A stretch of DNA of 59,206 nt from a bacterium. Its GTDB lineage: Bacteria; Zhuqueibacterota; Zhuqueibacteria; Residuimicrobiales; Residuimicrobiaceae. A program made the translations under genes and the position numbers. The DNA is taken from positions 1-59,206 of the forward strand of contig DAIQOA010000004.1 in assembly GCA_036788095.1 (NCBI GenBank), written 5' to 3'. The number at the start of each line of letters is the position of its first letter. Position 1 is the stretch's first letter. Shown here one piece after another: positions 1-59,206 of the stretch. The notes under the pieces were generated by a model. That model had not been told where the DNA came from. It saw only the letters and a program-made list of their open reading frames with translations, and did no database searches.

Positions 1-1
1 C

Positions 2-400
2 AAGATCAGCCCGGTGCTGGATCCGATGACGCGCATGGCGACCGTCGAGGTGCTGGTGAATAATCCAGATCGGCGGCTGAAACCGGGCATGTTCGCGCGG
101 GTTAAGGTTCTCACCGGAGTGATTGAAAATACGATCGCCGTGCCGCGCTATGCGACGGTGGAGCGGACCACTTTAGAGCGGATAAACGGAGAAGAGACGG
201 CAGTCACTCATTATCTGGTCTACGTAGTGGATGGTGACAAGGCGATACAGCGAACCTTGCAAGTGTCATATGCGGACCATGTCCAACTGGCTGTGATCGG
301 CGGCATCAAGGCCGGCGAGCAGTTGGTCACCGTGGGTCAGGCCGGCCTGCGCGACGGTGCGCCGGTACGGATTATCACCTCAGGGGAGGCCCCACGATGA
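2..400 (+). CDS. RND efflux periplasmic adaptor (membrane fusion protein), 5'-truncated by window edge
   Basis: C-terminal MFP motifs (LKPGMFARV, IAVPRYA, GIKAGEQLVTVGQAGLRDGAPV); frame open to the window start; overlaps the RND transporter start (ATGA). Confidence 0.9.
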   Translation, partial: KISPVLDPMTRMATVEVLVNNPDRRLKPGMFARVKVLTGVIENTIAVPRYATVERTTLERINGEETAVTHYLVYVVDGDKAIQRTLQVSYADHVQLAVIGGIKAGEQLVTVGQAGLRDGAPVRIITSGEAPR

Positions 401-3400
401 GAATAACTCAGGCTTCCATCAAGCGCGGCGTGACAACGGCGATGATCTATCTCATCGCCATCGGCTTCGGCCTTTTCTCTCTGGCTCGTCTCAATATTGA
501 TCTTTATCCCAAACTCGAATTTCCGATGCTGGCGATCATCACCCAGTACACCGGAGTCGGGCCGAACGATCTGGAGACCGTAATCACCAGGCCCATCGAA
601 GAGGCCTGCGCCTCGGTAGAGAACGTCAAGACGGTCAGCTCCACCACTCAGCAGGGTCTCTCGCTGATTATGATCGAATTCAGCTGGGGAACCGATATGA
701 ACCAGGCGGAGATCGATGTTCGCAACAACCTGGAGTACATCCGCGACTATATGCCGGAGGACGCCAGTGAACCCATGGTCTTCGCATTTGACGTCTCCTC
801 GCAGCCGATCCTTTATTTGACCCTCTCCTCAAACGATCTCAGCCAGGCGGAACTGCGCTACATCGGCGAGCATGACCTCGAGCCGCGTCTGGAGCGTATT
901 CCCGGTGTGGCCTCGGCCTCCACCATGGGCGGCATGAAGCGGGAGATCAAAGTTTTCGCCGACCCGATGCGCATGCGCGCCCACAACATCTCGTTGCAGC
1001 AGATCACCGGCAGCCTGCAGGCGGCCAATTTGCAGATCCCGTCGGGCATGGTCGACAATGAACGGCTTGAATTTTCAGTCAACACCGCCGGGCAGTTCAC
1101 CAGTGTGGAACAGATCGCCGGCACCAGCGTGGCAACCTATAACGGCGCGGTGATCCGCGTCAGCGATGTGGCGCGCGTCGAGGATGGTTTCACTGAGCAG
1201 CGCCAGCGGGTGTGGAACAACAACAAGCCTGCGGTGATGGTCATCTTGCAAAGGCAGTCCGATGCCAACTCGGTCACGGTCTGCCGGGAAGTGGCGAAGC
1301 GCATGCCCGCTATCGAAAAGGAGCTGCCGTCGGGCGTCAAGGTGGAAACGATGATGGATCTGTCCAAGTTCATCACCCAGTCCATGTCCAACCTGACGAG
1401 CACCGCCTGGCAGGCGGTGCTGCTCACATTTCTGGTGCTGCTTTTTTTCTTGCGCAACATCCGCAGCGCCCTGATCGTGGCTGTTTCGATCCCGGTCTCG
1501 GTCGTCACCACCTTCGCGGTCATGGATCAGGCGGGATTGACTCTGAACATCATCTCCATGGCGGGCCTGGCCCTGTCGATCGGCATGCTGGTCGACAACT
1601 CGATCGTGGTTTTGGAGAGCATTTTCCGGCGCCACGATGAGAAAAAGGAAAAGCTTCGCGATGCCGCCAACAACGGCGCGCAGGAAGTGGGCATGGCGGT
1701 CACCGCTTCGACCCTGACCACTCTGGTCGTCTTCATTCCGGTGCTTTTTGTGCCTGGCATGGCGGGCATGCTCTTCCGCGACATGGTGATCACCATCTGT
1801 TTTTCACTGACCATCTCGCTGGTCGTGGCCTTGACCCTGATTCCCCTGCTGGCCTCGCGCATTCTGCGCATTCAGAAGAATCTCGATCCGCGGGGTTTGG
1901 CTATGCGGACGAACCGGTTGATCACCGGCTGGCTGGATCAGCTGCATGCTGCGTACGAGCGCGTACTGACCGGCGCCCTGAGCCATAAAAAGAGCGTTCT
2001 AGCAGCCACCTTTCTCGCCTTTGTCCTCGCAGTGGTCTGGATGTTTACAGCTGGGGGAGACTTTATTCCCCAGACGGACAATGGCTTTCTCGCGGTCTCA
2101 GTAGATCGTTCTCCAGGCACCAGCCTCGAGTCCATGGACAAGAGCATGCAGGAACTGAGCCAGATCCTCAAGGAAAAGATCCCCGAGGCCGACAACATTT
2201 ATGCTAATTTCGGCCAGGGTGAGGGCATCATGGCCCTCTTTTCCTCGCAGAATTCCGCCGAAGGAGATGTAACCATCCGCCTCAAGGAGCGCAAGGAACG
2301 CAAACGCAGCGTCTTTGAGATTCAGGATAATCTACGCGAGGAACTCAACAAATTACCCGATATGGAGGTCAAGTTCGCCGATCGTGGCGAACAGCTCTTC
2401 AGCGGTGCGGATATCGCCGTCAAGATTTTTGGCCATGACCTGCAGAAATCGGAAGCCCTCGCCAATGAACTCGAGGTCAAGCTGGAAAAAATCAAAGGCA
2501 TCGCCTCGATAACCTCCAGCATCCGCAAGGCGACCCCGGAGCTGCGCATCGATCTCGATCGGCAGCGCATCGCCGATCTGGGGTTGAGTACGGCCCAGAT
2601 CGGGCAGGTGGTCAGCACCAGCATTCTCGGTTCCACCGTCACCCAGTTCCGCGACGGCGGCGACGAGTACGATATCAAACTGCAGCTTGACAAAAAATCG
2701 CGCACCAGCAAGGAGGATCTGGAGAATATCCTCATCATGACGCCAACGGGGAGCCAGATACCGCTGCGCGCCATCTCCACCATCGCCTACACCAAGGCCC
2801 CGCGCGAGATCCTGCGCGAGGATCAGGAACGTATCGTTACGCTCGGCATCGATATATCCGGGCGCGATCTGCGCAGTGTCACCGCTGATGTGAAAAAAGC
2901 GATGAAAGAGGTTTCTCTGCCGCGCGATTTCCGCACGGAGATCGGCGGCACGGCCGAAGATCAGCAGGAGTCTTTCATGTATCTCGGCCTCGCCCTGATG
3001 GTGGCCATCCTGTTGACCTACATGGTGATGGCTTCGCAGTTCGAGTCTTTGGTCGATCCTTTCACCATCCTGTTCACCGTACCTCTCTCGATGATCGGCG
3101 TCGCCCTCGGGCTGCTGGTTACCGGTACGGACATGAGCGTGATGGCATTGGTTGGCGTGGTCATGCTGGTGGGCATCGTGGTCAACAACGGCATCGTGTT
3201 GGTGGACAAGATCAACCAGCTGCGTCAAGAGGGACTGGAACTGGAGGCCGCGATTCATGAGGCCGGACGCGTCCGTCTGCGGCCGGTGCTGATGACCGCC
3301 ATGACCACCATCCTTGGCATGTTGCCGCTGGCCATCGGCTCCGGTGAAAGCGGCGAGACCTGGGCGCCCATGGGCCGCGCGGTCATGGGAGGCATGACCG

Positions 3401-3537
3401 TGGCCACCGTTCTCACCCTGATCATAGTGCCGATCATTTACTATTACATGGAATTCATCGGCTCGCGGGCTAACCGCTTCCGCAAGGCGCGCGAACAACG
3501 CCGCCTCGACAAGGGCATCGTCCACGCCGAAGAGTAG
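397..3537 (+). CDS. RND efflux transporter permease, AcrB/AcrD/AcrF family
   Basis: 1046 aa, two large periplasmic loops, GMLVDNSIVV and RLRPVLMTAMTT motifs. Confidence 0.95.
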   Translation: MRITQASIKRGVTTAMIYLIAIGFGLFSLARLNIDLYPKLEFPMLAIITQYTGVGPNDLETVITRPIEEACASVENVKTVSSTTQQGLSLIMIEFSWGTDMNQAEIDVRNNLEYIRDYMPEDASEPMVFAFDVSSQPILYLTLSSNDLSQAELRYIGEHDLEPRLERIPGVASASTMGGMKREIKVFADPMRMRAHNISLQQITGSLQAANLQIPSGMVDNERLEFSVNTAGQFTSVEQIAGTSVATYNGAVIRVSDVARVEDGFTEQRQRVWNNNKPAVMVILQRQSDANSVTVCREVAKRMPAIEKELPSGVKVETMMDLSKFITQSMSNLTSTAWQAVLLTFLVLLFFLRNIRSALIVAVSIPVSVVTTFAVMDQAGLTLNIISMAGLALSIGMLVDNSIVVLESIFRRHDEKKEKLRDAANNGAQEVGMAVTASTLTTLVVFIPVLFVPGMAGMLFRDMVITICFSLTISLVVALTLIPLLASRILRIQKNLDPRGLAMRTNRLITGWLDQLHAAYERVLTGALSHKKSVLAATFLAFVLAVVWMFTAGGDFIPQTDNGFLAVSVDRSPGTSLESMDKSMQELSQILKEKIPEADNIYANFGQGEGIMALFSSQNSAEGDVTIRLKERKERKRSVFEIQDNLREELNKLPDMEVKFADRGEQLFSGADIAVKIFGHDLQKSEALANELEVKLEKIKGIASITSSIRKATPELRIDLDRQRIADLGLSTAQIGQVVSTSILGSTVTQFRDGGDEYDIKLQLDKKSRTSKEDLENILIMTPTGSQIPLRAISTIAYTKAPREILREDQERIVTLGIDISGRDLRSVTADVKKAMKEVSLPRDFRTEIGGTAEDQQESFMYLGLALMVAILLTYMVMASQFESLVDPFTILFTVPLSMIGVALGLLVTGTDMSVMALVGVVMLVGIVVNNGIVLVDKINQLRQEGLELEAAIHEAGRVRLRPVLMTAMTTILGMLPLAIGSGESGETWAPMGRAVMGGMTVATVLTLIIVPIIYYYMEFIGSRANRFRKAREQRRLDKGIVHAEE

Positions 3538-3558
3538 AACAAAAAAGCTGATAGCAAG

Positions 3559-3589
3559 GGCCGCGTCGTAGAATGCGGCCTTTTTTTTT
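3559..3589 (+). terminator. Rho-independent terminator after RND operon
   Basis: GGCCGC/GCGGCC stem (3559-3580) followed by T9. Confidence 0.7.
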
Positions 3590-3654
3590 GCCCTTTTAGC
3601 GACTCGAACGAATCGCCTTTGCCGCGCCTCTGATGCGCAGCGCCCTTTTTTCCA

Positions 3655-3683
3655 TTGACAACAAGAATGTCTTTTTCTATATT
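3655..3683 (+). promoter_or_regulatory. sigma70-type promoter for cydAB
   Basis: TTGACA (3655-3660) - 17 bp - TATATT (3678-3683). Confidence 0.7.
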
Positions 3684-3776
3684 GATGACACATTCCGCGA
3701 AGGCGCTGACCGCGGCGCCGCGCCAAACACCGCAAATGGCGCCACCCGCGGCAAACCAAAACCAGAGGATCCCCCC

Positions 3777-5123
3777 ATGGATGCATTTCTTTTATCGCGG
3801 TTGCAATTCGCTCTTACCATCGGTTTTCACTATATCTTTCCGCCCCTGAGCATCGGCCTGGGGATTCTGCTGGTGCTCATGGAAGCCCGGTACATCAAAA
3901 CCAGGGACGCGCTCTATCTCGATATGACCAAATTCTGGGCCAAGATTTTCGCCCTGACCTTCGCCCTGGGCGTAGCCAGCGGCATTGTCATGGAGTTTCA
4001 GTTCGGCACCAACTGGTCAATCTACTCCCGTTTTGTCGGCGATGTGTTCGGCAGCGCTCTGGCGGCTGAAGGCATTTTCGCCTTTTTTCTCGAGTCGGGA
4101 TTTCTCGCCATCCTGCTCTTCGGCTGGAATCGGGTAAAGCCGAAAGTGCATTTTTTCGCCACCTGCATGGTGGCGCTGGGCGCGCACTTTAGTGCCGTCT
4201 GGATCATTGTCGCCAATTCATGGCAACAGACGCCGGCCGGCCACCACATCGTCCAAGCCGGCGGCGTTGCGCGTGCAGAGATCGTTGATTTCTGGAACCT
4301 GGTCTTCAATCCCTCCACCGTGGATCGTCTCAGCCACACCCTGGCCGGCGCCTGGCAAGCCGGCGCTTTTTTGGTCCTGAGCGTAGCCGCCTATTATTCG
4401 CTGCGTAAGAGACACGATCGCTTCAGCGCCGCTGCGCTGAAAATCGCCCTGCCCATCGCCGTCTTCTCCTCGCTGCTGCAGCTGTTCACCGGCCACCAAA
4501 GCGCCCAGGGAGTGGCTGAAACACAACCGGCGAAACTGGCGGCTTTTGAAGGCCACTATGAGGCCTGCGCGGCGGCGGATATGTATCTGTTCGGTTGGGT
4601 GGATGAAAAAGAGGAAAAAGTGCGCTTCGGCATCAGGATCCCGGGCCTGCTCAGCTGGATGGTCCACGGCAGCTGTTCCTCGCCGGTGACGGGTCTGAAG
4701 GCGTTCGCGCCGCAGGACCGCCCGCCGGTGAACATCGTTTTTCAAACCTATCACCTGATGGTGATCATCGGCATGGGGCTGATCGCCCTGTCTCTGGTCG
4801 CGCTCTTTTTTCACCTTCGCGGAACCCTGCTCAGGAAAAACTGGCTGCTGTGGATTCTGCTGTTCAGCGTGCTGGGACCACAGGTGGCGAATCAGGTGGG
4901 ATGGGCTTCGACGGAGATAGGCCGGCAACCCTGGATCGTCTATCAGCTGCTGAGAACCAGCGACGCCTGGTCACCTAATGTCTCTACAGGCGAACTCTAC
5001 TTCTCGCTGGTCCTGTTTTCCATCATCTATGCGCTGCTGCTGGCGCTCTTTCTCTATCTGCTTAACGATAAAATCCAAAAAGGACCCGGTAACGCATTCA
5101 GCCTGGAGGGACATCGCGCATGA
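3777..5123 (+). CDS. cydA: Cytochrome bd ubiquinol oxidase subunit I
   Basis: [30 protein letters not shown] and GRQPW motifs; start moved to ATG 3777 because the ORF-track extension overlaps the promoter. Confidence 0.95.
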
Positions 5124-6148
5124 ATGGGGCTCTAGATCTCAACACCGTATGGTTTTTTCTGGTGGGCGCGCTGTTTGCCGGCTATGCCATTTTGGATGGA
5201 TTCGATCTCGGCGTCGGCGGCTTGCACCTCTTCACCCGCGGCGATGAACATCGTCGCGTTATGATCAACGCCATTGCGCCGATCTGGGACGGCAACGAAG
5301 TTTGGCTGGTCACCGGCGGAGGCGCACTCTTTGCCGCCTTTCCCAATGTCTATGCCGCCGCTTTTTCAGGATTCTACATCGCCTTTATGCTGCTGCTCTT
5401 CTGCCTGATCTTCCGTGCCGTCTCCATCGAATTCCGCAGCAAGCAGCCCATGGCCTGGTGGCGGGCCTTCTGGGACATCAGCTTCAGCGTCAGCAGCCTG
5501 CTCGCCGCCCTATTAATCGGCGTCGCCCTCGGCAACATCGCCTGGGGAATCCCGCTCGACAGCCAGGGAACCTTTCACGGCTCCTTCTGGAGCCTGCTCC
5601 ATCCCTACGCCCTGCTGGTGGGTGCATGCACCGTGGTTCTGTTTCTCATGCACGGTTCGATCTTTCTGCTGATGAAAACCGAAGGTGTGCTGCAGCAACA
5701 GATCCGTTCATGGACCAAACCCTTGATCCTCGCGTTCATCGGCTGTTATCTGGCGCTCACGCTGTCCACGTTCCTGACCGTGCCGCATTTGACCGAGTCG
5801 TTTCTCAGCCGTCCGTTCCTCTATCCGGTAGCGTTCATCAATTTGCTGGCGATCATCAATATTCCGCGCGAGATGAAGCGAGGCCGCACGCTGGCCGCCT
5901 TTCTTTCAAGCGCAACCGCCGTGTTAACCCTGCTGCTGCTTTTTGGCGTCAGCGCATACCCGCATCTGATTTATTCTCATCCGTTGGCGGCCAACAGTCT
6001 GACGATCTATAACGCCGCCTCTTCAGCCAAAACATTGCGGATTATGCTGATCATCGCCGCCTGCGGACTTCCCCTGGTGCTCGCTTATACGACGAGCATC
6101 TATTGGATCTTTCGCGGCAAGGTTAAACTGGATGAACACAGTTATTGA
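5120..6148 (+). CDS. cydB: Cytochrome bd ubiquinol oxidase subunit II
   Basis: LDGFDLGVG, WDGNEVWL, FRAVSIEFR motifs; coupled to cydA. Confidence 0.95.
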   Translation: MNGALDLNTVWFFLVGALFAGYAILDGFDLGVGGLHLFTRGDEHRRVMINAIAPIWDGNEVWLVTGGGALFAAFPNVYAAAFSGFYIAFMLLLFCLIFRAVSIEFRSKQPMAWWRAFWDISFSVSSLLAALLIGVALGNIAWGIPLDSQGTFHGSFWSLLHPYALLVGACTVVLFLMHGSIFLLMKTEGVLQQQIRSWTKPLILAFIGCYLALTLSTFLTVPHLTESFLSRPFLYPVAFINLLAIINIPREMKRGRTLAAFLSSATAVLTLLLLFGVSAYPHLIYSHPLAANSLTIYNAASSAKTLRIMLIIAACGLPLVLAYTTSIYWIFRGKVKLDEHSY

Positions 6149-6247
6149 GAGAAAAGACGGTTGGAAGTTGCCAGGCAGCAGCGGGTGGGAATATCGGCAG
6201 GGATGCAAACAGCGTAGAGCGAAGTGGTCCGGGGCCGACGGCGGAGA

Positions 6248-6661
6248 TCATTCCCCCATCACTTTGATGACCAGCCGTTTGCGGCGCCGGCCGTCAAACT
6301 CGGCGTAATAGATCTGCTGCCAGGGCCCCAGGTCCAGGCGGCCGTTGGTGATCGGCACGATCACCTGATGATGAATGAGCAGACTCTTCAGGTGCGCGTC
6401 GCCGTTGGTTTCCCCGGTGCGATGGTGCTTGTAATCCTGCTTAAAGGGCGCCAGGCGCTGCACCCACTCATCGATGTCCTCGATCAGTCCTGATTCGGCG
6501 TCGTTGACATAGACCGCCGCCGTGATGTGCATGGCGGAAACCAGCACCATCCCTTCTTGCACACCGCTTTTAGCGACCACCGCTTCAACCTGATCGGTGA
6601 GGTTGACGTATTCGCGCAAATTTTTACAATGAAACCAGAGATACTCGGTCCTAGTTTTCAT
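6248..6661 (-). CDS. YjbQ/UPF0047 family protein
   Basis: [33 protein letters not shown] motifs. Confidence 0.9.
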
Positions 6662-6664
6662 CTT

Positions 6665-7183
6665 TCACACCATATACTCTTCATCCAGCAACAGGGCTTC
6701 CCGCTCGAATAAAGATTGATTAATGTTGTCGATAAAGTCCTGAACGTGGAGAAAATGGTCCTCGATGAGGGCCTTGTGCAAAGGATGGCTGTTCAGGGCC
6801 ACAAATTCCAGGGCCAGCTTTTCCAACTCGAGAATCATCACCCGTTCAAACTCGTAGACGCGCTGCAAACGGCGGTCAGCGAGCCGGTCCTGGGAAAAGA
6901 ACCCTCCACCCAGATAGGTCGGTGTGGCCAGACTCTGATAGATTGTGCCGAGCTTGCGCCGGGTGCTCAAAATGAGCTCCTGCAGCCGCTGCTGATCTTC
7001 AGACAAAACGGCCTGCGGCGCGGACTCGAGGCTCTTGAGCAACGCCTTGATCCGCTGCTGCAAATGGTGCCGAATTTTTAGGTCCGTGCCCTCTCTTTGC
7101 AGGCTTTGCTCATAGCCGTCGTAGCCGGCGATGACCTGAGAAAGCGCTAGCATCGAGTTCATGGCTGAAGAGGGGTTCTCCAT
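6665..7183 (-). CDS. Hypothetical helical protein (172 aa)
   Basis: 3-bp gap to yjbQ, natural composition, no recognisable motif. Confidence 0.65.
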   Translation of the reverse strand: MENPSSAMNSMLALSQVIAGYDGYEQSLQREGTDLKIRHHLQQRIKALLKSLESAPQAVLSEDQQRLQELILSTRRKLGTIYQSLATPTYLGGGFFSQDRLADRRLQRVYEFERVMILELEKLALEFVALNSHPLHKALIEDHFLHVQDFIDNINQSLFEREALLLDEEYMV

Positions 7184-7392
7184 AGAGACTCCTGGATTCG
7201 ATAAAAAGACGGTAAATGGGCGCCCGAATCGCTTTCATTTACCGTATGGGATTATGTGCAGAGGATGATGGCGTAGGCGAAGACAAGTATATGGTCAACC
7301 TATCTCTATCTTCAAAAGGGTAGACAGCAGATTATGTGGGTTTGTTGCAAAAGTAATTTATAAAGGATTGAACTAAAAGTCAACATCTTTTG

Positions 7393-9330
7393 TCAGGGGG
7401 CGGCCCGATTGACCAGTTTGTAGATTTCCGCCTCGACGAACAGGGTGAACAGGGCCGCATCCAGCTTGCCCCCTTTGACCTCCTCCTCGAGAATGGCCAG
7501 GGCTTTGGCCGGCGGAACCGCCTTTTTATACGGCCGGTCCCACGCTGTCAGCGCGTCATAGATATCCGCTATGGCCATGATCTTGGAAGGCAGCGGGATC
7601 TGCGCACCGGGCAGGCGGCGCGGATAGCCGGTTCCATCGAGCTTTTCATGATGCGCATAGGCGATGAGCGGCACTTCCCGGAGATGCGCCGCCCAGGGGA
7701 TGCGGCTGAGAAAGTTGTAGGTGTGGGTCACATGCGATTCAATCTCCAGCCGCTCCTTTTCGCTCAGGCTGCCGCGGCTGATGGAGAGCAACTGTATTTC
7801 ATCCGGGTTCAACAACGGGGTGGCGTCCTCCTCGTCTTGTACGATTTTTTGTCCCAAGTCAAAAAGATGCGACCGGTCGTTCTCCGGCAAGATCCTCGGC
7901 TCGTTGGCCTCGAGGATGAACTGCAAAAGACCGTCCAGATCGTGCAGCTCAGTCATAAACCGCTGGTCCAGTCGACCGAGGATGGCCTGGACCTGTTTCG
8001 CATCCCTGGACAGCAGAAAGGAAATTTTCTCGCGCGAGGTTTTGGCTTCCAGCATCTTTTTCAAATAGCGGAAGCGCAGCTTGATCATTTCCAGCTGTTC
8101 CGGATAGAGTTTCTTCGCTTTGACCAGCACATGTTCACGCACGCCGATCTTGCCGAAATCATGCAGCAGCGCGGCATATTTGACCTGCTGGAGATCATCC
8201 CGGCTGAAATGAACCGTCTGGAACGGCGCGCGGTCCGAACGATCGACCTGTTCCGCCATTGCCACCGTGAGAACCGCCACCCGCTCAGAATGACCCGAGG
8301 TGGTCGGATCCCGTTGTTCGATGGCGTGCACCGAGGCTAAAATAAATCCTTCGAACAACCGCTTGATGTCCTCATATAAGCGCATGTTCTCGATGGAAAC
8401 CGCCGCTTGACCGGCCAGGGAAGAGGCCAACTCCACGCAGCGATCATCAAAGGGCACGATCGCCGGCCGCGCGGCATCCGCTCGCTGCTTGCGATTGATG
8501 AGCTGCAGCACGCCGATCAATTCACCCTGATGGCTTTTCATCGGAATGCAGAGCACCGACTGCGTATGATAACCGGTACGCTCATCAAAACTGCGATTGT
8601 GCTGAAACTCGCTTCCCTCCGGCAGATGATAGGCATCGGCGATGTTGAGCGGATGGCCGGAGACCACCGCATAGCCCGCCATGCTCTGGCGCTGGATGGG
8701 CAGCACGAACTCTTGATAATCGATGCGCAGCGAATCGTTCTGCGCCAGCTTGAAGCGCAGCTGTTTATCCGCCCAGGGGTCGCCCTCGCGGCTGACCGCG
8801 TCCGGTATTTTTTCGATCAGATACAGGCTGCCCGCATCCGCGGCGGTGATCTCACGCGCCTTGCTCAGGATCAGCTCGAGCAATTTGATCGCGTCGCGTT
8901 CCGCGGAAAGGGCTACGCCTATTTTATTCAGATCGGACAGTTCGCGGCTGCGCAGATCCAACTCCTGCTGCAGAAAGCGCAGCTGCCGGTTCATCTCCAG
9001 CTCGGCAGCCAGTTGATGAATGGCGGAAAAAAGCCGGCGGCGCGTCAACGGCGTCTCCAGATAACGCACCCGCTGCGAAGAGAGCTCTTCCGGTTCCTGC
9101 TCCGGGCCGATGAGCTGCAGCACGCCGGCCCCTGCCGGCAAAACGTCACTGTTCTGCACCGGCCCTTCAGCGCCATCCTCATCGAGGAGAACGATTTGGG
9201 ATCCATCGGATCCGGGTTCGAGGGTCTGGACCAGTCGCCAATGGTTCGGGCCCTGAGCCAGCAGGCGGCGGACCTCTTGCTGATTTTGGCCCCCGCGATA
9301 AACGATGTAAACGGTTCGAGTGGACGACAT
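7393..9330 (-). CDS. GAF + HD-GYP domain phosphodiesterase (putative c-di-GMP PDE)
   Basis: GAF (ITAADAGSLY...SVLCIPM...GVLQLIN), HSERVA, LHDFGK, HHEKLDGTGYP, DIYDAL, RPYKK. Confidence 0.9.
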   Translation of the reverse strand: MSSTRTVYIVYRGGQNQQEVRRLLAQGPNHWRLVQTLEPGSDGSQIVLLDEDGAEGPVQNSDVLPAGAGVLQLIGPEQEPEELSSQRVRYLETPLTRRRLFSAIHQLAAELEMNRQLRFLQQELDLRSRELSDLNKIGVALSAERDAIKLLELILSKAREITAADAGSLYLIEKIPDAVSREGDPWADKQLRFKLAQNDSLRIDYQEFVLPIQRQSMAGYAVVSGHPLNIADAYHLPEGSEFQHNRSFDERTGYHTQSVLCIPMKSHQGELIGVLQLINRKQRADAARPAIVPFDDRCVELASSLAGQAAVSIENMRLYEDIKRLFEGFILASVHAIEQRDPTTSGHSERVAVLTVAMAEQVDRSDRAPFQTVHFSRDDLQQVKYAALLHDFGKIGVREHVLVKAKKLYPEQLEMIKLRFRYLKKMLEAKTSREKISFLLSRDAKQVQAILGRLDQRFMTELHDLDGLLQFILEANEPRILPENDRSHLFDLGQKIVQDEEDATPLLNPDEIQLLSISRGSLSEKERLEIESHVTHTYNFLSRIPWAAHLREVPLIAYAHHEKLDGTGYPRRLPGAQIPLPSKIMAIADIYDALTAWDRPYKKAVPPAKALAILEEEVKGGKLDAALFTLFVEAEIYKLVNRAAP

Positions 9331-9334
9331 GAGG

Positions 9335-10222
9335 TTAATCCGATCTGTTTTCAGAAACCAAGGTCATGGCAATGCCGCTTAAAATAACGGCCCCGCCGGC
9401 CATTTTAATCCAGCCCACCGGTTCGTGCAAAATCAGATAGGCCAGGATCGTCGCGCCGATGGGCTCGGCCAGGGTCATGATGGAGACCGCGGTGGCGGAA
9501 AAATGCTTCAACGCCCAGTTCAGCGTGGTGTGACCGATGATTTGCGGAAATAGCGCGATCAAAAAAAACAAGCCCACCGTCCGTGCTGGATATCCCCAGA
9601 GAGGAAAGGAGAACAGGGCGGTGATCACCAGCGTGGCCGCGGCAGCGGCGGAATAAACCAGACTGACGTAAATGATCGTACTCAGCGCCGGCCGCAGCTT
9701 GCGTCCGATCAGCAGATAGCCGGCGGCGCCAAAGGCGCCGAGTACGGCGAGCGCGTTGCCCAACAGAGAACCCTGCGCGGCCTGATAGTCCTGATGGCTG
9801 ATGGAGAGGCTGCCGGCCAGACAGAGCATAATGCCGCCAAACATCAACGGCGCGCCTTTTTCACGAAAAAAAAGAAAACTCCCGATCGCGACCATGACCG
9901 GCGCGGTCTGCACCAAGACCACCGAGCTGGCGACCGAGGTGAACTCGAGAGAAGAGATCCAGGCGATAAAATGCAGACTAAGAAACAGTCCGGAAAAGAC
10001 AGCCCATCGCGCCCGCGCTCCGCTGACCTCGACATAGGGCCGGCGCGCCCGGCTGAAGGCCAGCACCCCATAGAACAGCGCGGCCAGGGTGAGGCGATAG
10101 CTGGCGATGACCAGTGCCGGGGCGTCGCACAGTTTGATCAAAACAGAGGAAACGGAAATCGAAACCAGGCCTACAGCCAGAACCAGCAGCCTGCCGCTCC
10201 AACCTTTCTGCGAGCCGATCAT
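9335..10222 (-). CDS. DMT/EamA family transporter
   Basis: About 10 TM helices, two EamA repeats, EPIGATILAYLILHE. Confidence 0.9.
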   Translation of the reverse strand: MIGSQKGWSGRLLVLAVGLVSISVSSVLIKLCDAPALVIASYRLTLAALFYGVLAFSRARRPYVEVSGARARWAVFSGLFLSLHFIAWISSLEFTSVASSVVLVQTAPVMVAIGSFLFFREKGAPLMFGGIMLCLAGSLSISHQDYQAAQGSLLGNALAVLGAFGAAGYLLIGRKLRPALSTIIYVSLVYSAAAAATLVITALFSFPLWGYPARTVGLFFLIALFPQIIGHTTLNWALKHFSATAVSIMTLAEPIGATILAYLILHEPVGWIKMAGGAVILSGIAMTLVSENRSD

Positions 10223-11154
10223 AGCGGCTCCCGAACCGGAACCGTATAACAGCCCTCATCCTGTGGCATCTCTGTTGCCGGAAAGATCAAGCGCGCGGAT
10301 TCCAGCATCTCCACCTCTGACTGGTCGTCCTGCCGCCCGCTGATGTGATAGAGATAGAGCCGGCGGCTGCCGGCGGCCGCGGCGCTCTCCGCCGCCTGCC
10401 GGCTGGTGCTGTGGCCGGTCTGCTGGGCCAACGCCTCCTGATCCGGATGAAAGGTACTCTCATGGATCAGCGCATCGGCACCCCGCGCCAGGATGCGCAC
10501 GTTTTCGCACGGACGGGTATCCGTACAATAGGCGATGATGCGCCCCCTTTGCGCCGGCCCCACCACCTCTTCCGGTCTGATGCGCCGGCCGTGCCACTCG
10601 ACGGTTTCACCATGAATAAGCGCGGTGCGCAGATCGTTATTCGGAAGGCCCAGGGCTTGGGCGCGGTCGGCGTCGAATTTGCCTGGACGATCGTGTTCGA
10701 TAAAACGATAGCCAAAGCACAGCGGTCCGTGATCCAGCGGCAGCGATTGTACGGAAAAGCCCTCCAACGCCCAGGTCTGCTCCGACTGCGACGTGCAGGG
10801 GACCACGACCACCGGAAAGGACACATGGTGCTGCGTTACCTGGTAGACCGTTTGCAGAAACAGTTCCAGCTCCGGCGGTCCGTATACGTAGAGCGGTTCG
10901 CTGCGCTTGAGCAGATGCTGCGAGGTGATCAGGCCGGGCAGGCCGAACAGATGATCGCCGTGCAAATGACTGATAAAGATATGGCGGATTCGAGCAGGGG
11001 AAAGACCCGCTTGCTGCAGCCGCATCTGCGTGCCTTCACTGCAATCGAACAGCGCCACCTGGCCGTCCAGAATCAGCGCCAGCGCGGGCAGCATACGGCG
11101 CGGCGTCGGCAAGGCCGCGCCGGTTCCCAGGAACAGCAGTCGGATTTGATCCAT
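10219..11154 (-). CDS. rnz: Ribonuclease Z
   Basis: FLGTG, DCSEGTQ, SHLHGDH, exosite arm, YCTDT, HESTF, HST, HIS motifs. Confidence 0.9.
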   Translation of the reverse strand: MDQIRLLFLGTGAALPTPRRMLPALALILDGQVALFDCSEGTQMRLQQAGLSPARIRHIFISHLHGDHLFGLPGLITSQHLLKRSEPLYVYGPPELELFLQTVYQVTQHHVSFPVVVVPCTSQSEQTWALEGFSVQSLPLDHGPLCFGYRFIEHDRPGKFDADRAQALGLPNNDLRTALIHGETVEWHGRRIRPEEVVGPAQRGRIIAYCTDTRPCENVRILARGADALIHESTFHPDQEALAQQTGHSTSRQAAESAAAAGSRRLYLYHISGRQDDQSEVEMLESARLIFPATEMPQDEGCYTVPVREPL

Positions 11155-11160
11155 AGCCGC

Positions 11161-11814
11161 CTATCCCACGGGCTGGGCCGGCTTGCCCTTTTTACCAAAT
11201 TTATTTTCCGTTCCGTTTAACAGCCGCCGGATGTTGCTGCGGTGGGTGTAGATGATCAAGAGCGCGGCAAAAAAACTGAAATAATATAGCGTGTCCGAGA
11301 CTGGCCGGCCGGCGCCGTACTTGAGCACACTCAGCACGACGGGAAAAGCGATGGCCGCGCTGATGGAACTGATCGAAACGATGCGCGTAAGAGCCAACAC
11401 AAGGAGAAAAACCATCAAGCAGACAATCACCACCAGCGGCGGATAGAGCGCCAACAGAACGCCCGCTGCCGTGCCGACGCCCTTGCCGCCGCGAAATCCG
11501 GCGAACACCGTCCAGATGTGACCGATGATCGCCGCCAGGCCGCAGAACAGGCACAGGGTGTCCTGTGGAAGGACGGCGGCGGAGAAAGCCAGGCGGGGCA
11601 GCCAGTAGGCGGCGACGAATCCCTTGAACGCGTCCATCAGCATGACAAACAGCCCTGGTTTCCAGCCGAGCACGCGGAACACATTGGTTCCGCCGGCGTT
11701 ACCGCTGCCATGCTGGCGGATATCGATGCCGCGCATCAGCTTGCCGACCACCAGAGCGGTGGGCAGAGAGCCCAACAGATAAGCAAGGAGCAGAACCAAT
11801 AAGACCGGCAGCAT
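11161..11814 (-). CDS. plsY: Glycerol-3-phosphate 1-O-acyltransferase PlsY
   Basis: YLLGS, GSGNAGGTNVFR, FRGGKGVGT, HRSNIRRLLNGTE. Confidence 0.95.
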   Translation of the reverse strand: MLPVLLVLLLAYLLGSLPTALVVGKLMRGIDIRQHGSGNAGGTNVFRVLGWKPGLFVMLMDAFKGFVAAYWLPRLAFSAAVLPQDTLCLFCGLAAIIGHIWTVFAGFRGGKGVGTAAGVLLALYPPLVVIVCLMVFLLVLALTRIVSISSISAAIAFPVVLSVLKYGAGRPVSDTLYYFSFFAALLIIYTHRSNIRRLLNGTENKFGKKGKPAQPVG

Positions 11815-11841
11815 ACACTTTTCCTTTTTTTAAAACGCGGA

Positions 11842-13683
11842 TCAAACCCGCAATTGATGAGCGGGATCCCCAAGGACGGCCACGGCGATGCTGCCGATGC
11901 CGGCATGCAGCCCCAAGGCCGGCGAGGCCTCCACGATCGGGACGTCCCTGCCCGGAAAAAAATTATTAATTCGATCGCGGAACCATTCCGCGCGCTCCTC
12001 GTCCAATGCGTGGGCGATCTGAATGCGCGGATCCACCACCTGTTCGGCATAGTGAATCGACAGGCCGACGGTTTTTTCCCACAACCGCTTCAAGCCGATG
12101 ACGCGACCGGCCTCGATGATATGGCCCTCAGAGTCCAGGCTGATGATCGGTTTGACGTTCATCAGCGTGGCCAGCAGACCGCGCGATTTGGTCAAGCGCC
12201 CGCTGCGCATGAGATATTTGAGCGTCGGAATGCAGACATAAAGGCGGGAGTGGGCGATGGCGATACGCAGCCTGCGCAACACGTCCTCGTGATTGAACCC
12301 CTGTTCAATCAACCGGCCCGCCTCCGCCACCAAAAGCCCCAATCCAACCGAGGTCGTCCGCGAATCCAGTACTTCGATTTTAACGCGCTGCGCAAACGAA
12401 CGGGCGGCGGTCTGCGCCGCATTCAGGGTGCCGCTCAACGCACCGGATAGATGCAAAGAGATGATGGATTGAAATCGGCCGGCCAGGGCTTCATAGATCG
12501 CCAGATAGCTGGCCGGCGAGGGTTGAGAGGTGCTGATGCGCGGCTGCCCGGCCTTCAGGGCGCGATAGATTTCCCGGGTAGAGATCTCCACCCGGTCCAG
12601 CAGAGTCTTTTCTCCCATCATCACCTGCACCGGCACCACCTGAACCCGGTAGCGTTGCAGGGTCTCCTCAGGAAGATCGCAGGTAGAGTCCGTGACGAGC
12701 GCAATCCGCGGCTCGGTGTCCTGTGCGAGCGCGGCGCTGTGTTGGCTGCGCATATCTTCAATTTTGGTGTTGCTGACCCGTCCCCATTGCGCCGCCCGGG
12801 CAATAACCGCCTGCGAATCATTGGTGTGAATATGCACCCGCCACCTGCTGCCGCTGGAAACGAGGATCAGCGAATCACCGAATCCCTCCAACTTTTCCTG
12901 CAATGTGGCGCGCTGCAGTGCATCCGCCTCGAGAATAAACTCGGTGCAATAACGGAACCGGATCGGTCCGTGCGTTTTGCGCAGATGAAACCCTTTGATG
13001 CGTTCTCCGAGATGGGCGCCGGCTTTCAGCGCCGCCACTTTGCCGGAACCGATGAAATCGCTCAGCCCTTCCAGCAGATGAACGAATCCCTGAGCCCCGG
13101 CATCGACCACGCCCGCTTTTTTCAGCACTTTTAATTTCTGCGGAGTTTCGGCCAACGAGGTCCGCGCCCGCTGCAACGCGTTTTGCAGCAGCGCCACATA
13201 ATCGGACTCGACCGCCGCTTGATGGTTCAGCTGTTCCGCCCAGTCCTGCATAACCGTCAGAATAGTGCCCTCGCGCGGATTGCTCAAGGCCTCAAAAGCC
13301 CGGTCCACTGCCACGTGCACCGCATCGGCAAAGGCCTGGCTCGACAGCCGCTCCCGGCCTTCGCAGGCGTCAGCCAGGCCGGAAAAAAATTGAGCCAGAA
13401 TGGCGCCTGAATTTCCGCGGCTGCCCTCCAAAGCGCCGTCCGCGATGGACCGGCAAACCCGAGACAGCGAGCCATCCTGACAAGCGGCGGCGCGGTCAAT
13501 GATCGCATGCATGGTGGCGGCCATGTTGGTGCCGGTATCGCCATCCGCCACCGGGAAAACGTTGATCTCGTTCAACTCCTCCCGCATGTCGAGAATGCGC
13601 TGCGCCGAAGCGATGATGGACCGTTTCAGCCGGTGACCGTCTATGTAGCGTATGCGAATGTTCATGAGATTCGCCGGATTCAA
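11842..13683 (-). CDS. DAK2 (FakA-like) - DegV (FakB-like) fusion, putative fatty acid kinase
   Basis: N-terminal INVFPVADGDTGTNM / RGNSG / VDAGAQG, central YCTEF...VHIHTN, C-terminal DegV (VTDSTCDL, STSQPS, LSGALSGT, SGRL, HAG). Confidence 0.9.
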   Translation of the reverse strand: MNPANLMNIRIRYIDGHRLKRSIIASAQRILDMREELNEINVFPVADGDTGTNMAATMHAIIDRAAACQDGSLSRVCRSIADGALEGSRGNSGAILAQFFSGLADACEGRERLSSQAFADAVHVAVDRAFEALSNPREGTILTVMQDWAEQLNHQAAVESDYVALLQNALQRARTSLAETPQKLKVLKKAGVVDAGAQGFVHLLEGLSDFIGSGKVAALKAGAHLGERIKGFHLRKTHGPIRFRYCTEFILEADALQRATLQEKLEGFGDSLILVSSGSRWRVHIHTNDSQAVIARAAQWGRVSNTKIEDMRSQHSAALAQDTEPRIALVTDSTCDLPEETLQRYRVQVVPVQVMMGEKTLLDRVEISTREIYRALKAGQPRISTSQPSPASYLAIYEALAGRFQSIISLHLSGALSGTLNAAQTAARSFAQRVKIEVLDSRTTSVGLGLLVAEAGRLIEQGFNHEDVLRRLRIAIAHSRLYVCIPTLKYLMRSGRLTKSRGLLATLMNVKPIISLDSEGHIIEAGRVIGLKRLWEKTVGLSIHYAEQVVDPRIQIAHALDEERAEWFRDRINNFFPGRDVPIVEASPALGLHAGIGSIAVAVLGDPAHQLRV

Positions 13684-14637
13684 TCAGGAACCTGCCGCCC
13701 CGGTTGCCGGGGACGGTGGAAAGAGGGCGGATATCTCTGAGGCCAGGGGGCCGGCCATGGCCAACCGCAGCTGTGTTTCCAAATAGCCGCGCGGTGTGCC
13801 CATGTCCAGCCTAAGTCCATCCACCTCGACCGCCAGCGCGCCTTCCCGCCGGATCAACTCAGCCTGGGCCGTGGTCAACTGTATTTCGCCCCGCTCGCGG
13901 AGATTCTGATCGATGTGCTGCCTAAGGATGGTAAAGATCGTCGGGGTGAACAGATAGAGGCCAAAGAACGTCAAATAGCGGTCGTCCGCCAGACCGGTGG
14001 TGCAGCAGTGCTCTCGGGCAAACGTGATCTCTGGTTTTTCATAGACCGCGGCCGCCCGCCACACTCTTGGGTGTTCCTGCAGCAAAGGCGTTCCGGCCAC
14101 GGCGCCGAATAAATGCAGTGATGCGCCGGCTGTCTGTTGAACGCCGAATACCGATTGACCTGATTGCTCATGGACCGCCAGCAGCCGGCGGCTGCACCAT
14201 CCCGGTTGCGGGGCGAGATACACATGATCTCCGAGCAAAAGTAAAAACGGTTCGTCTCCCACCCATTCGGCTGCGCTGTAAACCGCATGGCCGAATCCCT
14301 CGGCGCTTCGCTGAAAGACAAAGGAAAGCCGCGCGTGCAGGCGCTCCAGAAGAACGGATTGCTGTTGAATCCATGGCTTATCCTGCGGGCTTGGCCGGCG
14401 CGCAAATCCGGTAAAATGCTCCTTAAAGACCGCGTCCGCACCGGGCTGCACCACCAGGCAGATCTCCTCAATGCCGGCGGCCAACGCTTCTTCCACCACC
14501 AGTTGGATGGTGGGCTTGGTGATGCCGTCGCGATCCACTAAAGGAAAAAGTTCCTTTTGCACTGCATTGGTGGCCGGATAATGCCGCGTGCCTTTGCCTG
14601 CCGCGGTGATGACGGCTTTGCGGATAATTTTTGCCAT
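13684..14637 (-). CDS. GalU-like sugar-1-phosphate nucleotidyltransferase
   Basis: AVITAAGKGTR, KELFPL, GFGHAV, LLLGDH, EKP, LDMG motifs. Confidence 0.85.
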   Translation of the reverse strand: MAKIIRKAVITAAGKGTRHYPATNAVQKELFPLVDRDGITKPTIQLVVEEALAAGIEEICLVVQPGADAVFKEHFTGFARRPSPQDKPWIQQQSVLLERLHARLSFVFQRSAEGFGHAVYSAAEWVGDEPFLLLLGDHVYLAPQPGWCSRRLLAVHEQSGQSVFGVQQTAGASLHLFGAVAGTPLLQEHPRVWRAAAVYEKPEITFAREHCCTTGLADDRYLTFFGLYLFTPTIFTILRQHIDQNLRERGEIQLTTAQAELIRREGALAVEVDGLRLDMGTPRGYLETQLRLAMAGPLASEISALFPPSPATGAAGS

Positions 14638-16041
14638 TCAATCAAACGCCATTTGAACCACGCCCATCTCTATCGCGCCGCAGGATGAGCCGAAAAACAG
14701 ATAGGGCTCCAAATTCGTCAAGTGGCGATACCGGCTCACCAGATTCTGCAGCACGTCTTCACTGCCCTTGGCAGCCAAAACCGCTACGGTTCCCCCGCAC
14801 CCCCAGGCCGTGGTCTTGGCGCCGTACAGCCCTTTTTCCGGCCCTTGAGCTTTTATCAGATCGACCAGCAGATCCGTCTCCTTGCTTCCCAGGCCGCAAC
14901 GTTCCTGATAGCTCTGATGTGATTCATACATCAGCTGGCCCGCCTCCAGCAGGTTTTGCTGAGTGGGATGGAGCGTTGCATCCAACAGCTCGGCACATCG
15001 CTCGCTGCGGCGATGATCGGACAGATGATGTTCGGTGGCCGTTCGTGGTTGATAGCGCTTTTCCAGATTGATCACAGTGGCAGGATCATCGTGGGCGGCC
15101 AAACGTTTGATAAACTCCTGGCCGGTTATTTTTGTCAGCACCTGCTTTCGCAATCGCTGTTCCCATTGCGCCGGATCTGTGTTGCAGAGATAACCCATGG
15201 GCATCGTTTCATCGGAATCGCCGCTGTGATGCCGGATCATCTTTCGGCCCATAAAAGAGGCAATGCGCAGATCGCGATACCGGCTTTCCCGCTGCGGCGA
15301 CATCAGGCCGCTGTAGATGCCGACCCACTGCACGCCCGGCGGCAGAGACATCATCTTGATCAGCTCATGCGGCTGACAGCGCAGCACCATGGTGCGGTTG
15401 CTCTGCCCCAGAGCCACGGCCACGTGGGTGGTGATGCCGCACGGCATGCCCATGATGCGGTTTTCCAGTGTCTGACAGGCTAGCGCAATCTGAAATCCAT
15501 CCAGGTCGAGAGCAAACGCGCCCTTGATGGCCAGCATGTTCGCAACCTGCAGCGCGGCGGAAGAGGCGGCCGAAGAAGCAGTCGGAATCGTGCTGCTGAT
15601 GGCAATGCTAATGCCGGTCTCCCACCGCTGGACAAAGCCCTCATGCTGCAGCACTGCTATGGCGCCGACCACATGTCCCAACCAACGGTTGTTTGGATCC
15701 TGAGCGAATTGGCGCTGCAACAACGGATAGGGCTTGAGACGGCCGTCCTCGTACAGGTCGTCCAGCCGGTATTCGCAGTTCAGCACCCGCTCCCTGTTCA
15801 TATTCAGATTGCGAATGACCACACGGCGATCTCGCCGTTTTTGCACCGCCACCACCGTGCCCTCGCGCAGCGGGGTGGATAAAACCGTGGCGCCGGCGTA
15901 ATCGGATAGTCCGGCCATCACATCCAGGCGTGCCGGCGCACGCGCGATAAAAATTTCCCGCCGCGGCGAAAAGACTCCGCCCAGATTGTTTTTGAGATGC
16001 CCCCCGAAACGCTTGAGATCTTCCGGCCACTGAGCTTGCAT
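14638..16041 (-). CDS. GHMP-fold galactokinase/L-arabinokinase-like protein with degenerate catalytic motifs
   Basis: ARAPARLDVMAGLSDYAG N-terminal motif and overall GHMP layout; P-loop reads IPTASSAASSAA and the expected GxMDQ reads GITTH. Confidence 0.8.
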   Translation of the reverse strand: MQAQWPEDLKRFGGHLKNNLGGVFSPRREIFIARAPARLDVMAGLSDYAGATVLSTPLREGTVVAVQKRRDRRVVIRNLNMNRERVLNCEYRLDDLYEDGRLKPYPLLQRQFAQDPNNRWLGHVVGAIAVLQHEGFVQRWETGISIAISSTIPTASSAASSAALQVANMLAIKGAFALDLDGFQIALACQTLENRIMGMPCGITTHVAVALGQSNRTMVLRCQPHELIKMMSLPPGVQWVGIYSGLMSPQRESRYRDLRIASFMGRKMIRHHSGDSDETMPMGYLCNTDPAQWEQRLRKQVLTKITGQEFIKRLAAHDDPATVINLEKRYQPRTATEHHLSDHRRSERCAELLDATLHPTQQNLLEAGQLMYESHQSYQERCGLGSKETDLLVDLIKAQGPEKGLYGAKTTAWGCGGTVAVLAAKGSEDVLQNLVSRYRHLTNLEPYLFFGSSCGAIEMGVVQMAFD

Positions 16042-16113
16042 GCATTATCCCTCATTCCAGATCAGGCCCACGAAACAGGAGCAACAGCCTACAGCCATGG
16101 ATGTAAGGCCAAG

Positions 16114-16132
16114 TTAGTAATATTTTTACTAA
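16114..16132. promoter_or_regulatory. Candidate operator palindrome in divergent intergenic region
   Basis: Perfect arms TTAGTAA-N5-TTACTAA between the GHMP gene and the SDR gene. Confidence 0.5.
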
Positions 16133-16151
16133 AATCAACCGATAAAAAGGC

Positions 16152-16180
16152 TTGAATAAAAGTTCTGCAACCCCTATATT
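16152..16180 (+). promoter_or_regulatory. sigma70-type promoter for SDR-flavoprotein operon
   Basis: TTGAAT - 17 bp - TATATT. Confidence 0.55.
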
Positions 16181-16216
16181 TATATATTTATGGACCAACT
16201 TTGCAAAGGTGTAATC

Positions 16217-16984
16217 ATGAACAGACCTGTTGCCCTTGTCACCGGCGGCGCCCGCGGCATCGGCCGCGGCATTGCCGAAAATTTGGCTGAAAACGGCTAT
16301 GACGTGGCGATCGACGACGTCCACGAAAACGCCCAAGAGACCCTGTCCGCGCTGGAAAAACACGGCGCGAAAGCGCTCTATTTGCGCGCCGACATCACCT
16401 CCCCTGAAGAGAGAGCGCGAATCATCCAAGAGATCAAAAAAACGTTCGGCCGCCTGCATCTGCTGGTCAACAACGCCGGCGTAGCGCCCCTGGTGCGCAT
16501 GGATCTGCTGCAAGCCACGGAGGAAAGTTTTGACCGGGTGATGAAGATCAATCTGAAAGGCCCCTACTTTCTCACGCAGCTGGTCGCCAACTGGATGATC
16601 GAACAAAAAGCCGCGCATCCGGATCAAATGTTCCGAATCGTCAACATCTCGTCCAACTCGGCGTACACCTCCTCCCCCTCGCGCGGGGAGTACTGCCTTT
16701 CCAAAGCCGGGGTCAGCATGATGACCAAACTCTATGCCGACCGTCTTGCCGAATACCAGATTGGTGTGTTTGAAATCCGTCCCGGCATCATTATGACCGA
16801 CATGACCTCAACGGTCAAAGCCAAATACGACAAGTTGATCGAGGACGGTCTTTTGCCCCTAAAACGCTGGGGACAGCCGGAAGACATCGGCAGGGCCATT
16901 GTGGCCATCGCCAAAGGATTTCTGGACTATAGCACCGGCGAGGTGATCAACGTCGACGGCGGCTTTCACTTGCACCGATTATAA
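16217..16984 (+). CDS. Short-chain dehydrogenase/reductase (classical SDR, '3-ketoacyl-ACP reductase'-annotated sugar dehydrogenase-like subfamily)
   Basis: [17 protein letters not shown] catalytic motif, NVDGG; start set at MNRPVALVT. Confidence 0.9.
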
Positions 16985-17018
16985 GCTTTTTGTTGCAGCC
17001 ACTTTTTCGGAGTTTTCC

Positions 17019-19004
17019 ATGACTGACCACACACTCATCCTTGAAGGAATATCTTTTCCCGTCCATCAAGTGGACACGATCATCATCGGCAGCGGCGCCG
17101 CGTCGCTCAACTGCGCCGTGCATCTGCATGATTACGGACACCAGGACATCGCTCTGATCACGGAAAAAATCGGCGGCGGCACCTCCAACAACACCGGATC
17201 CGACAAACAGACCTATTACAAGCTGTCCCTGTCCGGAAAAGAGCCGGATTCGCCCTACGACATGGCGCGTTCGTTATTCGACGGCGGCGCCATGCACGGA
17301 GAGCTGGCGCTCATCGAAGCCACCATGTCGGCGCAAGAGTTCTTTCACCTGGCGCAGATCGGCGTGCAATTCCCGCACAACAGCCTCGGCGGTTATGTGG
17401 GCTACAAGACCGATCATGATCCGCGCCAGCGCGCCACCTCGGCCGGACCCTGGACCTCTCATCAAATGGTGCAATGTCTGCTGAAAGAGGTCAAGGCGAG
17501 AAACATTCCGATCTATGATGAACACGATGTCGTCAGCCTCATCGTCGAGGACGGCCGTGCGGTCGGAGTGATCGGTCTGGATAAAAGCAAATTGAACGAA
17601 GAAACGTTCGGCCTCTGTTTCTTTAAGGCGAATCAGGTGGTGTTCGGTGTCGGCGGCCCGGGCGGGTTATACAAGACCTCGGTCTACCCCGAGTGCCATA
17701 TCGGCGCCATCGGCCTGGCCCTGGAGGCCGGCGCCGTGGCGCGTAATCTCACTGAATCCCAATACGGTCTGGCCTCCATTCAATTCCGCTGGAACGTCTC
17801 CGGCACCTATCAGCAGGTGATCCCGCGCTATATCAGCATCGATCGCAGCGGCGGCGATGAGCGCGAGTTTCTTAATGACTATTTTCCCACCATGTCCAAG
17901 CTGGCCACGGATGTTTTTCTTAAAGGGTATCAATGGCCGTTTGATCCGCGCAAAATACCAGACTATGGTTCCTCGCTGATAGACGTGCTGGTGTACATCG
18001 AAACGGTCATCAAAGGCCGCCGCGTGTATATGGATTTTCGCGGCAATCCGCTCGGCGACGAACGCATCGGCGCTTTTTCATTCGATGATCTCGAGCCGGA
18101 AGCGTACACCTATCTGAAAAACTCGGAGGCGCTGTTCGGTTCGCCGATCCAACGGCTGGAAAAAATGAACCCGCTGGCCATCGAGCTCTATCGTAAGAAC
18201 GGCATTGACCTGCACCGGGAACCATTGGAAGTGGCGGTGTGCAGTCAACACAACAACGGCGGCCTGGCGGGAGATCTGTGGTGGGAATCCAACATCGCCG
18301 GCCTGTATCCCATCGGTGAAGTGAACGGCAGTCACGGCGTCTATCGGCCCGGCGGCTCCGCGCTCAACTCTGGTCAGGTGGGCTCGTTGCGCGCTGCGCA
18401 AAAGATCAGCCATGCTCCGGCGCCCGGCAGATCGGCCGGGTGGGAAAAGACTGCCGGCGAACGCGGCAAAGCCATGCTGTCGTTTATTCGCAACCTCTCC
18501 GGCCCGGTTTCAACCGTGGCGGCGTATCGTGAAGAGTTTCAATCCCGCATGACCCAGTACGGAGCGCACATTCGCGATCCACGCAAGATCAAGGGGGCGC
18601 TCGCCGCGGCCTATGAACAGTGCTCACATGCGGCCGAACAAAAAGTGGCCGGCCGCCGGGAGATCCCCCTGGCGCTGCAGAATCGCCATCTGGTGCTGGC
18701 TCATGCCGCCTATTTGCAAGCGATCGCCGCTTATCTGCAGCGCGGCGGAGGCAGCCGCGGGTCCTACCTGGTGATGGATGCGCAGGGCCAGCCGGTGATC
18801 GATCAGCTGGGCGACGATTGGCGCTACAAGCCGGAGGTGGCCCCGTTGCGCGAAGAGGTTTTGGAGACGCGTCTGGGAGCGGACCAGCGATTTCACTCCA
18901 CCTGGAAGCCGCGCCGGCCCTTGCCGGAAGAGCCGTCATGGTTCGAGACGGTGTGGGGGAAATTTTTAAACAAGGAGATTTTTCAGGCCAAGGGGGAGAT
19001 TTAG
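17019..19004 (+). CDS. FAD-binding oxidoreductase, SdhA/FrdA/NadB superfamily, uncharacterised subfamily
   Basis: IIIGSGAA dinucleotide motif, QHNNGGL, GLYPIGE, HGVYRPGGSAL. Confidence 0.85.
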   Translation: MTDHTLILEGISFPVHQVDTIIIGSGAASLNCAVHLHDYGHQDIALITEKIGGGTSNNTGSDKQTYYKLSLSGKEPDSPYDMARSLFDGGAMHGELALIEATMSAQEFFHLAQIGVQFPHNSLGGYVGYKTDHDPRQRATSAGPWTSHQMVQCLLKEVKARNIPIYDEHDVVSLIVEDGRAVGVIGLDKSKLNEETFGLCFFKANQVVFGVGGPGGLYKTSVYPECHIGAIGLALEAGAVARNLTESQYGLASIQFRWNVSGTYQQVIPRYISIDRSGGDEREFLNDYFPTMSKLATDVFLKGYQWPFDPRKIPDYGSSLIDVLVYIETVIKGRRVYMDFRGNPLGDERIGAFSFDDLEPEAYTYLKNSEALFGSPIQRLEKMNPLAIELYRKNGIDLHREPLEVAVCSQHNNGGLAGDLWWESNIAGLYPIGEVNGSHGVYRPGGSALNSGQVGSLRAAQKISHAPAPGRSAGWEKTAGERGKAMLSFIRNLSGPVSTVAAYREEFQSRMTQYGAHIRDPRKIKGALAAAYEQCSHAAEQKVAGRREIPLALQNRHLVLAHAAYLQAIAAYLQRGGGSRGSYLVMDAQGQPVIDQLGDDWRYKPEVAPLREEVLETRLGADQRFHSTWKPRRPLPEEPSWFETVWGKFLNKEIFQAKGEI

Positions 19005-19013
19005 GATTCAAAG

Positions 19014-19053
19014 ATCGCCCAGTGAAATAAAAATTCCCTGGGCGATTTTGTTT
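19014..19053 (+). terminator. Stem-loop / probable terminator after flavoprotein gene
   Basis: ATCGCCCAG / CTGGGCGAT 9-bp arms followed by a T-rich tail. Confidence 0.55.
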
Positions 19054-19178
19054 ATCACTTTACTGTCCAAAGACTTGATCGAAAAAAAATGAACCGGGGC
19101 ATTCAGCCCTGGGCGGGAACGCTGCGGTAATAAAATCACTGCAGCTGGATACATTTAAAACGAATGAGGAGAAAAAAC

Positions 19179-19922
19179 ATGCATACCATTAAACGGTTGT
19201 TGGGGCTGGCGATTGTCACCGGTCTGCTCGTCTCCACCTCCCCCCTCCTTGCCCAGGGACAAGGTCAGGGTAAAAAAGACAAATCCGCTGTAGAGCGTAA
19301 AACCGACAAAAAGGGGCAGGGTCATAAAAGTCAACAGGATCAACCCGGTCAGAGTCAGGTTGAAAAAGGAAAACACGACAAAGAACGGCCTGCCGGCTGG
19401 GACAAGGGCAAGAAAGAGGGTTGGGATAGCGACGTTCCGCCAGGCTGGGAGAACTGGGACGACGCTAAGAAAAGCAAATGGCAGGGGGATCTGCAACAGG
19501 CCAAAGATAAAGTGCGCGCCAAGGGTAAAAGCGGCAAAAAACGCAACCAGGCGGAGATGGACAGTGCCTGTGTCGCCCTGGAACAGGGGGCAAGGGCAGG
19601 TATTCCCATAGAAGAGGTCGAGGGTGTGGTCGAAAAAAGTCTGGAAAAGGGATTAAAAGGCAGGGAGCTCCAGGCCGCCACCCACGCCATGGCGCGCGGC
19701 GCCAGACAGAGCGTTGAAACCACCTCCATGGCTGCTTTTGTTCATCAGAAACTGGACGAAGGGCTGAGAGGGGACGCTCTTTCAACCCAGATCGAGGCTG
19801 AGATTGAAAGGCGTCACGCCGACAAGGTAAAGGCGGATGAATCGGCGGCGAAAACGGCTCAGGAGGCCCTCGAGAAGGAAAAAGCCGCCAAGTCTAAAAA
19901 ATGGTGGGAGTTCTGGAAATAG
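19179..19922 (+). CDS. Secreted Lys/Glu-rich hypothetical protein
   Basis: GAGGAG SD, signal peptide ending LLA-Q, GQGQG and PAGW/PPGW low-complexity segment, helical C-terminus. Confidence 0.75.
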   Translation: MHTIKRLLGLAIVTGLLVSTSPLLAQGQGQGKKDKSAVERKTDKKGQGHKSQQDQPGQSQVEKGKHDKERPAGWDKGKKEGWDSDVPPGWENWDDAKKSKWQGDLQQAKDKVRAKGKSGKKRNQAEMDSACVALEQGARAGIPIEEVEGVVEKSLEKGLKGRELQAATHAMARGARQSVETTSMAAFVHQKLDEGLRGDALSTQIEAEIERRHADKVKADESAAKTAQEALEKEKAAKSKKWWEFWK

Positions 19923-20070
19923 CTGTTATGATTCCGCCCAGGGAAGCTTTTACCTGGGCGGTCGTCAAAAACGCAATCCGGGGGATTGCACCACTGGAAT
20001 TCACCACGCAACGGTGTAACTTGTACAATAAAGCCGGTCGTTTGGGCATCTCTTTCCTAAGTGATATAGA

Positions 20071-21171
20071 TCACCAACAACCGTTCGCCCAACGATAAAA
20101 AATCTTTAGCTTATTTCCGTGCGGCATGGCTAGAAAATGATCATGCTGTAATCTGCCGACCAGTATACCCGGCGCCAAATCGATTTTTCGGGAAAATTGG
20201 ACGATATAATCAAGTGATCGTCGATTCCAAGTGCGGCAGAAAGTCTGATATGCGATCGGCGGAATGAGGATTTCGCGAGCGAATTTATTTGCCTCCTCTT
20301 CTTTTTCATCATTTTGCTCCATGCCTTCGAGAAAGATTTCCTTTTTGCCATGCTTTAAAATATGGCCGGCTTCGTGGAAAAAGGTGAACCACAATTGGTC
20401 ATTGCTTTTATATCTCAGGCTGAGTTGAATGACGGCTTTATTGCCAAGCCAACGAGTAGCGCCGCAGACCTGCATTTTAGGCAATTCCGGAATAAAAAGC
20501 ACAATGACGCCGCAGGCTCCACAGAGGTTTTGGAGCTGCTTACAGAAGCTACCGGGATGGGGTTCTTGGGTTAATTTACGGATTTCCATTAGATTTTTTT
20601 GAAATAGCTTTTGATCATATGGATCACATTGGTTTTTTTCCGCCTCTAATTCGCCTTTGCGCAGCCAGGCGGCAATGCTTTCTTTAGAGGGTTGAAATTT
20701 TGAATTCCGGCGAAAGGCTATGGCCGGGCGTTCAGACCAAACCAAGCTCCATTGTTCAGGTGAAGCAACGCCGAAAAAGCGCAGGATCTGATCCAGTTGG
20801 TATAATTTGTCCCCGCTGTTCTCAATCCAACCTAACTTGATCATGGATTTTACCGGAAATTTCGCAAGCCAGTCTAACCGGCTTTTCCGGCGCTCCAATT
20901 CCTCCACCCGTATGCGGTTTTCCTGATATTGACACTCCAAGCTATTCCAAAAATGTGCCGGTCGACCCAGCACGAGTTCGAGCTTGAAGGCAGATTCCGG
21001 GGTTATAGGGGATTTGCCCTGAATGATCTCGTTGATGGTTTTTTTCGACAACCCGGTTCGGGCGGATAAATCCGCCTGGGTCATTTGCCGTTCGTCCAAA
21101 TAATCCTGCAGGATTTCTCCCGGCTTGACAACATAGTCCGGAAGGTATTGATTTTTTTCTTGTTTAATCAT
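20071..21171 (-). CDS. higA: HigA-family antitoxin (XRE HTH) fused to ImmA/IrrE-type metallopeptidase domain
   Basis: PGEIL...MTQADLSARTG...INEIIQGKSPIT...FWNSLE HTH; FFHEAGH (HExxH) and EEEANKFA. Confidence 0.85.
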   Translation of the reverse strand: MIKQEKNQYLPDYVVKPGEILQDYLDERQMTQADLSARTGLSKKTINEIIQGKSPITPESAFKLELVLGRPAHFWNSLECQYQENRIRVEELERRKSRLDWLAKFPVKSMIKLGWIENSGDKLYQLDQILRFFGVASPEQWSLVWSERPAIAFRRNSKFQPSKESIAAWLRKGELEAEKNQCDPYDQKLFQKNLMEIRKLTQEPHPGSFCKQLQNLCGACGVIVLFIPELPKMQVCGATRWLGNKAVIQLSLRYKSNDQLWFTFFHEAGHILKHGKKEIFLEGMEQNDEKEEEANKFAREILIPPIAYQTFCRTWNRRSLDYIVQFSRKIDLAPGILVGRLQHDHFLAMPHGNKLKIFYRWANGCW

Positions 21172-21517
21172 GGGTATCCTCCACGCCGAGGATCAAAATT
21201 GCGGTCACCTTGGCCCAATCAAGCCCTCCATCGGGCTTGACAGGGATCGGATCATGGAAAGGAGTAAAAATCAAGCGATAGGGGTGGTCTAAATCCAGCG
21301 ACAATTGAAATTTGCCGGATCGCTTCCCTTCAGTGAGTTCGTGACAGCGACCCGGCCCTGAGTAGGGCGGCCAGAAATCATACAAGTTATTTGCGGCACG
21401 CAGTTCCGCCATGCGTTTTTTAATTTTATCGGCTTGACGTGCGCCATGCTTGCGCTGCAATAACGCGCCGTTATTGAATTCTTTGCTGATCTTGGCGTTT
21501 GTGAAATATACGTCCAT
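21164..21517 (-). CDS. higB: HigB/RelE-family 'killer' toxin
   Basis: RCHELTEGKRSG...SLDLDHPYRLIF...ILGVEDTH, typical of plasmid-maintenance killer proteins; overlaps higA start. Confidence 0.85.
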   Translation of the reverse strand: MDVYFTNAKISKEFNNGALLQRKHGARQADKIKKRMAELRAANNLYDFWPPYSGPGRCHELTEGKRSGKFQLSLDLDHPYRLIFTPFHDPIPVKPDGGLDWAKVTAILILGVEDTHD

Positions 21518-21539
21518 TTTAATTCCGAATCAAGCTTTT

Positions 21540-21562
21540 TTATTAACCTAATAGGTTAATAA
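21540..21562. promoter_or_regulatory. Palindromic operator upstream of higB (probable HigA site)
   Basis: TTATTAACCTA-A-TAGGTTAATAA, perfect 11-bp arms, 23 bp upstream of the higB start. Confidence 0.7.
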
Positions 21563-21720
21563 TATTTTTAAGTCGCTTTCTGCTAAAATCCCGGGTCGTA
21601 CTCAAAAGAGGTAAACAATGTTCAGGAGTACTATTTTTGTCTTTGACGACACGATGATGCGCTGAACAGCGCTCATCAAAGGACAGTCAATTAACTTTGT
21701 ATCATAATGCAGTCAATCCC

Positions 21721-23442
21721 TTACCTGTGATCTGCAGGGTGCATCTGCAAAGCGGCCTGAATCTTTTTTCCAGCAGTCAGTTCCGCAACCAGGGCGTTGA
21801 GCAGCTTTTCTCCGGCGGCGCGGGAGGCGGCGAGCTGCCTTTCCAACTCGTCCACCAGGGTCATCAGTTGATCCACTTTGGCGACGATGCGGTGCTGTTC
21901 GGGGAGAGGGGGAATGGCTATTGGCAGCTGCTTCAGCTTGGATGCTTTTATTCCTTTGGCAGTTATGCCAGTTCCATTCTTATCCAATATAAATTTAAAT
22001 TCTTCGCTCAGAATCTGATTAACTAAAAAAGAAGAGTCGATAGCCCCATAGCTCTGAAAACAGATGACTCGTTGTGCTAAAGCGAATCGTTCTTTCAGCT
22101 CGACGACAGCTGCGTTACCCATCGGTGCTTCAGTAGTAAAAAGGACGTCACCCCGCTTCGGAAAACCACGTGTCATCCATTCATGATAATCGCTCTCAGA
22201 TAAAAACTCCTCGGGAAAAAGGTCAATCTGGTTTTTGCGAACGTTCTTTGCGGTGAGCAACCGTATACCCTTAGATAATTTCACTGGTGTTTTCCCTCTG
22301 TAATCAACAAACAGTACAAGGTCAGTCAGTGCACGCCATGACCAGGGGTTCGGAATTTTCCATCGATCATCTGCAGACAATAATCGTTGATTATCCTTGA
22401 CTGCTCGATGGTCATATGCTGCTTTTTTCCGCCGCTGCTCATCGTTTCGTGTGAGCAAGTCATCCACCGACTCATCATGAGGATCTTGAGGGACGAGTTT
22501 GCCCTGGACGGCGAGGGTGAGGATGGTTTTACGCAGGTCGGCAGGAGTGATGAAGTACGAGGAGGGGCTTTGTGCCTCTGTGCCTTTGTGAGAAACCTGC
22601 TTTAATTTTCTCACGGAGGCACGGAGGCACGAAGAGGGGTAGAACAAGAGTTCAAGGTTGACGGGTGTTGGCGCATTAGCGAAACGAGCTAAAGACGCGC
22701 GGGCCAGCGCCGACTTTTTTTCCTCCCGTTCCTTCTGCTCCGCCTCCAGCCTGTCACATAACGCCATCAGCTCATCCACCTTGGCCACAATCCGTTTCTG
22801 CTCAGCAAGGGGCGGAATCACAATAGGAGCAGATTCTAAATCTTTGGTTCCAAGTCGTGGCATTTTCATGCCGTAGTTTTTTGCTGCGGCGTAACGAAGA
22901 AAAGTCGTAGATCGAAGAAAAAACCGAAGAAAATCGGGAGAAAGAAAATTTAAAGGCCTGAGTGGGATAATCTCGGTTGTACAATAACCTGCTTTGGGGG
23001 CAATCACGACCTTATTCAAATACGGGCGAAGTTTTCCGTACAATACATCGCCAGCTTGAAAAGCTGCCTTCGTACTTCGCGAGCGCCGATCGTAAAATTT
23101 AGCAGTTTGGATTATGGCACCGGTTTCACCGTTAATGTCCTCTAAATCAAGCACCCATGCGTCATCAGGAATAGTCGATGGGGAAACTTTTGCAGCGGCT
23201 CGACACTCGGCCGATGCTTGTAATGTTGCCCACCACCATCCCACTGGTGCTGGATAAGGAACCCCACTCTCATCTATTGCCTCTCCGTACCTCTGTGCCT
23301 TTGTGAGAGATTTTTCACATCCCTCTTGTGCGACCAGTTTCCCTCGCACCGCCAACTCTAGCACCAACTCCCGCATCCTCTTCACCGCACCGGGCGCTTC
23401 AGCGAAGAGGTCAAACTTTTCAAATAGGGTTTCTAGGATCAT
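21721..23442 (-). CDS. hsdS: Type I restriction-modification specificity subunit with two in-frame repeat segments
   Basis: Two TRDs (GDVLYGKLRPYL; GDVLFTTEAP) and repeated PPLxEQxRIVAKVDxLM conserved regions; ATG at 23442 (MILETLFEKF). Confidence 0.93.
   Translation of the reverse strand: MILETLFEKFDLFAEAPGAVKRMRELVLELAVRGKLVAQEGCEKSLTKAQRYGEAIDESGVPYPAPVGWWWATLQASAECRAAAKVSPSTIPDDAWVLDLEDINGETGAIIQTAKFYDRRSRSTKAAFQAGDVLYGKLRPYLNKVVIAPKAGYCTTEIIPLRPLNFLSPDFLRFFLRSTTFLRYAAAKNYGMKMPRLGTKDLESAPIVIPPLAEQKRIVAKVDELMALCDRLEAEQKEREEKKSALARASLARFANAPTPVNLELLFYPSSCLRASVRKLKQVSHKGTEAQSPSSYFITPADLRKTILTLAVQGKLVPQDPHDESVDDLLTRNDEQRRKKAAYDHRAVKDNQRLLSADDRWKIPNPWSWRALTDLVLFVDYRGKTPVKLSKGIRLLTAKNVRKNQIDLFPEEFLSESDYHEWMTRGFPKRGDVLFTTEAPMGNAAVVELKERFALAQRVICFQSYGAIDSSFLVNQILSEEFKFILDKNGTGITAKGIKASKLKQLPIAIPPLPEQHRIVAKVDQLMTLVDELERQLAASRAAGEKLLNALVAELTAGKKIQAALQMHPADHR
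22557..22639. repeat. Hairpin element (R arm 22568-22595 + L arm 22607-22634) inserted in frame in hsdS
   Basis: 28-bp inverted arms with 4 transition mismatches and an 11-bp loop; flanked by ACGAGGAGGGG (22557) / ACGAAGAGGGG (22629), exactly 72 bp apart. Confidence 0.85.
23281..23310. repeat. R arm of the CACRRAGG repeat inside 5' hsdS
   Basis: CTCTCCGTACCTCTGTGCCTTTGTGAGAGA; shares an exact 19-mer (CCTCTGTGCCTTTGTGAGA) with 22575-22593. Confidence 0.85.
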
Positions 23443-23463
23443 AGCATTTCCATACAAGCTATT

Positions 23464-23526
23464 CTCTCACAAAGGCACAAAGCCCACAAAGAGTTTCTCC
23501 TCTATCCCTTTGTGCCTCTGTGAGAA
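23464..23526. repeat. L+R arm pair in hsdM-hsdS intergenic region
   Basis: CTCTCACAAAGGCACAAAGCCCACAAAG ... CTTTGTGCCTCTGTGAGAA; 17/18 inverted match. Confidence 0.85.
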
Positions 23527-23536
23527 CAGATTTTCT

Positions 23537-24991
23537 TCATCTATTGAGCGCTTCCATGAGCTGCGCTTTCAGCTTTCCACGGGTTTCCGCTATCTGCGCC
23601 AGCAACTTTTCGTATTCGGGCAGAAGGTGGTCCACATCACCAGGACCCTCGTCGTCGTTATGCGGATTCTTAAGATCGAGGTTATAGTTGCCGGCCTTGA
23701 TCTGGTCGATGGACACGCGCCAGGCGAATTCGTTTTCCTCTCGCGTCTTGTAGCCGTCGGTCTCACTGCCCCACCAAACTCTCTCCGGCTCGAACTCTTC
23801 GATGCGAATGGGTTTGGTCTTGTTGTAGCTCTTGGCTCCGGCTGGATAGGGGTGCTCGTAATACCAGACTGTTTGCGTCGGCGCGCCCTTGGTAAAAAAG
23901 AGCAGGTTGGTGCGGATGCCGGTGTAGGGATTAAAGACGCCGTTGGGCAAACGAACAATGGTGTGAAGGTTGCATTCGTTGAGCAATGCCTCTTTGATCC
24001 GGGTTTTGACGCCTTCGCCAAAGAGGGTGCCGTCGGGCAAAACCAGACCGGCGCGGCCGCCGGGTTTAAGTATCTTCATCAGCAGCACAAGGAAAAGATC
24101 AGCGGTTTCGCGGGTGCGGAACTCGGATGGAAAGTTGGACTCGATGCCATCCTCCTCCATGCCGCCAAAAGGCGGATTGGTGACAATCACGTCCACCCTC
24201 TCCCTTGGCCCCCAATCTCGCAGAGGCCGGGCCAGGGTGTTGTCGTGACGCACGTTGGTGGGCACATCAATGCCATGTAGAAGCATATTGGTCATGCACA
24301 GGATGTGGGGAAGATGCTTTTTCTCGATGCCGGAGAAACACCCCTGAATGGTGCGCTCGTGGGCCGCGGTCTTGGCCTGCTTGCGCAGGTGGTCGATGGC
24401 GCAGACGAGAAATCCGCCGGTACCGCAGGCGGGATCGAGGACGGTCTCGCCGAGACGGGGATTGACCTGCTCGACAATAAACCGGGTGACGGCACGCGGG
24501 GTGTAAAACTCTCCGGCATTGCCCGCGGACTGGAGGTCCTTGAGGAGCTTTTCGTAGATGTCGCCGAAGAGGTGGCGGTCGTCGGAGGCGTTAAAGTCAA
24601 TGCCGTTGATCTTGTTGATCACCTGGCGCATGAGGGTGCCGTTTTTCATATAGTTATTGGCATCCTCAAAGGCGGTGCGGATGAGCGCATGCATCCGGTC
24701 GCCGCCGGTCAGGGCTTTCAGCTTGAGCAGCAGGGTGTTGTTGACAAAGTCAAGCAAGGCGTCGCCGGTGATGCCTTCCTCGTCCTTGGCCCAGGTGGAC
24801 CAGCGCAGGTGTTTCGGCAGCGGGGATTTGTAGCTGTCGCGCAACAGCGTCATCTCTTGTTCCCGGTCGTCAAAAATTTTCAGAAACAACATCCAGCCGA
24901 GCTGTTCCAGACGCTGGGCATCGCCGTAGGTGCCGGCATCTTTGCGCATAATATCCTGAATGGTTTTGACGATGTTGGAAATGTTGGGCAT
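23537..24991 (-). CDS. hsdM: Type I restriction-modification methyltransferase (N6-adenine)
   Basis: GEFYTPR, DPACGTGGFL, TNPPFGG; start at MPNISNIVKTIQ with GGAGG SD. Confidence 0.95.
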   Translation of the reverse strand: MPNISNIVKTIQDIMRKDAGTYGDAQRLEQLGWMLFLKIFDDREQEMTLLRDSYKSPLPKHLRWSTWAKDEEGITGDALLDFVNNTLLLKLKALTGGDRMHALIRTAFEDANNYMKNGTLMRQVINKINGIDFNASDDRHLFGDIYEKLLKDLQSAGNAGEFYTPRAVTRFIVEQVNPRLGETVLDPACGTGGFLVCAIDHLRKQAKTAAHERTIQGCFSGIEKKHLPHILCMTNMLLHGIDVPTNVRHDNTLARPLRDWGPRERVDVIVTNPPFGGMEEDGIESNFPSEFRTRETADLFLVLLMKILKPGGRAGLVLPDGTLFGEGVKTRIKEALLNECNLHTIVRLPNGVFNPYTGIRTNLLFFTKGAPTQTVWYYEHPYPAGAKSYNKTKPIRIEEFEPERVWWGSETDGYKTREENEFAWRVSIDQIKAGNYNLDLKNPHNDDEGPGDVDHLLPEYEKLLAQIAETRGKLKAQLMEALNR

Positions 24992-25001
24992 TAAATATCC
25001 T

Positions 25002-25157
25002 CCCACAAAGGCACAGAGACACAAAGTTCATTAATCACTATGGATGAATCGGCTATTGTTTCATTCACCTTGGCGCCTTTGTGCCTCCGTGAGAAACATC
25101 AAGCCGAGGAATGATTGGACTCAGGATCACCTCTCACAGAGGCACGGAGGCACAGAG
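25002..25157. repeat. Three arms (L 25002-25026, R 25069-25096, L 25131-25157) between hsdM and the GxxExxY gene
   Basis: Same TCT-(CACRRAGG)x3 consensus in alternating orientation. Confidence 0.85.
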
Positions 25158-25569
25158 TATTTCATAAAACGCCATTGATGATACGGGTGATGCCCTCTTT
25201 CATGAGTTCATCCCCAAAATTCAGGAGATAACCCAACTTGTAACCGGTCAGCCGTAAATAGGTCAGCAGCTGTTTCTTGTGAGCAGGACTCACCTTCTCC
25301 ACTGATTTCAACTCGATAATCACTTTGCCGTTTACGATCAAATCAGCCCGAAAGCCTTCATCAAAACTCAATCCCTCGAACACGATGGGCACGGGTGCCT
25401 GCCGCTTGACCGTCAGGCCGGCTTGCTCGAGCTTGCGCGCCAAAATGGTCTCATAAACGGTTTTGAAAAACCCGGGACCAAGAGCCTGATGTAATTTTAC
25501 CGCTTGATCCACAATGATTGATCCAATATTATTTTCATTCATCTTGGCGCCTCCGTAACGCTGTGAGAG
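25131..25569. mobile_element. Putative 439-bp element: GxxExxY gene bounded by inverted repeat arms
   Basis: L arm 25131-25157 and degenerate R arm 25543-25569 (about 20/27 inverted match) abut the gene ends. Mobility is inferred, not shown. Confidence 0.5.
25162..25542 (-). CDS. GxxExxY family protein (PD-(D/E)xK nuclease fold)
   Basis: 126 aa; LHQALGPG..., RADLIV...IIELKSV..., QLLTYL...GYLLNF; the signature reads GFFKTVY. Confidence 0.9.
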   Translation of the reverse strand: MNENNIGSIIVDQAVKLHQALGPGFFKTVYETILARKLEQAGLTVKRQAPVPIVFEGLSFDEGFRADLIVNGKVIIELKSVEKVSPAHKKQLLTYLRLTGYKLGYLLNFGDELMKEGITRIINGVL

Positions 25570-25578
25570 CCGTTTATG

Positions 25579-27948
25579 TTAAGCGGCCTTTGCATAAAGG
25601 GCTGTTTCGAGCTCACGAACGGCATCAAGGTAGCGCTCGCGGCTACCGAAAAAGTTGATAATTTCCACCGGCGTGCCAAAAGAAGTAAGCGGGTCGACCT
25701 TGAGGATTTCCATTGATTCGACACTGGCAATGCCGCTATCAGCATACTTAAACAGAAGCGCGTCAAGAACGGCGCGGGCCTGGTCGCCGTACTTGGCAAA
25801 GACATGCCGTTTCCTCACCCTTTCCGCACGTTCCCGGCGCGTGAGCGGCGGCTGATCAAAAGCGACATGACAAACAAGATCAAAGGGATCATAATTGCGG
25901 CCAACCTGCTCTGCAAGCTCGTCGAAAAAGACACCCTGATTGACGAGCTCCTCGATAACCGCCTGCTTTTTATCGGCATGGTTCCAGGTGGTTAGGAAGG
26001 CGTCGAGGGAGGCGTAATTTTTGCGCACGGACTTGCGCGCATAGTCCATGAGAGATTCAGTGATGAGTCTCCCGTATTCATCCAGGTATTGGATGCGCTC
26101 CATGACCACACTAACTGGAACGCTGTCCACCACGTAGCGGATATGCGGTTGGGGAGATTCGCCGCCGAGATCAGAACCGGGCAGCAGCGGAGGGTTGATA
26201 GATTCGCCACCCGGCGAGGGATCTGTGCGCGGATCGTCCGGAGGTACGGACGGCTCACCAGGGCCAGGCTCGTAAATCTGCACAGGATCACCGTCAAAAG
26301 TGGGATCGGCAAACAAGGCAGTGGCGCGACGAAAATCCATAATGGTAAAATAAAACTTGTTATAATCCTCATTGATACGGGTGCCGCGTCCGATGATTTG
26401 CTTGAACTCGGTCATCGAATTGATGATCCGGTCAAGGACGATCAAGTGGCAGGTCTGTGCATCCACGCCGGTGCTCATCAGGCGGGAAGTGCAGGCAATG
26501 ACCGGGTAAGTGGACTCGGGATCGATAAAGTTATCGAGCTGGGCCTTGCCCTCTTCATTATCTCCGGTGATGCGCATCACGTACCTGGAGTTGGCGGCGG
26601 CAAGGTCGGCGTTGTTGTTGACTAAAGCCTGACGCATACGTTCCGCGTGATCAATGTTCTCGCAGAAGATGATGGTTTTGGCGAAGCGATCGGTGGCGCG
26701 GAGAAATTCAGTCACTCTGGCGGCCACCGTCTCGGTTCGCTTTTCAAGCACGAGATCCCGGTCGAAATCGCGATCATTGTATTCCCGATCCACAATGACC
26801 TGGCCGTATTTGTCGGTCTGGCCAATTTCCGGCCGCCAGCCGCCAAGGTCCTTGTCAAGGCCGATGCGCACGACCTTGTATGGGGCGAGAAAACCATCCG
26901 CGATGCCCTGGCGGAGTGAATAGGAATACAGTGGCTCGCCAAAGTATTCGATGTTGGAGATATCACGAGTCTCTTTGGGCGTGGCGGTGAGACCAATCTG
27001 AGTGGCCGTGGTGAAATACTCCAGCACCCGACGCCAGCGCGCGTCATCCGCTGCACTGCCGCGATGACACTCATCCACGATGACGAGATCAAAGAATTCG
27101 GGTGAAAACTGCTTGTAGATGTTCATCTCCTCTTCCGTGCCGGTTACGGCCTGGTAGAGGCTCAGATAGATTTCATAGGATTTATCGATCATGCGGTGGG
27201 TGATCTTGGTCATGGCTTTGCCGAACGGTTTGAAGTCATTGGTCTTGGTCTGATCGGCAAGGATATTGCGGTCCACGAGAAAGAGGATGCGCTTCTTCGC
27301 ACCGGCCTTCCACAGCCGCCAGATGATTTGGAATGCCGTGTAAGTCTTGCCCGTGCCGGTGGCCATGACCAACAAGATCCGGTTTTCGCCTCTGGCGATG
27401 GCATCGACGGATCGATTGATCGCGATGTGCTGATAGTAACGCGGAGCCTTGCCGGAGCCGTCGTCGTAATAGTCCTGGATATTGACCTGTTGCTGGTTAT
27501 CGGTCCAGCCTTTTGCCGTGCAGTAGCGCTGCCACAGTTCTTCGGGCGCAGGGAATTGGTCGAGGGGGATCTCGCGGGTGACCCGGCCGCCGGTTGCGGT
27601 GCGGTCGTGCTCAAGAAAAGCATCGCCATTAGAGCTGTAGGCAAAGGGCACATCGAGAATTTCGGCGTATTCGAGCGCCTGCTGCATGCCATCGCCGACT
27701 GCATGGTTGTTGTCTTTGGCTTCGATGACGGCAATCGGAATGTTGGGTTTGTAGAACAGCAGGTAATCCGCCTTCTTCGCCTCCCCTCGCCTCACCGTCT
27801 TGCCGCGGACCATGACGCGGCCTTTGGTAAAATAGGCCTCTTCGTGGATCTGGGTCATCAGGTCCCATTTGCCGCTGTTTGCACCGGCCAGTGCGGGTGT
27901 GATGAACTTGGTGCGGATATCGGCTTCCGTGAAGTATTTTTTTTTCAT
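25579..27948 (-). CDS. hsdR: Type I restriction enzyme R subunit (EcoAI/EcoEI-like)
   Basis: ADY...IEAK nuclease motif, MATGTGKT, DECHRG, STGVD, QIIGRGTR, EcoEI-type C-terminus; start at MKKKYFTEADIR. Confidence 0.95.
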   Translation of the reverse strand: MKKKYFTEADIRTKFITPALAGANSGKWDLMTQIHEEAYFTKGRVMVRGKTVRRGEAKKADYLLFYKPNIPIAVIEAKDNNHAVGDGMQQALEYAEILDVPFAYSSNGDAFLEHDRTATGGRVTREIPLDQFPAPEELWQRYCTAKGWTDNQQQVNIQDYYDDGSGKAPRYYQHIAINRSVDAIARGENRILLVMATGTGKTYTAFQIIWRLWKAGAKKRILFLVDRNILADQTKTNDFKPFGKAMTKITHRMIDKSYEIYLSLYQAVTGTEEEMNIYKQFSPEFFDLVIVDECHRGSAADDARWRRVLEYFTTATQIGLTATPKETRDISNIEYFGEPLYSYSLRQGIADGFLAPYKVVRIGLDKDLGGWRPEIGQTDKYGQVIVDREYNDRDFDRDLVLEKRTETVAARVTEFLRATDRFAKTIIFCENIDHAERMRQALVNNNADLAAANSRYVMRITGDNEEGKAQLDNFIDPESTYPVIACTSRLMSTGVDAQTCHLIVLDRIINSMTEFKQIIGRGTRINEDYNKFYFTIMDFRRATALFADPTFDGDPVQIYEPGPGEPSVPPDDPRTDPSPGGESINPPLLPGSDLGGESPQPHIRYVVDSVPVSVVMERIQYLDEYGRLITESLMDYARKSVRKNYASLDAFLTTWNHADKKQAVIEELVNQGVFFDELAEQVGRNYDPFDLVCHVAFDQPPLTRRERAERVRKRHVFAKYGDQARAVLDALLFKYADSGIASVESMEILKVDPLTSFGTPVEIINFFGSRERYLDAVRELETALYAKAA

Positions 27949-28517
27949 TGGTTGTCCGGCCGCCTTTTCCTTGCCAAAAGATGACATCCCTATCATAGAC
28001 TTTTTATTCCCGACTACTGATTCATCCCTGCCTTATGAATGCACAGCCGCTCAGCATAAACATAGACCCCACCGTCAAGGCAGCGCCACGAGGGATCCCG
28101 CCCAGTGATTTTGCACCCTCCTAAAAACAAACTTGATTCGTTTGCCGGCCCACTCACCGCCGGGCCTTAACGACGATCATCAAAAGCATGTTGCTATGCG
28201 CGTTTGGAATGTCCGGGTCGAGCGATAATAGAAAAAAAGCGCAATCCAGTCCACACCATGAACTCGACCGCGCTCTTCTCCTCTCGAACCCCTCCCGGTA
28301 TTCTTCGGCTAATTTTTTAATGTTACAAAAAATGACGGCAAAAATCAAGAAAATTGGCAAAAGAGCACTTTTTGACGTTCATAAAAAAAAGCATTACAAA
28401 CCCGAGCTTTTCACGTTCTTCATTGAACTACCGCGGACAAAAACCGGTGGTTCGCGATCTCAGTCAAAGGAACCACTGGGTCTCCTTCTTTAGCATGAAT
28501 GCTCTGCCGGCGCCGTC

Positions 28518-30869
28518 TCACTTGACAAGACTCTCCAGCCAGATCTCTCCGACCTCCCCCGCCCGCGGCTTGTACTTGACCTCCACGTTAGCCCTGCTCA
28601 ACGCCGCTAGTCGCAACTCTTCCGCCGAACAGACGATGCCGGTCGTCAAGCCGACTTGCGCCTGTTTTTTCATCTCCTCATCCACCTTGTTCAGCAGTGG
28701 ATGGGCACAGACCCGACTCATCTCGGTTAAAACCACGGCGCGCATACGCTGCTGGCTGCTCGCGGCAGGTTTTTGTGTAAACAGCCAGGTGACTGCCTTT
28801 TCAAGGATACGGCGAAAGGGACCGCGCGTCAGAGTGCAATCTTGGCGGACAAAAGCCAACACGGCAGCGCAGGTCCATTCCAACGCATCTTCACCCTCAC
28901 CCCAGCTGCCATCGGCCTTTTGACTTCGGGCGAGGCCAGCCAGGAAATTCTTCCGCGAAGAAGGCTGCTGAAAGGTATCCTCTCTAATCGCAAAAAACGT
29001 TGATGCGACCGAACGCTGTGAAAAGAGTTTCGCGTTGTTGCGGTAAATGGAATTAAACAATTTTCCTTCCGCTATAAAACCCCTCCTCTCCAAATCCCGC
29101 GGCAGCGGCACCGCCACCTGAAGCCGCTTCGCCGGCGCCGTTGAAACCACCTCCTCCTGCACGGCTATCAGGGAGGTGAAATCGGTGACCAGATGGTGTT
29201 CCACGGCCAGGCTGATAATTTCGTCCCGGTATTCCGACGAACGCTTGGGTTCGATATGGAGCTGGTCAAGTAGAGCATCGATGCGGGCTTTGGCCCAGAT
29301 GCGCAGAATCGCTTCATCGCGACCCTGGGCAGCAGACAGACGCAGGCTTCTCTCCCACTCTGCGCTGCCGCAACGGCCGGAAAGAATCAACCGGGCCTCG
29401 GCTGCAGGATGAAATTTGGCGCAGAGTTGCAGAGGCTGACCATAATAAAGATCCGGCAGCTTGGCAGGCAGCACATCCCAGGCGGTGGTCCCTTGCCAAC
29501 GCAGACGCAGATCGGTGAGCAAGGGATAGGAGAGGCGGTCGTGGAAACGGATGATCGCAGCTTCTATATCCTCATCAAGCTGGAGAAACTCGCCGGCGCC
29601 GCGGCCCAGCCGCGCCAGGCTGCTGAGAAAGGCACGGTTGACTGAGGGGCCGATGCCAAAGGTGAAAAGGCGAAAGTCGCGGATGCCCCGCCGAACTCGC
29701 TCCAGCACCTCCTTTTCGGCGGAGACAGCCCCATCGGTGAAAAAGACGATGTGGCGTTGGCGCTGGTCATCCACCGGCAGCTCGAGAGCGGCCTCCAAGG
29801 CCTCGCCGATCTCGGTGCCGCCGCGGGCAACGATCCGCCCAAGCCAACGATCCGCCCGCTCCAGGCTCTCCTGGCTGTAAGCTGCCGGGCTCCGGTCGAA
29901 CCACTCCAACGAGGTGTCGAACGCGAGCAGTAAAAATGTGTCCTGCGAGCGCAGGGTGCGCAATCCGGAAGAAAGGGCGTTGGCCGCCTGGTGCAGTGGC
30001 TCGCCCATCATGGATCCGGAACGGTCGAGGACAAAAACAAACTCACGCGGCGGCGCGTTCGCCTCAACCGGCTGGCTATTGGGCACCAGGGTCACCAGGG
30101 CGGTGGCAGCGCTGCCGTTGGCGGAAACCCACACCGGGCACTGCACCTCCTGATCCGTCAGCCGGTAGCGCAGGACAAAGTCGCGATCCGGGATTTGCTC
30201 GCCCGCCAGCTCGATCTCGCAGCGGCGCGCATCACGGCGAGTTACCTGCAACGAATGGGAGGGACTGAAAGGATCGTCCATGGCCTGGCCCGCATCGAGG
30301 TCGACGTGCAGGTGGACTCTGCCGATCTCCTCGCCCGGCAGGGCCAGGGGCGAATCGGTCGCCTCCGCCGACACTCGATCTTGATGATATTTGGGCGTAA
30401 TCCCCATGGGGAAAACCCACTCGTAGCTGTTCTCGATGAACGAGAGGGGCTGTTGATAGCGAATCACCGCCGTGATATCATCCCCGGGCTGGACGTTGGC
30501 CAGCAAAAGAGCTAAAAGATTGGGCCGCCGCTCTTCAAAAAGGCCGGCGTGTTTGCCGCTGTGCAGCGCCTGTTCATAGCGCTCTTGCGCCGCCTCTGTT
30601 GTTTGCACCTCCGCGGTCACTGTGGCCTCGCCGATGCGAAATTCAAAGTCGTGAATGGCGCCGTTCTCCGGCAGCGGAAAGAGGTACTCTAGTTCCAATG
30701 GGCGGTCAAACGGATTGTGGTAACTCTGGGTCACCGTCACCTCGGCCACTGGTCCGAAAATGCGCGCCGCCACCGCGGTATGGCGCAGCGGCAGGCTCGA
30801 GGCCTCGGGTTGCTTGGTCAGGAATAATCCTCCAAAAGGCCGCTCTTTCATTGCAAACGATTCGGGCAT
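28518..30869 (-). CDS. VIT + von Willebrand factor A domain protein
   Basis: VIT (VTVTQSYHN...EYLFPLPENGAIHDF), MIDAS DRSGSM...T...FTDG, GIG; C-terminal QKADGSW helical repeat; GGAGG SD before ATG 30869. Confidence 0.9.
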   Translation of the reverse strand: MPESFAMKERPFGGLFLTKQPEASSLPLRHTAVAARIFGPVAEVTVTQSYHNPFDRPLELEYLFPLPENGAIHDFEFRIGEATVTAEVQTTEAAQERYEQALHSGKHAGLFEERRPNLLALLLANVQPGDDITAVIRYQQPLSFIENSYEWVFPMGITPKYHQDRVSAEATDSPLALPGEEIGRVHLHVDLDAGQAMDDPFSPSHSLQVTRRDARRCEIELAGEQIPDRDFVLRYRLTDQEVQCPVWVSANGSAATALVTLVPNSQPVEANAPPREFVFVLDRSGSMMGEPLHQAANALSSGLRTLRSQDTFLLLAFDTSLEWFDRSPAAYSQESLERADRWLGRIVARGGTEIGEALEAALELPVDDQRQRHIVFFTDGAVSAEKEVLERVRRGIRDFRLFTFGIGPSVNRAFLSSLARLGRGAGEFLQLDEDIEAAIIRFHDRLSYPLLTDLRLRWQGTTAWDVLPAKLPDLYYGQPLQLCAKFHPAAEARLILSGRCGSAEWERSLRLSAAQGRDEAILRIWAKARIDALLDQLHIEPKRSSEYRDEIISLAVEHHLVTDFTSLIAVQEEVVSTAPAKRLQVAVPLPRDLERRGFIAEGKLFNSIYRNNAKLFSQRSVASTFFAIREDTFQQPSSRKNFLAGLARSQKADGSWGEGEDALEWTCAAVLAFVRQDCTLTRGPFRRILEKAVTWLFTQKPAASSQQRMRAVVLTEMSRVCAHPLLNKVDEEMKKQAQVGLTTGIVCSAEELRLAALSRANVEVKYKPRAGEVGEIWLESLVK

Positions 30870-30930
30870 AACACCCCTCCATTGCATATAATCAAATTCC
30901 CTGCCGTCCTCATGACAGCATGACAAACCT

Positions 30931-31347
30931 CTAATCCGCAAAGATGATTGCGGCCTCTTCGAGCAAGCGCAACACCTGCTTGCGCACCTCGGCCGTCGCG
31001 CGGGCGTCCACTATCAGCTCGACGCCGGGCGCCAGGGTATAACGCAACAGGTTCTGAGCCTGTCGGCGCACCGATTCGTTTTCTTGGCGTTGCGTCTGCG
31101 CGGCATGCAGTAGCTCCTCCAGCTGGGACATCGTTCGCTGCTGAAACTCGGCGCGGATTTCGTCCAGCCGCAATCCGCGCCGGCGCAGCACCGGAATGGC
31201 CGCGAGCCGGATCAGGTGCTCTGCAGAGTAGCGGGCTGCGAGACCGGCCCCAACAGGCGCCGGCAGCAGGCCCTGCTGCACATAAAAGTGGATTGTACGT
31301 CGCGGTACGCCGCTTCTCTCTATCAGTTCATTGATATCGATTTCCAT
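30931..31347 (-). CDS. MerR-family HTH transcriptional regulator
   Basis: INELIERSGVPRRTIHFYVQQGLLPAP...RYSAEHL...GLRLDEI. Confidence 0.9.
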   Translation of the reverse strand: MEIDINELIERSGVPRRTIHFYVQQGLLPAPVGAGLAARYSAEHLIRLAAIPVLRRRGLRLDEIRAEFQQRTMSQLEELLHAAQTQRQENESVRRQAQNLLRYTLAPGVELIVDARATAEVRKQVLRLLEEAAIIFAD

Positions 31348-31370
31348 ACTTTTTCCTTAATATTTACACT

Positions 31371-31401
31371 ATAATATATCACTGTTATATTTAAATGTCA
31401 A
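31371..31401 (-). promoter_or_regulatory. Promoter of merR-VIT/vWA operon with palindrome between -35 and -10
   Basis: TTGACA (31396-31401); TATATT at 17 bp or TATTAT at 19 bp; imperfect palindrome AATATAtCAcTGtTATATT at 31373-31391. Confidence 0.65.
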
Positions 31402-31575
31402 GATAAAAACATAGAATAATCAGTCACTCGACTGTAGACTATGCCGGAATATAAAACAGAGGCTTTTAATTTATAAATCAACTCAAATTTGTGGCCTGGC
31501 TCCCAAAGCTACAGCTTCCGCGCAGAGGACGATTCTTACGGCATTGGAGAAAGCATGGTCCATCATCACTCATCA

Positions 31576-31612
31576 TTGGTAATTTTACCATAGAGTATGG
31601 TATCATTACCAT
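31576..31612. promoter_or_regulatory. Doublet of ATGGTA-N4-TACCAT palindromes (21-bp period)
   Basis: TTGGTAATTTTACCAT at 31576 and ATGGTATCATTACCAT at 31597. Confidence 0.5.
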
Positions 31613-32146
31613 GCTGGTATCGGATAGATGAAGCCTCCTAGTCCGGTCAGCGGTTATAAGTTTAAATATTTTAAAACAGAGCGCCCTATCAGCAATGACG
31701 GCTTTTACTATTATCCTTGGCATTTGTTTTGCAAAAAGGATCGTATGCCATTCAGGACCGGTTTGTCGGTCAGCTGTTCCGGACCAGGATAGGTCGATAG
31801 TATACATATCGCCATCACGTTTGCAAAAGCCGCTATCTTTTCGATATACAAGTCTTGGTTGGTACAGATACTCTTCCAAAAAGTAGCGGTAGAGTTTCTG
31901 GGGTGGAGTGAATTAAATCTCACCCAAAGCAGCATCTCGCGGCTTAAAAGTTCTGTGCACCGTTAGGTTGCCATCATGGTGACTGGTGGCTCATCGCATA
32001 CTTTGCGTAGAACGCTTTAGCCGCTCCAATATTCAACACTGTTTTAATTATTTGTACGACATTCCGGTTTTTTTATAGGCCGTCCTAAAAAGTGGTGAAT
32101 GCGTGGAGTGCCGTTTTTCTGTTAATTAAAAGAAAGGAGCCGTACC

Positions 32147-32626
32147 ATGGGACCACAGATACCTGCAAACTTGATTGCCAATAAAACCCTTGGCAAGGGA
32201 AAAGCAACTATCAAAATACCCAGCAGATCTGATAGCACCCATTCCGGAGCTTTCAATGTCTCGATTAACGTTCATTTCGATCCTGTCGTCGATCCCTATC
32301 CTGCCGGCACGGTAAAAATCACCATTGATCTGTCCGATTCATTCTGCGGGGTTCTCACCTCAACCATGCTTTTCCACCTCAGCTCCACAGGCAAACACAC
32401 ACCGACCATGTATCTGTCGGGCCGATGCACGTTGACATCAACCACTCCTAGGCCTCTTACACACAAGTGTCAGTTTTGGCTTTCCGTGGCCAATAACAAG
32501 CGTACAAGAGATTTAATCAATTCGGATATTGTCAGCTTTTTGGTAGTAGATAAAAGCGGCACCCGCGTTGCTTATGGTACGGGACCCATTATCCAAGGAA
32601 CCGTTCATGTTCAAGCCTTTTGCTGA
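32147..32626 (+). CDS. Hypothetical beta-rich protein (159 aa)
   Basis: AAGGAG SD; natural composition (GKHTPT, DIVSF...RVAYGTGP); function not recognised. Confidence 0.75.
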   Translation: MGPQIPANLIANKTLGKGKATIKIPSRSDSTHSGAFNVSINVHFDPVVDPYPAGTVKITIDLSDSFCGVLTSTMLFHLSSTGKHTPTMYLSGRCTLTSTTPRPLTHKCQFWLSVANNKRTRDLINSDIVSFLVVDKSGTRVAYGTGPIIQGTVHVQAFC

Positions 32627-32770
32627 GCGTTGAATATAAATTCCCGACCAAATTAAAAGCAGAAGTAACCTACGTTCGTTCCCAAGGGCCGTTGCACACT
32701 CGCCTTATCTGGTTGGCTTCAAACAACTGCTGCTGTTGGAATAGCGGGCGATTTTTAAGAGGACGGTATT

Positions 32771-33487
32771 ATGCCGACGGGAGACGATTTGATTCGTCTA
32801 GCCGAAACCAGATTGGGTGAAAAATATTGCAGCGTGCGTGTTCCTAAAAACAATTCAAACTGGCATGGTCCCTGGGATTGCGCCGAGTTTGCGTCCTGGC
32901 TGGTTTTTCAGGTAATGGGTGAGCTTTACGGTTGTATCGATAACGCGGTGGATCCCGCCGTGGCGGAGGCTCATTCCGGCGCCTGGGCTAGAGACGTCGA
33001 GGAAAATCGTTTAATCCGCTCTAACCCGGTCGAAGCGAATCATTATCCCGGAATGGTGCTGGTTCGCAAGCCCCCATTACCTGGTTTCATGGGGCATATT
33101 GCTATAACCGATGGCTATGGCAAAACGATCGAAGCAGCCGGCAAGGTTTTGGGGGTTCGTCGCTGCTCCGTCGAGGGGCGACATTGGGATTATGCCGCCA
33201 GGATTCCCGGTCTGTTGTATACATCAACCGGCCATATCGAGGCGGTCCGGCCTTTGCCTCTACTGCTTAAATGGACGAGCCCACCGATGGCCGGCTCTTT
33301 AGTGCTCAAAGTCCAAGAGGCTCTTTCTCGAGCGGGCATGGATCCCGGCGCACTGAATGGGGAGTATGGACCTCATACGCTTGCGGCGGTGTACGCTTTT
33401 CAGAGCATGAACGCACTGGTCCCAGATGGGATGGTCGGTCCTAAAACCGCAAAAAAACTGGGCATCGAGTGGCCAGGGACTTGCTGA
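32771..33487 (+). CDS. NlpC/P60-CHAP-like peptidoglycan hydrolase with C-terminal PG_binding_1 domain
   Basis: WDCAEF (Cys) and GHIAI (His) catalytic pair; VQEAL...G.YGPHT..AV..FQ...L..DG.VGPKT binding domain. Confidence 0.8.
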   Translation: MPTGDDLIRLAETRLGEKYCSVRVPKNNSNWHGPWDCAEFASWLVFQVMGELYGCIDNAVDPAVAEAHSGAWARDVEENRLIRSNPVEANHYPGMVLVRKPPLPGFMGHIAITDGYGKTIEAAGKVLGVRRCSVEGRHWDYAARIPGLLYTSTGHIEAVRPLPLLLKWTSPPMAGSLVLKVQEALSRAGMDPGALNGEYGPHTLAAVYAFQSMNALVPDGMVGPKTAKKLGIEWPGTC

Positions 33488-33590
33488 GGCGACAGATTTT
33501 CAGCAGGGGGGATTTTTTTTTGAATCAATAGCGGTGCTTGCCGATAGGCTCGCTCCATGAAAAAACGACGACAAGCATGGCGCCCTTCGC

Positions 33591-34346
33591 TCAAGAGATG
33601 GTTCCCATATTCTTACAATAAGCGACATACCATTCCGAAAAGGGATGATCTGTTGCCGGAAAATTAACCGCGACATGTGGGGCATTCTCGAAAAACTCCC
33701 ACAATCGAACGATTTTTCCTTTTTGTCTCTGCTCAAGTCCCCATTGAGCGGCTTTCGCGCTTGCCGCATAGAAGAGCGCCTTCTCTGTTTCGGCAGCCTC
33801 TCCATTCTGGTGCTCAACAAAAAAAAACTTTTCCATAATTGGTGAATTCTGATAGGCGAGACGGGTTTGCAAATTTCCGGACAATACGACCAAAACACGT
33901 CCGACTAGGTCGCAAACCCTGATCTCATCTTCTTTGAATCCGTTTGCCGAGTATAGCGCACCCGCAAAAATGTTCTTAACCAGATTTTCAAGATCTTGTA
34001 AAGTCGACCTATTCGTATTTCGCAGATCACTTCTAACATCCAATCCAAGTACAACCGGGACATGACGGCTGTGCCTCATGGACCACTTTGCAATCGTCTT
34101 AAGCCAAGAGTCTAGATCAATGGATGAAGGATTGCTAAAACTTTGATCGACTTCATGACCAGCCTTCATGTGGCCTACAAGAAAATTTCTATTTCCGGCA
34201 TGAATATCTATTTCAAGAAAACGAATGCCTGCGTCCAGCTGCTCAAAAAGTGTTTTTCTCGAACCGCCGATGCCGCCGGAATAGGAATTGTGCGTCGCCA
34301 TAAAATAGGCGTCTTTAAACAAAATTTCACATGGGTTGTTTGTCAT
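33591..34346 (-). CDS. PI-PLC X-domain phosphodiesterase-like protein
   Basis: ATHNSY, EQLDAGIRFLEIDIH, VGH motifs. Confidence 0.75.
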   Translation of the reverse strand: MTNNPCEILFKDAYFMATHNSYSGGIGGSRKTLFEQLDAGIRFLEIDIHAGNRNFLVGHMKAGHEVDQSFSNPSSIDLDSWLKTIAKWSMRHSRHVPVVLGLDVRSDLRNTNRSTLQDLENLVKNIFAGALYSANGFKEDEIRVCDLVGRVLVVLSGNLQTRLAYQNSPIMEKFFFVEHQNGEAAETEKALFYAASAKAAQWGLEQRQKGKIVRLWEFFENAPHVAVNFPATDHPFSEWYVAYCKNMGTIS

Positions 34347-34435
34347 CGTCCTGATTTGTTTAATGACGTCCCTTCATCGCCGCTGACACGTGTTTTAGCG
34401 GCGACCGCCCCTACCAAGTTCAGCGCATTCGCTTT

Positions 34436-36118
34436 CTATTCAAGTAGGGATTTTCCATCAAGGCCCGTATAACCAACGCGAAAGAGGTCAAGGATAGTCG
34501 GAGTCAGATCAACATTTCGGGCTTTTTCGAGGACATGGTTATTTACGGCAAAGTGTTGATCGATCAGATCTGGATTAAAAGGACTGGCAATGATGAGTGG
34601 GACCAGCATATCGCTTCTTGCAAAACTGCCATGAGTGGAATTGGTTGCCTCCTTGCTTTCAAATCGGAATCCTTCCAAATATCTGGGGATTAAGATGATA
34701 TCGCCGCTATTCCCACAGGTCATCTCATCTAGTAATGTCTTCATCGGCAAATACTCCGCACCCTGGGATACATCCTCTGCAATGGGCTCGCCCGGAGAAT
34801 AGGCGCCACGGCGTAAATAATGAATCTGATAATTGTTTTGCTGATAATCGTGATATAATATGGCATCGATGCCTTGTAAAAGCCGATTGCCGATCCCAGA
34901 ACGATCCTCTTTTTCATTTTGGCTTTGTTGTTGAACCTTCGCACATAATAAATGCAATAAGCTTTTCACATGACTTGCATCGGGCGGTTGACGCCAAGAA
35001 TAATTTTCAGACAATCCCTTACGAAGAAAAATATGCATCAGGCCGGCAGTGTCTTTGATCAGGCAAGTGTTATCATCGACCGGAGATCTAAAAAGGTCGC
35101 TCTTTGGATCTCGGGCATCGACCCCGCAAGCCGACAGGACATCCGCAATCTTTCCGACTTTGATGTATTTTTTTTCCGTATCGGCTATCCCGGTATGGCC
35201 ATGATCGGAGCAAATGATGAACAGGGTCTGCTTCAAGTCCATGACATCGTTTTTGGATTTGAGCGTGGATAAAAGTCGTCCCAAACATCTATCCACGTGA
35301 TCTATCAAGTACCTCTCCTGTTCTTGCGCGGTTGAATGTTGATGAGCAAAATGATCGTTGCCCGCAAAGTAGAGCGTCAGCAGATTGGGCGATTTATCGA
35401 TATGATCGATTTTCCGAACATACTCGTTTGCTTTGTCCATCATGGCGTCGTCAAACAAGGGCTTTTCCGGGAATAACTTCGCTATGATGCAGTCTTGATA
35501 TTCGTCCAAATTTTCTGTTTGGCTGAGAATCATTTCATCGACGTCTGGTTTAATCCAGTCGATCGGTTTCGCACCATCGTTTTTATTCGGAGAATTGATA
35601 AGATTTTCATTTTGTGTTGAAAAAAATTGGAAAACGATCGCACTTTTCAAGCGCTGTTCCGCCAGATGGTCATAGATGGTTTTCGTACCCCGTCGTAACA
35701 TTTGATTTGCACTGCCAATCCCATCATAAAATCGAACCGCATCTAAAGAAGTAAAATTTTTCTCGCCGTTCTTGGCGGCAAGACTGCCGCCCTGGCGATC
35801 GAAAAAAAAATTGGCTGTTATGCCATGATGTCGAGGATACAGTCCGGTGAAAAGAGAGGCCTGACAAGGATGCGTATAAGAGGGAGAGACGGTAATGCAT
35901 TCATTAACCACCACCGCGGCAGCCTTTATTATTTCGCAGGGGAAAAAGAGATCCTCCAAGCTTGGAGCGCTGTAATCCTTAAAATGGATTTCACCAAAAA
36001 GTTGGTGAAGATGGGGTGCGAGGGACTCGTTCCCCTTGGCCAGGACATGATAGAGGACGTCGCGACGCAATCCATCGACATCGATAAGAATAACCGTTTT
36101 AACCCGTCGATCGCTCAT
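34436..36118 (-). CDS. Alkaline-phosphatase superfamily nucleotide pyrophosphatase/phosphodiesterase
   Basis: LIDVDGLR, PSYT...SLFTG..P..HGI..N, DH..H, SDHG, THG metal/nucleophile motifs; start at MSDRRVKTV. Confidence 0.85.
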   Translation of the reverse strand: MSDRRVKTVILIDVDGLRRDVLYHVLAKGNESLAPHLHQLFGEIHFKDYSAPSLEDLFFPCEIIKAAAVVVNECITVSPSYTHPCQASLFTGLYPRHHGITANFFFDRQGGSLAAKNGEKNFTSLDAVRFYDGIGSANQMLRRGTKTIYDHLAEQRLKSAIVFQFFSTQNENLINSPNKNDGAKPIDWIKPDVDEMILSQTENLDEYQDCIIAKLFPEKPLFDDAMMDKANEYVRKIDHIDKSPNLLTLYFAGNDHFAHQHSTAQEQERYLIDHVDRCLGRLLSTLKSKNDVMDLKQTLFIICSDHGHTGIADTEKKYIKVGKIADVLSACGVDARDPKSDLFRSPVDDNTCLIKDTAGLMHIFLRKGLSENYSWRQPPDASHVKSLLHLLCAKVQQQSQNEKEDRSGIGNRLLQGIDAILYHDYQQNNYQIHYLRRGAYSPGEPIAEDVSQGAEYLPMKTLLDEMTCGNSGDIILIPRYLEGFRFESKEATNSTHGSFARSDMLVPLIIASPFNPDLIDQHFAVNNHVLEKARNVDLTPTILDLFRVGYTGLDGKSLLE

Positions 36119-36346
36119 TGACGAATCCTTTCGACGAAACGAGGAAAAGCCGCGACGAAGCACACGTCCGCCAGAGAGTTTTCACCCACGCTATCGGCAA
36201 GTCGCATCACCCGCTGTTGCCGTCGTTGAGAAAAAGACTAGGCAACGACCGAACTTTCCGGGAATCGTTGGCCTTTTTCTCCCTGGTTCCTTATAAAAGC
36301 ATGCGTAATCGGACTGCCGGAAAACGCACAACGCCTATCAAAATCT

Positions 36347-36604
36347 TTAGGCCCTTGGCAGTTGCTGATTTAAAATTTGTTGAATACGTTCGACTTTTAG
36401 AACCATATCCGTGCAGTCACCTTCGATTTCAACCATCCTACGGCAGAAAAACTCCAGTTCATAGTCCGGTTCCCACAGATGGCGTTCTTTATATTGAAGC
36501 AGATAATCACCGGTTCGAGTCTGAAGAAAATAATCAGGCCCTTCACTTTTTGTGCCAACCCGGCCGTGCTTGATAAAAAGCAACCCTTTAAAATTCCTGT
36601 TCAT
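36347..36604 (-). CDS. Small hypothetical protein (85 aa)
   Basis: Compact beta-rich sequence (GTKSEGPDYFLQT); co-oriented with neighbours. Confidence 0.6.
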   Translation of the reverse strand: MNRNFKGLLFIKHGRVGTKSEGPDYFLQTRTGDYLLQYKERHLWEPDYELEFFCRRMVEIEGDCTDMVLKVERIQQILNQQLPRA

Positions 36605-36714
36605 TTTTCCACTCCTTGATCGGCTTCAGACAACCGATTCTAATGACTCCCCGCCATCTGAAGAGGCGGCTTTCTCCACTCCCCAACATTCCAGATTTTT
36701 GCTCAGCGGACACG

Positions 36715-38268
36715 CTAGCGTCGATCATAGGCTTCGGAGAAAAACTTGAAAATATGGGAAAATCGGGTGCGCCAGAAATCGGGGTGATGTCCTCCTCGCC
36801 CATTATGGTCTGCGCCTGGGATGATGCCGCCCTCAGTATACAAGTTTTTAGCTTGAAGCAATGCGATGATATCAAGGGTGGCCTGTTTGGTTCCGGAAAG
36901 GACAAATTCCAATATGTCGTTTTCGCCAATCTCCAGGAAAAAATCCGGGGCCCCGCCATCTGAATTCATCGGCATTTGTTTGGCCAGACAAAGTGGATTG
37001 TTTGCGGCGAGGCTGTCCCTATCTAATATGACCCGATTCCGAACCTCTATCATACTCGCCTCATTCTTAAGGGGAGCAGAACCGAAAACATCAATAAATT
37101 CAGGCGCATAACGATTAAACAGATACAGCTGTACAGAGTTGGTGCGCATATCGAGGGGCCCAGCTAATTCAGCGGCAGCAGCAAAGCTCCCGGGGTCACG
37201 AAGGGCAAGCTTCATGGCGCCGAATCCGCCCATGGAAACGCCCATTATAAACTGCCGCTTGGGCAATGGAGCCAGTTTTTCTTCGCCGATCAGAGTCGTT
37301 ATTTCTTCGGGAAGATCATTCATGATATACTTTTCGTGCCAACCCGTAACGAAAAGATCCAAACGGTTTTCGGGATTCTCCCCCCCATTTCGAGGAAATA
37401 TCGATTCTCGGCCGATGCCCTGTGGATTGCGTCTTTCAGGAGGACCCAGCCGATTTGAATACCAGCTGTTGTCCGCGGCCGGCATGACGATGATCATATC
37501 GTGCAAAGTTTCCAGCCAGTTGGGGGGATCGTGCGGCATATACGCCATGATGGCTTGGACGATCTCCGGGATTCTATCGATATCCGGCGCTCCCGCTACT
37601 TCTCGAAGTCGAGGGCCAATTTTATCTAGAAACTCGTCCGGAGTTGAACATTCCATTAGAGTGTAGGCAATGATCGGAAGATAAAGACCGGGCAGGTCAG
37701 CGGCAAACAACCACGAGTTCTCATCATAATTTGCCAATGTGCTAAAACCCAAATCATCCCCCAATTGCCCCATTTCTGTTCTCAGGCCATTGCGCTTGCC
37801 ATTGTATCCGTGTAAAGCATACACAACAGGGAATCTGGCCCCATCGACATGAAAAGAAGGTGGATACATTATCCAATACGGCCGGATAATATCGCTCCCA
37901 GCTGTTTCGCTTAACGACGCACTTTTAAAACGATGGTATTCCAGATAGCGGGGCATGGGTATAAAATCGTAAACACTTTCGCCGCAATTCCCCCAGGCTC
38001 GGCAAATTTTGATCTTACCTCGCTCAATTCCAGCGGGGACCTCGATCAGCAACTCGGTACTCGTCGCTGATAAAACTTGCGCGGCATGCCCGGCTATGGT
38101 GACCTGGTTGCCATCAAGGGCTGCGGAAAAACCCGTCCCTTTGACCAGCACTTCGGTCCCCGCAGGCCCTCCAGGCGGATGAAAAGATTGAATTCTGATA
38201 CAGCCCGCCATCATGAGGAGAATCACCACGCACAAAATACTGGTCAAAGAACGTGAAGTCATTCTCAT
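36715..38268 (-). CDS. Lipoprotein with IPT/TIG domain and alpha/beta-hydrolase (esterase) domain
   Basis: Lipobox MAGC; IPT/TIG (GPAGTEVLVKGTGFS...VTIAG); PVVYALHG, GVSMGG nucleophile elbow, C-terminal Asp/His; GGAGG SD. Confidence 0.8.
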   Translation of the reverse strand: MRMTSRSLTSILCVVILLMMAGCIRIQSFHPPGGPAGTEVLVKGTGFSAALDGNQVTIAGHAAQVLSATSTELLIEVPAGIERGKIKICRAWGNCGESVYDFIPMPRYLEYHRFKSASLSETAGSDIIRPYWIMYPPSFHVDGARFPVVYALHGYNGKRNGLRTEMGQLGDDLGFSTLANYDENSWLFAADLPGLYLPIIAYTLMECSTPDEFLDKIGPRLREVAGAPDIDRIPEIVQAIMAYMPHDPPNWLETLHDMIIVMPAADNSWYSNRLGPPERRNPQGIGRESIFPRNGGENPENRLDLFVTGWHEKYIMNDLPEEITTLIGEEKLAPLPKRQFIMGVSMGGFGAMKLALRDPGSFAAAAELAGPLDMRTNSVQLYLFNRYAPEFIDVFGSAPLKNEASMIEVRNRVILDRDSLAANNPLCLAKQMPMNSDGGAPDFFLEIGENDILEFVLSGTKQATLDIIALLQAKNLYTEGGIIPGADHNGRGGHHPDFWRTRFSHIFKFFSEAYDRR

Positions 38269-38316
38269 CAAACACCTCCCTTATCAATGAAAGCTCGCCC
38301 TGAGTCGCCCCTTCAT

Positions 38317-38667
38317 TCATACCGCGGAGTGCTGCTCCTTGTTTGTTCTTGGAGAAATGCCTTCACTTTTGAAGCATTTACAAACGCAGCAGTACAGGAT
38401 GATGAGCATGAATCCCCCCAACAGTGCGGGAAAAAGAGAGACCAACACCCCATAGGCCGGACCCCAACGGCCGATGACGGGAGTGCCCAACCAAGACCCC
38501 AGCCAGGCGAGTACCCAGGTGCAGATGAAACAAGGCGGGCAATCGCACGGAAGCTTGTTCGGTCCAGACCATATTGGTTTACAGATAACGAACCACCAGA
38601 TCAAAGCAACAAGCAGACTGACTAAAGTAATGACAGCCCAACAGGTAAAATCCATATACCATATCAT
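38317..38667 (-). CDS. Cys-rich small membrane protein, GlsB/YeaQ/YmgE-like
   Basis: GGAGG SD; three hydrophobic segments, LGSWLGTPVIGRWGP motif; nine Cys. Confidence 0.65.
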   Translation of the reverse strand: MIWYMDFTCWAVITLVSLLVALIWWFVICKPIWSGPNKLPCDCPPCFICTWVLAWLGSWLGTPVIGRWGPAYGVLVSLFPALLGGFMLIILYCCVCKCFKSEGISPRTNKEQHSAV

Positions 38668-39062
38668 AGCACCTTCCTCCCATTTAAGTCAGCCGCCAAT
38701 CTACAGCAAAGTTTTTTATTAGTATCGTGTGTTGTTTTACAGAATGGTTTTGCCTATCGGAACCCTTGAGATGCCCCCAGAGACAGAACGATACCTACCG
38801 CCCTAGCTGTTGCCTAAAAATGGATCAACGGTTTCGAGGATTGATTACGACACCGTTTTATCAGATGACGGCAAGGACCACTGAGGCAAAATGGTTAACA
38901 CCGGCTGAGGAGTCATGATCCTGCCTTCTCGTGAAATAATGCAAGCTTTGTGCCAGCTAAAAAATCGTACAGATCGAAAAACAGTTTGGGGTTATTGCAA
39001 AAAATAACAGGGGGTTATTGGTCTTGATATTAATGGGGGGTACTCTCACTCAAAAGTACATC

Positions 39063-39099
39063 ATGGTAATTTTACCATGATTAGTGGCTATTTTACCGT
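39063..39099. promoter_or_regulatory. Second doublet of ATGGTA-N4-TACCAT-like palindromes (21-bp period)
   Basis: ATGGTAATTTTACCAT at 39063 and GTGGCTATTTTACCGT at 39084. Confidence 0.5.
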
Positions 39100-39357
39100 A
39101 ATTTCATCTATCCTGAAAAAAACGGAGACCAGGTTTTACGATGTCTCTTCACGTCATTTAAAGACGGACGCTCTAACCGGAAACAGTTTTTACCCCGCAA
39201 GGAGAGGTCTGTTTCATATTCGATGATCCAGAGAAACTAGCAAACCAGGGAATTGTACAACAAAAGGATCATGCTGCTTCGAGGCTGTTGTAAATCCAAA
39301 ATTCGATAAGAATTGACCGGGAATTCGCTTTTGCCGGGGGCAAAAATGACCGGCCGC

Positions 39358-39661
39358 CTATTGCATCAACACCATCTTGATGATCTTTTAAGCCGAAGAG
39401 AGCGTCAGCACCGCGTAATAAATGCCGGTGGCGAGAGGTCGATCCGCAGCGGAAAAGATCGCCCTCTGCTCCCATGCTGTCCGTGGTGGTTGTCAGCGCT
39501 TGAATAATTGGGTTCCCCGGAAGAGCGATGCATTCCTGCCAGACAACGCCATCATCAGCTGAAGACAGGATCTTTTTACTGACAACGGTATAGATCAGCG
39601 GATTCTGCGCCAGCGGGGCGCGATGCCGGCAGCAAAGGCAGCGCTCGCCGCAATCTGCCAC
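39358..39661 (-). pseudogene. Decayed remnant of a secreted BNR-repeat protein with a C-terminal sorting tail
   Basis: SSADDGVVW Asp-box in one frame; EQRAIFSAADRPLATGIYYAVLTLSSA*KIIKMVLMQ* tail in another frame, with internal TAA at 39388-39390. Confidence 0.45.
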
Positions 39662-39711
39662 TGGTGCCGTTCACCGGAAACCGCTGCTCGCGTCGGCAAG
39701 TCGAGTACTCT

Positions 39712-40179
39712 TCAGGGATGCTTCACCTGCTCGAGCAGCATTCCGATGGTCTTGAGCAACCGCTGATCGCGGGTCTCCTGCTTTTTGGCCCCCTCGATCC
39801 AGCGCACATACTCTTTCCTGTTGGTATAGGACAGCTCGTCAAACCAGCGCTTGGCCCGCGGATTTTCATCCAACAATCGGCCCAGGTCAGCGGGGATCTC
39901 CACCTCGCGGGGCTCTTCATCTTTGCGCAAAACGACATGGACGCTGTCGCCGGGGTTCTTGCCGATGGCCGTCCGCACCTGTTGGGTCAATCCCAGCCAG
40001 TGGCACGGTGAACCCATCTTGACCAGCGAACCGCGGTATTCATGGCCGTCAAAAGTCGCCACCACCTTCACCCGGCCATTGACGCCAAACTCCTTTTCAA
40101 CCTCAAAAGGAAATTCAATGAAAGCGGCATCCAGACCGGGATGTTTTTGGATAACGGCATCAAATTCATAGCTCTTCAT
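39712..40179 (-). CDS. DUF1905 + YdeI/OmpD-associated family protein
   Basis: FIEFPF...GRVKVVATFDG..YRGSL..MG; IPADL...LSYTNRKEYVRWIEGAKK.ETR. Confidence 0.9.
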   Translation of the reverse strand: MKSYEFDAVIQKHPGLDAAFIEFPFEVEKEFGVNGRVKVVATFDGHEYRGSLVKMGSPCHWLGLTQQVRTAIGKNPGDSVHVVLRKDEEPREVEIPADLGRLLDENPRAKRWFDELSYTNRKEYVRWIEGAKKQETRDQRLLKTIGMLLEQVKHP

Positions 40180-40306
40180 GGTGCAGCTCCAGGTTCACAA
40201 TATTTGTCTGCATAGAACACCGTGCCTGAATTTCAGCACTTCTCAGGCCTCAATAATCATTGGGGAATCAGTAAACCCCATCGCAGCAAAAGATTATAAC
40301 CAGCCG

Positions 40307-42490
40307 TCACCGCAGCAGCAGAAGCTGAATCTCCGCCGACCATTCGTCCGAGGTCATACGGCAGAAATAGGCGCCACTGGGCACTGCCGTTGCATTCCAG
40401 TGCACAGAGTGGGCGCCGGCCCCCAACGAGCGCGCCAGCAGCGTCGTTACCTCCCGTCCCCGCGCATCATAGATTTTCAGCGCGACCCTGCCCGGCCGCG
40501 GCAGCTTGAAATCGATGCGGGTGGCCGCATTGAAGGGATTGGGATAGTTCTGCGCCAGGTGGAAATCCTCCGGCGCAGAGAGCGGCGGCGTGGTGACGGC
40601 GGTCCGGCCAACAACTCCAGCGGCTTCGGCGGCTGCAGCCAGCATGCTCTGCGCACCTTTGCGGATCAGACCCGGTGATAATTTGTCGATCAAATCCTCC
40701 GCTTGATGGTAGTAGGGATCCAGGCCGCCCCAAATTTCCTCTGCGCTGCCTTCCCCAAAAGAGATCGCGTCATAGCCGGCGGCGGCAAATGGGCCGTAAT
40801 CGCTGGCGCCCGTGGTATCGACCACCGCATCCAGGGTTGCGCCGATGCCATAGCGCCTATTGTAAACCAACGCTGAATCGATCAAGCGGTTGCGGCTGAG
40901 ATAGCTGCCCACCGTAAGCCGCGCCGGATTGCCGGTCAGCGGGTAGCCGATCATATCTCCATTGACCGCCGCCGCGATCTTGCGTTCTTCCTCATGGGCT
41001 TGCAGAACATAATGGGTGCTGCCGAACATGCCCAGTTCTTCACCGGATACGAGGAGAAACTTGAGAGCGGCGCCGAACTCGTACTCCCGGCAAAGCCTTG
41101 CGGCCTCCAGAACCGCGCTGGTTCCGGTGGCGTTATCATTGGCGCCGGGGGCGTAATGAAGGGGTTCATCGCTATACGAATCATAATGCGCCACCATCAC
41201 CACCTCCCGGTCCGGCGCCGTCACCCCTTTCCGGGCAGCCAGGATATTGCGCGAGAGGTGGATCAGACTCTCCGGCAGACGTTCCGTACAGGAGATCCAC
41301 TCTTCTTCACCCGTATTAATGAGCAAAACCCCTCGCGAACCGCAGGCCAACCATGATCCATCCTGCGTCCTGTCGATCCGGTACAGGTTCGGCCCCCACC
41401 CAAGGTTGAGGAGCGAGTACTCTTGCGCCCACCTCTTACCGCCGTCACGGGTTGAGAGGATCAGTCCGCTGACCGTGACGAGGCGTCCGTGCAGGCGATC
41501 GGCCATGATGATATCGCGGGGCTGATAGTGGGCCGGCAAATTCGTATTGAGCTCTTGCCACGAAGCGCCGCCATCGCCCGTGTAAAGGAGCAGTCCGTTT
41601 TCACCGGCCACCCACCCCTCCGTGGCAGAGATAAAAGAGAGTGCATGCAAACGGTACGAGGAATTTTTCAGCCGCGAGACCCAGCTCTTGCCGTGATCGC
41701 TGGAGAAGAAGAGGGCGCCGTAGTAGCTGCAGAGCCAGACATGACCGTCATCTTGAACATGCAGGTTCCAGAAAGCATCGGTGTTGTTCAGGGTAATTTT
41801 CTGCCAAGCCCCGCTCCTTTTTTCCTTACGATAGAGTACGCCCTTTTCGCCGCAAGCGAGCACAACGCCGTTCGGCAGAGCGGCGATATCCCAAAGATGA
41901 GGCGCGTCCTCCAATGCCGTTTTCGTCCAGGTAGCGCCGCCATCCCGGGTCCCGTAGAGGTTGCCATTATAGCTGCATGCCCATCCCTCGGTGGCCGAGA
42001 GAAAAGCGAGGCCGTAAAGGGGTTCTTTTTCATCAAGCGTGAGCTGCAACTGCCATGAGGCGCCGCGGTCCGTGCTGCGAAGGATGTGGCCGCGCAGTGA
42101 GACCGCCCAGAGAGAGTCGGATCCGACATGTGCAAGGTCATAAAGGTCCGTCAAACCAGTGGCATACCAGTCGGATTCGGCCTGGTATCCCAGACTTCGC
42201 AGCCGTTCAAGCAGGTACTCAGCGGCCTGGTCCCGCTGGGGGGCATACTCATAGCGGGTGCCAAAATCCTGCAGATCCTGGATGGTCCGTAACATAGAGT
42301 CGCTCGACACCTTGTCGACCATGTTCCGGATGTATGGCGACGAATCGAGGCTAGGCGGCCAGACCGCCTGAATAGATGGCTGGGCAACGGCTGGCAGAGC
42401 TCGCATTAGTTGGGATGGACGAGGCGGCTGGGCGAAGACAGGGGCGCCGATCAGGAAGGCAAGGATGATGAGCTTTGCAGTTCGTTGCAT
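40307..42490 (-). CDS. Secreted M28 peptidase with inserted YCF48/BNR beta-propeller and C-terminal sorting domain
   Basis: Signal peptide; M28 motifs AHYDS, GANDNATG, SGEELG, NGDMIG, YH; repeated SxDxGxxW boxes; LAQNYPNPFN tail. Confidence 0.88.
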   Translation of the reverse strand: MQRTAKLIILAFLIGAPVFAQPPRPSQLMRALPAVAQPSIQAVWPPSLDSSPYIRNMVDKVSSDSMLRTIQDLQDFGTRYEYAPQRDQAAEYLLERLRSLGYQAESDWYATGLTDLYDLAHVGSDSLWAVSLRGHILRSTDRGASWQLQLTLDEKEPLYGLAFLSATEGWACSYNGNLYGTRDGGATWTKTALEDAPHLWDIAALPNGVVLACGEKGVLYRKEKRSGAWQKITLNNTDAFWNLHVQDDGHVWLCSYYGALFFSSDHGKSWVSRLKNSSYRLHALSFISATEGWVAGENGLLLYTGDGGASWQELNTNLPAHYQPRDIIMADRLHGRLVTVSGLILSTRDGGKRWAQEYSLLNLGWGPNLYRIDRTQDGSWLACGSRGVLLINTGEEEWISCTERLPESLIHLSRNILAARKGVTAPDREVVMVAHYDSYSDEPLHYAPGANDNATGTSAVLEAARLCREYEFGAALKFLLVSGEELGMFGSTHYVLQAHEEERKIAAAVNGDMIGYPLTGNPARLTVGSYLSRNRLIDSALVYNRRYGIGATLDAVVDTTGASDYGPFAAAGYDAISFGEGSAEEIWGGLDPYYHQAEDLIDKLSPGLIRKGAQSMLAAAAEAAGVVGRTAVTTPPLSAPEDFHLAQNYPNPFNAATRIDFKLPRPGRVALKIYDARGREVTTLLARSLGAGAHSVHWNATAVPSGAYFCRMTSDEWSAEIQLLLLR

Positions 42491-42673
42491 ATGGCCCCCA
42501 TCTTTAAACGGGACTTAAAACCAACGGCCGGGCTGATATGGAGAAAGACCCTTGGCGTGATGATAGCAAACAAAAAAGCACTTGGTGGATCACGGCGGTG
42601 AGCGAATCAGACCGATTGGCTTGGCAAGGTTCGCTCAACCACCGGAATCCGCCATAGAGTTAACAGCAAGGCC

Positions 42674-43150
42674 TCAGACCTGCCCGGCGTTGATTTCATC
42701 ACCCAGAGCCAATAGTTCTTCATTCGCAGGGATGTCGCGCATGCTGTGGCCATAGTGCACGTAGCGTGCCACTCCAGCCTTGTCGATCAACACCTGGGCC
42801 GGCATCCGTCCCAGCTTGAACAGATTCACCTCTTGCCCGTAAAGTTTCAGGACGCTATAGGTCGGATCGGGCAGACCGATGAAGGGCAGTGCCTCCCTGC
42901 TAAAGTAGTCGGCGAATGTCTTGGCATTTTCCGGGCCGACCACGATGATCTCGACATCGCGATCGACGAATTTTGTGTAGTCCTGGCGCAACTGCGCCAT
43001 GTGCGCGCGGCAGAACGGTCAGGTGAAGGTCCTGTTAAAGACGAGCAGGACGTTCTTCACTCCGCGCAAGTCGACCAGGCGGACCGTGGCGCCGCGATAG
43101 TCAGCCAGGCTGAAATCAGGCGCTTTCTGGTTGAGGGATACGCGTGGCAT
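42674..43150 (-). CDS. AhpC/TSA (peroxiredoxin-like) redoxin, selenoprotein with UxxC motif
   Basis: AAGGAG SD + ATG 43150; KAPDFSL...LLVFNRTFT-TGA-PFC, in frame (codon 44, 43019-43021) with the downstream redoxin ORF. Confidence 0.85.
42984..42999 (-). promoter_or_regulatory. Candidate bacterial SECIS hairpin
   Basis: TGGCGC-AGTT-GCGCCA starting 20 nt after the UGA; G in the second loop position. Confidence 0.6.
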
Positions 43151-43196
43151 GGTGACTCTCCTTTTGTGAAAATGATGGCCTGCCCCACAGCACGCG

Positions 43197-43820
43197 CTAA
43201 TAGGTCAAGCCGACCGCTTGGCGCAGAAAGCGTTCATCCACCAGGTTCTTCAGGATAAAATCAGCCACATCCGCGCGTGCGATGCGCGGCTGGCCGACTT
43301 TCACGTTTGGGTCGGTGATGCAGCGATAAACGCCGGTCCGTGATCCGTCCTCCAGTCCACCCGGTCGGACAATGATCCAGTCGAGGCCGCTCGCGCGGAT
43401 GATCCCCTCCTCGATCTCCTTCTCGCCCAGCGCCTTGCGCAGAAAGAGGGGCGCCACGATTTTGCGCGACAGCCAACCCATTTGCGCCAGGCTGTCGCCA
43501 ACCCCGTACGAAGAGACGTGAATCAGCCGTTTGACTCCCGCCCGGCTCATCGCCGCGACGATGTTCTGCACACCTCCCGGCAGCACACCATAGTTGCCGC
43601 CGCGCGGCCCCAGTGCCGAGAGGACGGCCTCCTGACCGGCAATCGCACGGTCGACGGCCGACGCATCGGAGACATCGCCCTTGACGATCGTGAGTCCGGG
43701 GCGCGGCTCCAAAGCGGCCGGGTTACGCACGAACACCGTCACCGCATGGCCCTGCGCCAGACCCTGATCCAGCAGGGCGCGCCCCGTTTTTCCAGTAGCT
43801 CCAAACACCAATAGTTTCAT
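43197..43820 (-). CDS. NAD(P)H-binding atypical SDR (flavin reductase/BVR-B-like)
   Basis: VFGATGKTG, DWIIVRPG, IARADVA. Confidence 0.9.
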   Translation of the reverse strand: MKLLVFGATGKTGRALLDQGLAQGHAVTVFVRNPAALEPRPGLTIVKGDVSDASAVDRAIAGQEAVLSALGPRGGNYGVLPGGVQNIVAAMSRAGVKRLIHVSSYGVGDSLAQMGWLSRKIVAPLFLRKALGEKEIEEGIIRASGLDWIIVRPGGLEDGSRTGVYRCITDPNVKVGQPRIARADVADFILKNLVDERFLRQAVGLTY

Positions 43821-44200
43821 GTTGAAATCCTTTTTTTGAGTGCATACGCCCCACTCTCTATCGGCGGAACACTACTCCCTCGGTTCGGCGAGTCAACTCC
43901 GGCCTGCTGGTAAATTAGCCAACAAGAGTCTGAAAATCAACCAGAATTGCTAAAAAGCAAGTAAATAGGCTATCCTGATGCTTGATCAACTTGCATGAAT
44001 CCTAAGGATGGGAAGAATTTCTGATGTAGGGAAAAAGCCGGGGATCACATAACAAAAAACCGCTGGTGGGGACGGCAGCCGCTCCCATTCGGCTAGATTA
44101 TGATAAAAGTGCGAGTAACAAATCCGAATGCTATTCGACGGTTCGCGTCATCTTTGGGTGCTGCCAGCAAGTACGCCTTGTATTTGTTACAGCGCATAAT

Positions 44201-45490
44201 TCAAATCACCTTTCCATCCGGAATCAGCGCGCCCTTGATCACAATGACGATGCCGTTGCGGATCCAAAAGCCCTCCTGCTCGCGGGACGACTCTTGTACG
44301 TGGTCGCGATTGATAATCTGCACGTTCTTGCCGATGCGCGCATTCTTGTCGATGATCGCCCGGTGAATCACACCGCCCTCGCCGATGCCCAGCGGCGGCA
44401 GTCCTCGGCCCAGATCCTGCTCCTGCTCTTCAGCCGACTGATAGTAATCCGCACCCATCAACAGAGTCTCCTCGATCATCGTGCGCCGGCCGATGCGGCT
44501 GCGAATGCCGACGATGGACTTGCGGATCACCGCCTCTTTTATCGTGCAGCCGTCACAGAGCATCGACTGCTGGATTGCGCAGTTCTCCACCACCGTGGGC
44601 GGCAGAAACCGCGGACGGGTGAAAATCGGTTCGCCGACATCGTAAAAATTAAACTCCGGATCAGGCCCTTGCACCAGACGCAGATTGGCGTTATAGAACG
44701 CCTCGATGGTGCCGATATCCTCCCAATAGCCGCTGAACAGATAGGCCTGCACGTTATGGTGATCCAACGCCGACGGGATCATCTCTTTGCTGAAATCGGT
44801 CTGCTGCAGATGTTCGGTCAACAGGTGGATCAAAACCTTTTTTTTAAACACATAAATGCCCATGGAAGCGAGGTAAGGTTTTTGCCGCAGGGCGGCTTTG
44901 TTCTGGCCCGGCAACGGCGAGCGCAGGCGCATGGCTTTGAGCTCCGCGCCCCTGGGCTTTTCCCGGAACTCGATCACCCGGCCTTCGCTGTTGCAGCGCA
45001 AGAGGCCGAACTCGCCGGCGTTCGCTTCCTTTGCCGAAATCACCGACAGAGTGATGTCCGCTTTGGTCTGGCGATGATGATCCACCAGCAGGCCGTAATC
45101 CATCCGGTAGAGATGATCGCCGGACAGAATCACATAATCGGACACGTCCAATTCCTGCAGGGTTAAAAGATATTGGCGTACGGCATCCGCGGTTCCCTGA
45201 AACCAATCAGAACGCTCCGGCGTCTGCTGAGCCGCCAGCACTTCGACAAAGCCGGATGAAAAAGGAGAAAAGCGATAGGTCTGGCCGAGATGACGATGCA
45301 GGGAGGCGGAGTTGAATTGGGTGAGCACATAGATTTTTTCAATGCCCGAATGCAGGCAATTGCTCATCGGAATGTCGATCAGCCGGTACTTGCCGGCCAG
45401 CGGCACCGCCGGTTTGGCGCGCACCTGGGTGAGGGGATACAAACGCGTGCCCCGGCCGCCGCCGAGGATGATCGCCGCAACGTTTTTCAT
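44201..45490 (-). CDS. glgC: Glucose-1-phosphate adenylyltransferase
   Basis: [52 protein letters not shown]. Confidence 0.97.
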
Positions 45491-45720
45491 ACGAGCCCCG
45501 TGCTTGCTGAAGAATAAAACTAATCAGGCCGCTGGTCGGCCGCCTTCGCCGGACAGCCGCAAAGTATTAAAAAAAAAACAAAAATCAAAGTCCAGAATCT
45601 TCGCCTTCTCCCCGCGGAACCGGCGGTGGACAACATTTTATTTGGACCTCAGCGCGCAATTAAGTAAATTATCGGAAAGTGCCGGTGGAAATAGCATCGG
45701 CCCGCTCAAGGAGATCGTCG

Positions 45721-47289
45721 ATGAAGCCGAAACTTTCTATCCTCTTGACCACGCCGGAACCCTCCTCTTCCGGTAAAAAGCTGTTGACCAAGACCTTCAC
45801 CTCGCTGACCGGTCAATCCGATCTCCGCTTCGAGGTAATCTGCTACGGTCAAATGGACGAGGCGGAAGCCCTGTGCCGGGAGTACGGTTTCATCCATGTG
45901 GACGTGAAAACGGACCCAAGCAGCAAAGCGCTGAACGCCGCGCTGCAGCGGGCGCAGGGCGACTATGTGCTGATTTGCAACAACCGCAGCAATCTGATTG
46001 AATTCAAAAAATCGGCAGCCGCGTTTTATTCTATGGTTATGGAGCGCAATCCGCTTTGTCCGCTGTTGTACGCGGATTATGACCTGATCGACCATGGCGA
46101 GGTCAAACCGCGCAAATTGTTGGAATGGCATCCGGGCCGGCTGACCGATTCCTGGGACCTGGGATATTGTCTCCTGTTCCGCAGCCGCTTTTTGCAGGAG
46201 ATCGGCTTTTGCGACGAGCGCTACCGGTTCCACCCCCTGTATGATCTTCGCCTGAAGGCGTTTGAGCGCGGCCATCTGGTGCACGTCTCCAACCGCTTCA
46301 ACGGCGCGCCCTATCGCGTGCACGCGGCGGAACAGGGGCTGGATGTGTTCGCCTATCTGAAAACCGGCAAAGAGGTGCAACGGGAGCTGGAGGCCATCGT
46401 GACCGAACACCTGCGCCGCATCGGCGCGTACCTCGCCGACGGACAGAATTACCACTCGGTTCGCTACACCGCGGAGGAGGAAGCGGCGTTCCGCTCCTGC
46501 ATCGCCAGCGTGGTCATCCCGGTTTTCAATCGACCCGAGTTCATCGGCCCGGCCATCGAATCGGTTCAGGCCCAGACCGTGCAGAACATCGAGTGCGTCG
46601 TGGTTTGCAACGGCGGCGCCGAAGACCCCACGGTGGCGCAGGTTCAACGCTATCTGCCCGGCGGCGATTGCTATGATCCGCACAAACCGGCTGTGCGGCT
46701 GCTGGTGCACGATCTCAATGTGCTGGGCTTGTGCTTCAACGACGCCCTGCAGAGCTCAAAAGCCAAGTACTATATTCAACTGGATTCCGACGATCTGCTG
46801 TTTCCCCAGGCGGTGGAAAAAATTCTTCAAGTGTATGATAAAGACGATCGCATCGGCATGGTGATCGGCTCCTATCAGGTGTTTGAAAAGACAGCCGACG
46901 GCGCCATCCAGCCGGTGCTGGTGGACGGCAAACCCTTTGTGGTTACCCATGACGAATGGAGCGAAGAAAACGGCCGCAACAACCTGCTGCGCATCGGCGG
47001 CGCCGGCGCGCCGCGCTCCATCAAAATCCGGGTGCTGGAAGAACTGGGCTGGTTCGGTATGAACGACAGCCCCTACTCGCGCAATTACGGCGAAGATTAT
47101 GAACTGGTGAACAAATGCGCTGAACGGTATCGCATCGGCCGCGTGTGGGAGCCGATCTACAAGGTGGTTCGCCACAGCGGCGGCACGGATCACATGATCG
47201 ATCAGGCCACCATCGACATCAACGACAACGCCAAAGACCACATGCGGTTGGAGGCGTTGGCACGAAGAAAGAAAATAAACCAGGCGTAA
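45721..47289 (+). CDS. Glycosyltransferase family 2, two GT-A-like domains
   Basis: [20 protein letters not shown] motifs; AAGGAG SD before ATG 45721. Confidence 0.85.
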
Positions 47290-47296
47290 CATTCTC

Positions 47297-48028
47297 ATGC
47301 AAGAAAAAACGGAAAAACTGATGAACGCCGTCTACAACGAACTGGCCGGCGGTCCGGCCCAGCCCAATTCCCTGGCCGGGCTCATCGACCATACGCTGCT
47401 CAAACCGGAGGCCAATGAAGCGCAGATCATCCAGCTATGCCGGGAGGCGATGCAGTACGGCTTTTACTCTGTCTGCGTGAATCCCTGCTGGGTGAAAACC
47501 TGCAGCCAGCAGCTCGCCGGCAGCGGAGTGAAGGTCTGTTCGGTGATCGGCTTTCCCCTCGGCGCCCATTGCACCTGCCTCAAGGTCGCGGAAACCGAAC
47601 GGGCGGTGCAAGACGGCGCGGCGGAGGTGGATATGGTGCTCAACGTGGGCCGACTGAAATCCGGCGACATTCCTTTTGTCCGCGACGACATTCAGCGCGT
47701 GGTCCAGGCCGCCAAGCCCAGCCTGGTGAAGGTCATTATAGAGACCTGCCTGCTGACCGACGAAGAAAAGATCACCGCCTGCGTGTTGGCCAAAGAAGCC
47801 GGCGCCCATTTCGTCAAAACCTCCACCGGCTTTAATGTGGCCGGCGCCAAGACAGAGGACGTTGCGCTGATGCGGCGTGTGGTGGGCGAGGCGCTCGGCG
47901 TCAAGGCCTCCGGCGGCATTCGCGACCGGCGGACCGCCCTGGCCATGATCGCCGCCGGCGCCAACCGGCTGGGCGTCAGCGCCGGCATCGCCATCGTCAC
48001 CGACACGACCGCTGCGCCGGCCGCATGA
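47297..48028 (+). CDS. deoC: Deoxyribose-phosphate aldolase
   Basis: [37 protein letters not shown]. Confidence 0.97.
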
Positions 48029-48157
48029 CCAGCGGCGCCAAGCAAGCGGAATGGCGATGAGAAAACTCTGGTTGTTCTCCTAACCCAGACCACTTAAACT
48101 ATCTTACGCGGAGCAAGGCCCTGGCGGCGCAGAAATTCACGCGCGGCCACCGGTCGA

Positions 48158-49684
48158 TTGGTTGATTCTATTCGGAGCGATTCGTTGCGCAAAACGGTAT
48201 GGCCCTATTTGGCATTGATCGCACTGGTGCTGCTGGAAACGGCGGCAGCGGTTAAAATGAATGAGGGAACATTCACTTTTTCGCTGGACGACGCTTACAT
48301 CCATCTGGCCTTGGGCCGGCAGATCAGCCAGGGCCATTACGGCATCAATCCCGGTGAATTTTCCGCCCCCAGCTCCAGCATCCTCTGGCCGTTCCTGCTG
48401 AGTCCGTTCGCTGCCCTGACCGGCTACGCCCTGGTTCCGTTTTTCATCAATCTGGCGGCCGCCCTCCTCATCCTCCTGGTTGGCGGTCGCTTCTTCAGCC
48501 GCGTGTTCCGCGCGGATCATCATCGCGCATGGAGTCCGATCCTCACCCTGTTGATGATCCCGGCGTTCAACCTGATCGGTCTCGTTTTTATCGGCATGGA
48601 GCACACCCTGCAGCTCCTCCTCGCCCTGCTCATCGCCGAAGGCCTGGTGCGCGGCCAGGAGGACGATCCGCCGGGATGGGGCTTTTACGCAGCCCTGGTG
48701 CTCGGCCCCCTGATCCGCTATGAAAACACCGTGCTGACTCTGATCGGCCTGCTCTGGCTCTATCGGCGCCATCAACGCGTTGCCGCGTGGACGCTGGGCT
48801 TGATCGTCGCCGGCCTGATGGCGGGCTTTTCCCTCTTTTTACACAGCCACGGCCTCGGCTGGTTGCCCGCTTCGATCCACGCCAAGTCCATCACCCTGTT
48901 CGGCGGACACAGCTCCCTGTGGAGCAACGTCCTGACCAACCTCAGCCAGCGACAGGCCCTGGTCCTGCTCCTCAGTATCATTCCGCTGCTCGCGGCCATG
49001 ATCACCCGGCCGCCCTGCCGGCTGCTGACCGCATCCACCGTGTGCGCTGTGGTCGCCCATCTGCTTCTCGGCCGTTTTGGATGGGCGGACCGCTACGAGA
49101 TCTACATCCTCGGCTTTGTTCTTTTCATCCTGGTCTATCTTTATGGCCCCTTGTTAATAGAAAAACCGCTGTGGATTCCCAGTGGCATCTATGCCATACT
49201 GGCCCTGCCCTTTGCGCTAAACTGGCTGTACACGCCGCTGGGCTGCAACAACATCTATCAACAACAGCATCAGATGGCCCGGTTCAGCCAAGACTATGTG
49301 CACGCGCCGGTGGCGGTGAACGATCTCGGTTGCGTGGCCTTTCACGCCGACCACTATGTTTTGGATGTGTGGGGGCTGGCCTCGCCGGAAGTGCTGTCAT
49401 TAAAACGCCGTCAATCCTCGGCGGTGTGGATGGACAGCCTGGCGCAACGCCATGGAGTCAAACTGGCGATGATCTACGATCCCTATTATCCGTTGCTGCC
49501 GAAACAGTGGATCTGCATCGGCAAACTGTTCCTCGGCCGCCGCAAGGTGACGACGGACCAGGCGGTGGTCTCTTTGTATGCGGTCGAACCAGCGACCGCG
49601 GCAAAGCTGCACAGCCAACTGCGGCTGTTCTCCGCCACCCTGCCCAGAGGGGTTGTGCTGGAAACCAAACAGTATACACCGTAA
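48158..49684 (+). CDS. Polytopic membrane protein, putative GT-C glycosyltransferase
   Basis: DDAYIH motif after the first TM, about 11 TM helices, IRYE, soluble C-terminal domain. Confidence 0.7.
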   Translation: MVDSIRSDSLRKTVWPYLALIALVLLETAAAVKMNEGTFTFSLDDAYIHLALGRQISQGHYGINPGEFSAPSSSILWPFLLSPFAALTGYALVPFFINLAAALLILLVGGRFFSRVFRADHHRAWSPILTLLMIPAFNLIGLVFIGMEHTLQLLLALLIAEGLVRGQEDDPPGWGFYAALVLGPLIRYENTVLTLIGLLWLYRRHQRVAAWTLGLIVAGLMAGFSLFLHSHGLGWLPASIHAKSITLFGGHSSLWSNVLTNLSQRQALVLLLSIIPLLAAMITRPPCRLLTASTVCAVVAHLLLGRFGWADRYEIYILGFVLFILVYLYGPLLIEKPLWIPSGIYAILALPFALNWLYTPLGCNNIYQQQHQMARFSQDYVHAPVAVNDLGCVAFHADHYVLDVWGLASPEVLSLKRRQSSAVWMDSLAQRHGVKLAMIYDPYYPLLPKQWICIGKLFLGRRKVTTDQAVVSLYAVEPATAAKLHSQLRLFSATLPRGVVLETKQYTP

Positions 49685-49709
49685 CCATTCATCCATTGGT
49701 ACACGCCTT

Positions 49710-50525
49710 ATGAAAAGCAATGGCATTCTCGACACCATCAACACCCTGATCATCGAAACGGAAGTCAAGCTGATCAGTTCTATCATTCTGGTTCTGCTCA
49801 TCTGGCTGTTGCGCAGCATCGTCCTGCGGCTGTTGTCGCAGCGCATCAAGGACGAACGCACGCGCGAACTGTCGCGGCAGATCGTCGGCTATACCGCCTT
49901 TCTGCTCGGCCTGGTGCTGATCGGCCGGCTCTGGCTGGAGGGATTTCAATCCCTGCTCATCGTCCTGACCCTGCTGCTCGCCGCCATGATCCTTTCCTTG
50001 AAAGAGCTCATCCTGAACATCGCCTCCTGGAGCGTCATCGCCTGGCGGCAGTTGTTCAAGATCGGCGATCACATCAGAATCGGCGAGCATTACGGCGAAG
50101 TGGTGGAGATGAACATGATCTACATCACGCTGGTCGAACTGGACGAAAGACTTCCTTCCGAACCCGCCGGACATCGCGTCATCAAGATTCCCAACAACCT
50201 GGTGCTGACGCAGCCGATCGTGAACGACACCGAGGGCGCGCATGCGCTCTGGTATGAGATTCAAGTGGCCCTGCGACTGGACAGCAGCTGGCAGGACGCC
50301 CGCGAGATGCTGGAGCAAATCCTACAGCAGCGCATGGCCGCCAACGAGATCGAAAACCTGGAAGACGCGCCGCCGGTGCAAGTGTCTGTCCGGGTGCATG
50401 CCGGCGCCATCCTTCTCACCGGCCGTTATTTTTGCAGTTCGGATCAGCAGCAAGAGATCGAAGAAGAGCTCTGGCAACAAATTCTGTCCGCCTTCCAACC
50501 GCACGGCCGGATTCACCTCGTCTAG
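49710..50525 (+). CDS. Small-conductance mechanosensitive channel MscS family
   Basis: Three TM helices, FKIGDHIRIG..GEVVEM, KIPNN. Confidence 0.85.
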   Translation: MKSNGILDTINTLIIETEVKLISSIILVLLIWLLRSIVLRLLSQRIKDERTRELSRQIVGYTAFLLGLVLIGRLWLEGFQSLLIVLTLLLAAMILSLKELILNIASWSVIAWRQLFKIGDHIRIGEHYGEVVEMNMIYITLVELDERLPSEPAGHRVIKIPNNLVLTQPIVNDTEGAHALWYEIQVALRLDSSWQDAREMLEQILQQRMAANEIENLEDAPPVQVSVRVHAGAILLTGRYFCSSDQQQEIEEELWQQILSAFQPHGRIHLV

Positions 50526-50651
50526 ACTCCTTCCTCTTCCGCCGGGTACGCAAAAAGCGCCGGCAAGTATAATTTTGCTGGCTTTTTATCTGTTTTATGC
50601 TTAAATTATATTCTTTATTTTTCAACCCGTTAACCAATAGTTGAGAAACCT

Positions 50652-52736
50652 ATGGCCATTGATTTGACCAAAATGCGCAACATCGGCATCAGCGCGCACA
50701 TCGATTCCGGCAAGACCACGCTGACCGAGAGAATCCTTTACTACACCCAAAAGATCCACGCCATTCACGAAGTCCGCGGCAAGGACGGCCATGGCGCGAC
50801 CATGGATTCCATGGCCTTGGAACGCGAACGCGGGATCACCATTCAGTCCGCTTCCACCAACGTGACCTGGAAGAATTTCGACATCAACATCATCGATACG
50901 CCGGGCCATGTGGATTTCACCATCGAGGTGGAGCGCTCGCTGCGTGTGCTCGACGGCGCCATCCTGGTGCTCTGCGCCGTGGGCGGCGTGCAGTCGCAGA
51001 CCATCACGGTGGACCGCCAGATGACGCGCTACAAGGTTCCCCGCATCGCCTTTGTCAACAAGTGCGATCGCATGGGCGCCAATCCGCAGCGGGTGGCCGA
51101 TCAGTTGCATGATAAACTCAACCACACTTCCGCCTTGATGCAATGGTCCATCGGGTTGGAGAGTCAATTCGAGGGCCTCATCGATCTGATTACGATGAAG
51201 GCTTATTATTTTGACGGCGCCAACGGTGAAAACATCCGCGAGGAGAGCGTCCCGGCCGAACTGCTGCCCATCGCTCTGGAAAAACGGGACCTGTTGATCG
51301 ATCGCGTGTCGCTGTACGACGACGAGCTGGCTGAGGCGTACCTGGAAGACCGGGTCAGCGAAGAGTTGATCCACCGCGCCGTGCGCAAGGGCGCCCTGAG
51401 CCTTAATTTCATTCCGGTGTTTATCGGCTCTGCGTTCAAAAACAAAGGCGTACAAGCGCTGCTGGATGCGGTCATCAAATACCTGCCGTCGCCGAAAGAG
51501 ATCGAGAACAAAGCCTTTGATCTGGACAACGACAACGCCGAGGTGGTGCTGCAATCGGACCCCAGCCTGCCGACGGTGCTGCTGGCCTTTAAACTGGATG
51601 ACACCCGCTTCGGTCAGCTCACCTACGTGCGGCTATACCAGGGCACGCTGCGCAAAGGCGACGAGATCTATAACCGCCGCTCCCAGAGAAAGGTGCGGGT
51701 CGGCCGGCTCATTCGCATGCATGCCGACGAGATGGAGGACATCTCCGCCGCTGAAGCCGGCGACATCGTCGCGCTGTTCGGCATCGACTGCGCCTCCGGC
51801 GACACCTTTACCGACAACACGGTGAACTATTCCCTATCCTCGATGTTCGTGCCTACGCCGGTCATCTCGCTTTCCATCAAACCGACCGACAACAAATCCG
51901 GCGAGAACATGGCCAAAGCCCTGAACCGGTTCGTCAAAGAAGATCCGACATTTCAGACCTTCGTCGATCCGGAAACCAACGACACCATCATCAAAGGCAT
52001 GGGCGAGTTGCACCTGGAGGTCTATGTGGAACGAATGCGCCGTGAATATAACGTTCTCCTGGAGACCGGTGCTCCGCAGGTGGCCTATCGCGAGAGCATT
52101 TCACAGAAAACAAATTTTGATTACACACACAAAAAGCAGACCGGCGGCGCCGGCCAGTACGGCCGCGTCTGCGGCATCATCGAGCCGTTTCACCAGGGTG
52201 ATTTTGAATTCATCGACGAGCTCAAAGGCGGCGTCATTCCCACCGAATATGTTCCGGCCTGCGAAAAAGGATTCATCCAGGCGCTGCAAAAAGGACCGCT
52301 GGTGGGCTTTCCCATCGTCGGCGTCCGCGTGACCCTCAACGACGGCAACTACCACCCGGTGGACTCGTCGGACATGGCGTTCCAGCAGGCGGCGTTCAGC
52401 GCTTTCCGTGAATCGTACCTCCGCTGCAAACCCATCATCCTCGAGCCCATCATGCGCGTCGGAGTAGAAACCCCTCCCGAATACCAGGGACAGGTGCTGG
52501 CCACCATCAACCAGCGCCGCGGCATGATCCTCAGCGCGACGGAGGATAAAGTGCTGACCGCCATTGAATCGGAAGTGCCGTTGAGCGAGATGTTCGGTTA
52601 TTCCACCGTACTGCGTTCAGCCACGCAAGGCAAGGCCGAATTCACCATGGAGTTCTCCCGCTATGCCAAGGTCCCTGAATCGATCGCAGAAAATCTGAAA
52701 AAAGCTTTTCAGGAAAAACAAAAGCAGCAAAAGTAA
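50652..52736 (+). CDS. fusA: Elongation factor G, EF-G1 (mitochondrial/spirochete-like) type
   Basis: [30 protein letters not shown]; [17 protein letters not shown] insertion. Confidence 0.97.
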
Positions 52737-52803
52737 CCTTGCATTGTAACAGGACATTTTTGTATATTGCCCTCGGCGATGGAAGAAATCAGAGGAACCA
52801 CAC

Positions 52804-53499
52804 ATGATCAAAGAAGAACTCATTAAACGCAGCCCGATCCGCATTCTCGAGCAGACGCTTCACGGTGGTTTGGGGCCAGGCCATCTGGGAGTGTTTGTTT
52901 CCAAAAAGGGCGTGGGCAAAACCGCCTGCCTGGTTCACTTCGCCACCGACCACCTGCTCCGCGGCCAAAAAGTCGTGCACATCTCCTTTTCCGATGATCC
53001 GCATCACATCGCCAATTGGTACAAACAGGTGTATGAAGAGGTGGCGGCGGCCTATCAGCTTGAGAGCGCCAATCTGATCTTTGACGAGTTGTTGCCCGAC
53101 CGGTTGATTTTGCATTTTAAAAACAACGGCTCGGATCTGTCGGCGGTGCAAAAAAGCCTGGACATCTATGTGAAACAGGGCGGATTCACGCCCAAGATGA
53201 TCATTGTCGACGGGACCCATTTCGTCGAAAAGGAACCGGCCAGCCTGCTGGAATGGCAAAACCTGGCCAAAGCCTTTGACACCCAGATATGGTTTTCCGC
53301 AACCCTGCCTGCGAACGCCGGCTCTGCCGCTGAATTTATCAAACCCTTCATGGAATATTTCTCAGTGGTCATCGAACTGAACGCCCAGCCTGACCATATC
53401 CAGCTGCGCCTGCTCAAAGATCAAGATGCCCTCTCCTGCGAAAAATTGCGGCTCCGCCTGGACCCAAAATCCCTGCTCATCTCCAACCGGCGGGTGTAA
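52804..53499 (+). CDS. RecA/KaiC-like P-loop ATPase domain protein
   Basis: GGLGPGHLGVFVSKKGVGKT Walker A-like, IIVDG Walker B. Confidence 0.75.
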   Translation: MIKEELIKRSPIRILEQTLHGGLGPGHLGVFVSKKGVGKTACLVHFATDHLLRGQKVVHISFSDDPHHIANWYKQVYEEVAAAYQLESANLIFDELLPDRLILHFKNNGSDLSAVQKSLDIYVKQGGFTPKMIIVDGTHFVEKEPASLLEWQNLAKAFDTQIWFSATLPANAGSAAEFIKPFMEYFSVVIELNAQPDHIQLRLLKDQDALSCEKLRLRLDPKSLLISNRRV

Positions 53500-53580
53500 C
53501 TCCCAATCATTCCTTTGTTTACTGACTTATCCACACCCTGCTGACTAAAAGCCACAGTGCCTCACCGTTTGTGCTGAAAC

Positions 53581-53604
53581 AAAAAAGCCTGCATTGTGCA
53601 GGCT
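53581..53604 (-). terminator. Terminator immediately after tRNA-Arg
   Basis: AGCCTGCA-CAA-TGCAGGCT then T-run on the minus strand. Confidence 0.75.
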
Positions 53605-53681
53605 TGGCGCGCCCGGAGGGGCTCGAACCCCCAACCTTCTGATCCGAAGTCAGAAGCTCTATCCAATTGAGCTACGGGCGC
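53605..53681 (-). tRNA. tRNA-Arg (anticodon TCG)
   Basis: GCGCCCG acceptor stem, TCTGA-CT-TCG-GA-TCAGA anticodon arm, GTTCGAG T-loop, encoded CCA; TTGCAT-N17-TAAATT promoter upstream (53690-53718). Confidence 0.95.
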
Positions 53682-53870
53682 ATAGAGTTAATTTACAATA
53701 TTAGCCGAAGGAATGCAAGCCCTGATTTTGCCAACTTGCTTAAACATAAAAAAATGGCAGGACGTTAGTGAATGAGCGTCTTAGGGGGGTCGACGCCCAT
53801 AGAAGGAAACTAACGCCTGCCATTTAGTGAAACGATCTTCTTCGCCCTTTTGTTCCATCCCTTTTCTATT

Positions 53871-55430
53871 TCACTGTTTCTCCGCCAAATAGTTCTCCTC
53901 TGATTGCAGCCGGATAGCGTTCAGCTGACGAAGATTGAATGTAAGCTCTGTTTTTATTTGCAGATAACCATCTCGCTGCATCGAACTTGCGCTGGCCGGA
54001 TTCTGCAGACAGTATTTGTACTGCACCTGCACGCCGAGGTTCCATGGCTGCGCTAGCGACAGGTTTACGCCGCCGCCGGCCAAAAGAGTTCCGCTGGCTA
54101 ACGACGGTCCATTCTGCATCCTGGTGCTCAGCATGCCCAGGCCAAAAGAGAGATTGGGCTGTATCCGGCGATGCACAATTAGGCCATAGCGGCCGATCAG
54201 ATCAGCAGATATCTGCAGAGTCTGGCTTCCTTCAGGCCAGAAAAGCGGGGTTGCACCCGCGGCCACCTGAAGCTGAGTGCGCCGGGTTGACTGGTAACGG
54301 TAATGCATCTCGACGAAAATGGGCGTCCGGACCTTTTCAGCCATATCGGGCTGCGCTGTGCCGAGGGCCAGGCCGATGCCATGTGTGGCCGGCCCGAGCT
54401 GCTGGATCGGCCGCAGGCCGGGTGCAGGGTTGGTTGTTGCTGGTTCACGACTGGCCAAAACGATCGCTGGTTCAGCGTGCGTCGTTGGAATCGACTGGTT
54501 CAAGGCCATTTTGCTCTTGATCAGATTTAAAATATCCTCATAGATTTTCTCCTCGTCCACATCAGCTCTGTTTTGTGCAACGACGCTCAAAGCCGTTTTA
54601 CCGCTCGTTTTGATCGCCAAGGTATCCTCTGGTTGTGTGGAAAACGCGACGGCCTCTGCGTCTATTTCTCCCGGTGCTTTATCGACTGGGGATTGCGGTT
54701 CAGCCGCTTCTTCAGCCAGCGCCCGGGGAAGTACGGCCGCAATCGCCGAGGAATCTGCGGGTTGCGTAGAAAGCACGAGGACCTTCGCTCCCGGTGCTTT
54801 ATCGACTGGGGATTGCGGTTCAGCCGCTTCTTCAGCCAGCGCCCGGGGAAGTACGGCCGCAATCGCCGAGGAATCTGCGGGTTGCGTAGAAAACGCGAGG
54901 CCGTCTGCTTCAACCTGCGCGAACGGCTGCGAAATGGCAGCACTGAGTGGAATTCTGGTCTGAGCATTCGCAATCGTCGAAATATCGACTACCTGGGCCA
55001 TAGCCGCAGCCGCACCTGTTTTCGCATTAGTCGTTTCCTCCACAGAGGCTGGGAATTCGCAGGCGACTGGGCGGTCTGCTTGTGGAATCAGCTCTTGAGC
55101 TGGCTGATGTGTTGCTGGGGCTGTCAAGGTCTCCTTGTGAGCGGGCATCGCCGCTGTCTGCGCTTTTCTGACTCTGGCTGCCGCCGTTGGTCTCGCCGCA
55201 GGGAGCGGAGTCATCTTTTGCGACGGCTCGTCGGCCTGCACGGGCGTATGTTTTATGGCTTGGGATTCTTCCTTGGTGTTGTTCTCCTTTAACACAGGAG
55301 CAGAATGGGCCTCAGTGTCCTGGGAAGCGGCATGCTGCACAACGTTGCGATGGTAAAGCGCCTGGCTCAAAAACCAACCTGCTGGCAGCAGGCATAAACC
55401 CACGGCTAGTATGTATCTTTTTTTCCACAT
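53871..55430 (-). CDS. Protein with N-terminal TM/signal, Ala/Pro-rich stalk and C-terminal outer-membrane beta-barrel-like domain
   Basis: MWKKRYILAVG N-terminus; alternating beta-strand pattern ending ELTFNL; 40-aa internal repeat. Confidence 0.65.
   Translation of the reverse strand: MWKKRYILAVGLCLLPAGWFLSQALYHRNVVQHAASQDTEAHSAPVLKENNTKEESQAIKHTPVQADEPSQKMTPLPAARPTAAARVRKAQTAAMPAHKETLTAPATHQPAQELIPQADRPVACEFPASVEETTNAKTGAAAAMAQVVDISTIANAQTRIPLSAAISQPFAQVEADGLAFSTQPADSSAIAAVLPRALAEEAAEPQSPVDKAPGAKVLVLSTQPADSSAIAAVLPRALAEEAAEPQSPVDKAPGEIDAEAVAFSTQPEDTLAIKTSGKTALSVVAQNRADVDEEKIYEDILNLIKSKMALNQSIPTTHAEPAIVLASREPATTNPAPGLRPIQQLGPATHGIGLALGTAQPDMAEKVRTPIFVEMHYRYQSTRRTQLQVAAGATPLFWPEGSQTLQISADLIGRYGLIVHRRIQPNLSFGLGMLSTRMQNGPSLASGTLLAGGGVNLSLAQPWNLGVQVQYKYCLQNPASASSMQRDGYLQIKTELTFNLRQLNAIRLQSEENYLAEKQ
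54668..54892. repeat. 120-bp-period tandem duplication (105 bp identical)
   Basis: 54668-54772 equals 54788-54892; degenerate third copy near 54631-54660. Confidence 0.95.
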
Positions 55431-55657
55431 CTTTTTCTTCTCTCTTCCTCCCCTGGCGGCTTTGTTCAAGCCAAATACATTTTTGTTTCATTCGAGTAAC
55501 AAAATCGATCGACCGTTGGCAGGGGGTGTTGTTTATATGGTTTTTATCCGATCTCCTTCCGCCCTGCACCTGCATTCAGGCAAATAGCATACCAAAAAAA
55601 AAGGATGTCCTTTGGGACATCCTTTTCCTGTTGCTGCAGAAACTGTAGATTTTTAAA

Positions 55658-57370
55658 TCAGGCTCTTTGCTCCGCTTTTTCGATTTTAGCCCAGGAGTCC
55701 CTGAGCGTCACCGTCCGGTTCACTTTAATATTATCCGGCGCAGAGTCTTTGTCGATGCAGAAATAGCCCAGCCTTTCGAACTGAAACCGGTCCAAGGGCT
55801 GAGCGTCCTTCAGCACAGGCTCGAGACGGCACTGCTCCAGCACCTCGACTGAATTCGGATTCAGAGCGTCGAGAAAGTTCTGCCCCTCTTCCAGATCGTT
55901 CAAATTTTCCTTGAGGAAAAGATTTTCATACAGCCTCACCTCTCCGGCAAGGGCATGGCCGGCGGAGACCCAATGGATAGTCCCTTTGACCTTGCGATCG
56001 CTCTGAGAGGAGCCGCTGCGCGTCTCCGGATCATAGGTGCAGTGAACCTCCATCACCTCCTGGGTGACAGGATCCTTACGAACGCCGACGCATTTGATGA
56101 TATAAGCGTAGCGCAATCGCACCTCTCCGCCCGGCTGCAGACGAAAATACTTCTTGGGGGGATCCTCACGAAAATCATCCCGTTCGATGTACAGCTCGCG
56201 CGAAAAAAAGACTTTTCGTACACCCATGGATGGATCTTCGGGGTTGTTGATGGCGGTCATCTCTTCCACCTGGTCCGGCGGATAGTTGTCGATGACCACC
56301 TTGAGCGGCCGCAAAACCGCCATCACCCGTCTGGCGGTCCTGTTCAATTCTTCACGCACGCAATGTTCCAGCAGCGCCAGGTCCACCATGCTGTCGCGCT
56401 TGGCCACGCCGATGGTCTCGGCGAAATTTCTAATCGCCTGCGGCGGATAACCTCGCCGTCGCAATCCTGACAGCGTGGGCATGCGCGGATCATCCCACCC
56501 GCTCACCCGCCGCTCCTGGACCAACTGCAGCAGTTTGCGTTTGCTCATCACCGTGTAGCTCAGGTTGAGCCGGGCGAATTCCACCTGCCGGGGATGGTAT
56601 AATTTCAGCGTGTCCAAAAACCAGTCGTACAACGGACGATGGTCTTCAAACTCCAGGGTGCAGATCGAATGAGTGATCCCCTCCAGCGAATCGGATATGC
56701 AGTGCGCGTAATCGTACATCGGATAGACGCACCAGGCCGAACCGGTGCGATGATGGTCTGCGTGCTTGATTCGGTAGACCACCGGATCGCGCATGTTCAG
56801 ATTGGGCGAGGCCATGTCGATGCGTGCGCGCAGCACCCGTGTCCCATCCGGAAATTCACCGGCGCGCATGCGCTCAAAGAGATCCAGATTCTCTTCCATG
56901 GACCGGTTGCGATACGGGCTTTCTTTGCCCGGCAAAGTCAGGGTGCCGCGATATTCCCGCATCTCCTCCGCCGACAGATCGCAGACATAGGCTTTGCCGA
57001 GCTTGATCAGTTCTACCGCGCACTGATACAGCTGTTCAAAATAATCAGAGGCATAGAACAGCCGGTCCTGCCAATCAAATCCAAGCCAACGGACATCCTC
57101 CATGATGGATTCCACGTATTCAACATCCTCTTTGACTGGATTGGTGTCGTCGAAACGCAGATTGGTCAAGCCGCCGTATTCATTGGCGATGCCAAAGTTC
57201 AGGCAGATCGATTTCGCGTGGCCGATATGCAGATATCCGTTGGGCTCCGGCGGAAAGCGCGTATGCACCTTTCGGTCGCCGAAGCGGCCCTCGGCCAAAT
57301 CCTGATCAATGATGGGGCGGATAAAATTTGCGGGAAGAGCGACTCCCGTCTTTTCTTTGTTTTCTTCCAT
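55658..57370 (-). CDS. glnS: Glutamine--tRNA ligase
   Basis: [36 protein letters not shown]. Confidence 0.97.
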
Positions 57371-57426
57371 GGCAACCTCTACATTGTAAAAAGCCCGTCG
57401 TGGCCGTGGTCAGCCTAAAAATAGAA

Positions 57427-57457
57427 AAACCGGTCATCAATGCCTGACGACCGGTTT
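57427..57457 (-). terminator. Stem-loop downstream of tRNA-Gln
   Basis: AAACCGGTC / GACCGGTTT arms with a T-run on the minus strand. Confidence 0.6.
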
Positions 57458-57463
57458 CTTCAG

Positions 57464-57534
57464 CTGGGGAGCAGGGACTCGAACCCCGGTTCCATGATCC
57501 AGAGTCATGTGTCCTGCCACTGGACGACTCCCCA
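57464..57534 (-). tRNA. tRNA-Gln (anticodon CTG), CCA not encoded
   Basis: TGGGGAG/CTCCCCA acceptor, CATGA-CT-CTG-GA-TCATG arm, GGTTCGAG T-loop. Confidence 0.95.
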
Positions 57535-57539
57535 GGATA

Positions 57540-59048
57540 TTACAGCAACAAAGGAATGCGCGTCGCGCCGTTCTGCAAACGGCGTAGGACCGTCTCTTTA
57601 CCGAGCAGAGCAAGGAGGTCAAACAAACCCGGCCCCACCCCTACGCCGGTCACGGCCAGGCGGACCGGATGGATCAGCTTTGTCGCGGCCACGCCGTTAT
57701 TTTCGGCGACTTGACGCAGGGCCGCTTCGATCGCAGTGCTGGTAAACACATCTAATTTAGAAATTTCTGCAGAAAATTCAAGAGTTATTTTTGCGCTGTC
57801 CGCCTCCCAGCGTTTCTTTACGACAGCCGGATCGTAGGTGTCGGGGTCGTGAAAAAAGTACGCGCCGATTTTCATCACATCGCGGCTAAAGTAAAGCCGT
57901 TCGTGCAGCAAAGTCACAACCTGCTCCAGGTAAGCCTCGCTCACCGGAGCGGATTGCAATACCGCCCCCCGGTTCTCCAATGCCAGCGACGCCGGGCTCC
58001 GCCGCATGATGTGTTCTTTGTTCAACCAGTTCAATTTTTTCAAATCAAAAATGGCGGCGCTTTTGTTGACGCGCTCCAGAGAAAACTGCTGAATCAGCTC
58101 CTCCAGCGCGAACACCTGGCGGTCGTCGCCTTCGCCGGGATTCCAACCGAGTAACGCGATATAATTGAGAAGCGCGGCGGTTTCATATCCTTTTTTCGTA
58201 TACGAGGCCACGTCCGGATCAACCTTGCCGGCGGGCAGCTCGTCCAGGGACTGAATGTCCCGTTTGCTCATCTTGGTGCCGTCCGGATTAAAGATGAGCG
58301 GCAGGTGCGCCATCGCCGGCGGCTGCCAGGCGAAATATTCGTACAACAGCAGATGCTTGGGCACGGAACTGAGCCACTCTTCACCGCGGATCACGTGGCT
58401 GATCTCCATCAGATGATCATCCACCACGTTGGCCAGATGATAGGTGGGATAGCCATCTGACTTTAACAGAACCTGGTCATCCACTTCGCGGCTGTCGAAC
58501 GTGACTGTTCCGCGGACGATATCGTTGACCGTAAACTTGCGCTCCTGCGGCACCAGCAGACGGATGACGTACGGCTGTTTTTGCGCCAGCGCCTCGTTGA
58601 CCTGTTCAGGGGTCATGGTCAGGCTATTGCGCATTTGCAGGCGCCGGCCGGCGTTGTACTTGGCGTGAAAATCGCCCTGCCCTTTCGCCTGTTGGCGCAT
58701 CGCCTCCAACTCGTCAGCGGTGTCGAAAGCGTAATAAGCGTGTCCCTGCTGCAGAAGGAGTGCGGCGTATTTTTGATAGATCTCTGTGCGCTGCGATTGA
58801 AAGTAGGGACCGTACGCGCCCCCCTGTTCAGGCCCCTCGTCCGGTTCGATGCCCGCCCAGCGCAAAGCGCTCTGCAGGTTCTCCGTGGCGCCCGGTACAA
58901 AGCGTTCGCGATCCGTATCCTCGATGCGCAAAATAAAAACGCCCTGATGATGGCGGGCGAAAAGGAAATTATACAGCGCGGTGCGCAGTCCGCCGATATG
59001 GAAAAATCCCGTGGGACTGGGTGCGAAACGTACTCGGACCTGATTCAC
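57540..59048 (-). CDS. gltX: Glutamate--tRNA ligase
   Basis: RFAPSPTG.FHIGG, RIEDTD, HVIRGEEW, KMSKR; GTG start at 59048 preferred (GAGG SD), TTG at 59066 possible. Confidence 0.97.
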   Translation of the reverse strand: MNQVRVRFAPSPTGFFHIGGLRTALYNFLFARHHQGVFILRIEDTDRERFVPGATENLQSALRWAGIEPDEGPEQGGAYGPYFQSQRTEIYQKYAALLLQQGHAYYAFDTADELEAMRQQAKGQGDFHAKYNAGRRLQMRNSLTMTPEQVNEALAQKQPYVIRLLVPQERKFTVNDIVRGTVTFDSREVDDQVLLKSDGYPTYHLANVVDDHLMEISHVIRGEEWLSSVPKHLLLYEYFAWQPPAMAHLPLIFNPDGTKMSKRDIQSLDELPAGKVDPDVASYTKKGYETAALLNYIALLGWNPGEGDDRQVFALEELIQQFSLERVNKSAAIFDLKKLNWLNKEHIMRRSPASLALENRGAVLQSAPVSEAYLEQVVTLLHERLYFSRDVMKIGAYFFHDPDTYDPAVVKKRWEADSAKITLEFSAEISKLDVFTSTAIEAALRQVAENNGVAATKLIHPVRLAVTGVGVGPGLFDLLALLGKETVLRRLQNGATRIPLLL

Positions 59049-59152
59049 AAGAATTCCTCGCTCCAATAAACTCTAGTAAACAGGGCAGGGGCGGCACGGT
59101 TGTAATCCCGAAAAAAATACTTCGGCGTACGACCGTATCGCCCCTGTATGGG

Positions 59153-59206
59153 CGGAGAGGCAGGGATTCGAACCCTGGGTAGGGGTTACCCCCTACAACG
59201 GCTTAG
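59153..59206 (-). tRNA. tRNA-Ser (probably GCT), 5' part outside window
   Basis: ...CTAA-GCCG, long variable arm GTAGGGG-GTAA-CCCCTAC, GGTTCGAATCC, CTCTCC-G 3' end. Confidence 0.85.

Follow-up and report, generated by a model that had tools for sequence, protein, structure and literature searches.

Repeat arms in a type IB restriction-modification operon: a candidate selfish repeat family with a GxxExxY nuclease as its partner

A bacterial type IB restriction-modification (R-M) operon is crowded with short, inversely oriented repeat arms, two of which enclose a gene of the GxxExxY family, a small nuclease family of unknown function. This raises the question of what the arms are, and whether they serve the R-M genes, the GxxExxY gene, or themselves. 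The window analyzed here is the whole 59,206-nt stretch of DAIQOA010000004.1 (GCA_036788095.1), positions 1-59,206 of the forward strand. The arm consensus, TCTCAC(RRAGGCAC)2RRAG, is 26 nt long and consists of three 8-nt units.

All operon genes are encoded by the minus strand and run hsdR, GxxExxY, hsdM, hsdS (Table 1). HsdR matches the EcoAI-family model NF046051 with 1172 bits (cutoff 550) and contains ResIII and EcoEI_R_C domains. HsdM matches PF02384 (N6_Mtase) with 261 bits, likewise contains HsdM_N, and is 66-92% identical to the HsdM of 80 loci from many phyla, with values of 80-92% reached across phyla, while HsdS features two Methylase_S stretches. The R-M island has a GC content of 0.47-0.55, compared to about 0.58 in its flanks. 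Six independent assemblies are colinear over the locus at 99.7-100% identity, with no structural variants among them.

Table 1. Features of the R-M island; the strand of an arm is the one on which TCTCAC reads.
Feature	Position	Strand	Description
hsdR	25579..27996	-	type IB (EcoAI/FtnUII family) restriction subunit, 805 aa
Arm A1	25543-25568	-	sequence TCTCACAGCGTTACGGAGGCGCCAAG; last base directly before GxxExxY ATG
GxxExxY gene	25162..25542	-	126 aa, predicted PD-(D/E)XK fold
Arm A2	25132-25157	+	partner of A1; zero mismatches; begins 4 nt past GxxExxY stop
Arm A3	25069-25094	-	found by pattern search
42-nt filler	25027..25068	-	5'-terminal remnant of another GxxExxY gene (GTGAATGAAACAATAG...)
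Arm A4	25001-25026	+	TCCCAC variant, the only one among nine arms
hsdM	23537..24994	-	N6-adenine methyltransferase subunit, 485 aa
Arm A5	23500-23525	-	degenerate inner unit
Arm A6	23465-23491	+	one unit of 9 nt
hsdS	21721..23442	-	specificity subunit, 573-aa ORF
Arm A7	23283-23308	-	within hsdS, translated SLTKAQRYGE
Arm A8	22609-22634	+	within hsdS, translated as part of ...SSCLRASVRK...
Arm A9	22568-22593	-	within hsdS, translated SHKGTEAQS

Seven arms are matched by the pattern TCTCACRRAGGCACRRAGGCACRRAG with at most three mismatches, compared to 0.00 expected in 100 shuffles, and a 15-mer core of the arm gives 13 overlapping matches, all inside 22568-25157, compared to 0.05 expected. A repeat search of the window adds two degenerate arms (23465-23491 and 25543-25568). 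This brings the total to nine arms in strictly alternating orientation, spanning 22568-25568 and confined to the R-M island, with no arm in the rest of the 59-kb window. Nine alternating arms, and none elsewhere in the window, had been described in a first-pass annotation; both statements are borne out, and the chance expectation is nil. The same annotation placed arms at every junction from hsdR to hsdS, but three of them (at 23283, 22609, and 22568) are instead inside the hsdS ORF. Its fillers of 42 and 385 nt between TCTCAC-outward arms are correct, the latter being the GxxExxY ORF plus 4 nt. However, the third filler is about 8 nt rather than 16, because the inner units are degenerate, and a fourth TCTCAC-outward pair, enclosing 648 nt of hsdS, was missed.

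The GxxExxY protein scores 131 bits against TIGR04256 (cutoff 35) and 129 bits against PF13366. The best fold matches of its AF2 model (pLDDT 89) are Cas4 SSO0001, lambda/LHK exonuclease, and MGME1, which supports the PD-(D/E)XK fold assigned earlier; as modeled, the protein is a PD-(D/E)XK nuclease with a Cas4/lambda-exonuclease-like fold. Residues D67, E77, and K79 are present. Position 27 is lysine, where the 44 aligned homologs keep glutamate at 90% or more, which confirms the K-for-E substitution in the name motif. Two arms are placed close to translation starts: A1 provides GGAGG 8 nt upstream of the GxxExxY ATG, and A4, which reads GTGGGAGGatatttaATG on the sense strand, is a putative Shine-Dalgarno sequence of hsdM.

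Exact copies of the arm were found in no fewer than 118 contigs, drawn from many phyla. Arm-bearing contigs belong to the PVC phyla, Chloroflexota, Bacteroidota, Spirochaetota, Desulfobacterota, Gammaproteobacteria, and Myxococcota, and the isolates with an exact arm include Stieleria and Cerasicoccus. The 74 TCTCAC-outward pairs in arm-bearing contigs have fillers of 6-1503 nt, and arm pairs 380-520 nt apart all enclose GxxExxY and nothing else. The near-identity of the arms across phyla is unusual for the ends of mobile elements and counts against a mobile-element reading.

The link to GxxExxY is also seen in a sample of 80 loci with 81 GxxExxY genes, picked by protein alone. In this sample, an 8-nt-periodic arm lies within 100 bp of 59 of the 81 genes, and arm density is 7.7 per kb near GxxExxY compared to 0.36 per kb farther off. 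This 21-fold difference confirms the suspected enrichment of 8-mer-periodic inverted repeats near these genes. The commonest layout (35 cases) is arm>Gx<arm, that is, arm-ATG...stop-arm, and an arm ending at the base before the GxxExxY ATG recurs in many phyla. Moreover, the arms fall into two subtypes, CAC and CGC, which follow the GxxExxY phylogeny. The subtype equals that of the nearest protein neighbor in 52 of 59 cases (27 expected, maximum 41 in 1000 shuffles), and distant arms of one locus agree in subtype in 28 of 35. This co-variation could reflect simple co-inheritance of the gene and its flanks. The neighbors of GxxExxY genes are heterogeneous, with 171 Pfam families among 129 ORFs, and one identical protein (P0111) is found in at least three different gene contexts.

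It is conceivable that some other factor, either a trans-acting transposase or recombinase or host repair, moves or maintains the arms, and that GxxExxY is a passenger or a domesticated arm binder. No GxxExxY gene is present in 106 of 118 arm-bearing 8-kb tiles, and no arm was detected at 22 of the 81 genes in the protein-chosen sample. IS110-family elements are found inserted in arms, and tandem duplications at arm clusters take in host sequence, which points to ordinary unequal recombination. However, the IS110 elements interrupt the arms as targets and are not bounded by them, and at the sampled loci no second gene family is found repeatedly inside or next to arm pairs. The abutment of arm and GxxExxY start codon in many phyla and the strength of the subtype co-variation also speak against another factor, which is quite unlikely.

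Shorter arm pairs enclose GxxExxY remnants or unrelated filler. In the window, the 42-nt filler starts with GTGAATGAAAC, which matches the GxxExxY start ATGAATGAAAA, and 10 arm bases are also shared; therefore, this filler is what a deletion has left of a second GxxExxY gene. In addition, A3 is 81% identical to the A1 region over 36 nt, start codon context included. Comparable between-arm remnants are found at three other loci (L080, L198, and L209). From locus to locus, gene-less pairs mostly have unrelated fillers, in contrast to classical MITE families. One Phycisphaerales genome contains a gene-less pair family with related fillers.

Arms are absent from 60 of 80 related type IB loci, which therefore represent empty sites, and the distance from hsdR stop to hsdM ATG is 3 nt in most related loci. 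The hsdS ORF of 573 codons is uninterrupted despite its three arms, all translated in frame. A7 occupies the linker from the N-terminal conserved region to TRD1, which also carries arms in L014, L251, L260, and L262. A8 and A9 with a 15-nt spacer form a 75-nt (25-codon) in-frame insert compared to arm-free homologs: the EQKRIV-PADLR distance is 86 residues in the window and in L209, and 61 in six hsdS homologs without arms. The comparison of hsd loci proposed earlier thus yields empty sites both in whole operons and within hsdS. A direct repeat, CCCCTC(T/C)TCG, flanks the A8-A9 insert, which alone has such a possible flanking repeat (9-10 nt). No convincing target-site duplication is found at the inserts examined, and the insert at the R/M junction has extra non-arm bases on each side. 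L209 is the closest arm-bearing relative of the window and shares its arm positions. Arm identity between the two is 83%, similar to the 70-87% of flanking coding DNA, as expected for an old, co-inherited insertion.

The location of arms in hsdS might suggest a built-in recombination scaffold, as the first-pass annotation had also proposed, in which hsd cassettes, above all TRD1, are inverted or exchanged to vary specificity. TRD1 is bracketed by arms that lie 648 nt apart in the window and 634 nt apart in L014, at least six loci have arms in hsdS linkers, and R-M genes are the commonest single neighbor class of GxxExxY, although they account for 3 of 129 ORFs. However, when hsdS of the window is compared with that of L209, homology ends not at arms but at ordinary conserved region/TRD borders, with the right TRD1 border about 180 nt from the nearest arm (A8), and TRD2 contains no arms. 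Inversion of TRD1 between inverted arms would yield antisense TRD1, and no second hsdS and no recombinase gene lies within 16-38 kb of the window. Colinearity of the six assemblies, the arm-free majority of homologous loci, and the location of most arms and most GxxExxY genes outside R-M loci also oppose shuffling of R-M cassettes, which is unsupported and highly improbable.

The arms could instead act in RNA. Each pair of adjacent arms is predicted to form a stem of 22-28 bp (z -4 to -10; -7.2 for the A5-A6 hairpin on the sense strand), and an A1-A2 stem around the entire GxxExxY ORF occurs in the MFE fold of the sense transcript. Such stems might be stabilizing structures or targets of RNase III-type processing, comparable to rRNA intervening sequences or Correia elements, that excise the GxxExxY message from operon transcripts and uncouple the cistrons, with the DNA spreading solely through recombination and horizontal transfer. 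Two short TCTCAC-outward pairs fold better sense than antisense (-37.5 vs -26.1 and -37.1 vs -28.1 kcal/mol), as this would predict, but the hsdS-internal pair is stronger antisense (-48.9 vs -35.2), and cutting this stem would ruin the hsdS message. The elements are located in transcribed regions and co-oriented with their neighbors (47:15 upstream, 48:21 downstream), although these figures are near the general bacterial background. Among transition mismatches between the arms flanking GxxExxY genes, G.U outnumbers A.C (30 vs 14) when the sense strand is considered, but the excess of G over A in the 5' arm equally fits selection for GGAGG by the start codon. Moreover, mismatches between partner arms are as often transversions (55) as transitions, so G-T wobble, offered earlier as an explanation of the A/G variation, is not clearly borne out. 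An RNA-level role also leaves unexplained the match of subtype to nuclease phylogeny and the nuclease-only cargo, and overall appears unlikely.

The sequence comparisons instead favor, with slightly better than even confidence, the reading that the arms are widespread selfish dispersed palindromic repeats with the GxxExxY nuclease as their dedicated partner gene. By analogy, the best reading would be a REP/RAYT-like selfish repeat family with a Cas4/lambda-exonuclease-like nuclease partner. This points to an undescribed selfish repeat-plus-nuclease element and not to an R-M shuffling device. The earlier idea of an autonomous element with MITE-like derivatives survives in part: an element and its gene-less forms fit the comparative data (cross-phylum association, sole cargo, remnants, subtype phylogeny, empty sites, and several contexts), but autonomy, in the sense of movement driven by the 126-aa nuclease itself, is putative, no clear target-site duplication is found, and the window copies look old and fixed.

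A full unit would be about 440 bp, with a 26-nt arm, the GxxExxY ORF from the next base, and an inverted arm about 4-15 nt past the stop. Gene-less arm pairs, hairpins with fillers of 6-300 nt, would be decay products and non-autonomous relatives. A hydrolytic 126-aa nuclease alone cannot perform strand transfer. The nuclease may recognize arms of its own subtype, probably in hairpin, cruciform, or single-stranded form, and cut there, after which host recombination or replication would repair the break from another arm-bounded copy. Such repair would spread arms and cargo, and could also account for deletions, tandem duplications, and chimeras, all of which are observed where arms cluster. Insertions would persist in operons and genes because the arms provide a GGAGG-type ribosome binding site, have no T-tract and no terminator motif, and are free of stop codons in five of six reading frames. 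In the window, an ancestor of the type IB operon would have gained the GxxExxY unit and a second, now decayed unit between hsdR and hsdM, as well as the hsdM/hsdS hairpin and the in-frame arms in hsdS linkers, and these elements would then have ridden with the operon as it moved horizontally into the present genome. They are most likely old and inactive; with K27 in place of E27 and six invariant assemblies, the window gives no sign of activity.

Several known systems share features with the arms. Phase-variable type I R-M loci, such as pneumococcal SpnD39III/ivr, have invertible hsdS segments and several hsdS copies or half-genes, usually with a tyrosine recombinase, and their repeats are hsdS coding sequence itself. 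The window likewise has inverted repeats in hsdS near TRD borders, but with one hsdS, foreign repeats, no recombinase, and no structural variants. The Rickettsia palindromic elements (RPEs) and Neisseria Correia elements are palindromic repeats without a known transposase of their own that are tolerated in transcribed regions, RPEs as in-frame, translated insertions in protein-coding genes and Correia elements as transcript hairpins processed by RNase III. Each of these families is limited to a single genus and has no known associated gene, whereas the arm family spans many phyla with a specific nuclease gene as cargo. In 23S rRNA, intervening sequences can harbor a small ORF for a four-helix-bundle "IVS protein" (PF05635) that is bracketed by inverted repeats. 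As with the arms, a small ORF whose role is unknown sits in long-stem inverted repeats inside a transcribed host unit, but the protein family is different, arm pairs at the sampled loci enclose no PF05635 gene, and no arm was noticed in an rRNA gene.

Prokaryotic MITEs and terminal inverted repeat (TIR) transposons (reviewed in PMC10969869) share with the arms terminal inverted repeats of about 26 nt around a coding unit, gene-less derivatives, and presence/absence polymorphism in related loci. However, the arm element lacks a transposase of the DDE or any other type, shows no consistent target-site duplication, has mostly unrelated fillers in its gene-less pairs, and displays an 8-nt periodicity within its arms.

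The REP/REPIN and RAYT gene system (Bertels and Rainey 2011, PMC3116915; also PMC3337134) resembles the arms in its short, chromosome-dispersed, mainly intergenic repeats, which form hairpins as inverted doublets and clusters of alternating orientation, in the placement of one small enzyme gene between inverted repeats, and in the co-variation of repeat type with enzyme lineage. IS110-family elements insert into REPs (PMC1525189), as they do into arms. The enzymes differ, since RAYT is a Y1/HUH tyrosine transposase and GxxExxY a predicted PD-(D/E)XK nuclease. As far as PMC5581495 describes them, RAYTs are typically single-copy and vertically inherited, compared to the often multi-copy GxxExxY genes that are horizontally spread across phyla. 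Finally, a single arm consists of three tandem 8-nt units and is no palindrome itself, unlike a REP; and while REPs are lineage-specific, arm sequence is nearly constant across phyla and arms are also translated inside genes.

Arms of 26 nt, each composed of three direct 8-nt units, are found in the type I restriction-modification (R-M) operon of the window. With the consensus TCTCACRRAGGCACRRAGGCACRRAG and no more than 3 mismatches, seven arms are recovered from the 59-kb window (0.00 expected), the 15-nt core gives 13 overlapping matches (0.05 expected), and a repeat search of the window adds two degenerate arms, for a total of nine. The first-pass annotation had described nine strictly alternating arms and none elsewhere, and both statements hold: all nine lie in one 3-kb island at 22568-25568, and none occurs outside it in the 59 kb searched. 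Three of the nine are intragenic. With > for TCTCAC... and < for ...GTGAGA along the transcript, the order is hsdR, >GxxExxY<, 37 nt, >42 nt<, hsdM, >8 nt<, hsdS start, >TRD1<, 15 nt, >, hsdS rest, where TRD is a target-recognition domain; the arms are numbered A1 to A9. Paired arms form 26-nt terminal inverted repeats that are 85-92% complementary. A single arm has no internal dyad, and a hairpin needs two arms. An assembly or adapter artefact was rejected because arms are present in isolate genomes and independent assemblies.

Features of the R-M operon and its surroundings in the window
Feature	Position	Strand	Remarks
Type I R-M operon	21.7-28.0 kb	minus	single operon
hsdR	27996-25579	minus	type IB, EcoAI/FtnUII family; NF046051 1172 bits (cutoff 550)
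GxxExxY gene, 126 codons	25542-25162	minus	TIGR04256 131.1 bits; PF13366 129.4 bits
hsdM	24994-23537	minus	N6_Mtase PF02384 and HsdM_N PF12161 present
hsdS, 573-codon ORF	23442-21721	minus	PF01420 matches in two stretches
117-aa HigB-like ORF without family match, and overlapping 366-aa HTH (HigA-like)-IrrE/M78 peptidase fusion	21517-20071	minus	directly downstream of hsdS
VIT/vWA protein gene, MerR regulator gene	upstream of R-M operon		

The window is chromosomal and encodes EF-G and GlnRS. HsdR, HsdM and a two-TRD HsdS lie in one minus-strand operon (27996-21721), the arrangement of a type IB (EcoAI family) system. The G+C content of this R-M island is 0.47-0.55, compared to about 0.58 around it, and the ORF pair 3′ of hsdS resembles a toxin-antitoxin or immunity-repressor pair carried along with the island. 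A second stretch of low G+C (0.45-0.51) at 32000-40000 encodes a PI-PLC-like protein, a phosphodiesterase/sulfatase-like protein and an esterase with a TIG domain, and may be another acquired island.

Several properties of the arms bear on how they coexist with gene expression. A1 places GGAGG 8 nt 5′ of the GxxExxY ATG, and A4, the sole TCCCAC variant, reads GTGGGAGG 9 nt 5′ of the hsdM ATG; these two sequences may serve as ribosome-binding sites. In a forward arm, T does not recur past TCTCAC, which makes a stop codon impossible in any frame, and a reverse arm allows one TGA, in a single frame, so that five of the six frames are open. The three arms within the hsdS reading frame are translated, as SLTKAQRYGE and SSCLRASVRKLKQVSHKGTEAQS. 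A terminator role was rejected, since no arm fits the pattern of a stem followed by a T-tract. In the NCBI record of the same locus (L199:6778-7926, equivalent to window 23442-21721), hsdS is called as 382 aa starting past the first arm, compared to 573 aa for the full open frame, and a 42-aa ORF on the opposite strand is a spurious call; gene callers appear to have been misled by the arms.

The gene between A1 and A2 belongs to a family of small PD-(D/E)XK nucleases. Its product matches TIGR04256 far over the cutoff of 35 bits, along positions 4-116 of the 116-position profile, and PF13366 (PDDEXK_3) far over the cutoff of 22. The name motif G-x-x-E-x-x-Y is absent as such: the window protein reads G24-F-F-K27-T-V-Y30, and across 44 homologs E27 is conserved at 90% or more. 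Judged by profile score, the protein is a member of the family with a variant motif. The PD-(D/E)XK core residues D67, E77 and K79 are present, and they are invariant in the homolog alignment. An AlphaFold2 model built on the 44 homologs (mean pLDDT 89) gave weak Foldseek matches (E 2.5e-3 to 0.05, TM 0.45-0.57) to Cas4 SSO0001, the Laribacter (LHK) and lambda exonucleases, MGME1 and Bax1, and the family profile, searched against the sequences of solved structures, gave nothing significant. The model weakly suggests the RecB/Cas4/lambda-exonuclease branch of PD-(D/E)XK nucleases, with activity predicted. The family is very large, with 7992 of the 8000 candidates scored passing E = 1e-5 and at least 8000 distinct PF13366 sequences. 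In a 2012 survey of the PD-(D/E)XK superfamily, PF13366 is entered as "unknown" and credited with multiple horizontal transfers (PMC3424549).

The association between arms and GxxExxY genes extends well beyond the window. Eighty loci from many phyla were picked solely by similarity of the GxxExxY protein (56-73% identity). Under the strict consensus, an arm lies on both sides of 24 of 82 GxxExxY genes and on one side of another 18; the 5′ arm of these loci stops exactly at ATG-1, and the 3′ arm starts about 10 nt past the stop codon. Most other GxxExxY genes have variant arms of the same 8-nt-periodic design, such as TCTCACGCAAAGGCGCAAAGACGCTAAG, CTCCCGCAGAGACGCTGAGGCGCAGAG and CACGCAACGACGCGACGACGCAACG, and within one element the left arm variant matches the right. 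A general detector of 8-periodic arms, which gives 0.3 false matches per 59 kb of shuffled sequence, places an arm no more than 100 bp away from 59 of 81 GxxExxY genes, and the layout arm>Gx<arm is seen in 35 of the 81. Arm density is 7.7 per kb within 100 bp of GxxExxY compared to 0.36 per kb elsewhere in the same loci, an enrichment that the first-pass annotation had proposed looking for. Moreover, in 52 of 59 cases the nearest protein neighbour has the same arm subtype (CAC or CGC), where 27 are expected and 1000 shuffles gave no more than 41, and more distant arms of the same locus agree in subtype in 28 of 35 cases.

Among all loci examined, every pair of arms 380-520 nt apart encloses GxxExxY, and no other family recurs there. 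The genes that flank GxxExxY are heterogeneous (171 Pfam families in 129 ORFs). R-M genes are the commonest class of neighbour, yet they account for only three occurrences in the 129 ORFs; together with the 60 of 80 related R-M loci that have no arm, this excludes an obligate link of the arms to R-M. A comparison of L296:1-212 with L287:2260-2500, in the same gene context, shows one 8-nt unit absent from both arms of a pair about 70 nt apart; this concerted change in unit number suggests mutual correction of the two arms or selection for a match between them.

An exact-pattern scan for the arm, with one genome per species, found at least 118 contigs. These include Planctomycetota, Verrucomicrobiota, Lentisphaerota, Kiritimatiellota, Chloroflexota, Bacteroidota, Treponema, Leptospiraceae, Desulfobacterota, Geobacter, Thiotrichales, Chromatiaceae, Myxococcota and others. 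Among the matches listed, Stieleria tagensis and Cerasicoccus arenae are isolates, and several metagenome-assembled genomes (MAGs) give about 10-12 arm-bearing contigs each. At least 74 TCTCAC-outward pairs are present in the arm-bearing tiles listed. Their fillers, of 6 to 1503 nt, for the most part show no relation to each other, and simple repeats, AT-rich spacers and GxxExxY genes with internal deletions are among them. Arms are also seen as tail-to-tail pairs and as alternating arrays, and a Methylacidiphilales contig has hairpins between successive small genes. Another short repeat (CGACAAAG / CTTTGTCG), present both directly and inverted, adjoins arms in several contigs of Verrucomicrobia, Lentisphaerae and Marinimicrobia (L005, L024, L045, L097 and L107). 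A phage or plasmid vector was rejected: arms matched no phage record, 7 plasmid records (chiefly megaplasmids) and 3 of 2.9 million viral contigs. Literature and Rfam searches returned no description of the arms or of their association with GxxExxY, subscription journals lying outside the coverage and an earlier mention being possible. Full-text literature searches with arm strings matched no paper, and the literature on GxxExxY, PF13366 and PDDEXK_3 held incidental mentions and "function unknown" only.

Evidence for movement comes from shared proteins in different contexts and from related operons. The exact GxxExxY protein P0111 has at least three different sets of left and right neighbours, with an LNT, epimerase or cold-shock gene on one side and a sigma-70, UvrA or GreA-like gene on the other, and the exact protein P0113 likewise occurs in multiple contexts. 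Part of this variety could reflect metagenome mis-joining across repeats, which would require several copies regardless. In addition, 80 type IB loci related to the window's operon were compared. HsdM is 66-92% identical over many phyla, which means that the operon is itself horizontally mobile. Across Cytophagia, Armatimonadota, Planctomycetota, Verrucomicrobiota, Chromatiaceae, Nitrospirota and Acidobacteriota (L205-L284) the identity is 80-92%, and the type IB operon has therefore been exchanged very widely between phyla.

A comparison of hsdRMS loci for empty sites, as the first-pass annotation had proposed, found such sites in number: the arm is lacking in 60 of the 80 loci, and in most of these the hsdR stop lies 3 nt from the hsdM ATG and hsdS directly follows hsdM. 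The hsdR/hsdM and hsdM/hsdS junctions of these arm-free loci are empty sites. Within hsdS, the spacing from EQKRIV to PADLR is 86 residues in the window and in its closest arm-bearing relative (L209, Kiritimatiellia) compared to 61 in six arm-free homologs, which defines a 25-codon in-frame insert made up of A8, 15 nt and A9. This insert is bounded by an imperfect 9-10-nt direct repeat, CCCCTC(T/C)TCG; at the hsdR/hsdM insert, no target-site duplication was found. L209 is laid out as in the window: its GxxExxY protein is 78% identical, both gene junctions carry arms, and hsdS holds the same insert. The L209 arms are 83% identical to those of the window and the adjacent coding DNA is 70-87% identical; because arm identity is no higher than that of neighbouring coding DNA, the insertions are older than the split of the two operons. 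In-frame arms, some of the CGC type, also lie in lysine-rich hsdS linkers of L014, L251, L260 and L262, which shows that arms have been tolerated at this position repeatedly and independently.

Signs of decay are seen as well. The 42-nt filler between A3 and A4 opens with a copy of the first GxxExxY codons and also shares the arm-proximal bases, and is therefore a relic of a second GxxExxY copy. No structural variants of the window's locus were found among six independent assemblies, which are colinear at 99.7-100% identity; because of this, and because K27 replaces a near-invariant E27, the window copies are regarded as fixed relics. L209:3846-3950, a recombination scar in a cluster of arms, is a chimera: an arm with a ribosome-binding site and the opening 12 nt of hsdM is fused to the final ~32 nt of GxxExxY with its arm, and the genuine hsdM start lies behind another arm. 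In a Prosthecobacter type IB locus (L214:5420-6350), CGC-type arms contain the stop codons of both hsdM and GxxExxY, and a tandem duplication covers the final ~60 nt of hsdM along with the arm; the record has a run of N at the repeats, consistent with assembly trouble there.

The same comparisons dispose of the suggestion, also made in the first-pass annotation, that the arms are a scaffold for shuffling R-M cassettes. Neither the breakpoints of hsdS homology with L209 nor the TRD borders fall at arms, there is a single hsdS with no recombinase or spare hsdS copy within 16-38 kb, the six assemblies are invariant, and most related loci lack arms altogether. An invertible, phase-variable hsdS locus is rejected on the first three of these grounds.

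It is plausible that arm pairs act at the RNA level, as RNase III-type stems in the transcript, and such a role is compatible with a mobile element. The predicted transcript stems are 22-28 bp (z -4 to -10) and reach the ~20-bp stem of an RNase III-processed intervening sequence. For strand-specific RNA pairing, counts of G.U versus A.C mismatches between arms are ambiguous, being confounded by Shine-Dalgarno selection. Rfam at permissive E-values over 21.5-26 kb returned only spurious microRNA hairpin matches far below gathering scores. An RNA-level role also leaves the nuclease cargo and the subtype co-variation unexplained.

Alternatively, another enzyme may move the arms, and one candidate, IS110, was seen. 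IS110-family elements (DEDD_Tnp_IS110 and Transposase_20) lie inside arms beside GxxExxY in L285, L286, L295 and L298, at about 2380-2400, where the junction reads ...CCTACA followed directly by AGGCACGAAGGCACGGAG in place of the intact TTTCACACGGAGGCACGAAGGCACGGAG of L287 and L288; a second IS110 site, in the opposite arm, is found in L302 at about 1370. However, IS110 interrupts arms as targets and is not itself enclosed by them, much as IS110 and IS1111 insert into REP sequences (PMC1525189; PMC11208160).

The association of arms with GxxExxY is real and non-random, and it is broader than a reading of one sequence could see. The arm-ORF-arm unit is conserved; derivatives that lack the gene or have decayed exist, arm subtype co-varies with the protein, and both empty sites and several gene contexts are seen. 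Of the first-pass proposal of a nuclease between inverted arms with MITE-like derivatives, the association and the element architecture stand, and the mechanism is conjectural. Tentatively, and at somewhat less than an even chance, GxxExxY proteins (PF13366) could be the enzymes of unrecognised cross-phylum mobile palindromic elements that spread by nuclease cutting and host repair, with no transposase. The hallmark of this proposed class would be a 26-nt end of three 8-nt units, almost identical from Chloroflexota to Planctomycetota. Ends that carry ribosome-binding sites and no stop codons would allow the elements to live within operons and even reading frames. That arms persist in a restriction operon is explained by their low cost, with a putative ribosome-binding site, no terminator and open frames. 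On the most likely mechanism, the nuclease would recognise its own arms, probably folded or single-stranded. Cut arms would then be repaired by the host from another arm-bounded copy, spreading the arms and converting sites. Since a hydrolytic nuclease is unable to join DNA, any move must be completed by the host. That neither of the inserts compared shows a clean target duplication is easier to reconcile with repair-based copying than with transposase chemistry, although it is not proof.

If this reading is true, it gives the first functional context for small nucleases of a very large family, which annotation pipelines can name without accounting for them, and a second example beside REPIN/RAYT, by a different mechanism, of repeats linked as a population to a single dedicated enzyme gene. 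The arms also explain annotation artefacts, including odd peptides (SHKGTEAQ, LCLCAFV), split or shortened gene calls (such as that of hsdS) and contig breaks. In addition, a working-looking type I specificity gene tolerates 25 foreign codons in its central linker, and arms are natural landing sites for IS110-type bridge-RNA recombinases.

Among known systems, integron cassettes with attC sites (R''/R' RYYYAAC ... GTTRRRY) were rejected, since the arm ends are TCTCAC/GTGAGA and the window has no integrase; unlike integron cassettes, GxxExxY lies inside a palindrome and not between palindromes in 35 of 37 resolved cases. MITEs and other elements with terminal inverted repeats share those repeats and the derivatives with the arm element, but here there is no DDE, serine, tyrosine or HUH transposase and the only cargo is a 126-aa PD-(D/E)XK protein. 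Rickettsia palindromic elements are translated in frame, as arms are too, and Correia elements and rRNA intervening sequences form stems in transcripts, as is predicted for arms. The system closest in logic is REP/REPIN-RAYT (PMC3116915, PMC3337134). RAYT is a Y1 (HUH, IS200/IS605-like) tyrosine transposase, whereas the arm-associated gene matches PF13366 only, with no Y1_Tnp match. The REP unit is itself a short imperfect palindrome, in contrast to the single arm. A genome carries REP/REPIN sequences by the tens to hundreds, mainly between genes; for arms, several MAGs give at least about 10-12 arm-bearing contigs among the matches listed. Both systems have a gene flanked by its own inverted repeats (35/81 here) and a repeat type that co-varies with lineage (52/59 versus 27), and by this analogy the arm element would work like REP/REPIN-RAYT while standing outside that class.

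What the first reader, a model, noticed from the sequence alone, without database searches (positions are those of the whole stretch)
22557..22639. 72-bp in-frame palindromic insertion in the HsdS inter-TRD region, with an 11-bp imperfect direct repeat
Seen: FYP-SSCLRASVRKLKQVSHKGTEAQSP-SSYFITPADLRK. The 24 extra codons are an R-L hairpin bounded by ACGAGGAGGGG / ACGAAGAGGGG exactly 72 bp apart, which resembles a target-site duplication, and the frame is preserved. Established: central conserved-region length in HsdS can set recognition spacer length (EcoR124I/II TAEL repeats), and palindromes inserted in frame in genes are known from Rickettsia RPEs. Inference: the insertion may be tolerated in a loop, may retune spacing, or may excise precisely. 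The R-L (end-to-end) geometry also resembles a circle junction.
Basis: partly seen in the sequence, partly recalled or inferred. Interest (0 to 1): 0.75.

Follow-up and report, generated by a model that had tools for sequence, protein, structure and literature searches.

The report
Mobile palindrome inserted in-frame in HsdS
A 67-base palindrome sits in frame inside the specificity gene of a type I restriction system as a floppy surface loop, and it is a gene-less copy of the inverted repeats that flank small 'GxxExxY' nuclease-like genes in many bacterial phyla.

Summary
hsdS (21721-23424, minus strand) carries a 67-nt palindrome at 22568-22634: two 28-nt arms and an 11-nt loop, flanked by a 5-bp direct repeat. 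About 115 of the 120 closest HsdS homologues have a clean 25-residue gap at this point.

AlphaFold2 places the insert in the only low-confidence internal segment. It is a loop after the central coiled-coil helix, not part of that helix. A change in recognition spacing is therefore unlikely.

The arms match a sharply bounded 27-28-nt unit, tCTYY-GTGCCTYY-GTGCCTYY-GTGAGA. This unit occurs in more than 118 genome contigs from many phyla. In a sample chosen by protein alone, such arms flank PDDEXK_3/GxxExxY genes: 66% have one upstream, 72% downstream, against 1.7% of control segments. The window's R-M operon holds one such cassette, two ORF-less remnants and a solo arm inside hsdS. There are none elsewhere in the 59 kb.

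The same insertion is present in two diverged loci with different TRDs, so it is old, stable and compatible with function.

Best reading: a tolerated, RPE/MITE-like in-frame copy of an apparently undescribed repeat family. How it moves, and whether the arms act as RNA or as DNA, is not known.

The parts
22568..22634 (.). The 67-nt palindrome of the finding. On the gene (minus) strand it reads S arm 22634-22607 (CTTCGTGCCTCCGTGCCTCCGTGAGAAA), loop 22606-22596, A arm 22595-22568 (TTTCTCACAAAGGCACAGAGGCACAAAG). It encodes SCLRASVRK-LKQV-SHKGTEAQS in frame.
22563..22567 (.). Copy of the 5-bp direct repeat (AGGGG on +, CCCCT on the gene strand) abutting the palindrome on the TRD2 side.
22635..22639 (.). 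Second copy of the 5-bp direct repeat, abutting the palindrome on the TRD1/central-helix side.
21721..23424 (-). hsdS, 567 aa from the ATG (MILETLF...), carrying the insert at residues ~263-288. PF01420. Predicted fold matches solved HsdS subunits.
23287..23310 (-). Solo A-type arm in frame in the N-terminal linker of hsdS (encodes KSLTKAQRY). The same arm is in L005 (857-880).
23464..23526 (-). ORF-less arm pair between hsdM and hsdS, in A-20 nt-S geometry. It is absent from the close relative L005, where hsdM and hsdS overlap (ATGA).
23537..24991 (-). hsdM (N6_Mtase, HsdM_N).
25000..25095 (-). Likely cassette remnant: A arm (25095-25075), then 42 nt that look like the first and last codons of a GxxExxY ORF (VNETIAD...SIVINE, by eye), then S arm (25024-25000) just before the hsdM start.
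   Evidence: Clearer deletion derivatives elsewhere:
25131..25569 (-). Complete cassette: degenerate A arm (25569-25543), PDDEXK_3/GxxExxY ORF (25542-25162, 126 aa), S arm (25157-25131).
25579..27996 (-). hsdR (ResIII, EcoEI_R_C), first gene of the operon.

Best explanation
The insert is a gene-less, palindromic copy of the inverted-repeat arms that normally flank small GxxExxY (PDDEXK_3) genes.

Each arm is a discrete unit of about 27 nt built from three octamers and ending in GTGAGA. The usual unit is arm, ORF, arm with the TCTCAC and GTGAGA ends outward. Internally deleted and ORF-less versions also occur, so the family behaves like an autonomous element with MITE-like derivatives.

Inferred history: one arm pair, in the junction orientation, entered hsdS once, in the linker that follows the central coiled-coil helix. 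It survived for three reasons. The added length is a multiple of three. The arms have no stop codon in that frame. The 24 extra residues form a disordered surface loop.

It was then inherited with the central conserved region while TRD1 and TRD2 were exchanged around it. I infer that it does not change recognition specificity or spacer length.

The arms stay far more conserved than the surrounding coding DNA. This points to a constraint at the nucleic-acid level. The likeliest are a long RNA stem of the kind that encloses the GxxExxY ORFs, or homogenisation against the other arm copies in the same operon. Which of these applies, and how the arms move, is inferred and not shown.
For: Identity of the element:
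- Both arms match the 22-nt core GTGCCTYYGTGCCTYYGTGAGA exactly, 0 expected by chance.
- The core occurs in more than 118 contigs of GTDB species genomes from Planctomycetota, Verrucomicrobiota, Lentisphaerae, Chloroflexaceae, Treponema, Bacteroidota, Desulfobacteraceae, Geobacter, Thiotrichales and others.
- A position matrix of 132 copies shows conservation that stops sharply at the arm ends.

Link to GxxExxY:
- PDDEXK_3 is the most recurrent family among 165 neighbouring ORFs. It lies next to arms in 11 loci plus the window.
- In 76 PDDEXK_3 genes picked by protein similarity alone, 50 have an A-type arm within 80 nt upstream, 55 an S-type arm within 100 nt downstream, and 39 have both. Controls: 5 of 286 segments.
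- Upstream and downstream arms of the same gene pair better than arms of different genes (-33 vs -26 kcal/mol, p = 2e-4).
- Deletion derivatives that keep both ORF ends exist: L111, L085, L017.

Tolerated loop:
- AlphaFold2 mean pLDDT is 88.7. Residues 264-287 are below 50 and lie between helix 254-261 and helix 294-306.

Single old event:
- The position, the 67-nt length and the flanking repeat (CCCCT; four of the five bases in L001) are shared by the window, L005 and L001, and 6 of 11 loop bases are shared between the window and L001.
- These loci are 75-91% identical. L005 has an unrelated TRD2 and L001 an unrelated TRD1. All three ORFs are intact.

Arm conservation:
- Window vs L001 differ at 4 of 56 arm positions, against about 25% in the flanks and 5 of 11 in the loop.

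Generality:
- A second in-frame case lies in the hypervariable linker of a Treponema acyl-CoA dehydratase activase (P0177). A sister arm type occupies the same linker in P0178 and P0184.
Against: - The hsdS copy has the minority geometry: GTGAGA and TCTCAC ends face each other (26 adjacent pairs against 79 of the usual kind). How a lone junction-type hairpin gets inserted is unexplained.
- No consistent target-site duplication was found in the family, so ordinary transposition is not shown.
- No mobility event was caught in the act. PDDEXK_3 has no demonstrated activity.
- Most arms in the arm-selected loci (about 100 of 118) have no GxxExxY gene nearby.
- The protein-level central region is too conserved to confirm that insert-bearing alleles form one clade.
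- Neutrality for specificity rests on a structure prediction, not on a methylome.
- In the hsdS hairpin all arm differences are wobble-compatible on the antisense strand, not the mRNA strand. The passenger model does not predict this.
Confidence: 0.72

Rival explanations
1. The hairpin is kept because it acts on RNA. A stem of about 28 bp inside the hsdS message, or in an antisense transcript, would be cut or bound (for example by RNase III). This would lower or split hsdS expression, as the stems around GxxExxY ORFs may insulate those ORFs from the host operon.
For: - The arms are much better conserved than the flanking coding DNA and than the loop.
- Strong predicted stems form on both strands.
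- In GxxExxY cassettes the mismatches favour G:U on the sense strand (50 vs 29, p = 0.024; 20 genes vs 6).
- Cognate arms co-vary.
- The A arm carries GGAG and abuts the ATG of the ORF.
Against: - There are no expression data.
- The wobble bias is modest.
- In hsdS the perfect stem is on the antisense strand.
- No promoter-like or terminator-like site lies at the palindrome.
- Arm conservation could equally come from gene conversion among the nine arm copies in the operon.
Confidence: 0.2
2. The arms are recombination sites that shuffle or switch hsdS modules. This could be TRD exchange, inversion, or precise excision between the flanking direct repeats.
For: - Arms bracket the modules of the operon. 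On the gene strand an A arm precedes TRD1 and the S-loop-A pair follows the central helix, in the window, L005 and L001.
- Insert-bearing alleles carry three different TRD combinations.
- A short direct repeat flanks the insert.
Against: - The TRD-swap breakpoints lie in conserved coding sequence about 95 nt and about 180 nt away from the arms, not at them.
- No second hsdS copy and no recombinase was found among the larger ORFs of the surrounding island that were scanned.
- The insert is stable in three diverged loci.
Confidence: 0.07
3. The insert lengthens the inter-TRD spacer and so changes the number of unspecified bases in the recognition site, as the 12-bp repeats do in EcoR124I/II.
For: It lies between the two TRDs, next to the central conserved region.
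Against: - It lies after the 45-residue central helix, not inside it. That helix (206-250) matches the C-terminal one (507-550) in length.
- The insert is predicted to be disordered.
- It is a palindrome, not a tandem repeat.
Confidence: 0.04
4. The gene arose by fusion of two half-size hsdS genes. The palindrome is the former intergenic hairpin.
For: Arm pairs do sit between genes in this operon.
Against: Homologues without the insert are continuous through a conserved motif (NLxFLFHPSYxIxPADLRK). The motif is intact on both sides of the insert, so no sequence was lost or replaced.
Confidence: 0.02

Closest known systems
Rickettsia palindromic elements (RPEs; from memory: Ogata et al. 2000)
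   Same: A short palindromic repeat inserted in frame into a protein-coding gene. It adds a peptide segment at a surface-exposed, structurally permissive place without destroying the gene. It is one copy of a dispersed family.
   Different: No similarity to RPE sequences was looked for. This element is shorter (67 nt against roughly 100-150). It is built from octamer repeats, found in many phyla rather than one genus, and linked to a particular small gene family (PDDEXK_3/GxxExxY).
MITEs and related short repeats (Correia elements of Neisseria, REP/BIME of enterobacteria)
   Same: Short terminal inverted repeats. Many copies, mostly between genes and often inside operons. Internally deleted derivatives of a longer ORF-bearing unit. 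Able to form long stems in transcripts.
   Different: No recognised transposase and no RAYT-type gene was seen. No consistent target-site duplication. The arm sequence is nearly the same across phyla, whereas REPs and Correia elements are lineage-specific.
ORF-bearing intervening sequences of 23S rRNA (stem of inverted repeats around a small ORF, removed by RNase III; from memory)
   Same: A small ORF enclosed by complementary arms that can form a long stem, inserted into a host transcription unit.
   Different: Here the hosts are protein-coding operons and, in this finding, a coding sequence. RNase III cleavage was not tested. The ORF family is PDDEXK_3, not the four-helix-bundle IVS protein.
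Integron attC sites
   Same: Imperfect palindromes at the boundaries of adjacent small gene cassettes. The hsdS copy has this boundary geometry.
   Different: By inspection the arms do not contain the GTTRRRY core (no dedicated search). No integrase or attI was seen among the ORFs scanned. The arms are octamer repeats, and most units are arm-ORF-arm rather than ORF-palindrome.
EcoR124I/II central-region repeats and phase-variable hsdS invertons
   Same: Sequence features inside hsdS between the TRDs.
   Different: It is not a tandem repeat in the helix. There is no partner hsdS and no invertase. TRD-exchange breakpoints do not coincide with the arms.

Membership tests
Octamer-arm repeats flanking GxxExxY/PDDEXK_3 genes (family as defined here) | Arm matches tCTYY-GTGCCTYY-GTGCCTYY-GTGAGA | tested here: met
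   Both arms of the insert match the 22-nt core exactly. The consensus comes from 132 copies.
Octamer-arm repeats flanking GxxExxY/PDDEXK_3 genes (family as defined here) | Two arms in inverted orientation | tested here: met
   28-nt arms, 86% complementary.
Octamer-arm repeats flanking GxxExxY/PDDEXK_3 genes (family as defined here) | Usual geometry: TCTCAC and GTGAGA ends outward, with the ORF or its remnant between the arms | tested here: not met
   The hsdS copy has these ends facing the 11-nt loop. That geometry makes up 26 of 105 adjacent inverted pairs. It recurs just after cassettes: an A-type arm follows the gene within 100 nt in 27 of 76 genes.
Octamer-arm repeats flanking GxxExxY/PDDEXK_3 genes (family as defined here) | A PDDEXK_3 ORF adjacent to the arms | tested here: not met
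   This copy has no ORF. A complete cassette lies 2.5 kb away in the same operon.
MITE | Terminal inverted repeats, small size, no coding capacity, many copies | tested here: met
MITE | Target-site duplication of fixed length | tested here: inconclusive
   A short direct repeat (CCCCT; CCCT in L001) flanks this insert in all three loci. No excess of abutting repeats was found in the usual-geometry pairs. The excess in junction-type pairs is driven by the three hsdS copies and by tandem arrays.
MITE | Related autonomous element encoding a transposase | tested here: inconclusive
   The ORF-bearing form encodes a PD-(D/E)XK-fold protein of unknown activity. It has not been shown to be a transposase.
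Rickettsia palindromic elements | Palindromic repeat inserted in frame in ORFs | tested here: met
   Second host gene.
Rickettsia palindromic elements | Sequence belongs to an RPE family and the host is Rickettsia | not tested
   No RPE sequences were compared. The only source label recovered for proteins clustering (at 90% identity) with window proteins is '[bacterium]'. One window protein has a T9SS sorting domain.
REP/BIME | Association with a RAYT (Y1 transposase) gene; species-specific sequence | tested here: not met
   The same arm occurs in many phyla. No such family recurred among the 165 neighbouring ORFs. RAYT was not searched for specifically.
Integron attC | R/L boxes with GTTRRRY core, adjacent integrase and attI | not tested
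   By inspection the arm consensus lacks that core. No integrase was found among the ORFs scanned in the island. No dedicated search was run.
EcoR124I/II-type spacer-length repeat | Tandem in-frame repeat inside the central coiled-coil helix | tested here: not met
   It is a palindrome, not a tandem repeat. It lies after helix 206-250 in a low-confidence loop.
Phase-variable hsdS inverton | Additional hsdS copy or half-gene, inverted repeats shared between copies, nearby recombinase | tested here: not met
   The window has a single hsdS, and no recombinase was found among the island ORFs scanned.
Type I R-M specificity subunit (HsdS) | Two TRDs, two long conserved helices, Methylase_S domain, hsdM and hsdR in the operon | tested here: met

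The most novel reading that the evidence does not exclude
GxxExxY/PDDEXK_3 genes with their octamer-repeat arms form a previously undescribed, cross-phylum class of selfish cassette. The arms form a stem that encloses the ORF. Cassettes accumulate in tandem inside host operons and decay to ORF-less arm pairs. These arm pairs can themselves move and colonise permissive linkers of proteins in frame. The hsdS insert would be a preserved example that has ridden through several TRD exchanges.
Probability: 0.4. Interest if true: 0.8.

Novelty: new variant of a known kind. Interest (0 to 1): 0.62.

Why it matters
In-frame palindromic insertions in proteins are best known from Rickettsia. This one shows the same behaviour in an unrelated, uncultured bacterium and, by extension, in other phyla. 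The host is a type I specificity subunit, whose architecture is usually thought to be tightly constrained.

The finding also gave a handle on a very widespread repeat that I found described nowhere in the held literature. The repeat explains many odd peptides such as 'SHRGTEAQ' or 'LCLRASV' at the ends of miscalled ORFs in metagenome assemblies. It ties the function-unknown GxxExxY family (TIGR04256, PF13366) to a defined nucleic-acid partner. That makes the family's activity testable.

For R-M biology, the insert marks a site in HsdS that accepts 24 extra residues.

Tried and rejected
- Rfam. No family at gathering score. At E <= 1 only chance matches of the hairpin to microRNA precursor models.
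- Literature. Searches for GxxExxY, PDDEXK_3/PF13366, IVS protein with type I restriction, and the arm sequences themselves found nothing on this repeat.
- Second protein search using the insert peptide. It returned only short HsdS fragments without the insert.
- TRD exchange at the arms. Rejected, because the blastn breakpoints lie in conserved coding sequence.
- General target-site duplication. Not found.
- Promoter or terminator at the palindrome. None.
- Strand-specific wobble in arm pairs of the arm-selected loci. Only a weak excess of one-directional hairpins (22 of 57 against 14.2 expected).
- Monophyly of insert-bearing alleles from the central-region protein sequence. Unresolved, because the region is 82-89% identical across the whole family.
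- Phage carriage. Only 3 hits among the viral contigs.
- Taxonomy of the window. The only source label is '[bacterium]'.
Full report
**1. The observation**

The window carries a type I R-M operon on the minus strand:
- hsdR 25579-27996
- a 126-aa ORF 25162-25542
- hsdM 23537-24991
- hsdS 21721-23424

Inside hsdS, the repeat finder reports inverted arms at 22568-22595 and 22607-22634. They are 28 nt long, 86% complementary, and separated by an 11-nt loop. A direct repeat lies 72 bp apart.

The stretch folds far better than shuffles on both strands. The + strand gives -48.9 kcal/mol (z = -6.6). The gene strand gives -35.2 kcal/mol (z = -6.4). All four arm differences are G:U on the + strand.

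The reading frame runs through the palindrome: FYPSS-CLRASVRKLKQVSHKGTEAQSPSS-YFITPADLRK.

**2. Is it an insertion?**

The 120 best HsdS homologues were retrieved, aligned and scanned for the insert peptides. Only the window's own protein (P0001/P0002), P0006 and P0012 have the segment. All others show a clean gap: LFH-PSY-xIPPADLRK.

At the DNA level, empty sites read TTT CAC CCG TCC TAC GCC ATC (L126) and TTC CAC AAA TCC TAC (L124). The occupied site reads TTC TAC CCC T | CTTCGTGCC...GGCACAAAG | CCCCT CC TCG TAC.

So the palindrome proper is 67 nt. CCCCT abuts it on both sides, giving the 72 bp. The difference from homologues is 25 codons.

**3. Where it sits in the protein**

AlphaFold2 was run on a 94-sequence alignment. 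Mean pLDDT was 88.7 and pTM 0.76.

The only internal segment below pLDDT 50 is residues 264-287, which is the insert. It lies between a short helix (254-261) and helix 294-306. Both come after the long central helix 206-250.

The central helix matches the C-terminal helix 507-550 in length. The model's fold matches solved S subunits, including PacII S, 5ybb and 3okg.

The insert is therefore a loop, not an extension of the coiled coil that sets TRD spacing.

**4. History**

L005 encodes P0006. It is 87-91% identical to the window through hsdM, TRD1, the central region, the palindrome and about 95 nt beyond it. TRD2 is then unrelated. Similarity resumes at the C-terminal region and continues into the downstream genes.

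L001 encodes P0012. It is 75-83% identical in hsdR, hsdM, the central region and TRD2, but TRD1 is unrelated.

The insert has the same position and the same 67-nt length in all three loci, and the flanking repeat is shared (CCCCT in the window and L005, CCCT in L001). Six of the 11 loop bases are shared between the window and L001. I read this as one event, later carried through at least two TRD replacements, with the gene kept open each time.

The swap breakpoints are in conserved coding sequence, not at the arms.

Between the window and L001 the arms differ at 4 of 56 positions. The flanks differ by about 25%, and the loop at 5 of 11 positions.

**5. What the palindrome is**

The arm motif occurs eight times in the window, plus one degenerate copy. 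All copies lie between 22.5 and 25.6 kb.

The exact 22-nt core GTGCCTYYGTGCCTYYGTGAGA was found in more than 118 contigs of the one-genome-per-species collection. The contigs come from many phyla. A matrix of 132 copies shows a unit of 27-28 nt with sharp edges.

The neighbouring genes are ordinary and diverse. The most recurrent family is PDDEXK_3. It lies beside arms in 11 loci. The window's 126-aa ORF belongs to the same family: PF13366 at E = 1e-37 and TIGR04256 GxxExxY.

On the gene's sense strand the arrangement is:
- TCTCAC-RRAGGCAC-RRAGGCAC-RRAG, directly followed by the ATG
- the ORF
- about 10 nt
- CTYY-GTGCCTYY-GTGCCTYY-GTGAGA

**6. An unbiased test of the link**

Eighty loci were fetched from metagenome contigs by PDDEXK_3 protein similarity alone; 76 genes with enough flanking sequence were scored.

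Results for the 76 genes:
- 50 have an A-type octamer arm within 80 nt upstream.
- 55 have an S-type arm within 100 nt downstream.
- 39 have both.
- Controls: 5 of 286 segments taken 500-900 nt away.

The octamer core differs between lineages (GTGCC, GTGTC, GCGCC, GCGTC). Arms of the same gene pair better than arms of different genes (-33 vs -26 kcal/mol, p = 2e-4). Mismatches favour G:U on the sense strand (50 vs 29, p = 0.024).

Units with 60-300 nt between the arms include plain internal deletions of the ORF: L111, L085 and L017.

So there is an ORF-bearing form and a series of decayed forms.

**7. Geometry**

Among adjacent inverted arm pairs, 79 have the TCTCAC and GTGAGA ends outward. 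Another 26 have them facing each other, 16 of these with loops of 7-44 nt.

The facing arrangement is what lies between two neighbouring cassettes. An A-type arm follows the gene within 100 nt in 27 of 76 genes.

On the gene strand the operon reads:
- hsdR
- [A'-GxxExxY-S]
- 35 nt
- [A-42 nt remnant-S]
- hsdM
- [A-20 nt-S]
- hsdS start
- solo A, in frame
- TRD1 and the central helix
- S-11 nt-A, in frame
- TRD2

The A-20 nt-S pair between hsdM and hsdS is absent from L005, where the two genes overlap. Arm content therefore varies between close relatives.

**8. What was not found**

- No consistent target-site duplication in the family.
- No Rfam family.
- No promoter-like or terminator-like site at the palindrome.
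- No recombinase or second hsdS among the island ORFs that were scanned.
- Almost no copies in viral contigs.
- No paper on this repeat in the held library.

**9. Context**

A related genome, L207, is about 90% identical to the window. It lacks window 19.99-39.27 kb, so the R-M operon lies in a strain-variable island.

**10. A second in-frame host**

In a Treponema MAG, an acyl-CoA dehydratase activase carries SHRGTEAQ...LRASVPPCE in a hypervariable linker between its domains. Two relatives carry a sister arm type at the same place. Most of the homologues do not.

**11. Conclusion**

The insert is a tolerated in-frame copy of a widespread arm repeat whose normal partner is the GxxExxY gene.

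Three things remain inference: the arms' mode of action (RNA stem or DNA site), the way they spread, and the neutrality of the insert for specificity.

Noticed in passing
window 25131-25569 (minus strand): A complete GxxExxY/PDDEXK_3 cassette lies between hsdR and hsdM. Its upstream arm is a degenerate GGCGCC-type variant. The downstream arm is canonical.
   Followed up: yes
window 25000-25095 and 23464-23526: Two ORF-less arm pairs sit upstream of hsdM and between hsdM and hsdS. The first seems to keep about 42 nt resembling the first and last codons of a GxxExxY ORF. The second is absent from the close relative L005, where hsdM and hsdS overlap.
   Followed up: partly
window 23287-23310; L005 857-880: A solo arm lies in frame in the N-terminal linker of hsdS (KSLTKAQRY). 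Together with the S arm at 22607-22634 it brackets TRD1 and the central helix in the usual cassette orientation. L001 has arms just upstream of hsdS instead (9885-9985). Whether this bracketing means anything is unexplained.
   Followed up: partly
window 22568-22634; L001 10855-10913; L005 1532-1590: In all three hsdS hairpins every arm difference is a transition that keeps pairing (G:U) on the strand antisense to hsdS and gives C:A on the mRNA strand. The three are not independent, so this may be chance.
   Followed up: partly
L001 7006-7170: Between hsdR and hsdM an arm pair encloses a mini-ORF, MPNVVRSINGTL*. It begins like hsdM and ends like a GxxExxY protein. It is followed by a second arm pair and the real hsdM start. 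About 22 nt, including the hsdM start, are duplicated.
   Followed up: no
window 19992-39266: This stretch has no counterpart in a related genome that is about 90% identical (L207). The relative has 3.3 kb there instead. The island holds the toxin-antitoxin-like pair, the R-M operon, and genes for a VIT/VWA protein, a CHAP/PG-binding protein, a PI-PLC-like protein and a phosphodiesterase.
   Followed up: partly
window 20071-21517 (minus strand): A 117-aa ORF with no Pfam or NCBIfam hit overlaps by 8 nt a 366-aa HTH_3 plus Peptidase_M78 (IrrE-like) protein, just downstream of hsdS. The pair is conserved next to hsdS in L005. It looks like a toxin-antitoxin or defence-associated pair.
   Followed up: no
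window 21721-23457 (P0002 versus P0001): A 382-aa HsdS product starting at MKMPRLG (P0002) is on record for a 59,206-bp contig, the same length as the window. A 3-kb contig with identical sequence gives 565 aa (P0001). The annotation of the long contig probably under-calls the gene.
   Followed up: no
L006, L063, L065, L075; L127-L206: Sister arm types built on other octamers (GCGCC, GCGTC, GTGTC, GTGAC) sit next to each other and next to GxxExxY genes. In some genes the upstream and downstream arms are of different types (L143).
   Followed up: partly
P0179-P0190 (Treponema acyl-CoA dehydratase activase linker): The same hypervariable linker holds other low-complexity peptides, such as GTGNREQ repeats. 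They look like translations of a different 8-nt tandem repeat read through three frames.
   Followed up: no
L053, L059, L094, L095, L107 (Phycisphaerales); L034, L064, L071 (Lentisphaeria): Within single MAGs the arm is embedded in longer repeats that share 30-70 nt on both sides. In those genomes it seems to spread as part of a larger unit.
   Followed up: no
window 19164-19922: A 252-aa lysine/glutamate-rich ORF has no Pfam hit. Part of it (19578-19992) is 82% identical to L207.
   Followed up: no
window 40307-42490: A Peptidase_M28 plus BNR protein carries a type IX secretion C-terminal sorting domain. This hints at a relative of the Bacteroidota-Fibrobacterota-Chlorobiota group. The only source label recovered is '[bacterium]'.
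   Followed up: no

Follow-up and report, generated by a model that had tools for sequence, protein, structure and literature searches.

A redoxin gene interrupted by an in-frame TGA lies on the reverse strand of the window, as we call the whole stretch of 59,206 nucleotides of bacterial DNA that was analysed, and comparison with its relatives makes it very probable that this is a genuine selenocysteine (Sec) gene, with the predicted redox centre Sec44-Pro-Phe-Cys47. Translation would begin at the ATG of position 43150, and the ribosome would pass the UGA (43021..43019) without terminating. A 16-nt hairpin inside the coding sequence, whose loop lies 25 nt past the UGA, would serve as the bacterial SECIS: SelB with Sec-tRNA(Sec) would bind the hairpin loop and deliver selenocysteine. 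Sec44 could then be the exposed attacking nucleophile, forming a selenenylsulfide with Cys47 during turnover, with a disulfide or a peroxide as candidate substrate.

Catalogues of selenoproteins have included UxxC Prx-like members since 2004-2008, and the window protein is, in biological terms, of an expected kind. The main value of the locus lies in the correction of a systematic annotation error and in a well-supported example of a compact SECIS.

Gene structure and genomic context

The features of the locus are collected in Table 1. The TGA of codon 44 is directly followed by P45, F46 and C47, and the frame then remains open as far as the terminal TGA. A preliminary description made from the letters of this DNA had reported a Shine-Dalgarno (SD) motif, the ATG, 43 codons, the TGA, the residues PFC and a frame of 158 residues, and all of them are present where it had placed them.

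Table 1. Features of the predicted selenoprotein gene and their positions in the window.
Feature	Position	Strand	Remarks
Predicted selenoprotein gene, complete	42674..43150	(-)	158 codons counting Sec44, plus terminal TGA stop
Terminal stop TGA	42674..42676	(-)	
Shine-Dalgarno AAGGAG	43158..43163	(-)	7 nt 5' of ATG
Start ATG	43150	(-)	opens 43 sense codons before TGA
In-frame UGA (predicted Sec44)	43019..43021	(-)	N-terminal residue of U-P-F-C redox motif
Cys47 codon UGC	43010..43012	(-)	putative resolving partner for Sec44; aligned with AhpE peroxidatic Cys
Putative SECIS core hairpin	42984..42999	(-)	6-bp stem UGGCGC/GCGCCA, apical loop AGUU (42993..42990)
Stretch of low synonymous variation	42984..43014	(-)	codons +3 to +11 past UGA
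108-aa ORF from Met51	42674..43000	(-)	reported by gene callers

An antisense ORF of 170 codons (42746..43258, forward strand) overlaps the redoxin gene and is the longest ORF of this stretch under translation table 11. Thus, a naive ORF track would display the antisense ORF and not the redoxin gene split by its TGA.

Upstream of the redoxin gene lies a gene for an NmrA-like, NAD(P)H-binding protein (43197..43820); the gene downstream (40307..42490, reverse strand) encodes a secreted M28 peptidase that carries BNR repeats. The NmrA-like gene adjoins the redoxin gene only in the close relatives of the window. When a conserved gene neighbourhood was sought, the best neighbour cluster was present in just 14 of 87 loci, and function cannot therefore be deduced from operon structure. 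The scan for promoters and terminators gave nothing exceeding the expectation from shuffled sequences.

The search for a second TGA-interrupted gene in the window gave only short read-through tails into intergenic DNA, none of them convincing. For four genes that end in TGA (19894..21171, 55544..57370, 39173..39661 and 44093..45490, all on the reverse strand) the frame stays open beyond the stop for a further 31-58 codons of intergenic DNA, most likely through chance in GC-rich sequence.

Conservation of the in-frame TGA among relatives

A scan of species-representative genomes gave at least 573 carriers of a relative, and at least 512 metagenome contigs with a relative were found. The best 80 of the at least 573 genome carriers, which were those analysed, belong mostly to Anaerolineae and other Chloroflexota and also include Thermoleophilia, Coriobacteriia and one 'Clostridia' metagenome-assembled genome (MAG). 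Named carriers are Levilinea saccharolytica KIBI-1 (assembly NZ_LGCM01) and Leptolinea sp. HRD-7, both cultured and the latter with a complete genome (AP024710.1); a MAG chromosome (CP059258.1) is another carrier of the TGA form. The cultured carriers open the way to an experimental test.

The codon 44 position is occupied by TGA in all 82 loci formed by the best 80 genomes plus L001 and L002. In the metagenome scan, which was queried with the diverged branch of the family, 81 loci of this branch were obtained, 80 of them with TGA and one with TGC. The Sec-form sequences, window included, amount to 163, with protein identities down to about 55%, and each of them holds the TGA. The only sense codons detected in this column are real Cys codons (TGT or TGC), which occur in five homologues (L083, L084, L085, L086 and L091); these supply the alignment with Cys homologues that the preliminary description had suggested as a check. 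The terminal stop varies among relatives (TGA in 30, TAA in 30, TAG in 20), while the internal codon is constantly TGA.

A lone in-frame stop in one sequence normally points to a pseudogene, or to an error of sequencing or assembly, here one that would have produced the TGA in the window. However, 163 independent assemblies, which stem from various studies and phyla, share this TGA, and both halves of the gene are under purifying selection, so that the probability left to this explanation is negligible.

Ten loci from Thermoleophilia, Coriobacteriia and one 'Clostridia' MAG (L020, L022, L023, L029, L036, L046, L049, L055, L069 and L075) show 70-77% identity to the window protein and carry the same SECIS, many Anaerolineae copies being equally similar. 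The presence of such copies in other phyla suggests either transfer between phyla or mis-binned contigs.

Selection and start sites on both sides of the UGA

The pN/pS ratio is 0.37 for codons 2-43, located 5' of the UGA, and 1.12 for the same nucleotides read out of frame as a control. For codons 45-50 (PFCRAH), which lie between the UGA and Met51, the ratio is 0.25, and for the C-terminal part after the UGA it is 0.23. The reading frame and the spacing around the UGA are constant across the relatives. A start codon preceded by an SD-like motif is found about 43 codons 5' of the UGA in 150 of the 163 Sec-form loci; an SD-like motif ahead of Met51 occurs in only one of the 163, and the window has none. 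Among the ordinary stops of the window TGA is the most frequent, closing 21 of the 44 long frames, and it also ends the redoxin gene itself, which indicates that this genome has not reassigned TGA.

Gene callers output exactly what would be expected if the locus gave two products: a peptide of 43 residues terminated by the TGA, and a protein of 108 residues that starts at Met51. In that case codons 45-50 would be an untranslated spacer, yet their pN/pS ratio (0.25) denotes purifying selection, and both frame and spacing are kept. Met51 would have to be used without an SD motif in 162 of the 163 loci, and the 108-residue piece would be devoid of the entire redox motif and of three beta-strands; both the predicted fold and the Pfam domain extend across the TGA. 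Furthermore, a codon serving only as a stop would be expected to change into TAA or TAG, in the manner of the terminal stop. For these reasons we regard two separate products as very improbable.

Taken together, the conserved TGA, the purifying selection, the start sites and the normal use of TGA as a stop exclude, in our view, a pseudogene, two genes and a variant genetic code. As judged from the aligned sequences, the gene is a single conserved frame read through a conserved UGA, and the 108-residue 'protein' from Met51 is, on the same comparison, an annotation artefact and not a separate gene.

The predicted SECIS hairpin

The published bSECIS model (PMC13188914 Fig. 2) comprises a loop of 3-9 nt, a stem of 4-16 bp, 16-37 nt from UGA to loop, a G within the first two positions of the loop and, next to it, a G or U, and a minimum free energy (MFE) of -7.5 kcal/mol or lower. 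The hairpin of the window, which begins at the 20th nt past the UGA, agrees with all of these features (4-nt loop, 6-bp stem, G-U at loop positions 2-3, spacing of 25 nt, -10.0 kcal/mol), and the proposal of a bacterial SECIS geometry made in the preliminary description is thereby upheld. The SECIS elements of Escherichia coli fdhF and fdnG, like the bSECISearch consensus, are also hairpins placed within the coding sequence immediately 3' of the UGA, their small apical loop containing a G followed by a U and lying at a spacing of 16-37 nt, although the window hairpin does not resemble the E. coli elements in sequence.

When the 62 nt after the UGA were folded as a single sequence, the result was no better than chance (z=-0.39; 65 of 200 shuffles folded as well or better), and the MFE structure of these 62 nt was other than the SECIS hairpin. 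Single-sequence folding is uninformative here because the sequence is GC-rich. The hairpin is thus not trustworthy from the window alone, and its support comes from the comparison across the 163 relatives. The scan of the window against Rfam at gathering thresholds detected two tRNAs only and no SECIS family.

The RNAalifold consensus of 83 sequences is exactly the hairpin of 6 bp and AGUU loop that the preliminary description had placed, correctly, at 20 nt from the UGA. The core supported by RNAalifold is short (6 bp), and neither a conserved lower stem nor a bulged U was detected in it. Synonymous variation collapses precisely over codons +3 to +11 (pS of 0.31 vs 0.72-0.75 elsewhere). Within this stretch, Cys is encoded by UGC in 80 of 81 cases, Ala by GCG in 78 of 79, Gln by CAG in 81 of 81 and Leu, for which six codons are possible, by UUG in 80 of 80, while Arg is restricted to CGC and CGU. 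Invariant Leu and Ala columns outside the stretch employ 4-6 codons. On the evidence of these frozen synonymous sites, codons +3 to +11 are under dual coding and RNA constraint.

In a covariation test on the 83 closest sequences the shuffles equalled the data in 230 of 500 cases, the test being uninformative because the stem is nearly invariant in this set. A wider set of 141 non-redundant sequences, to which the diverged branch had been added, showed pairing in 99.5% of the cells, vs 17-67% in slid controls. Cells with a double, compensated change numbered 17 in this set (3.1+-1.5 in shuffles, 0/500), and the covariation score was 0.140 (0.101 in shuffles, 0/500). For instance, pair 25:36 is seen as GC, GU, AU and UA, and pair 26:35 as CG and UA. 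Seven sequences have the stem UGAUGC/GCAUCA, where coupled replacements (Ala to Met, Arg to His) have altered both partners of two adjacent pairs. The stem is UGUCGC/GCGACA in L087 and UGACGC/GCGUCA in L015 and L114. The seven-sequence variant probably represents a single clade, so that the independent compensatory events are about four; most stem positions are invariant, and the compensatory evidence comes from this clade and from three separate sequences. The locus is in this respect a clean case of RNA structure constraining a coding sequence, with two amino acid changes coupled and the pairing of the stem kept.

There is practically no variation in the loop A-G-U-U or in the 25-nt spacing, the one exception being L001, with AGAU. 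Of 148 Sec forms, 144 have a fully intact hairpin, compared with two of five Cys forms (Fisher p=2e-4, with four of the five Cys forms counted), a difference which indicates that the hairpin decays once Sec is lost.

Imperfect stems are found in a few loci. The closest species representative, an orthologue 93% identical to the window protein (L003:10130-10189), keeps the TGA and has an uncompensated A.C stem mismatch, which arises from the replacement of Ala by Thr (GCG to ACG). L042, L055 and L140 have one stem mismatch apiece. A 5-bp stem may be tolerated. In L084 (L084:1-2904) the Cys-form homologue has an intact hairpin and adjoins genes for an RVT_1 reverse transcriptase, a DsbA-like protein and a C_GCAxxG_C_C protein, the last belonging to a family that is itself among the selenoprotein families (PMC9312934).

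Protein fold and redox centre

With U read as C, the protein matches the Pfam domains PF00578 (AhpC-TSA; residues 7-130, E=1.2e-21, 77.3 bits with a cutoff of 26) and PF08534 (Redoxin; E=3.6e-17, 63 bits with a cutoff of 26.6), and both matches span the TGA. These two domains, the U-P-F-C motif and the universal TGA of the Sec forms (163/163) bear out the UxxC Prx-like redoxin of the preliminary description. The closest solved structures by sequence, all of them distant, are Bcp1 (3drn, E=8e-9), AhpE of Mycobacterium tuberculosis and ResA.

In the alignment with AhpE, the peroxidatic Cys of the Prx motif T-x-x-C corresponds to Cys47 and the Prx Thr to Sec44. The Pro of PxxxTxxC is missing, since R40 stands at -7 from C47, where AhpE has P. 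In the AlphaFold model, which is confident (pLDDT 93.5, pTM 0.90), U44 and P45 lie where the loop following strand 33-38 ends, and C47 belongs to the first turn of helix 46-56. Foldseek recovered AhpE, Bcp1 and ResA with TM values of about 0.8 (0.7-0.84) and about 24% identity. The location of Sec at the Prx Thr, that of Cys47 at the peroxidatic position and the geometry at the helix N-terminus all indicate that the centre is of the thioredoxin-style UxxC type. The TGA had previously been assigned to the redox-active residue, which holds for a UxxC centre but not for the peroxidatic position of peroxiredoxins, where it is Cys47 that aligns.

No signal or anchor sequence is present in the protein. 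The predicted product is a cytoplasmic thioredoxin-fold ('Prx-like') thiol oxidoreductase of 158 residues.

Elsewhere in the window, the gene at 5120..6148 (forward strand) encodes subunit II of a cytochrome bd oxidase (PF02322, 4.7e-102), and the 496-codon ORF directly upstream (3633..5123, forward strand) probably encodes subunit I. Oxygen is probably tolerated by the organism, in keeping with redoxins of the antioxidant type.

Relationship to known families

Thioredoxin-like UxxC motifs replacing the TxxU of peroxiredoxins have already been described (PMC1088965, PMC2398784 Table 2, PMC13188914). Of the GOS families, 'Prx-like 1' (pfam00578, UxxC) is one of the most abundant (PMC2398784), and a 2026 review has entries for a 'Prx-like thiol:disulfide oxidoreductase' (PF00578, UxxC/UxxU) and a 'Redoxin family protein' (PF08534, UxxC) (PMC13188914). 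Published representatives are WP_010940744.1 (Geobacter sulfurreducens, Prx-like 1) and HEU0032618.1. The window protein shares with these selenoproteins the same Pfam domains and the UxxC motif, the likeness being one of domain and motif definitions, and they too were predicted by comparative genomics. However, the clade of the window is found mainly in Anaerolineae, Thermoleophilia and Coriobacteriia, whereas the Prx-like and Redoxin families come from Deltaproteobacteria or marine plankton; among close relatives the clade is nearly always in the Sec form (163 Sec vs 5 Cys).

None of the curated NCBIfam selenoprotein models reaches its cutoff with the window protein. The best match, NF040769 (SelL-related redox protein; E=6e-21, 74.8 bits vs a cutoff of 120), aligns over the N-terminal 99 of 173 profile positions, redox motif included, and this score below the cutoff denotes a non-member by the NCBI criterion. 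SelL is a UxxU Prx-like selenoprotein of aquatic eukaryotes, whereas the window protein has UxxC. PrxU of Eubacterium acidaminophilum (NF040737) has in common with it the AhpC/TSA fold and a Sec in the active-site loop. However, the Sec of PrxU is the peroxidatic residue of PxxxTxxU, while in the window protein Sec would replace the Thr, Cys47 takes the peroxidatic position and the Pro is absent. Scores for canonical Prx and PrxU membership are well below the thresholds (15.9 vs 270 for NF040737; 40 vs 140 for NF006960).

The CxxC oxidoreductases ResA and TlpA and the 1-Cys peroxiredoxins AhpE and BCP (4nmu, 1st9, 1xvw, 3drn) have the same fold (TM 0.7-0.84), and the CxxC of ResA occupies a position at the helix N-terminus that matches the UxxC of the window. 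The identity to all of them is about 24%, and the window protein differs in being predicted as cytoplasmic and in having Sec in place of the first Cys.

By domain and motif, the gene fits the published definitions of UxxC Prx-like and Redoxin selenoproteins, and we would class it as a putative member that is new or, at the least, uncurated. A bolder proposal, which we consider rather unlikely, is that these genes constitute a distinct uncurated subfamily of UxxC redoxins, nearly always in the Sec form and distributed among hundreds of species of Anaerolineae, Thermoleophilia and Coriobacteriia, in which an unusually invariant, minimal 16-nt SECIS dictates the residues M-A-Q-L-R, and which may be a principal reason why lineages such as Anaerolinea retain the Sec machinery in spite of having no dehydrogenase annotated with Sec (PMC4959059).

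Selenocysteine machinery and decoding of the UGA

The genes selA, selB, selC and selD were sought in the 59-kb window and in about 1.3 Mb of flanks around the relatives, and none was found. ARAGORN runs on the window and on 86 loci gave no tRNA-Sec, and the signature expressions for SelD (GxGCGCK), SelA (SGDKLLGGPQ) and SelB (GHVDHGKT) had no matches in 1.3 Mb. The ORFs of the window with the size of SelD, SelA or SelB turned out to be the cytochrome bd subunit II, a GHMP-kinase-like protein and a DAK2/DegV protein. From the features of the gene we infer both the incorporation of selenium and the presence of selABCD in the source genome.

Support for the machinery comes from the literature at the level of the lineage: single-cell genomes of Anaerolineales are reported to encode Sec-specific elongation factors and Sec-containing FDHs (PMC4959059). 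Anaerolinea thermophila UNI-1 encodes SelB, yet no dehydrogenase annotated as Sec-containing (PMC4959059). Three selenoprotein families were credited to the Chloroflexi in 2006 (PMC1794560).

Decoding of UGA44 as an amino acid other than Sec would yield a WxxC or CxxC redoxin, either by a near-cognate tRNA (Trp, Cys or Arg) in a hairpin-stimulated read-through or by insertion of Cys through the Sec pathway. This would be compatible with the negative searches for the Sec machinery in the window and flanks, and many databases do give W at this codon, although that W was traced to gene calling with genetic code 4. However, no TGG was found at the Sec column in any DNA sequence examined, the hairpin fits the SelB-type bSECIS model down to the invariant G-U of the loop, and the maintenance of TGA over TGC or TGG in 163 lineages is sensible only if the product is non-standard. 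Decoding by a standard amino acid is consequently improbable, and insertion of Sec is the reading that we prefer.

Database records of the family

The protein search gave two classes of relatives. Those of the first class are 106-117 residues long, 81-100% identical and start at Met51, and those of the second have about 155 residues, are 55-80% identical and mostly show Trp at position 44. The DNA behind two sampled 'W44' proteins (L001:281-766 and L087:131-748) has TGA at this position, so these two are genetic-code-4 miscalls; the L087 protein record also has a false 50-residue C-terminal extension that runs through three more TGAs. The remaining W44 records (for instance P0001 and P0059) are very likely code-4 miscalls too, such miscalls arising when genes are called on short metagenome contigs. 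The sampled public records are thus wrong either way, since they lose the active site by truncation at Met51 or show a Trp in it. Because the NCBIfam cutoffs are not reached, automated pipelines will go on missing the family.

A different discrepancy affects the gene downstream of the redoxin gene. In the window it encodes a single protein of 727 residues with BNR repeats, a peptidase M28 domain and a Por-secretion tail, and the same region of a 98%-identical relative (L002:10510-12428) holds two genes, for a PSII_BNR protein of 342 aa and a Peptidase_M28 protein of 175 aa. Fusion or splitting of the gene could account for this difference, as could a frameshift in one of the two assemblies.
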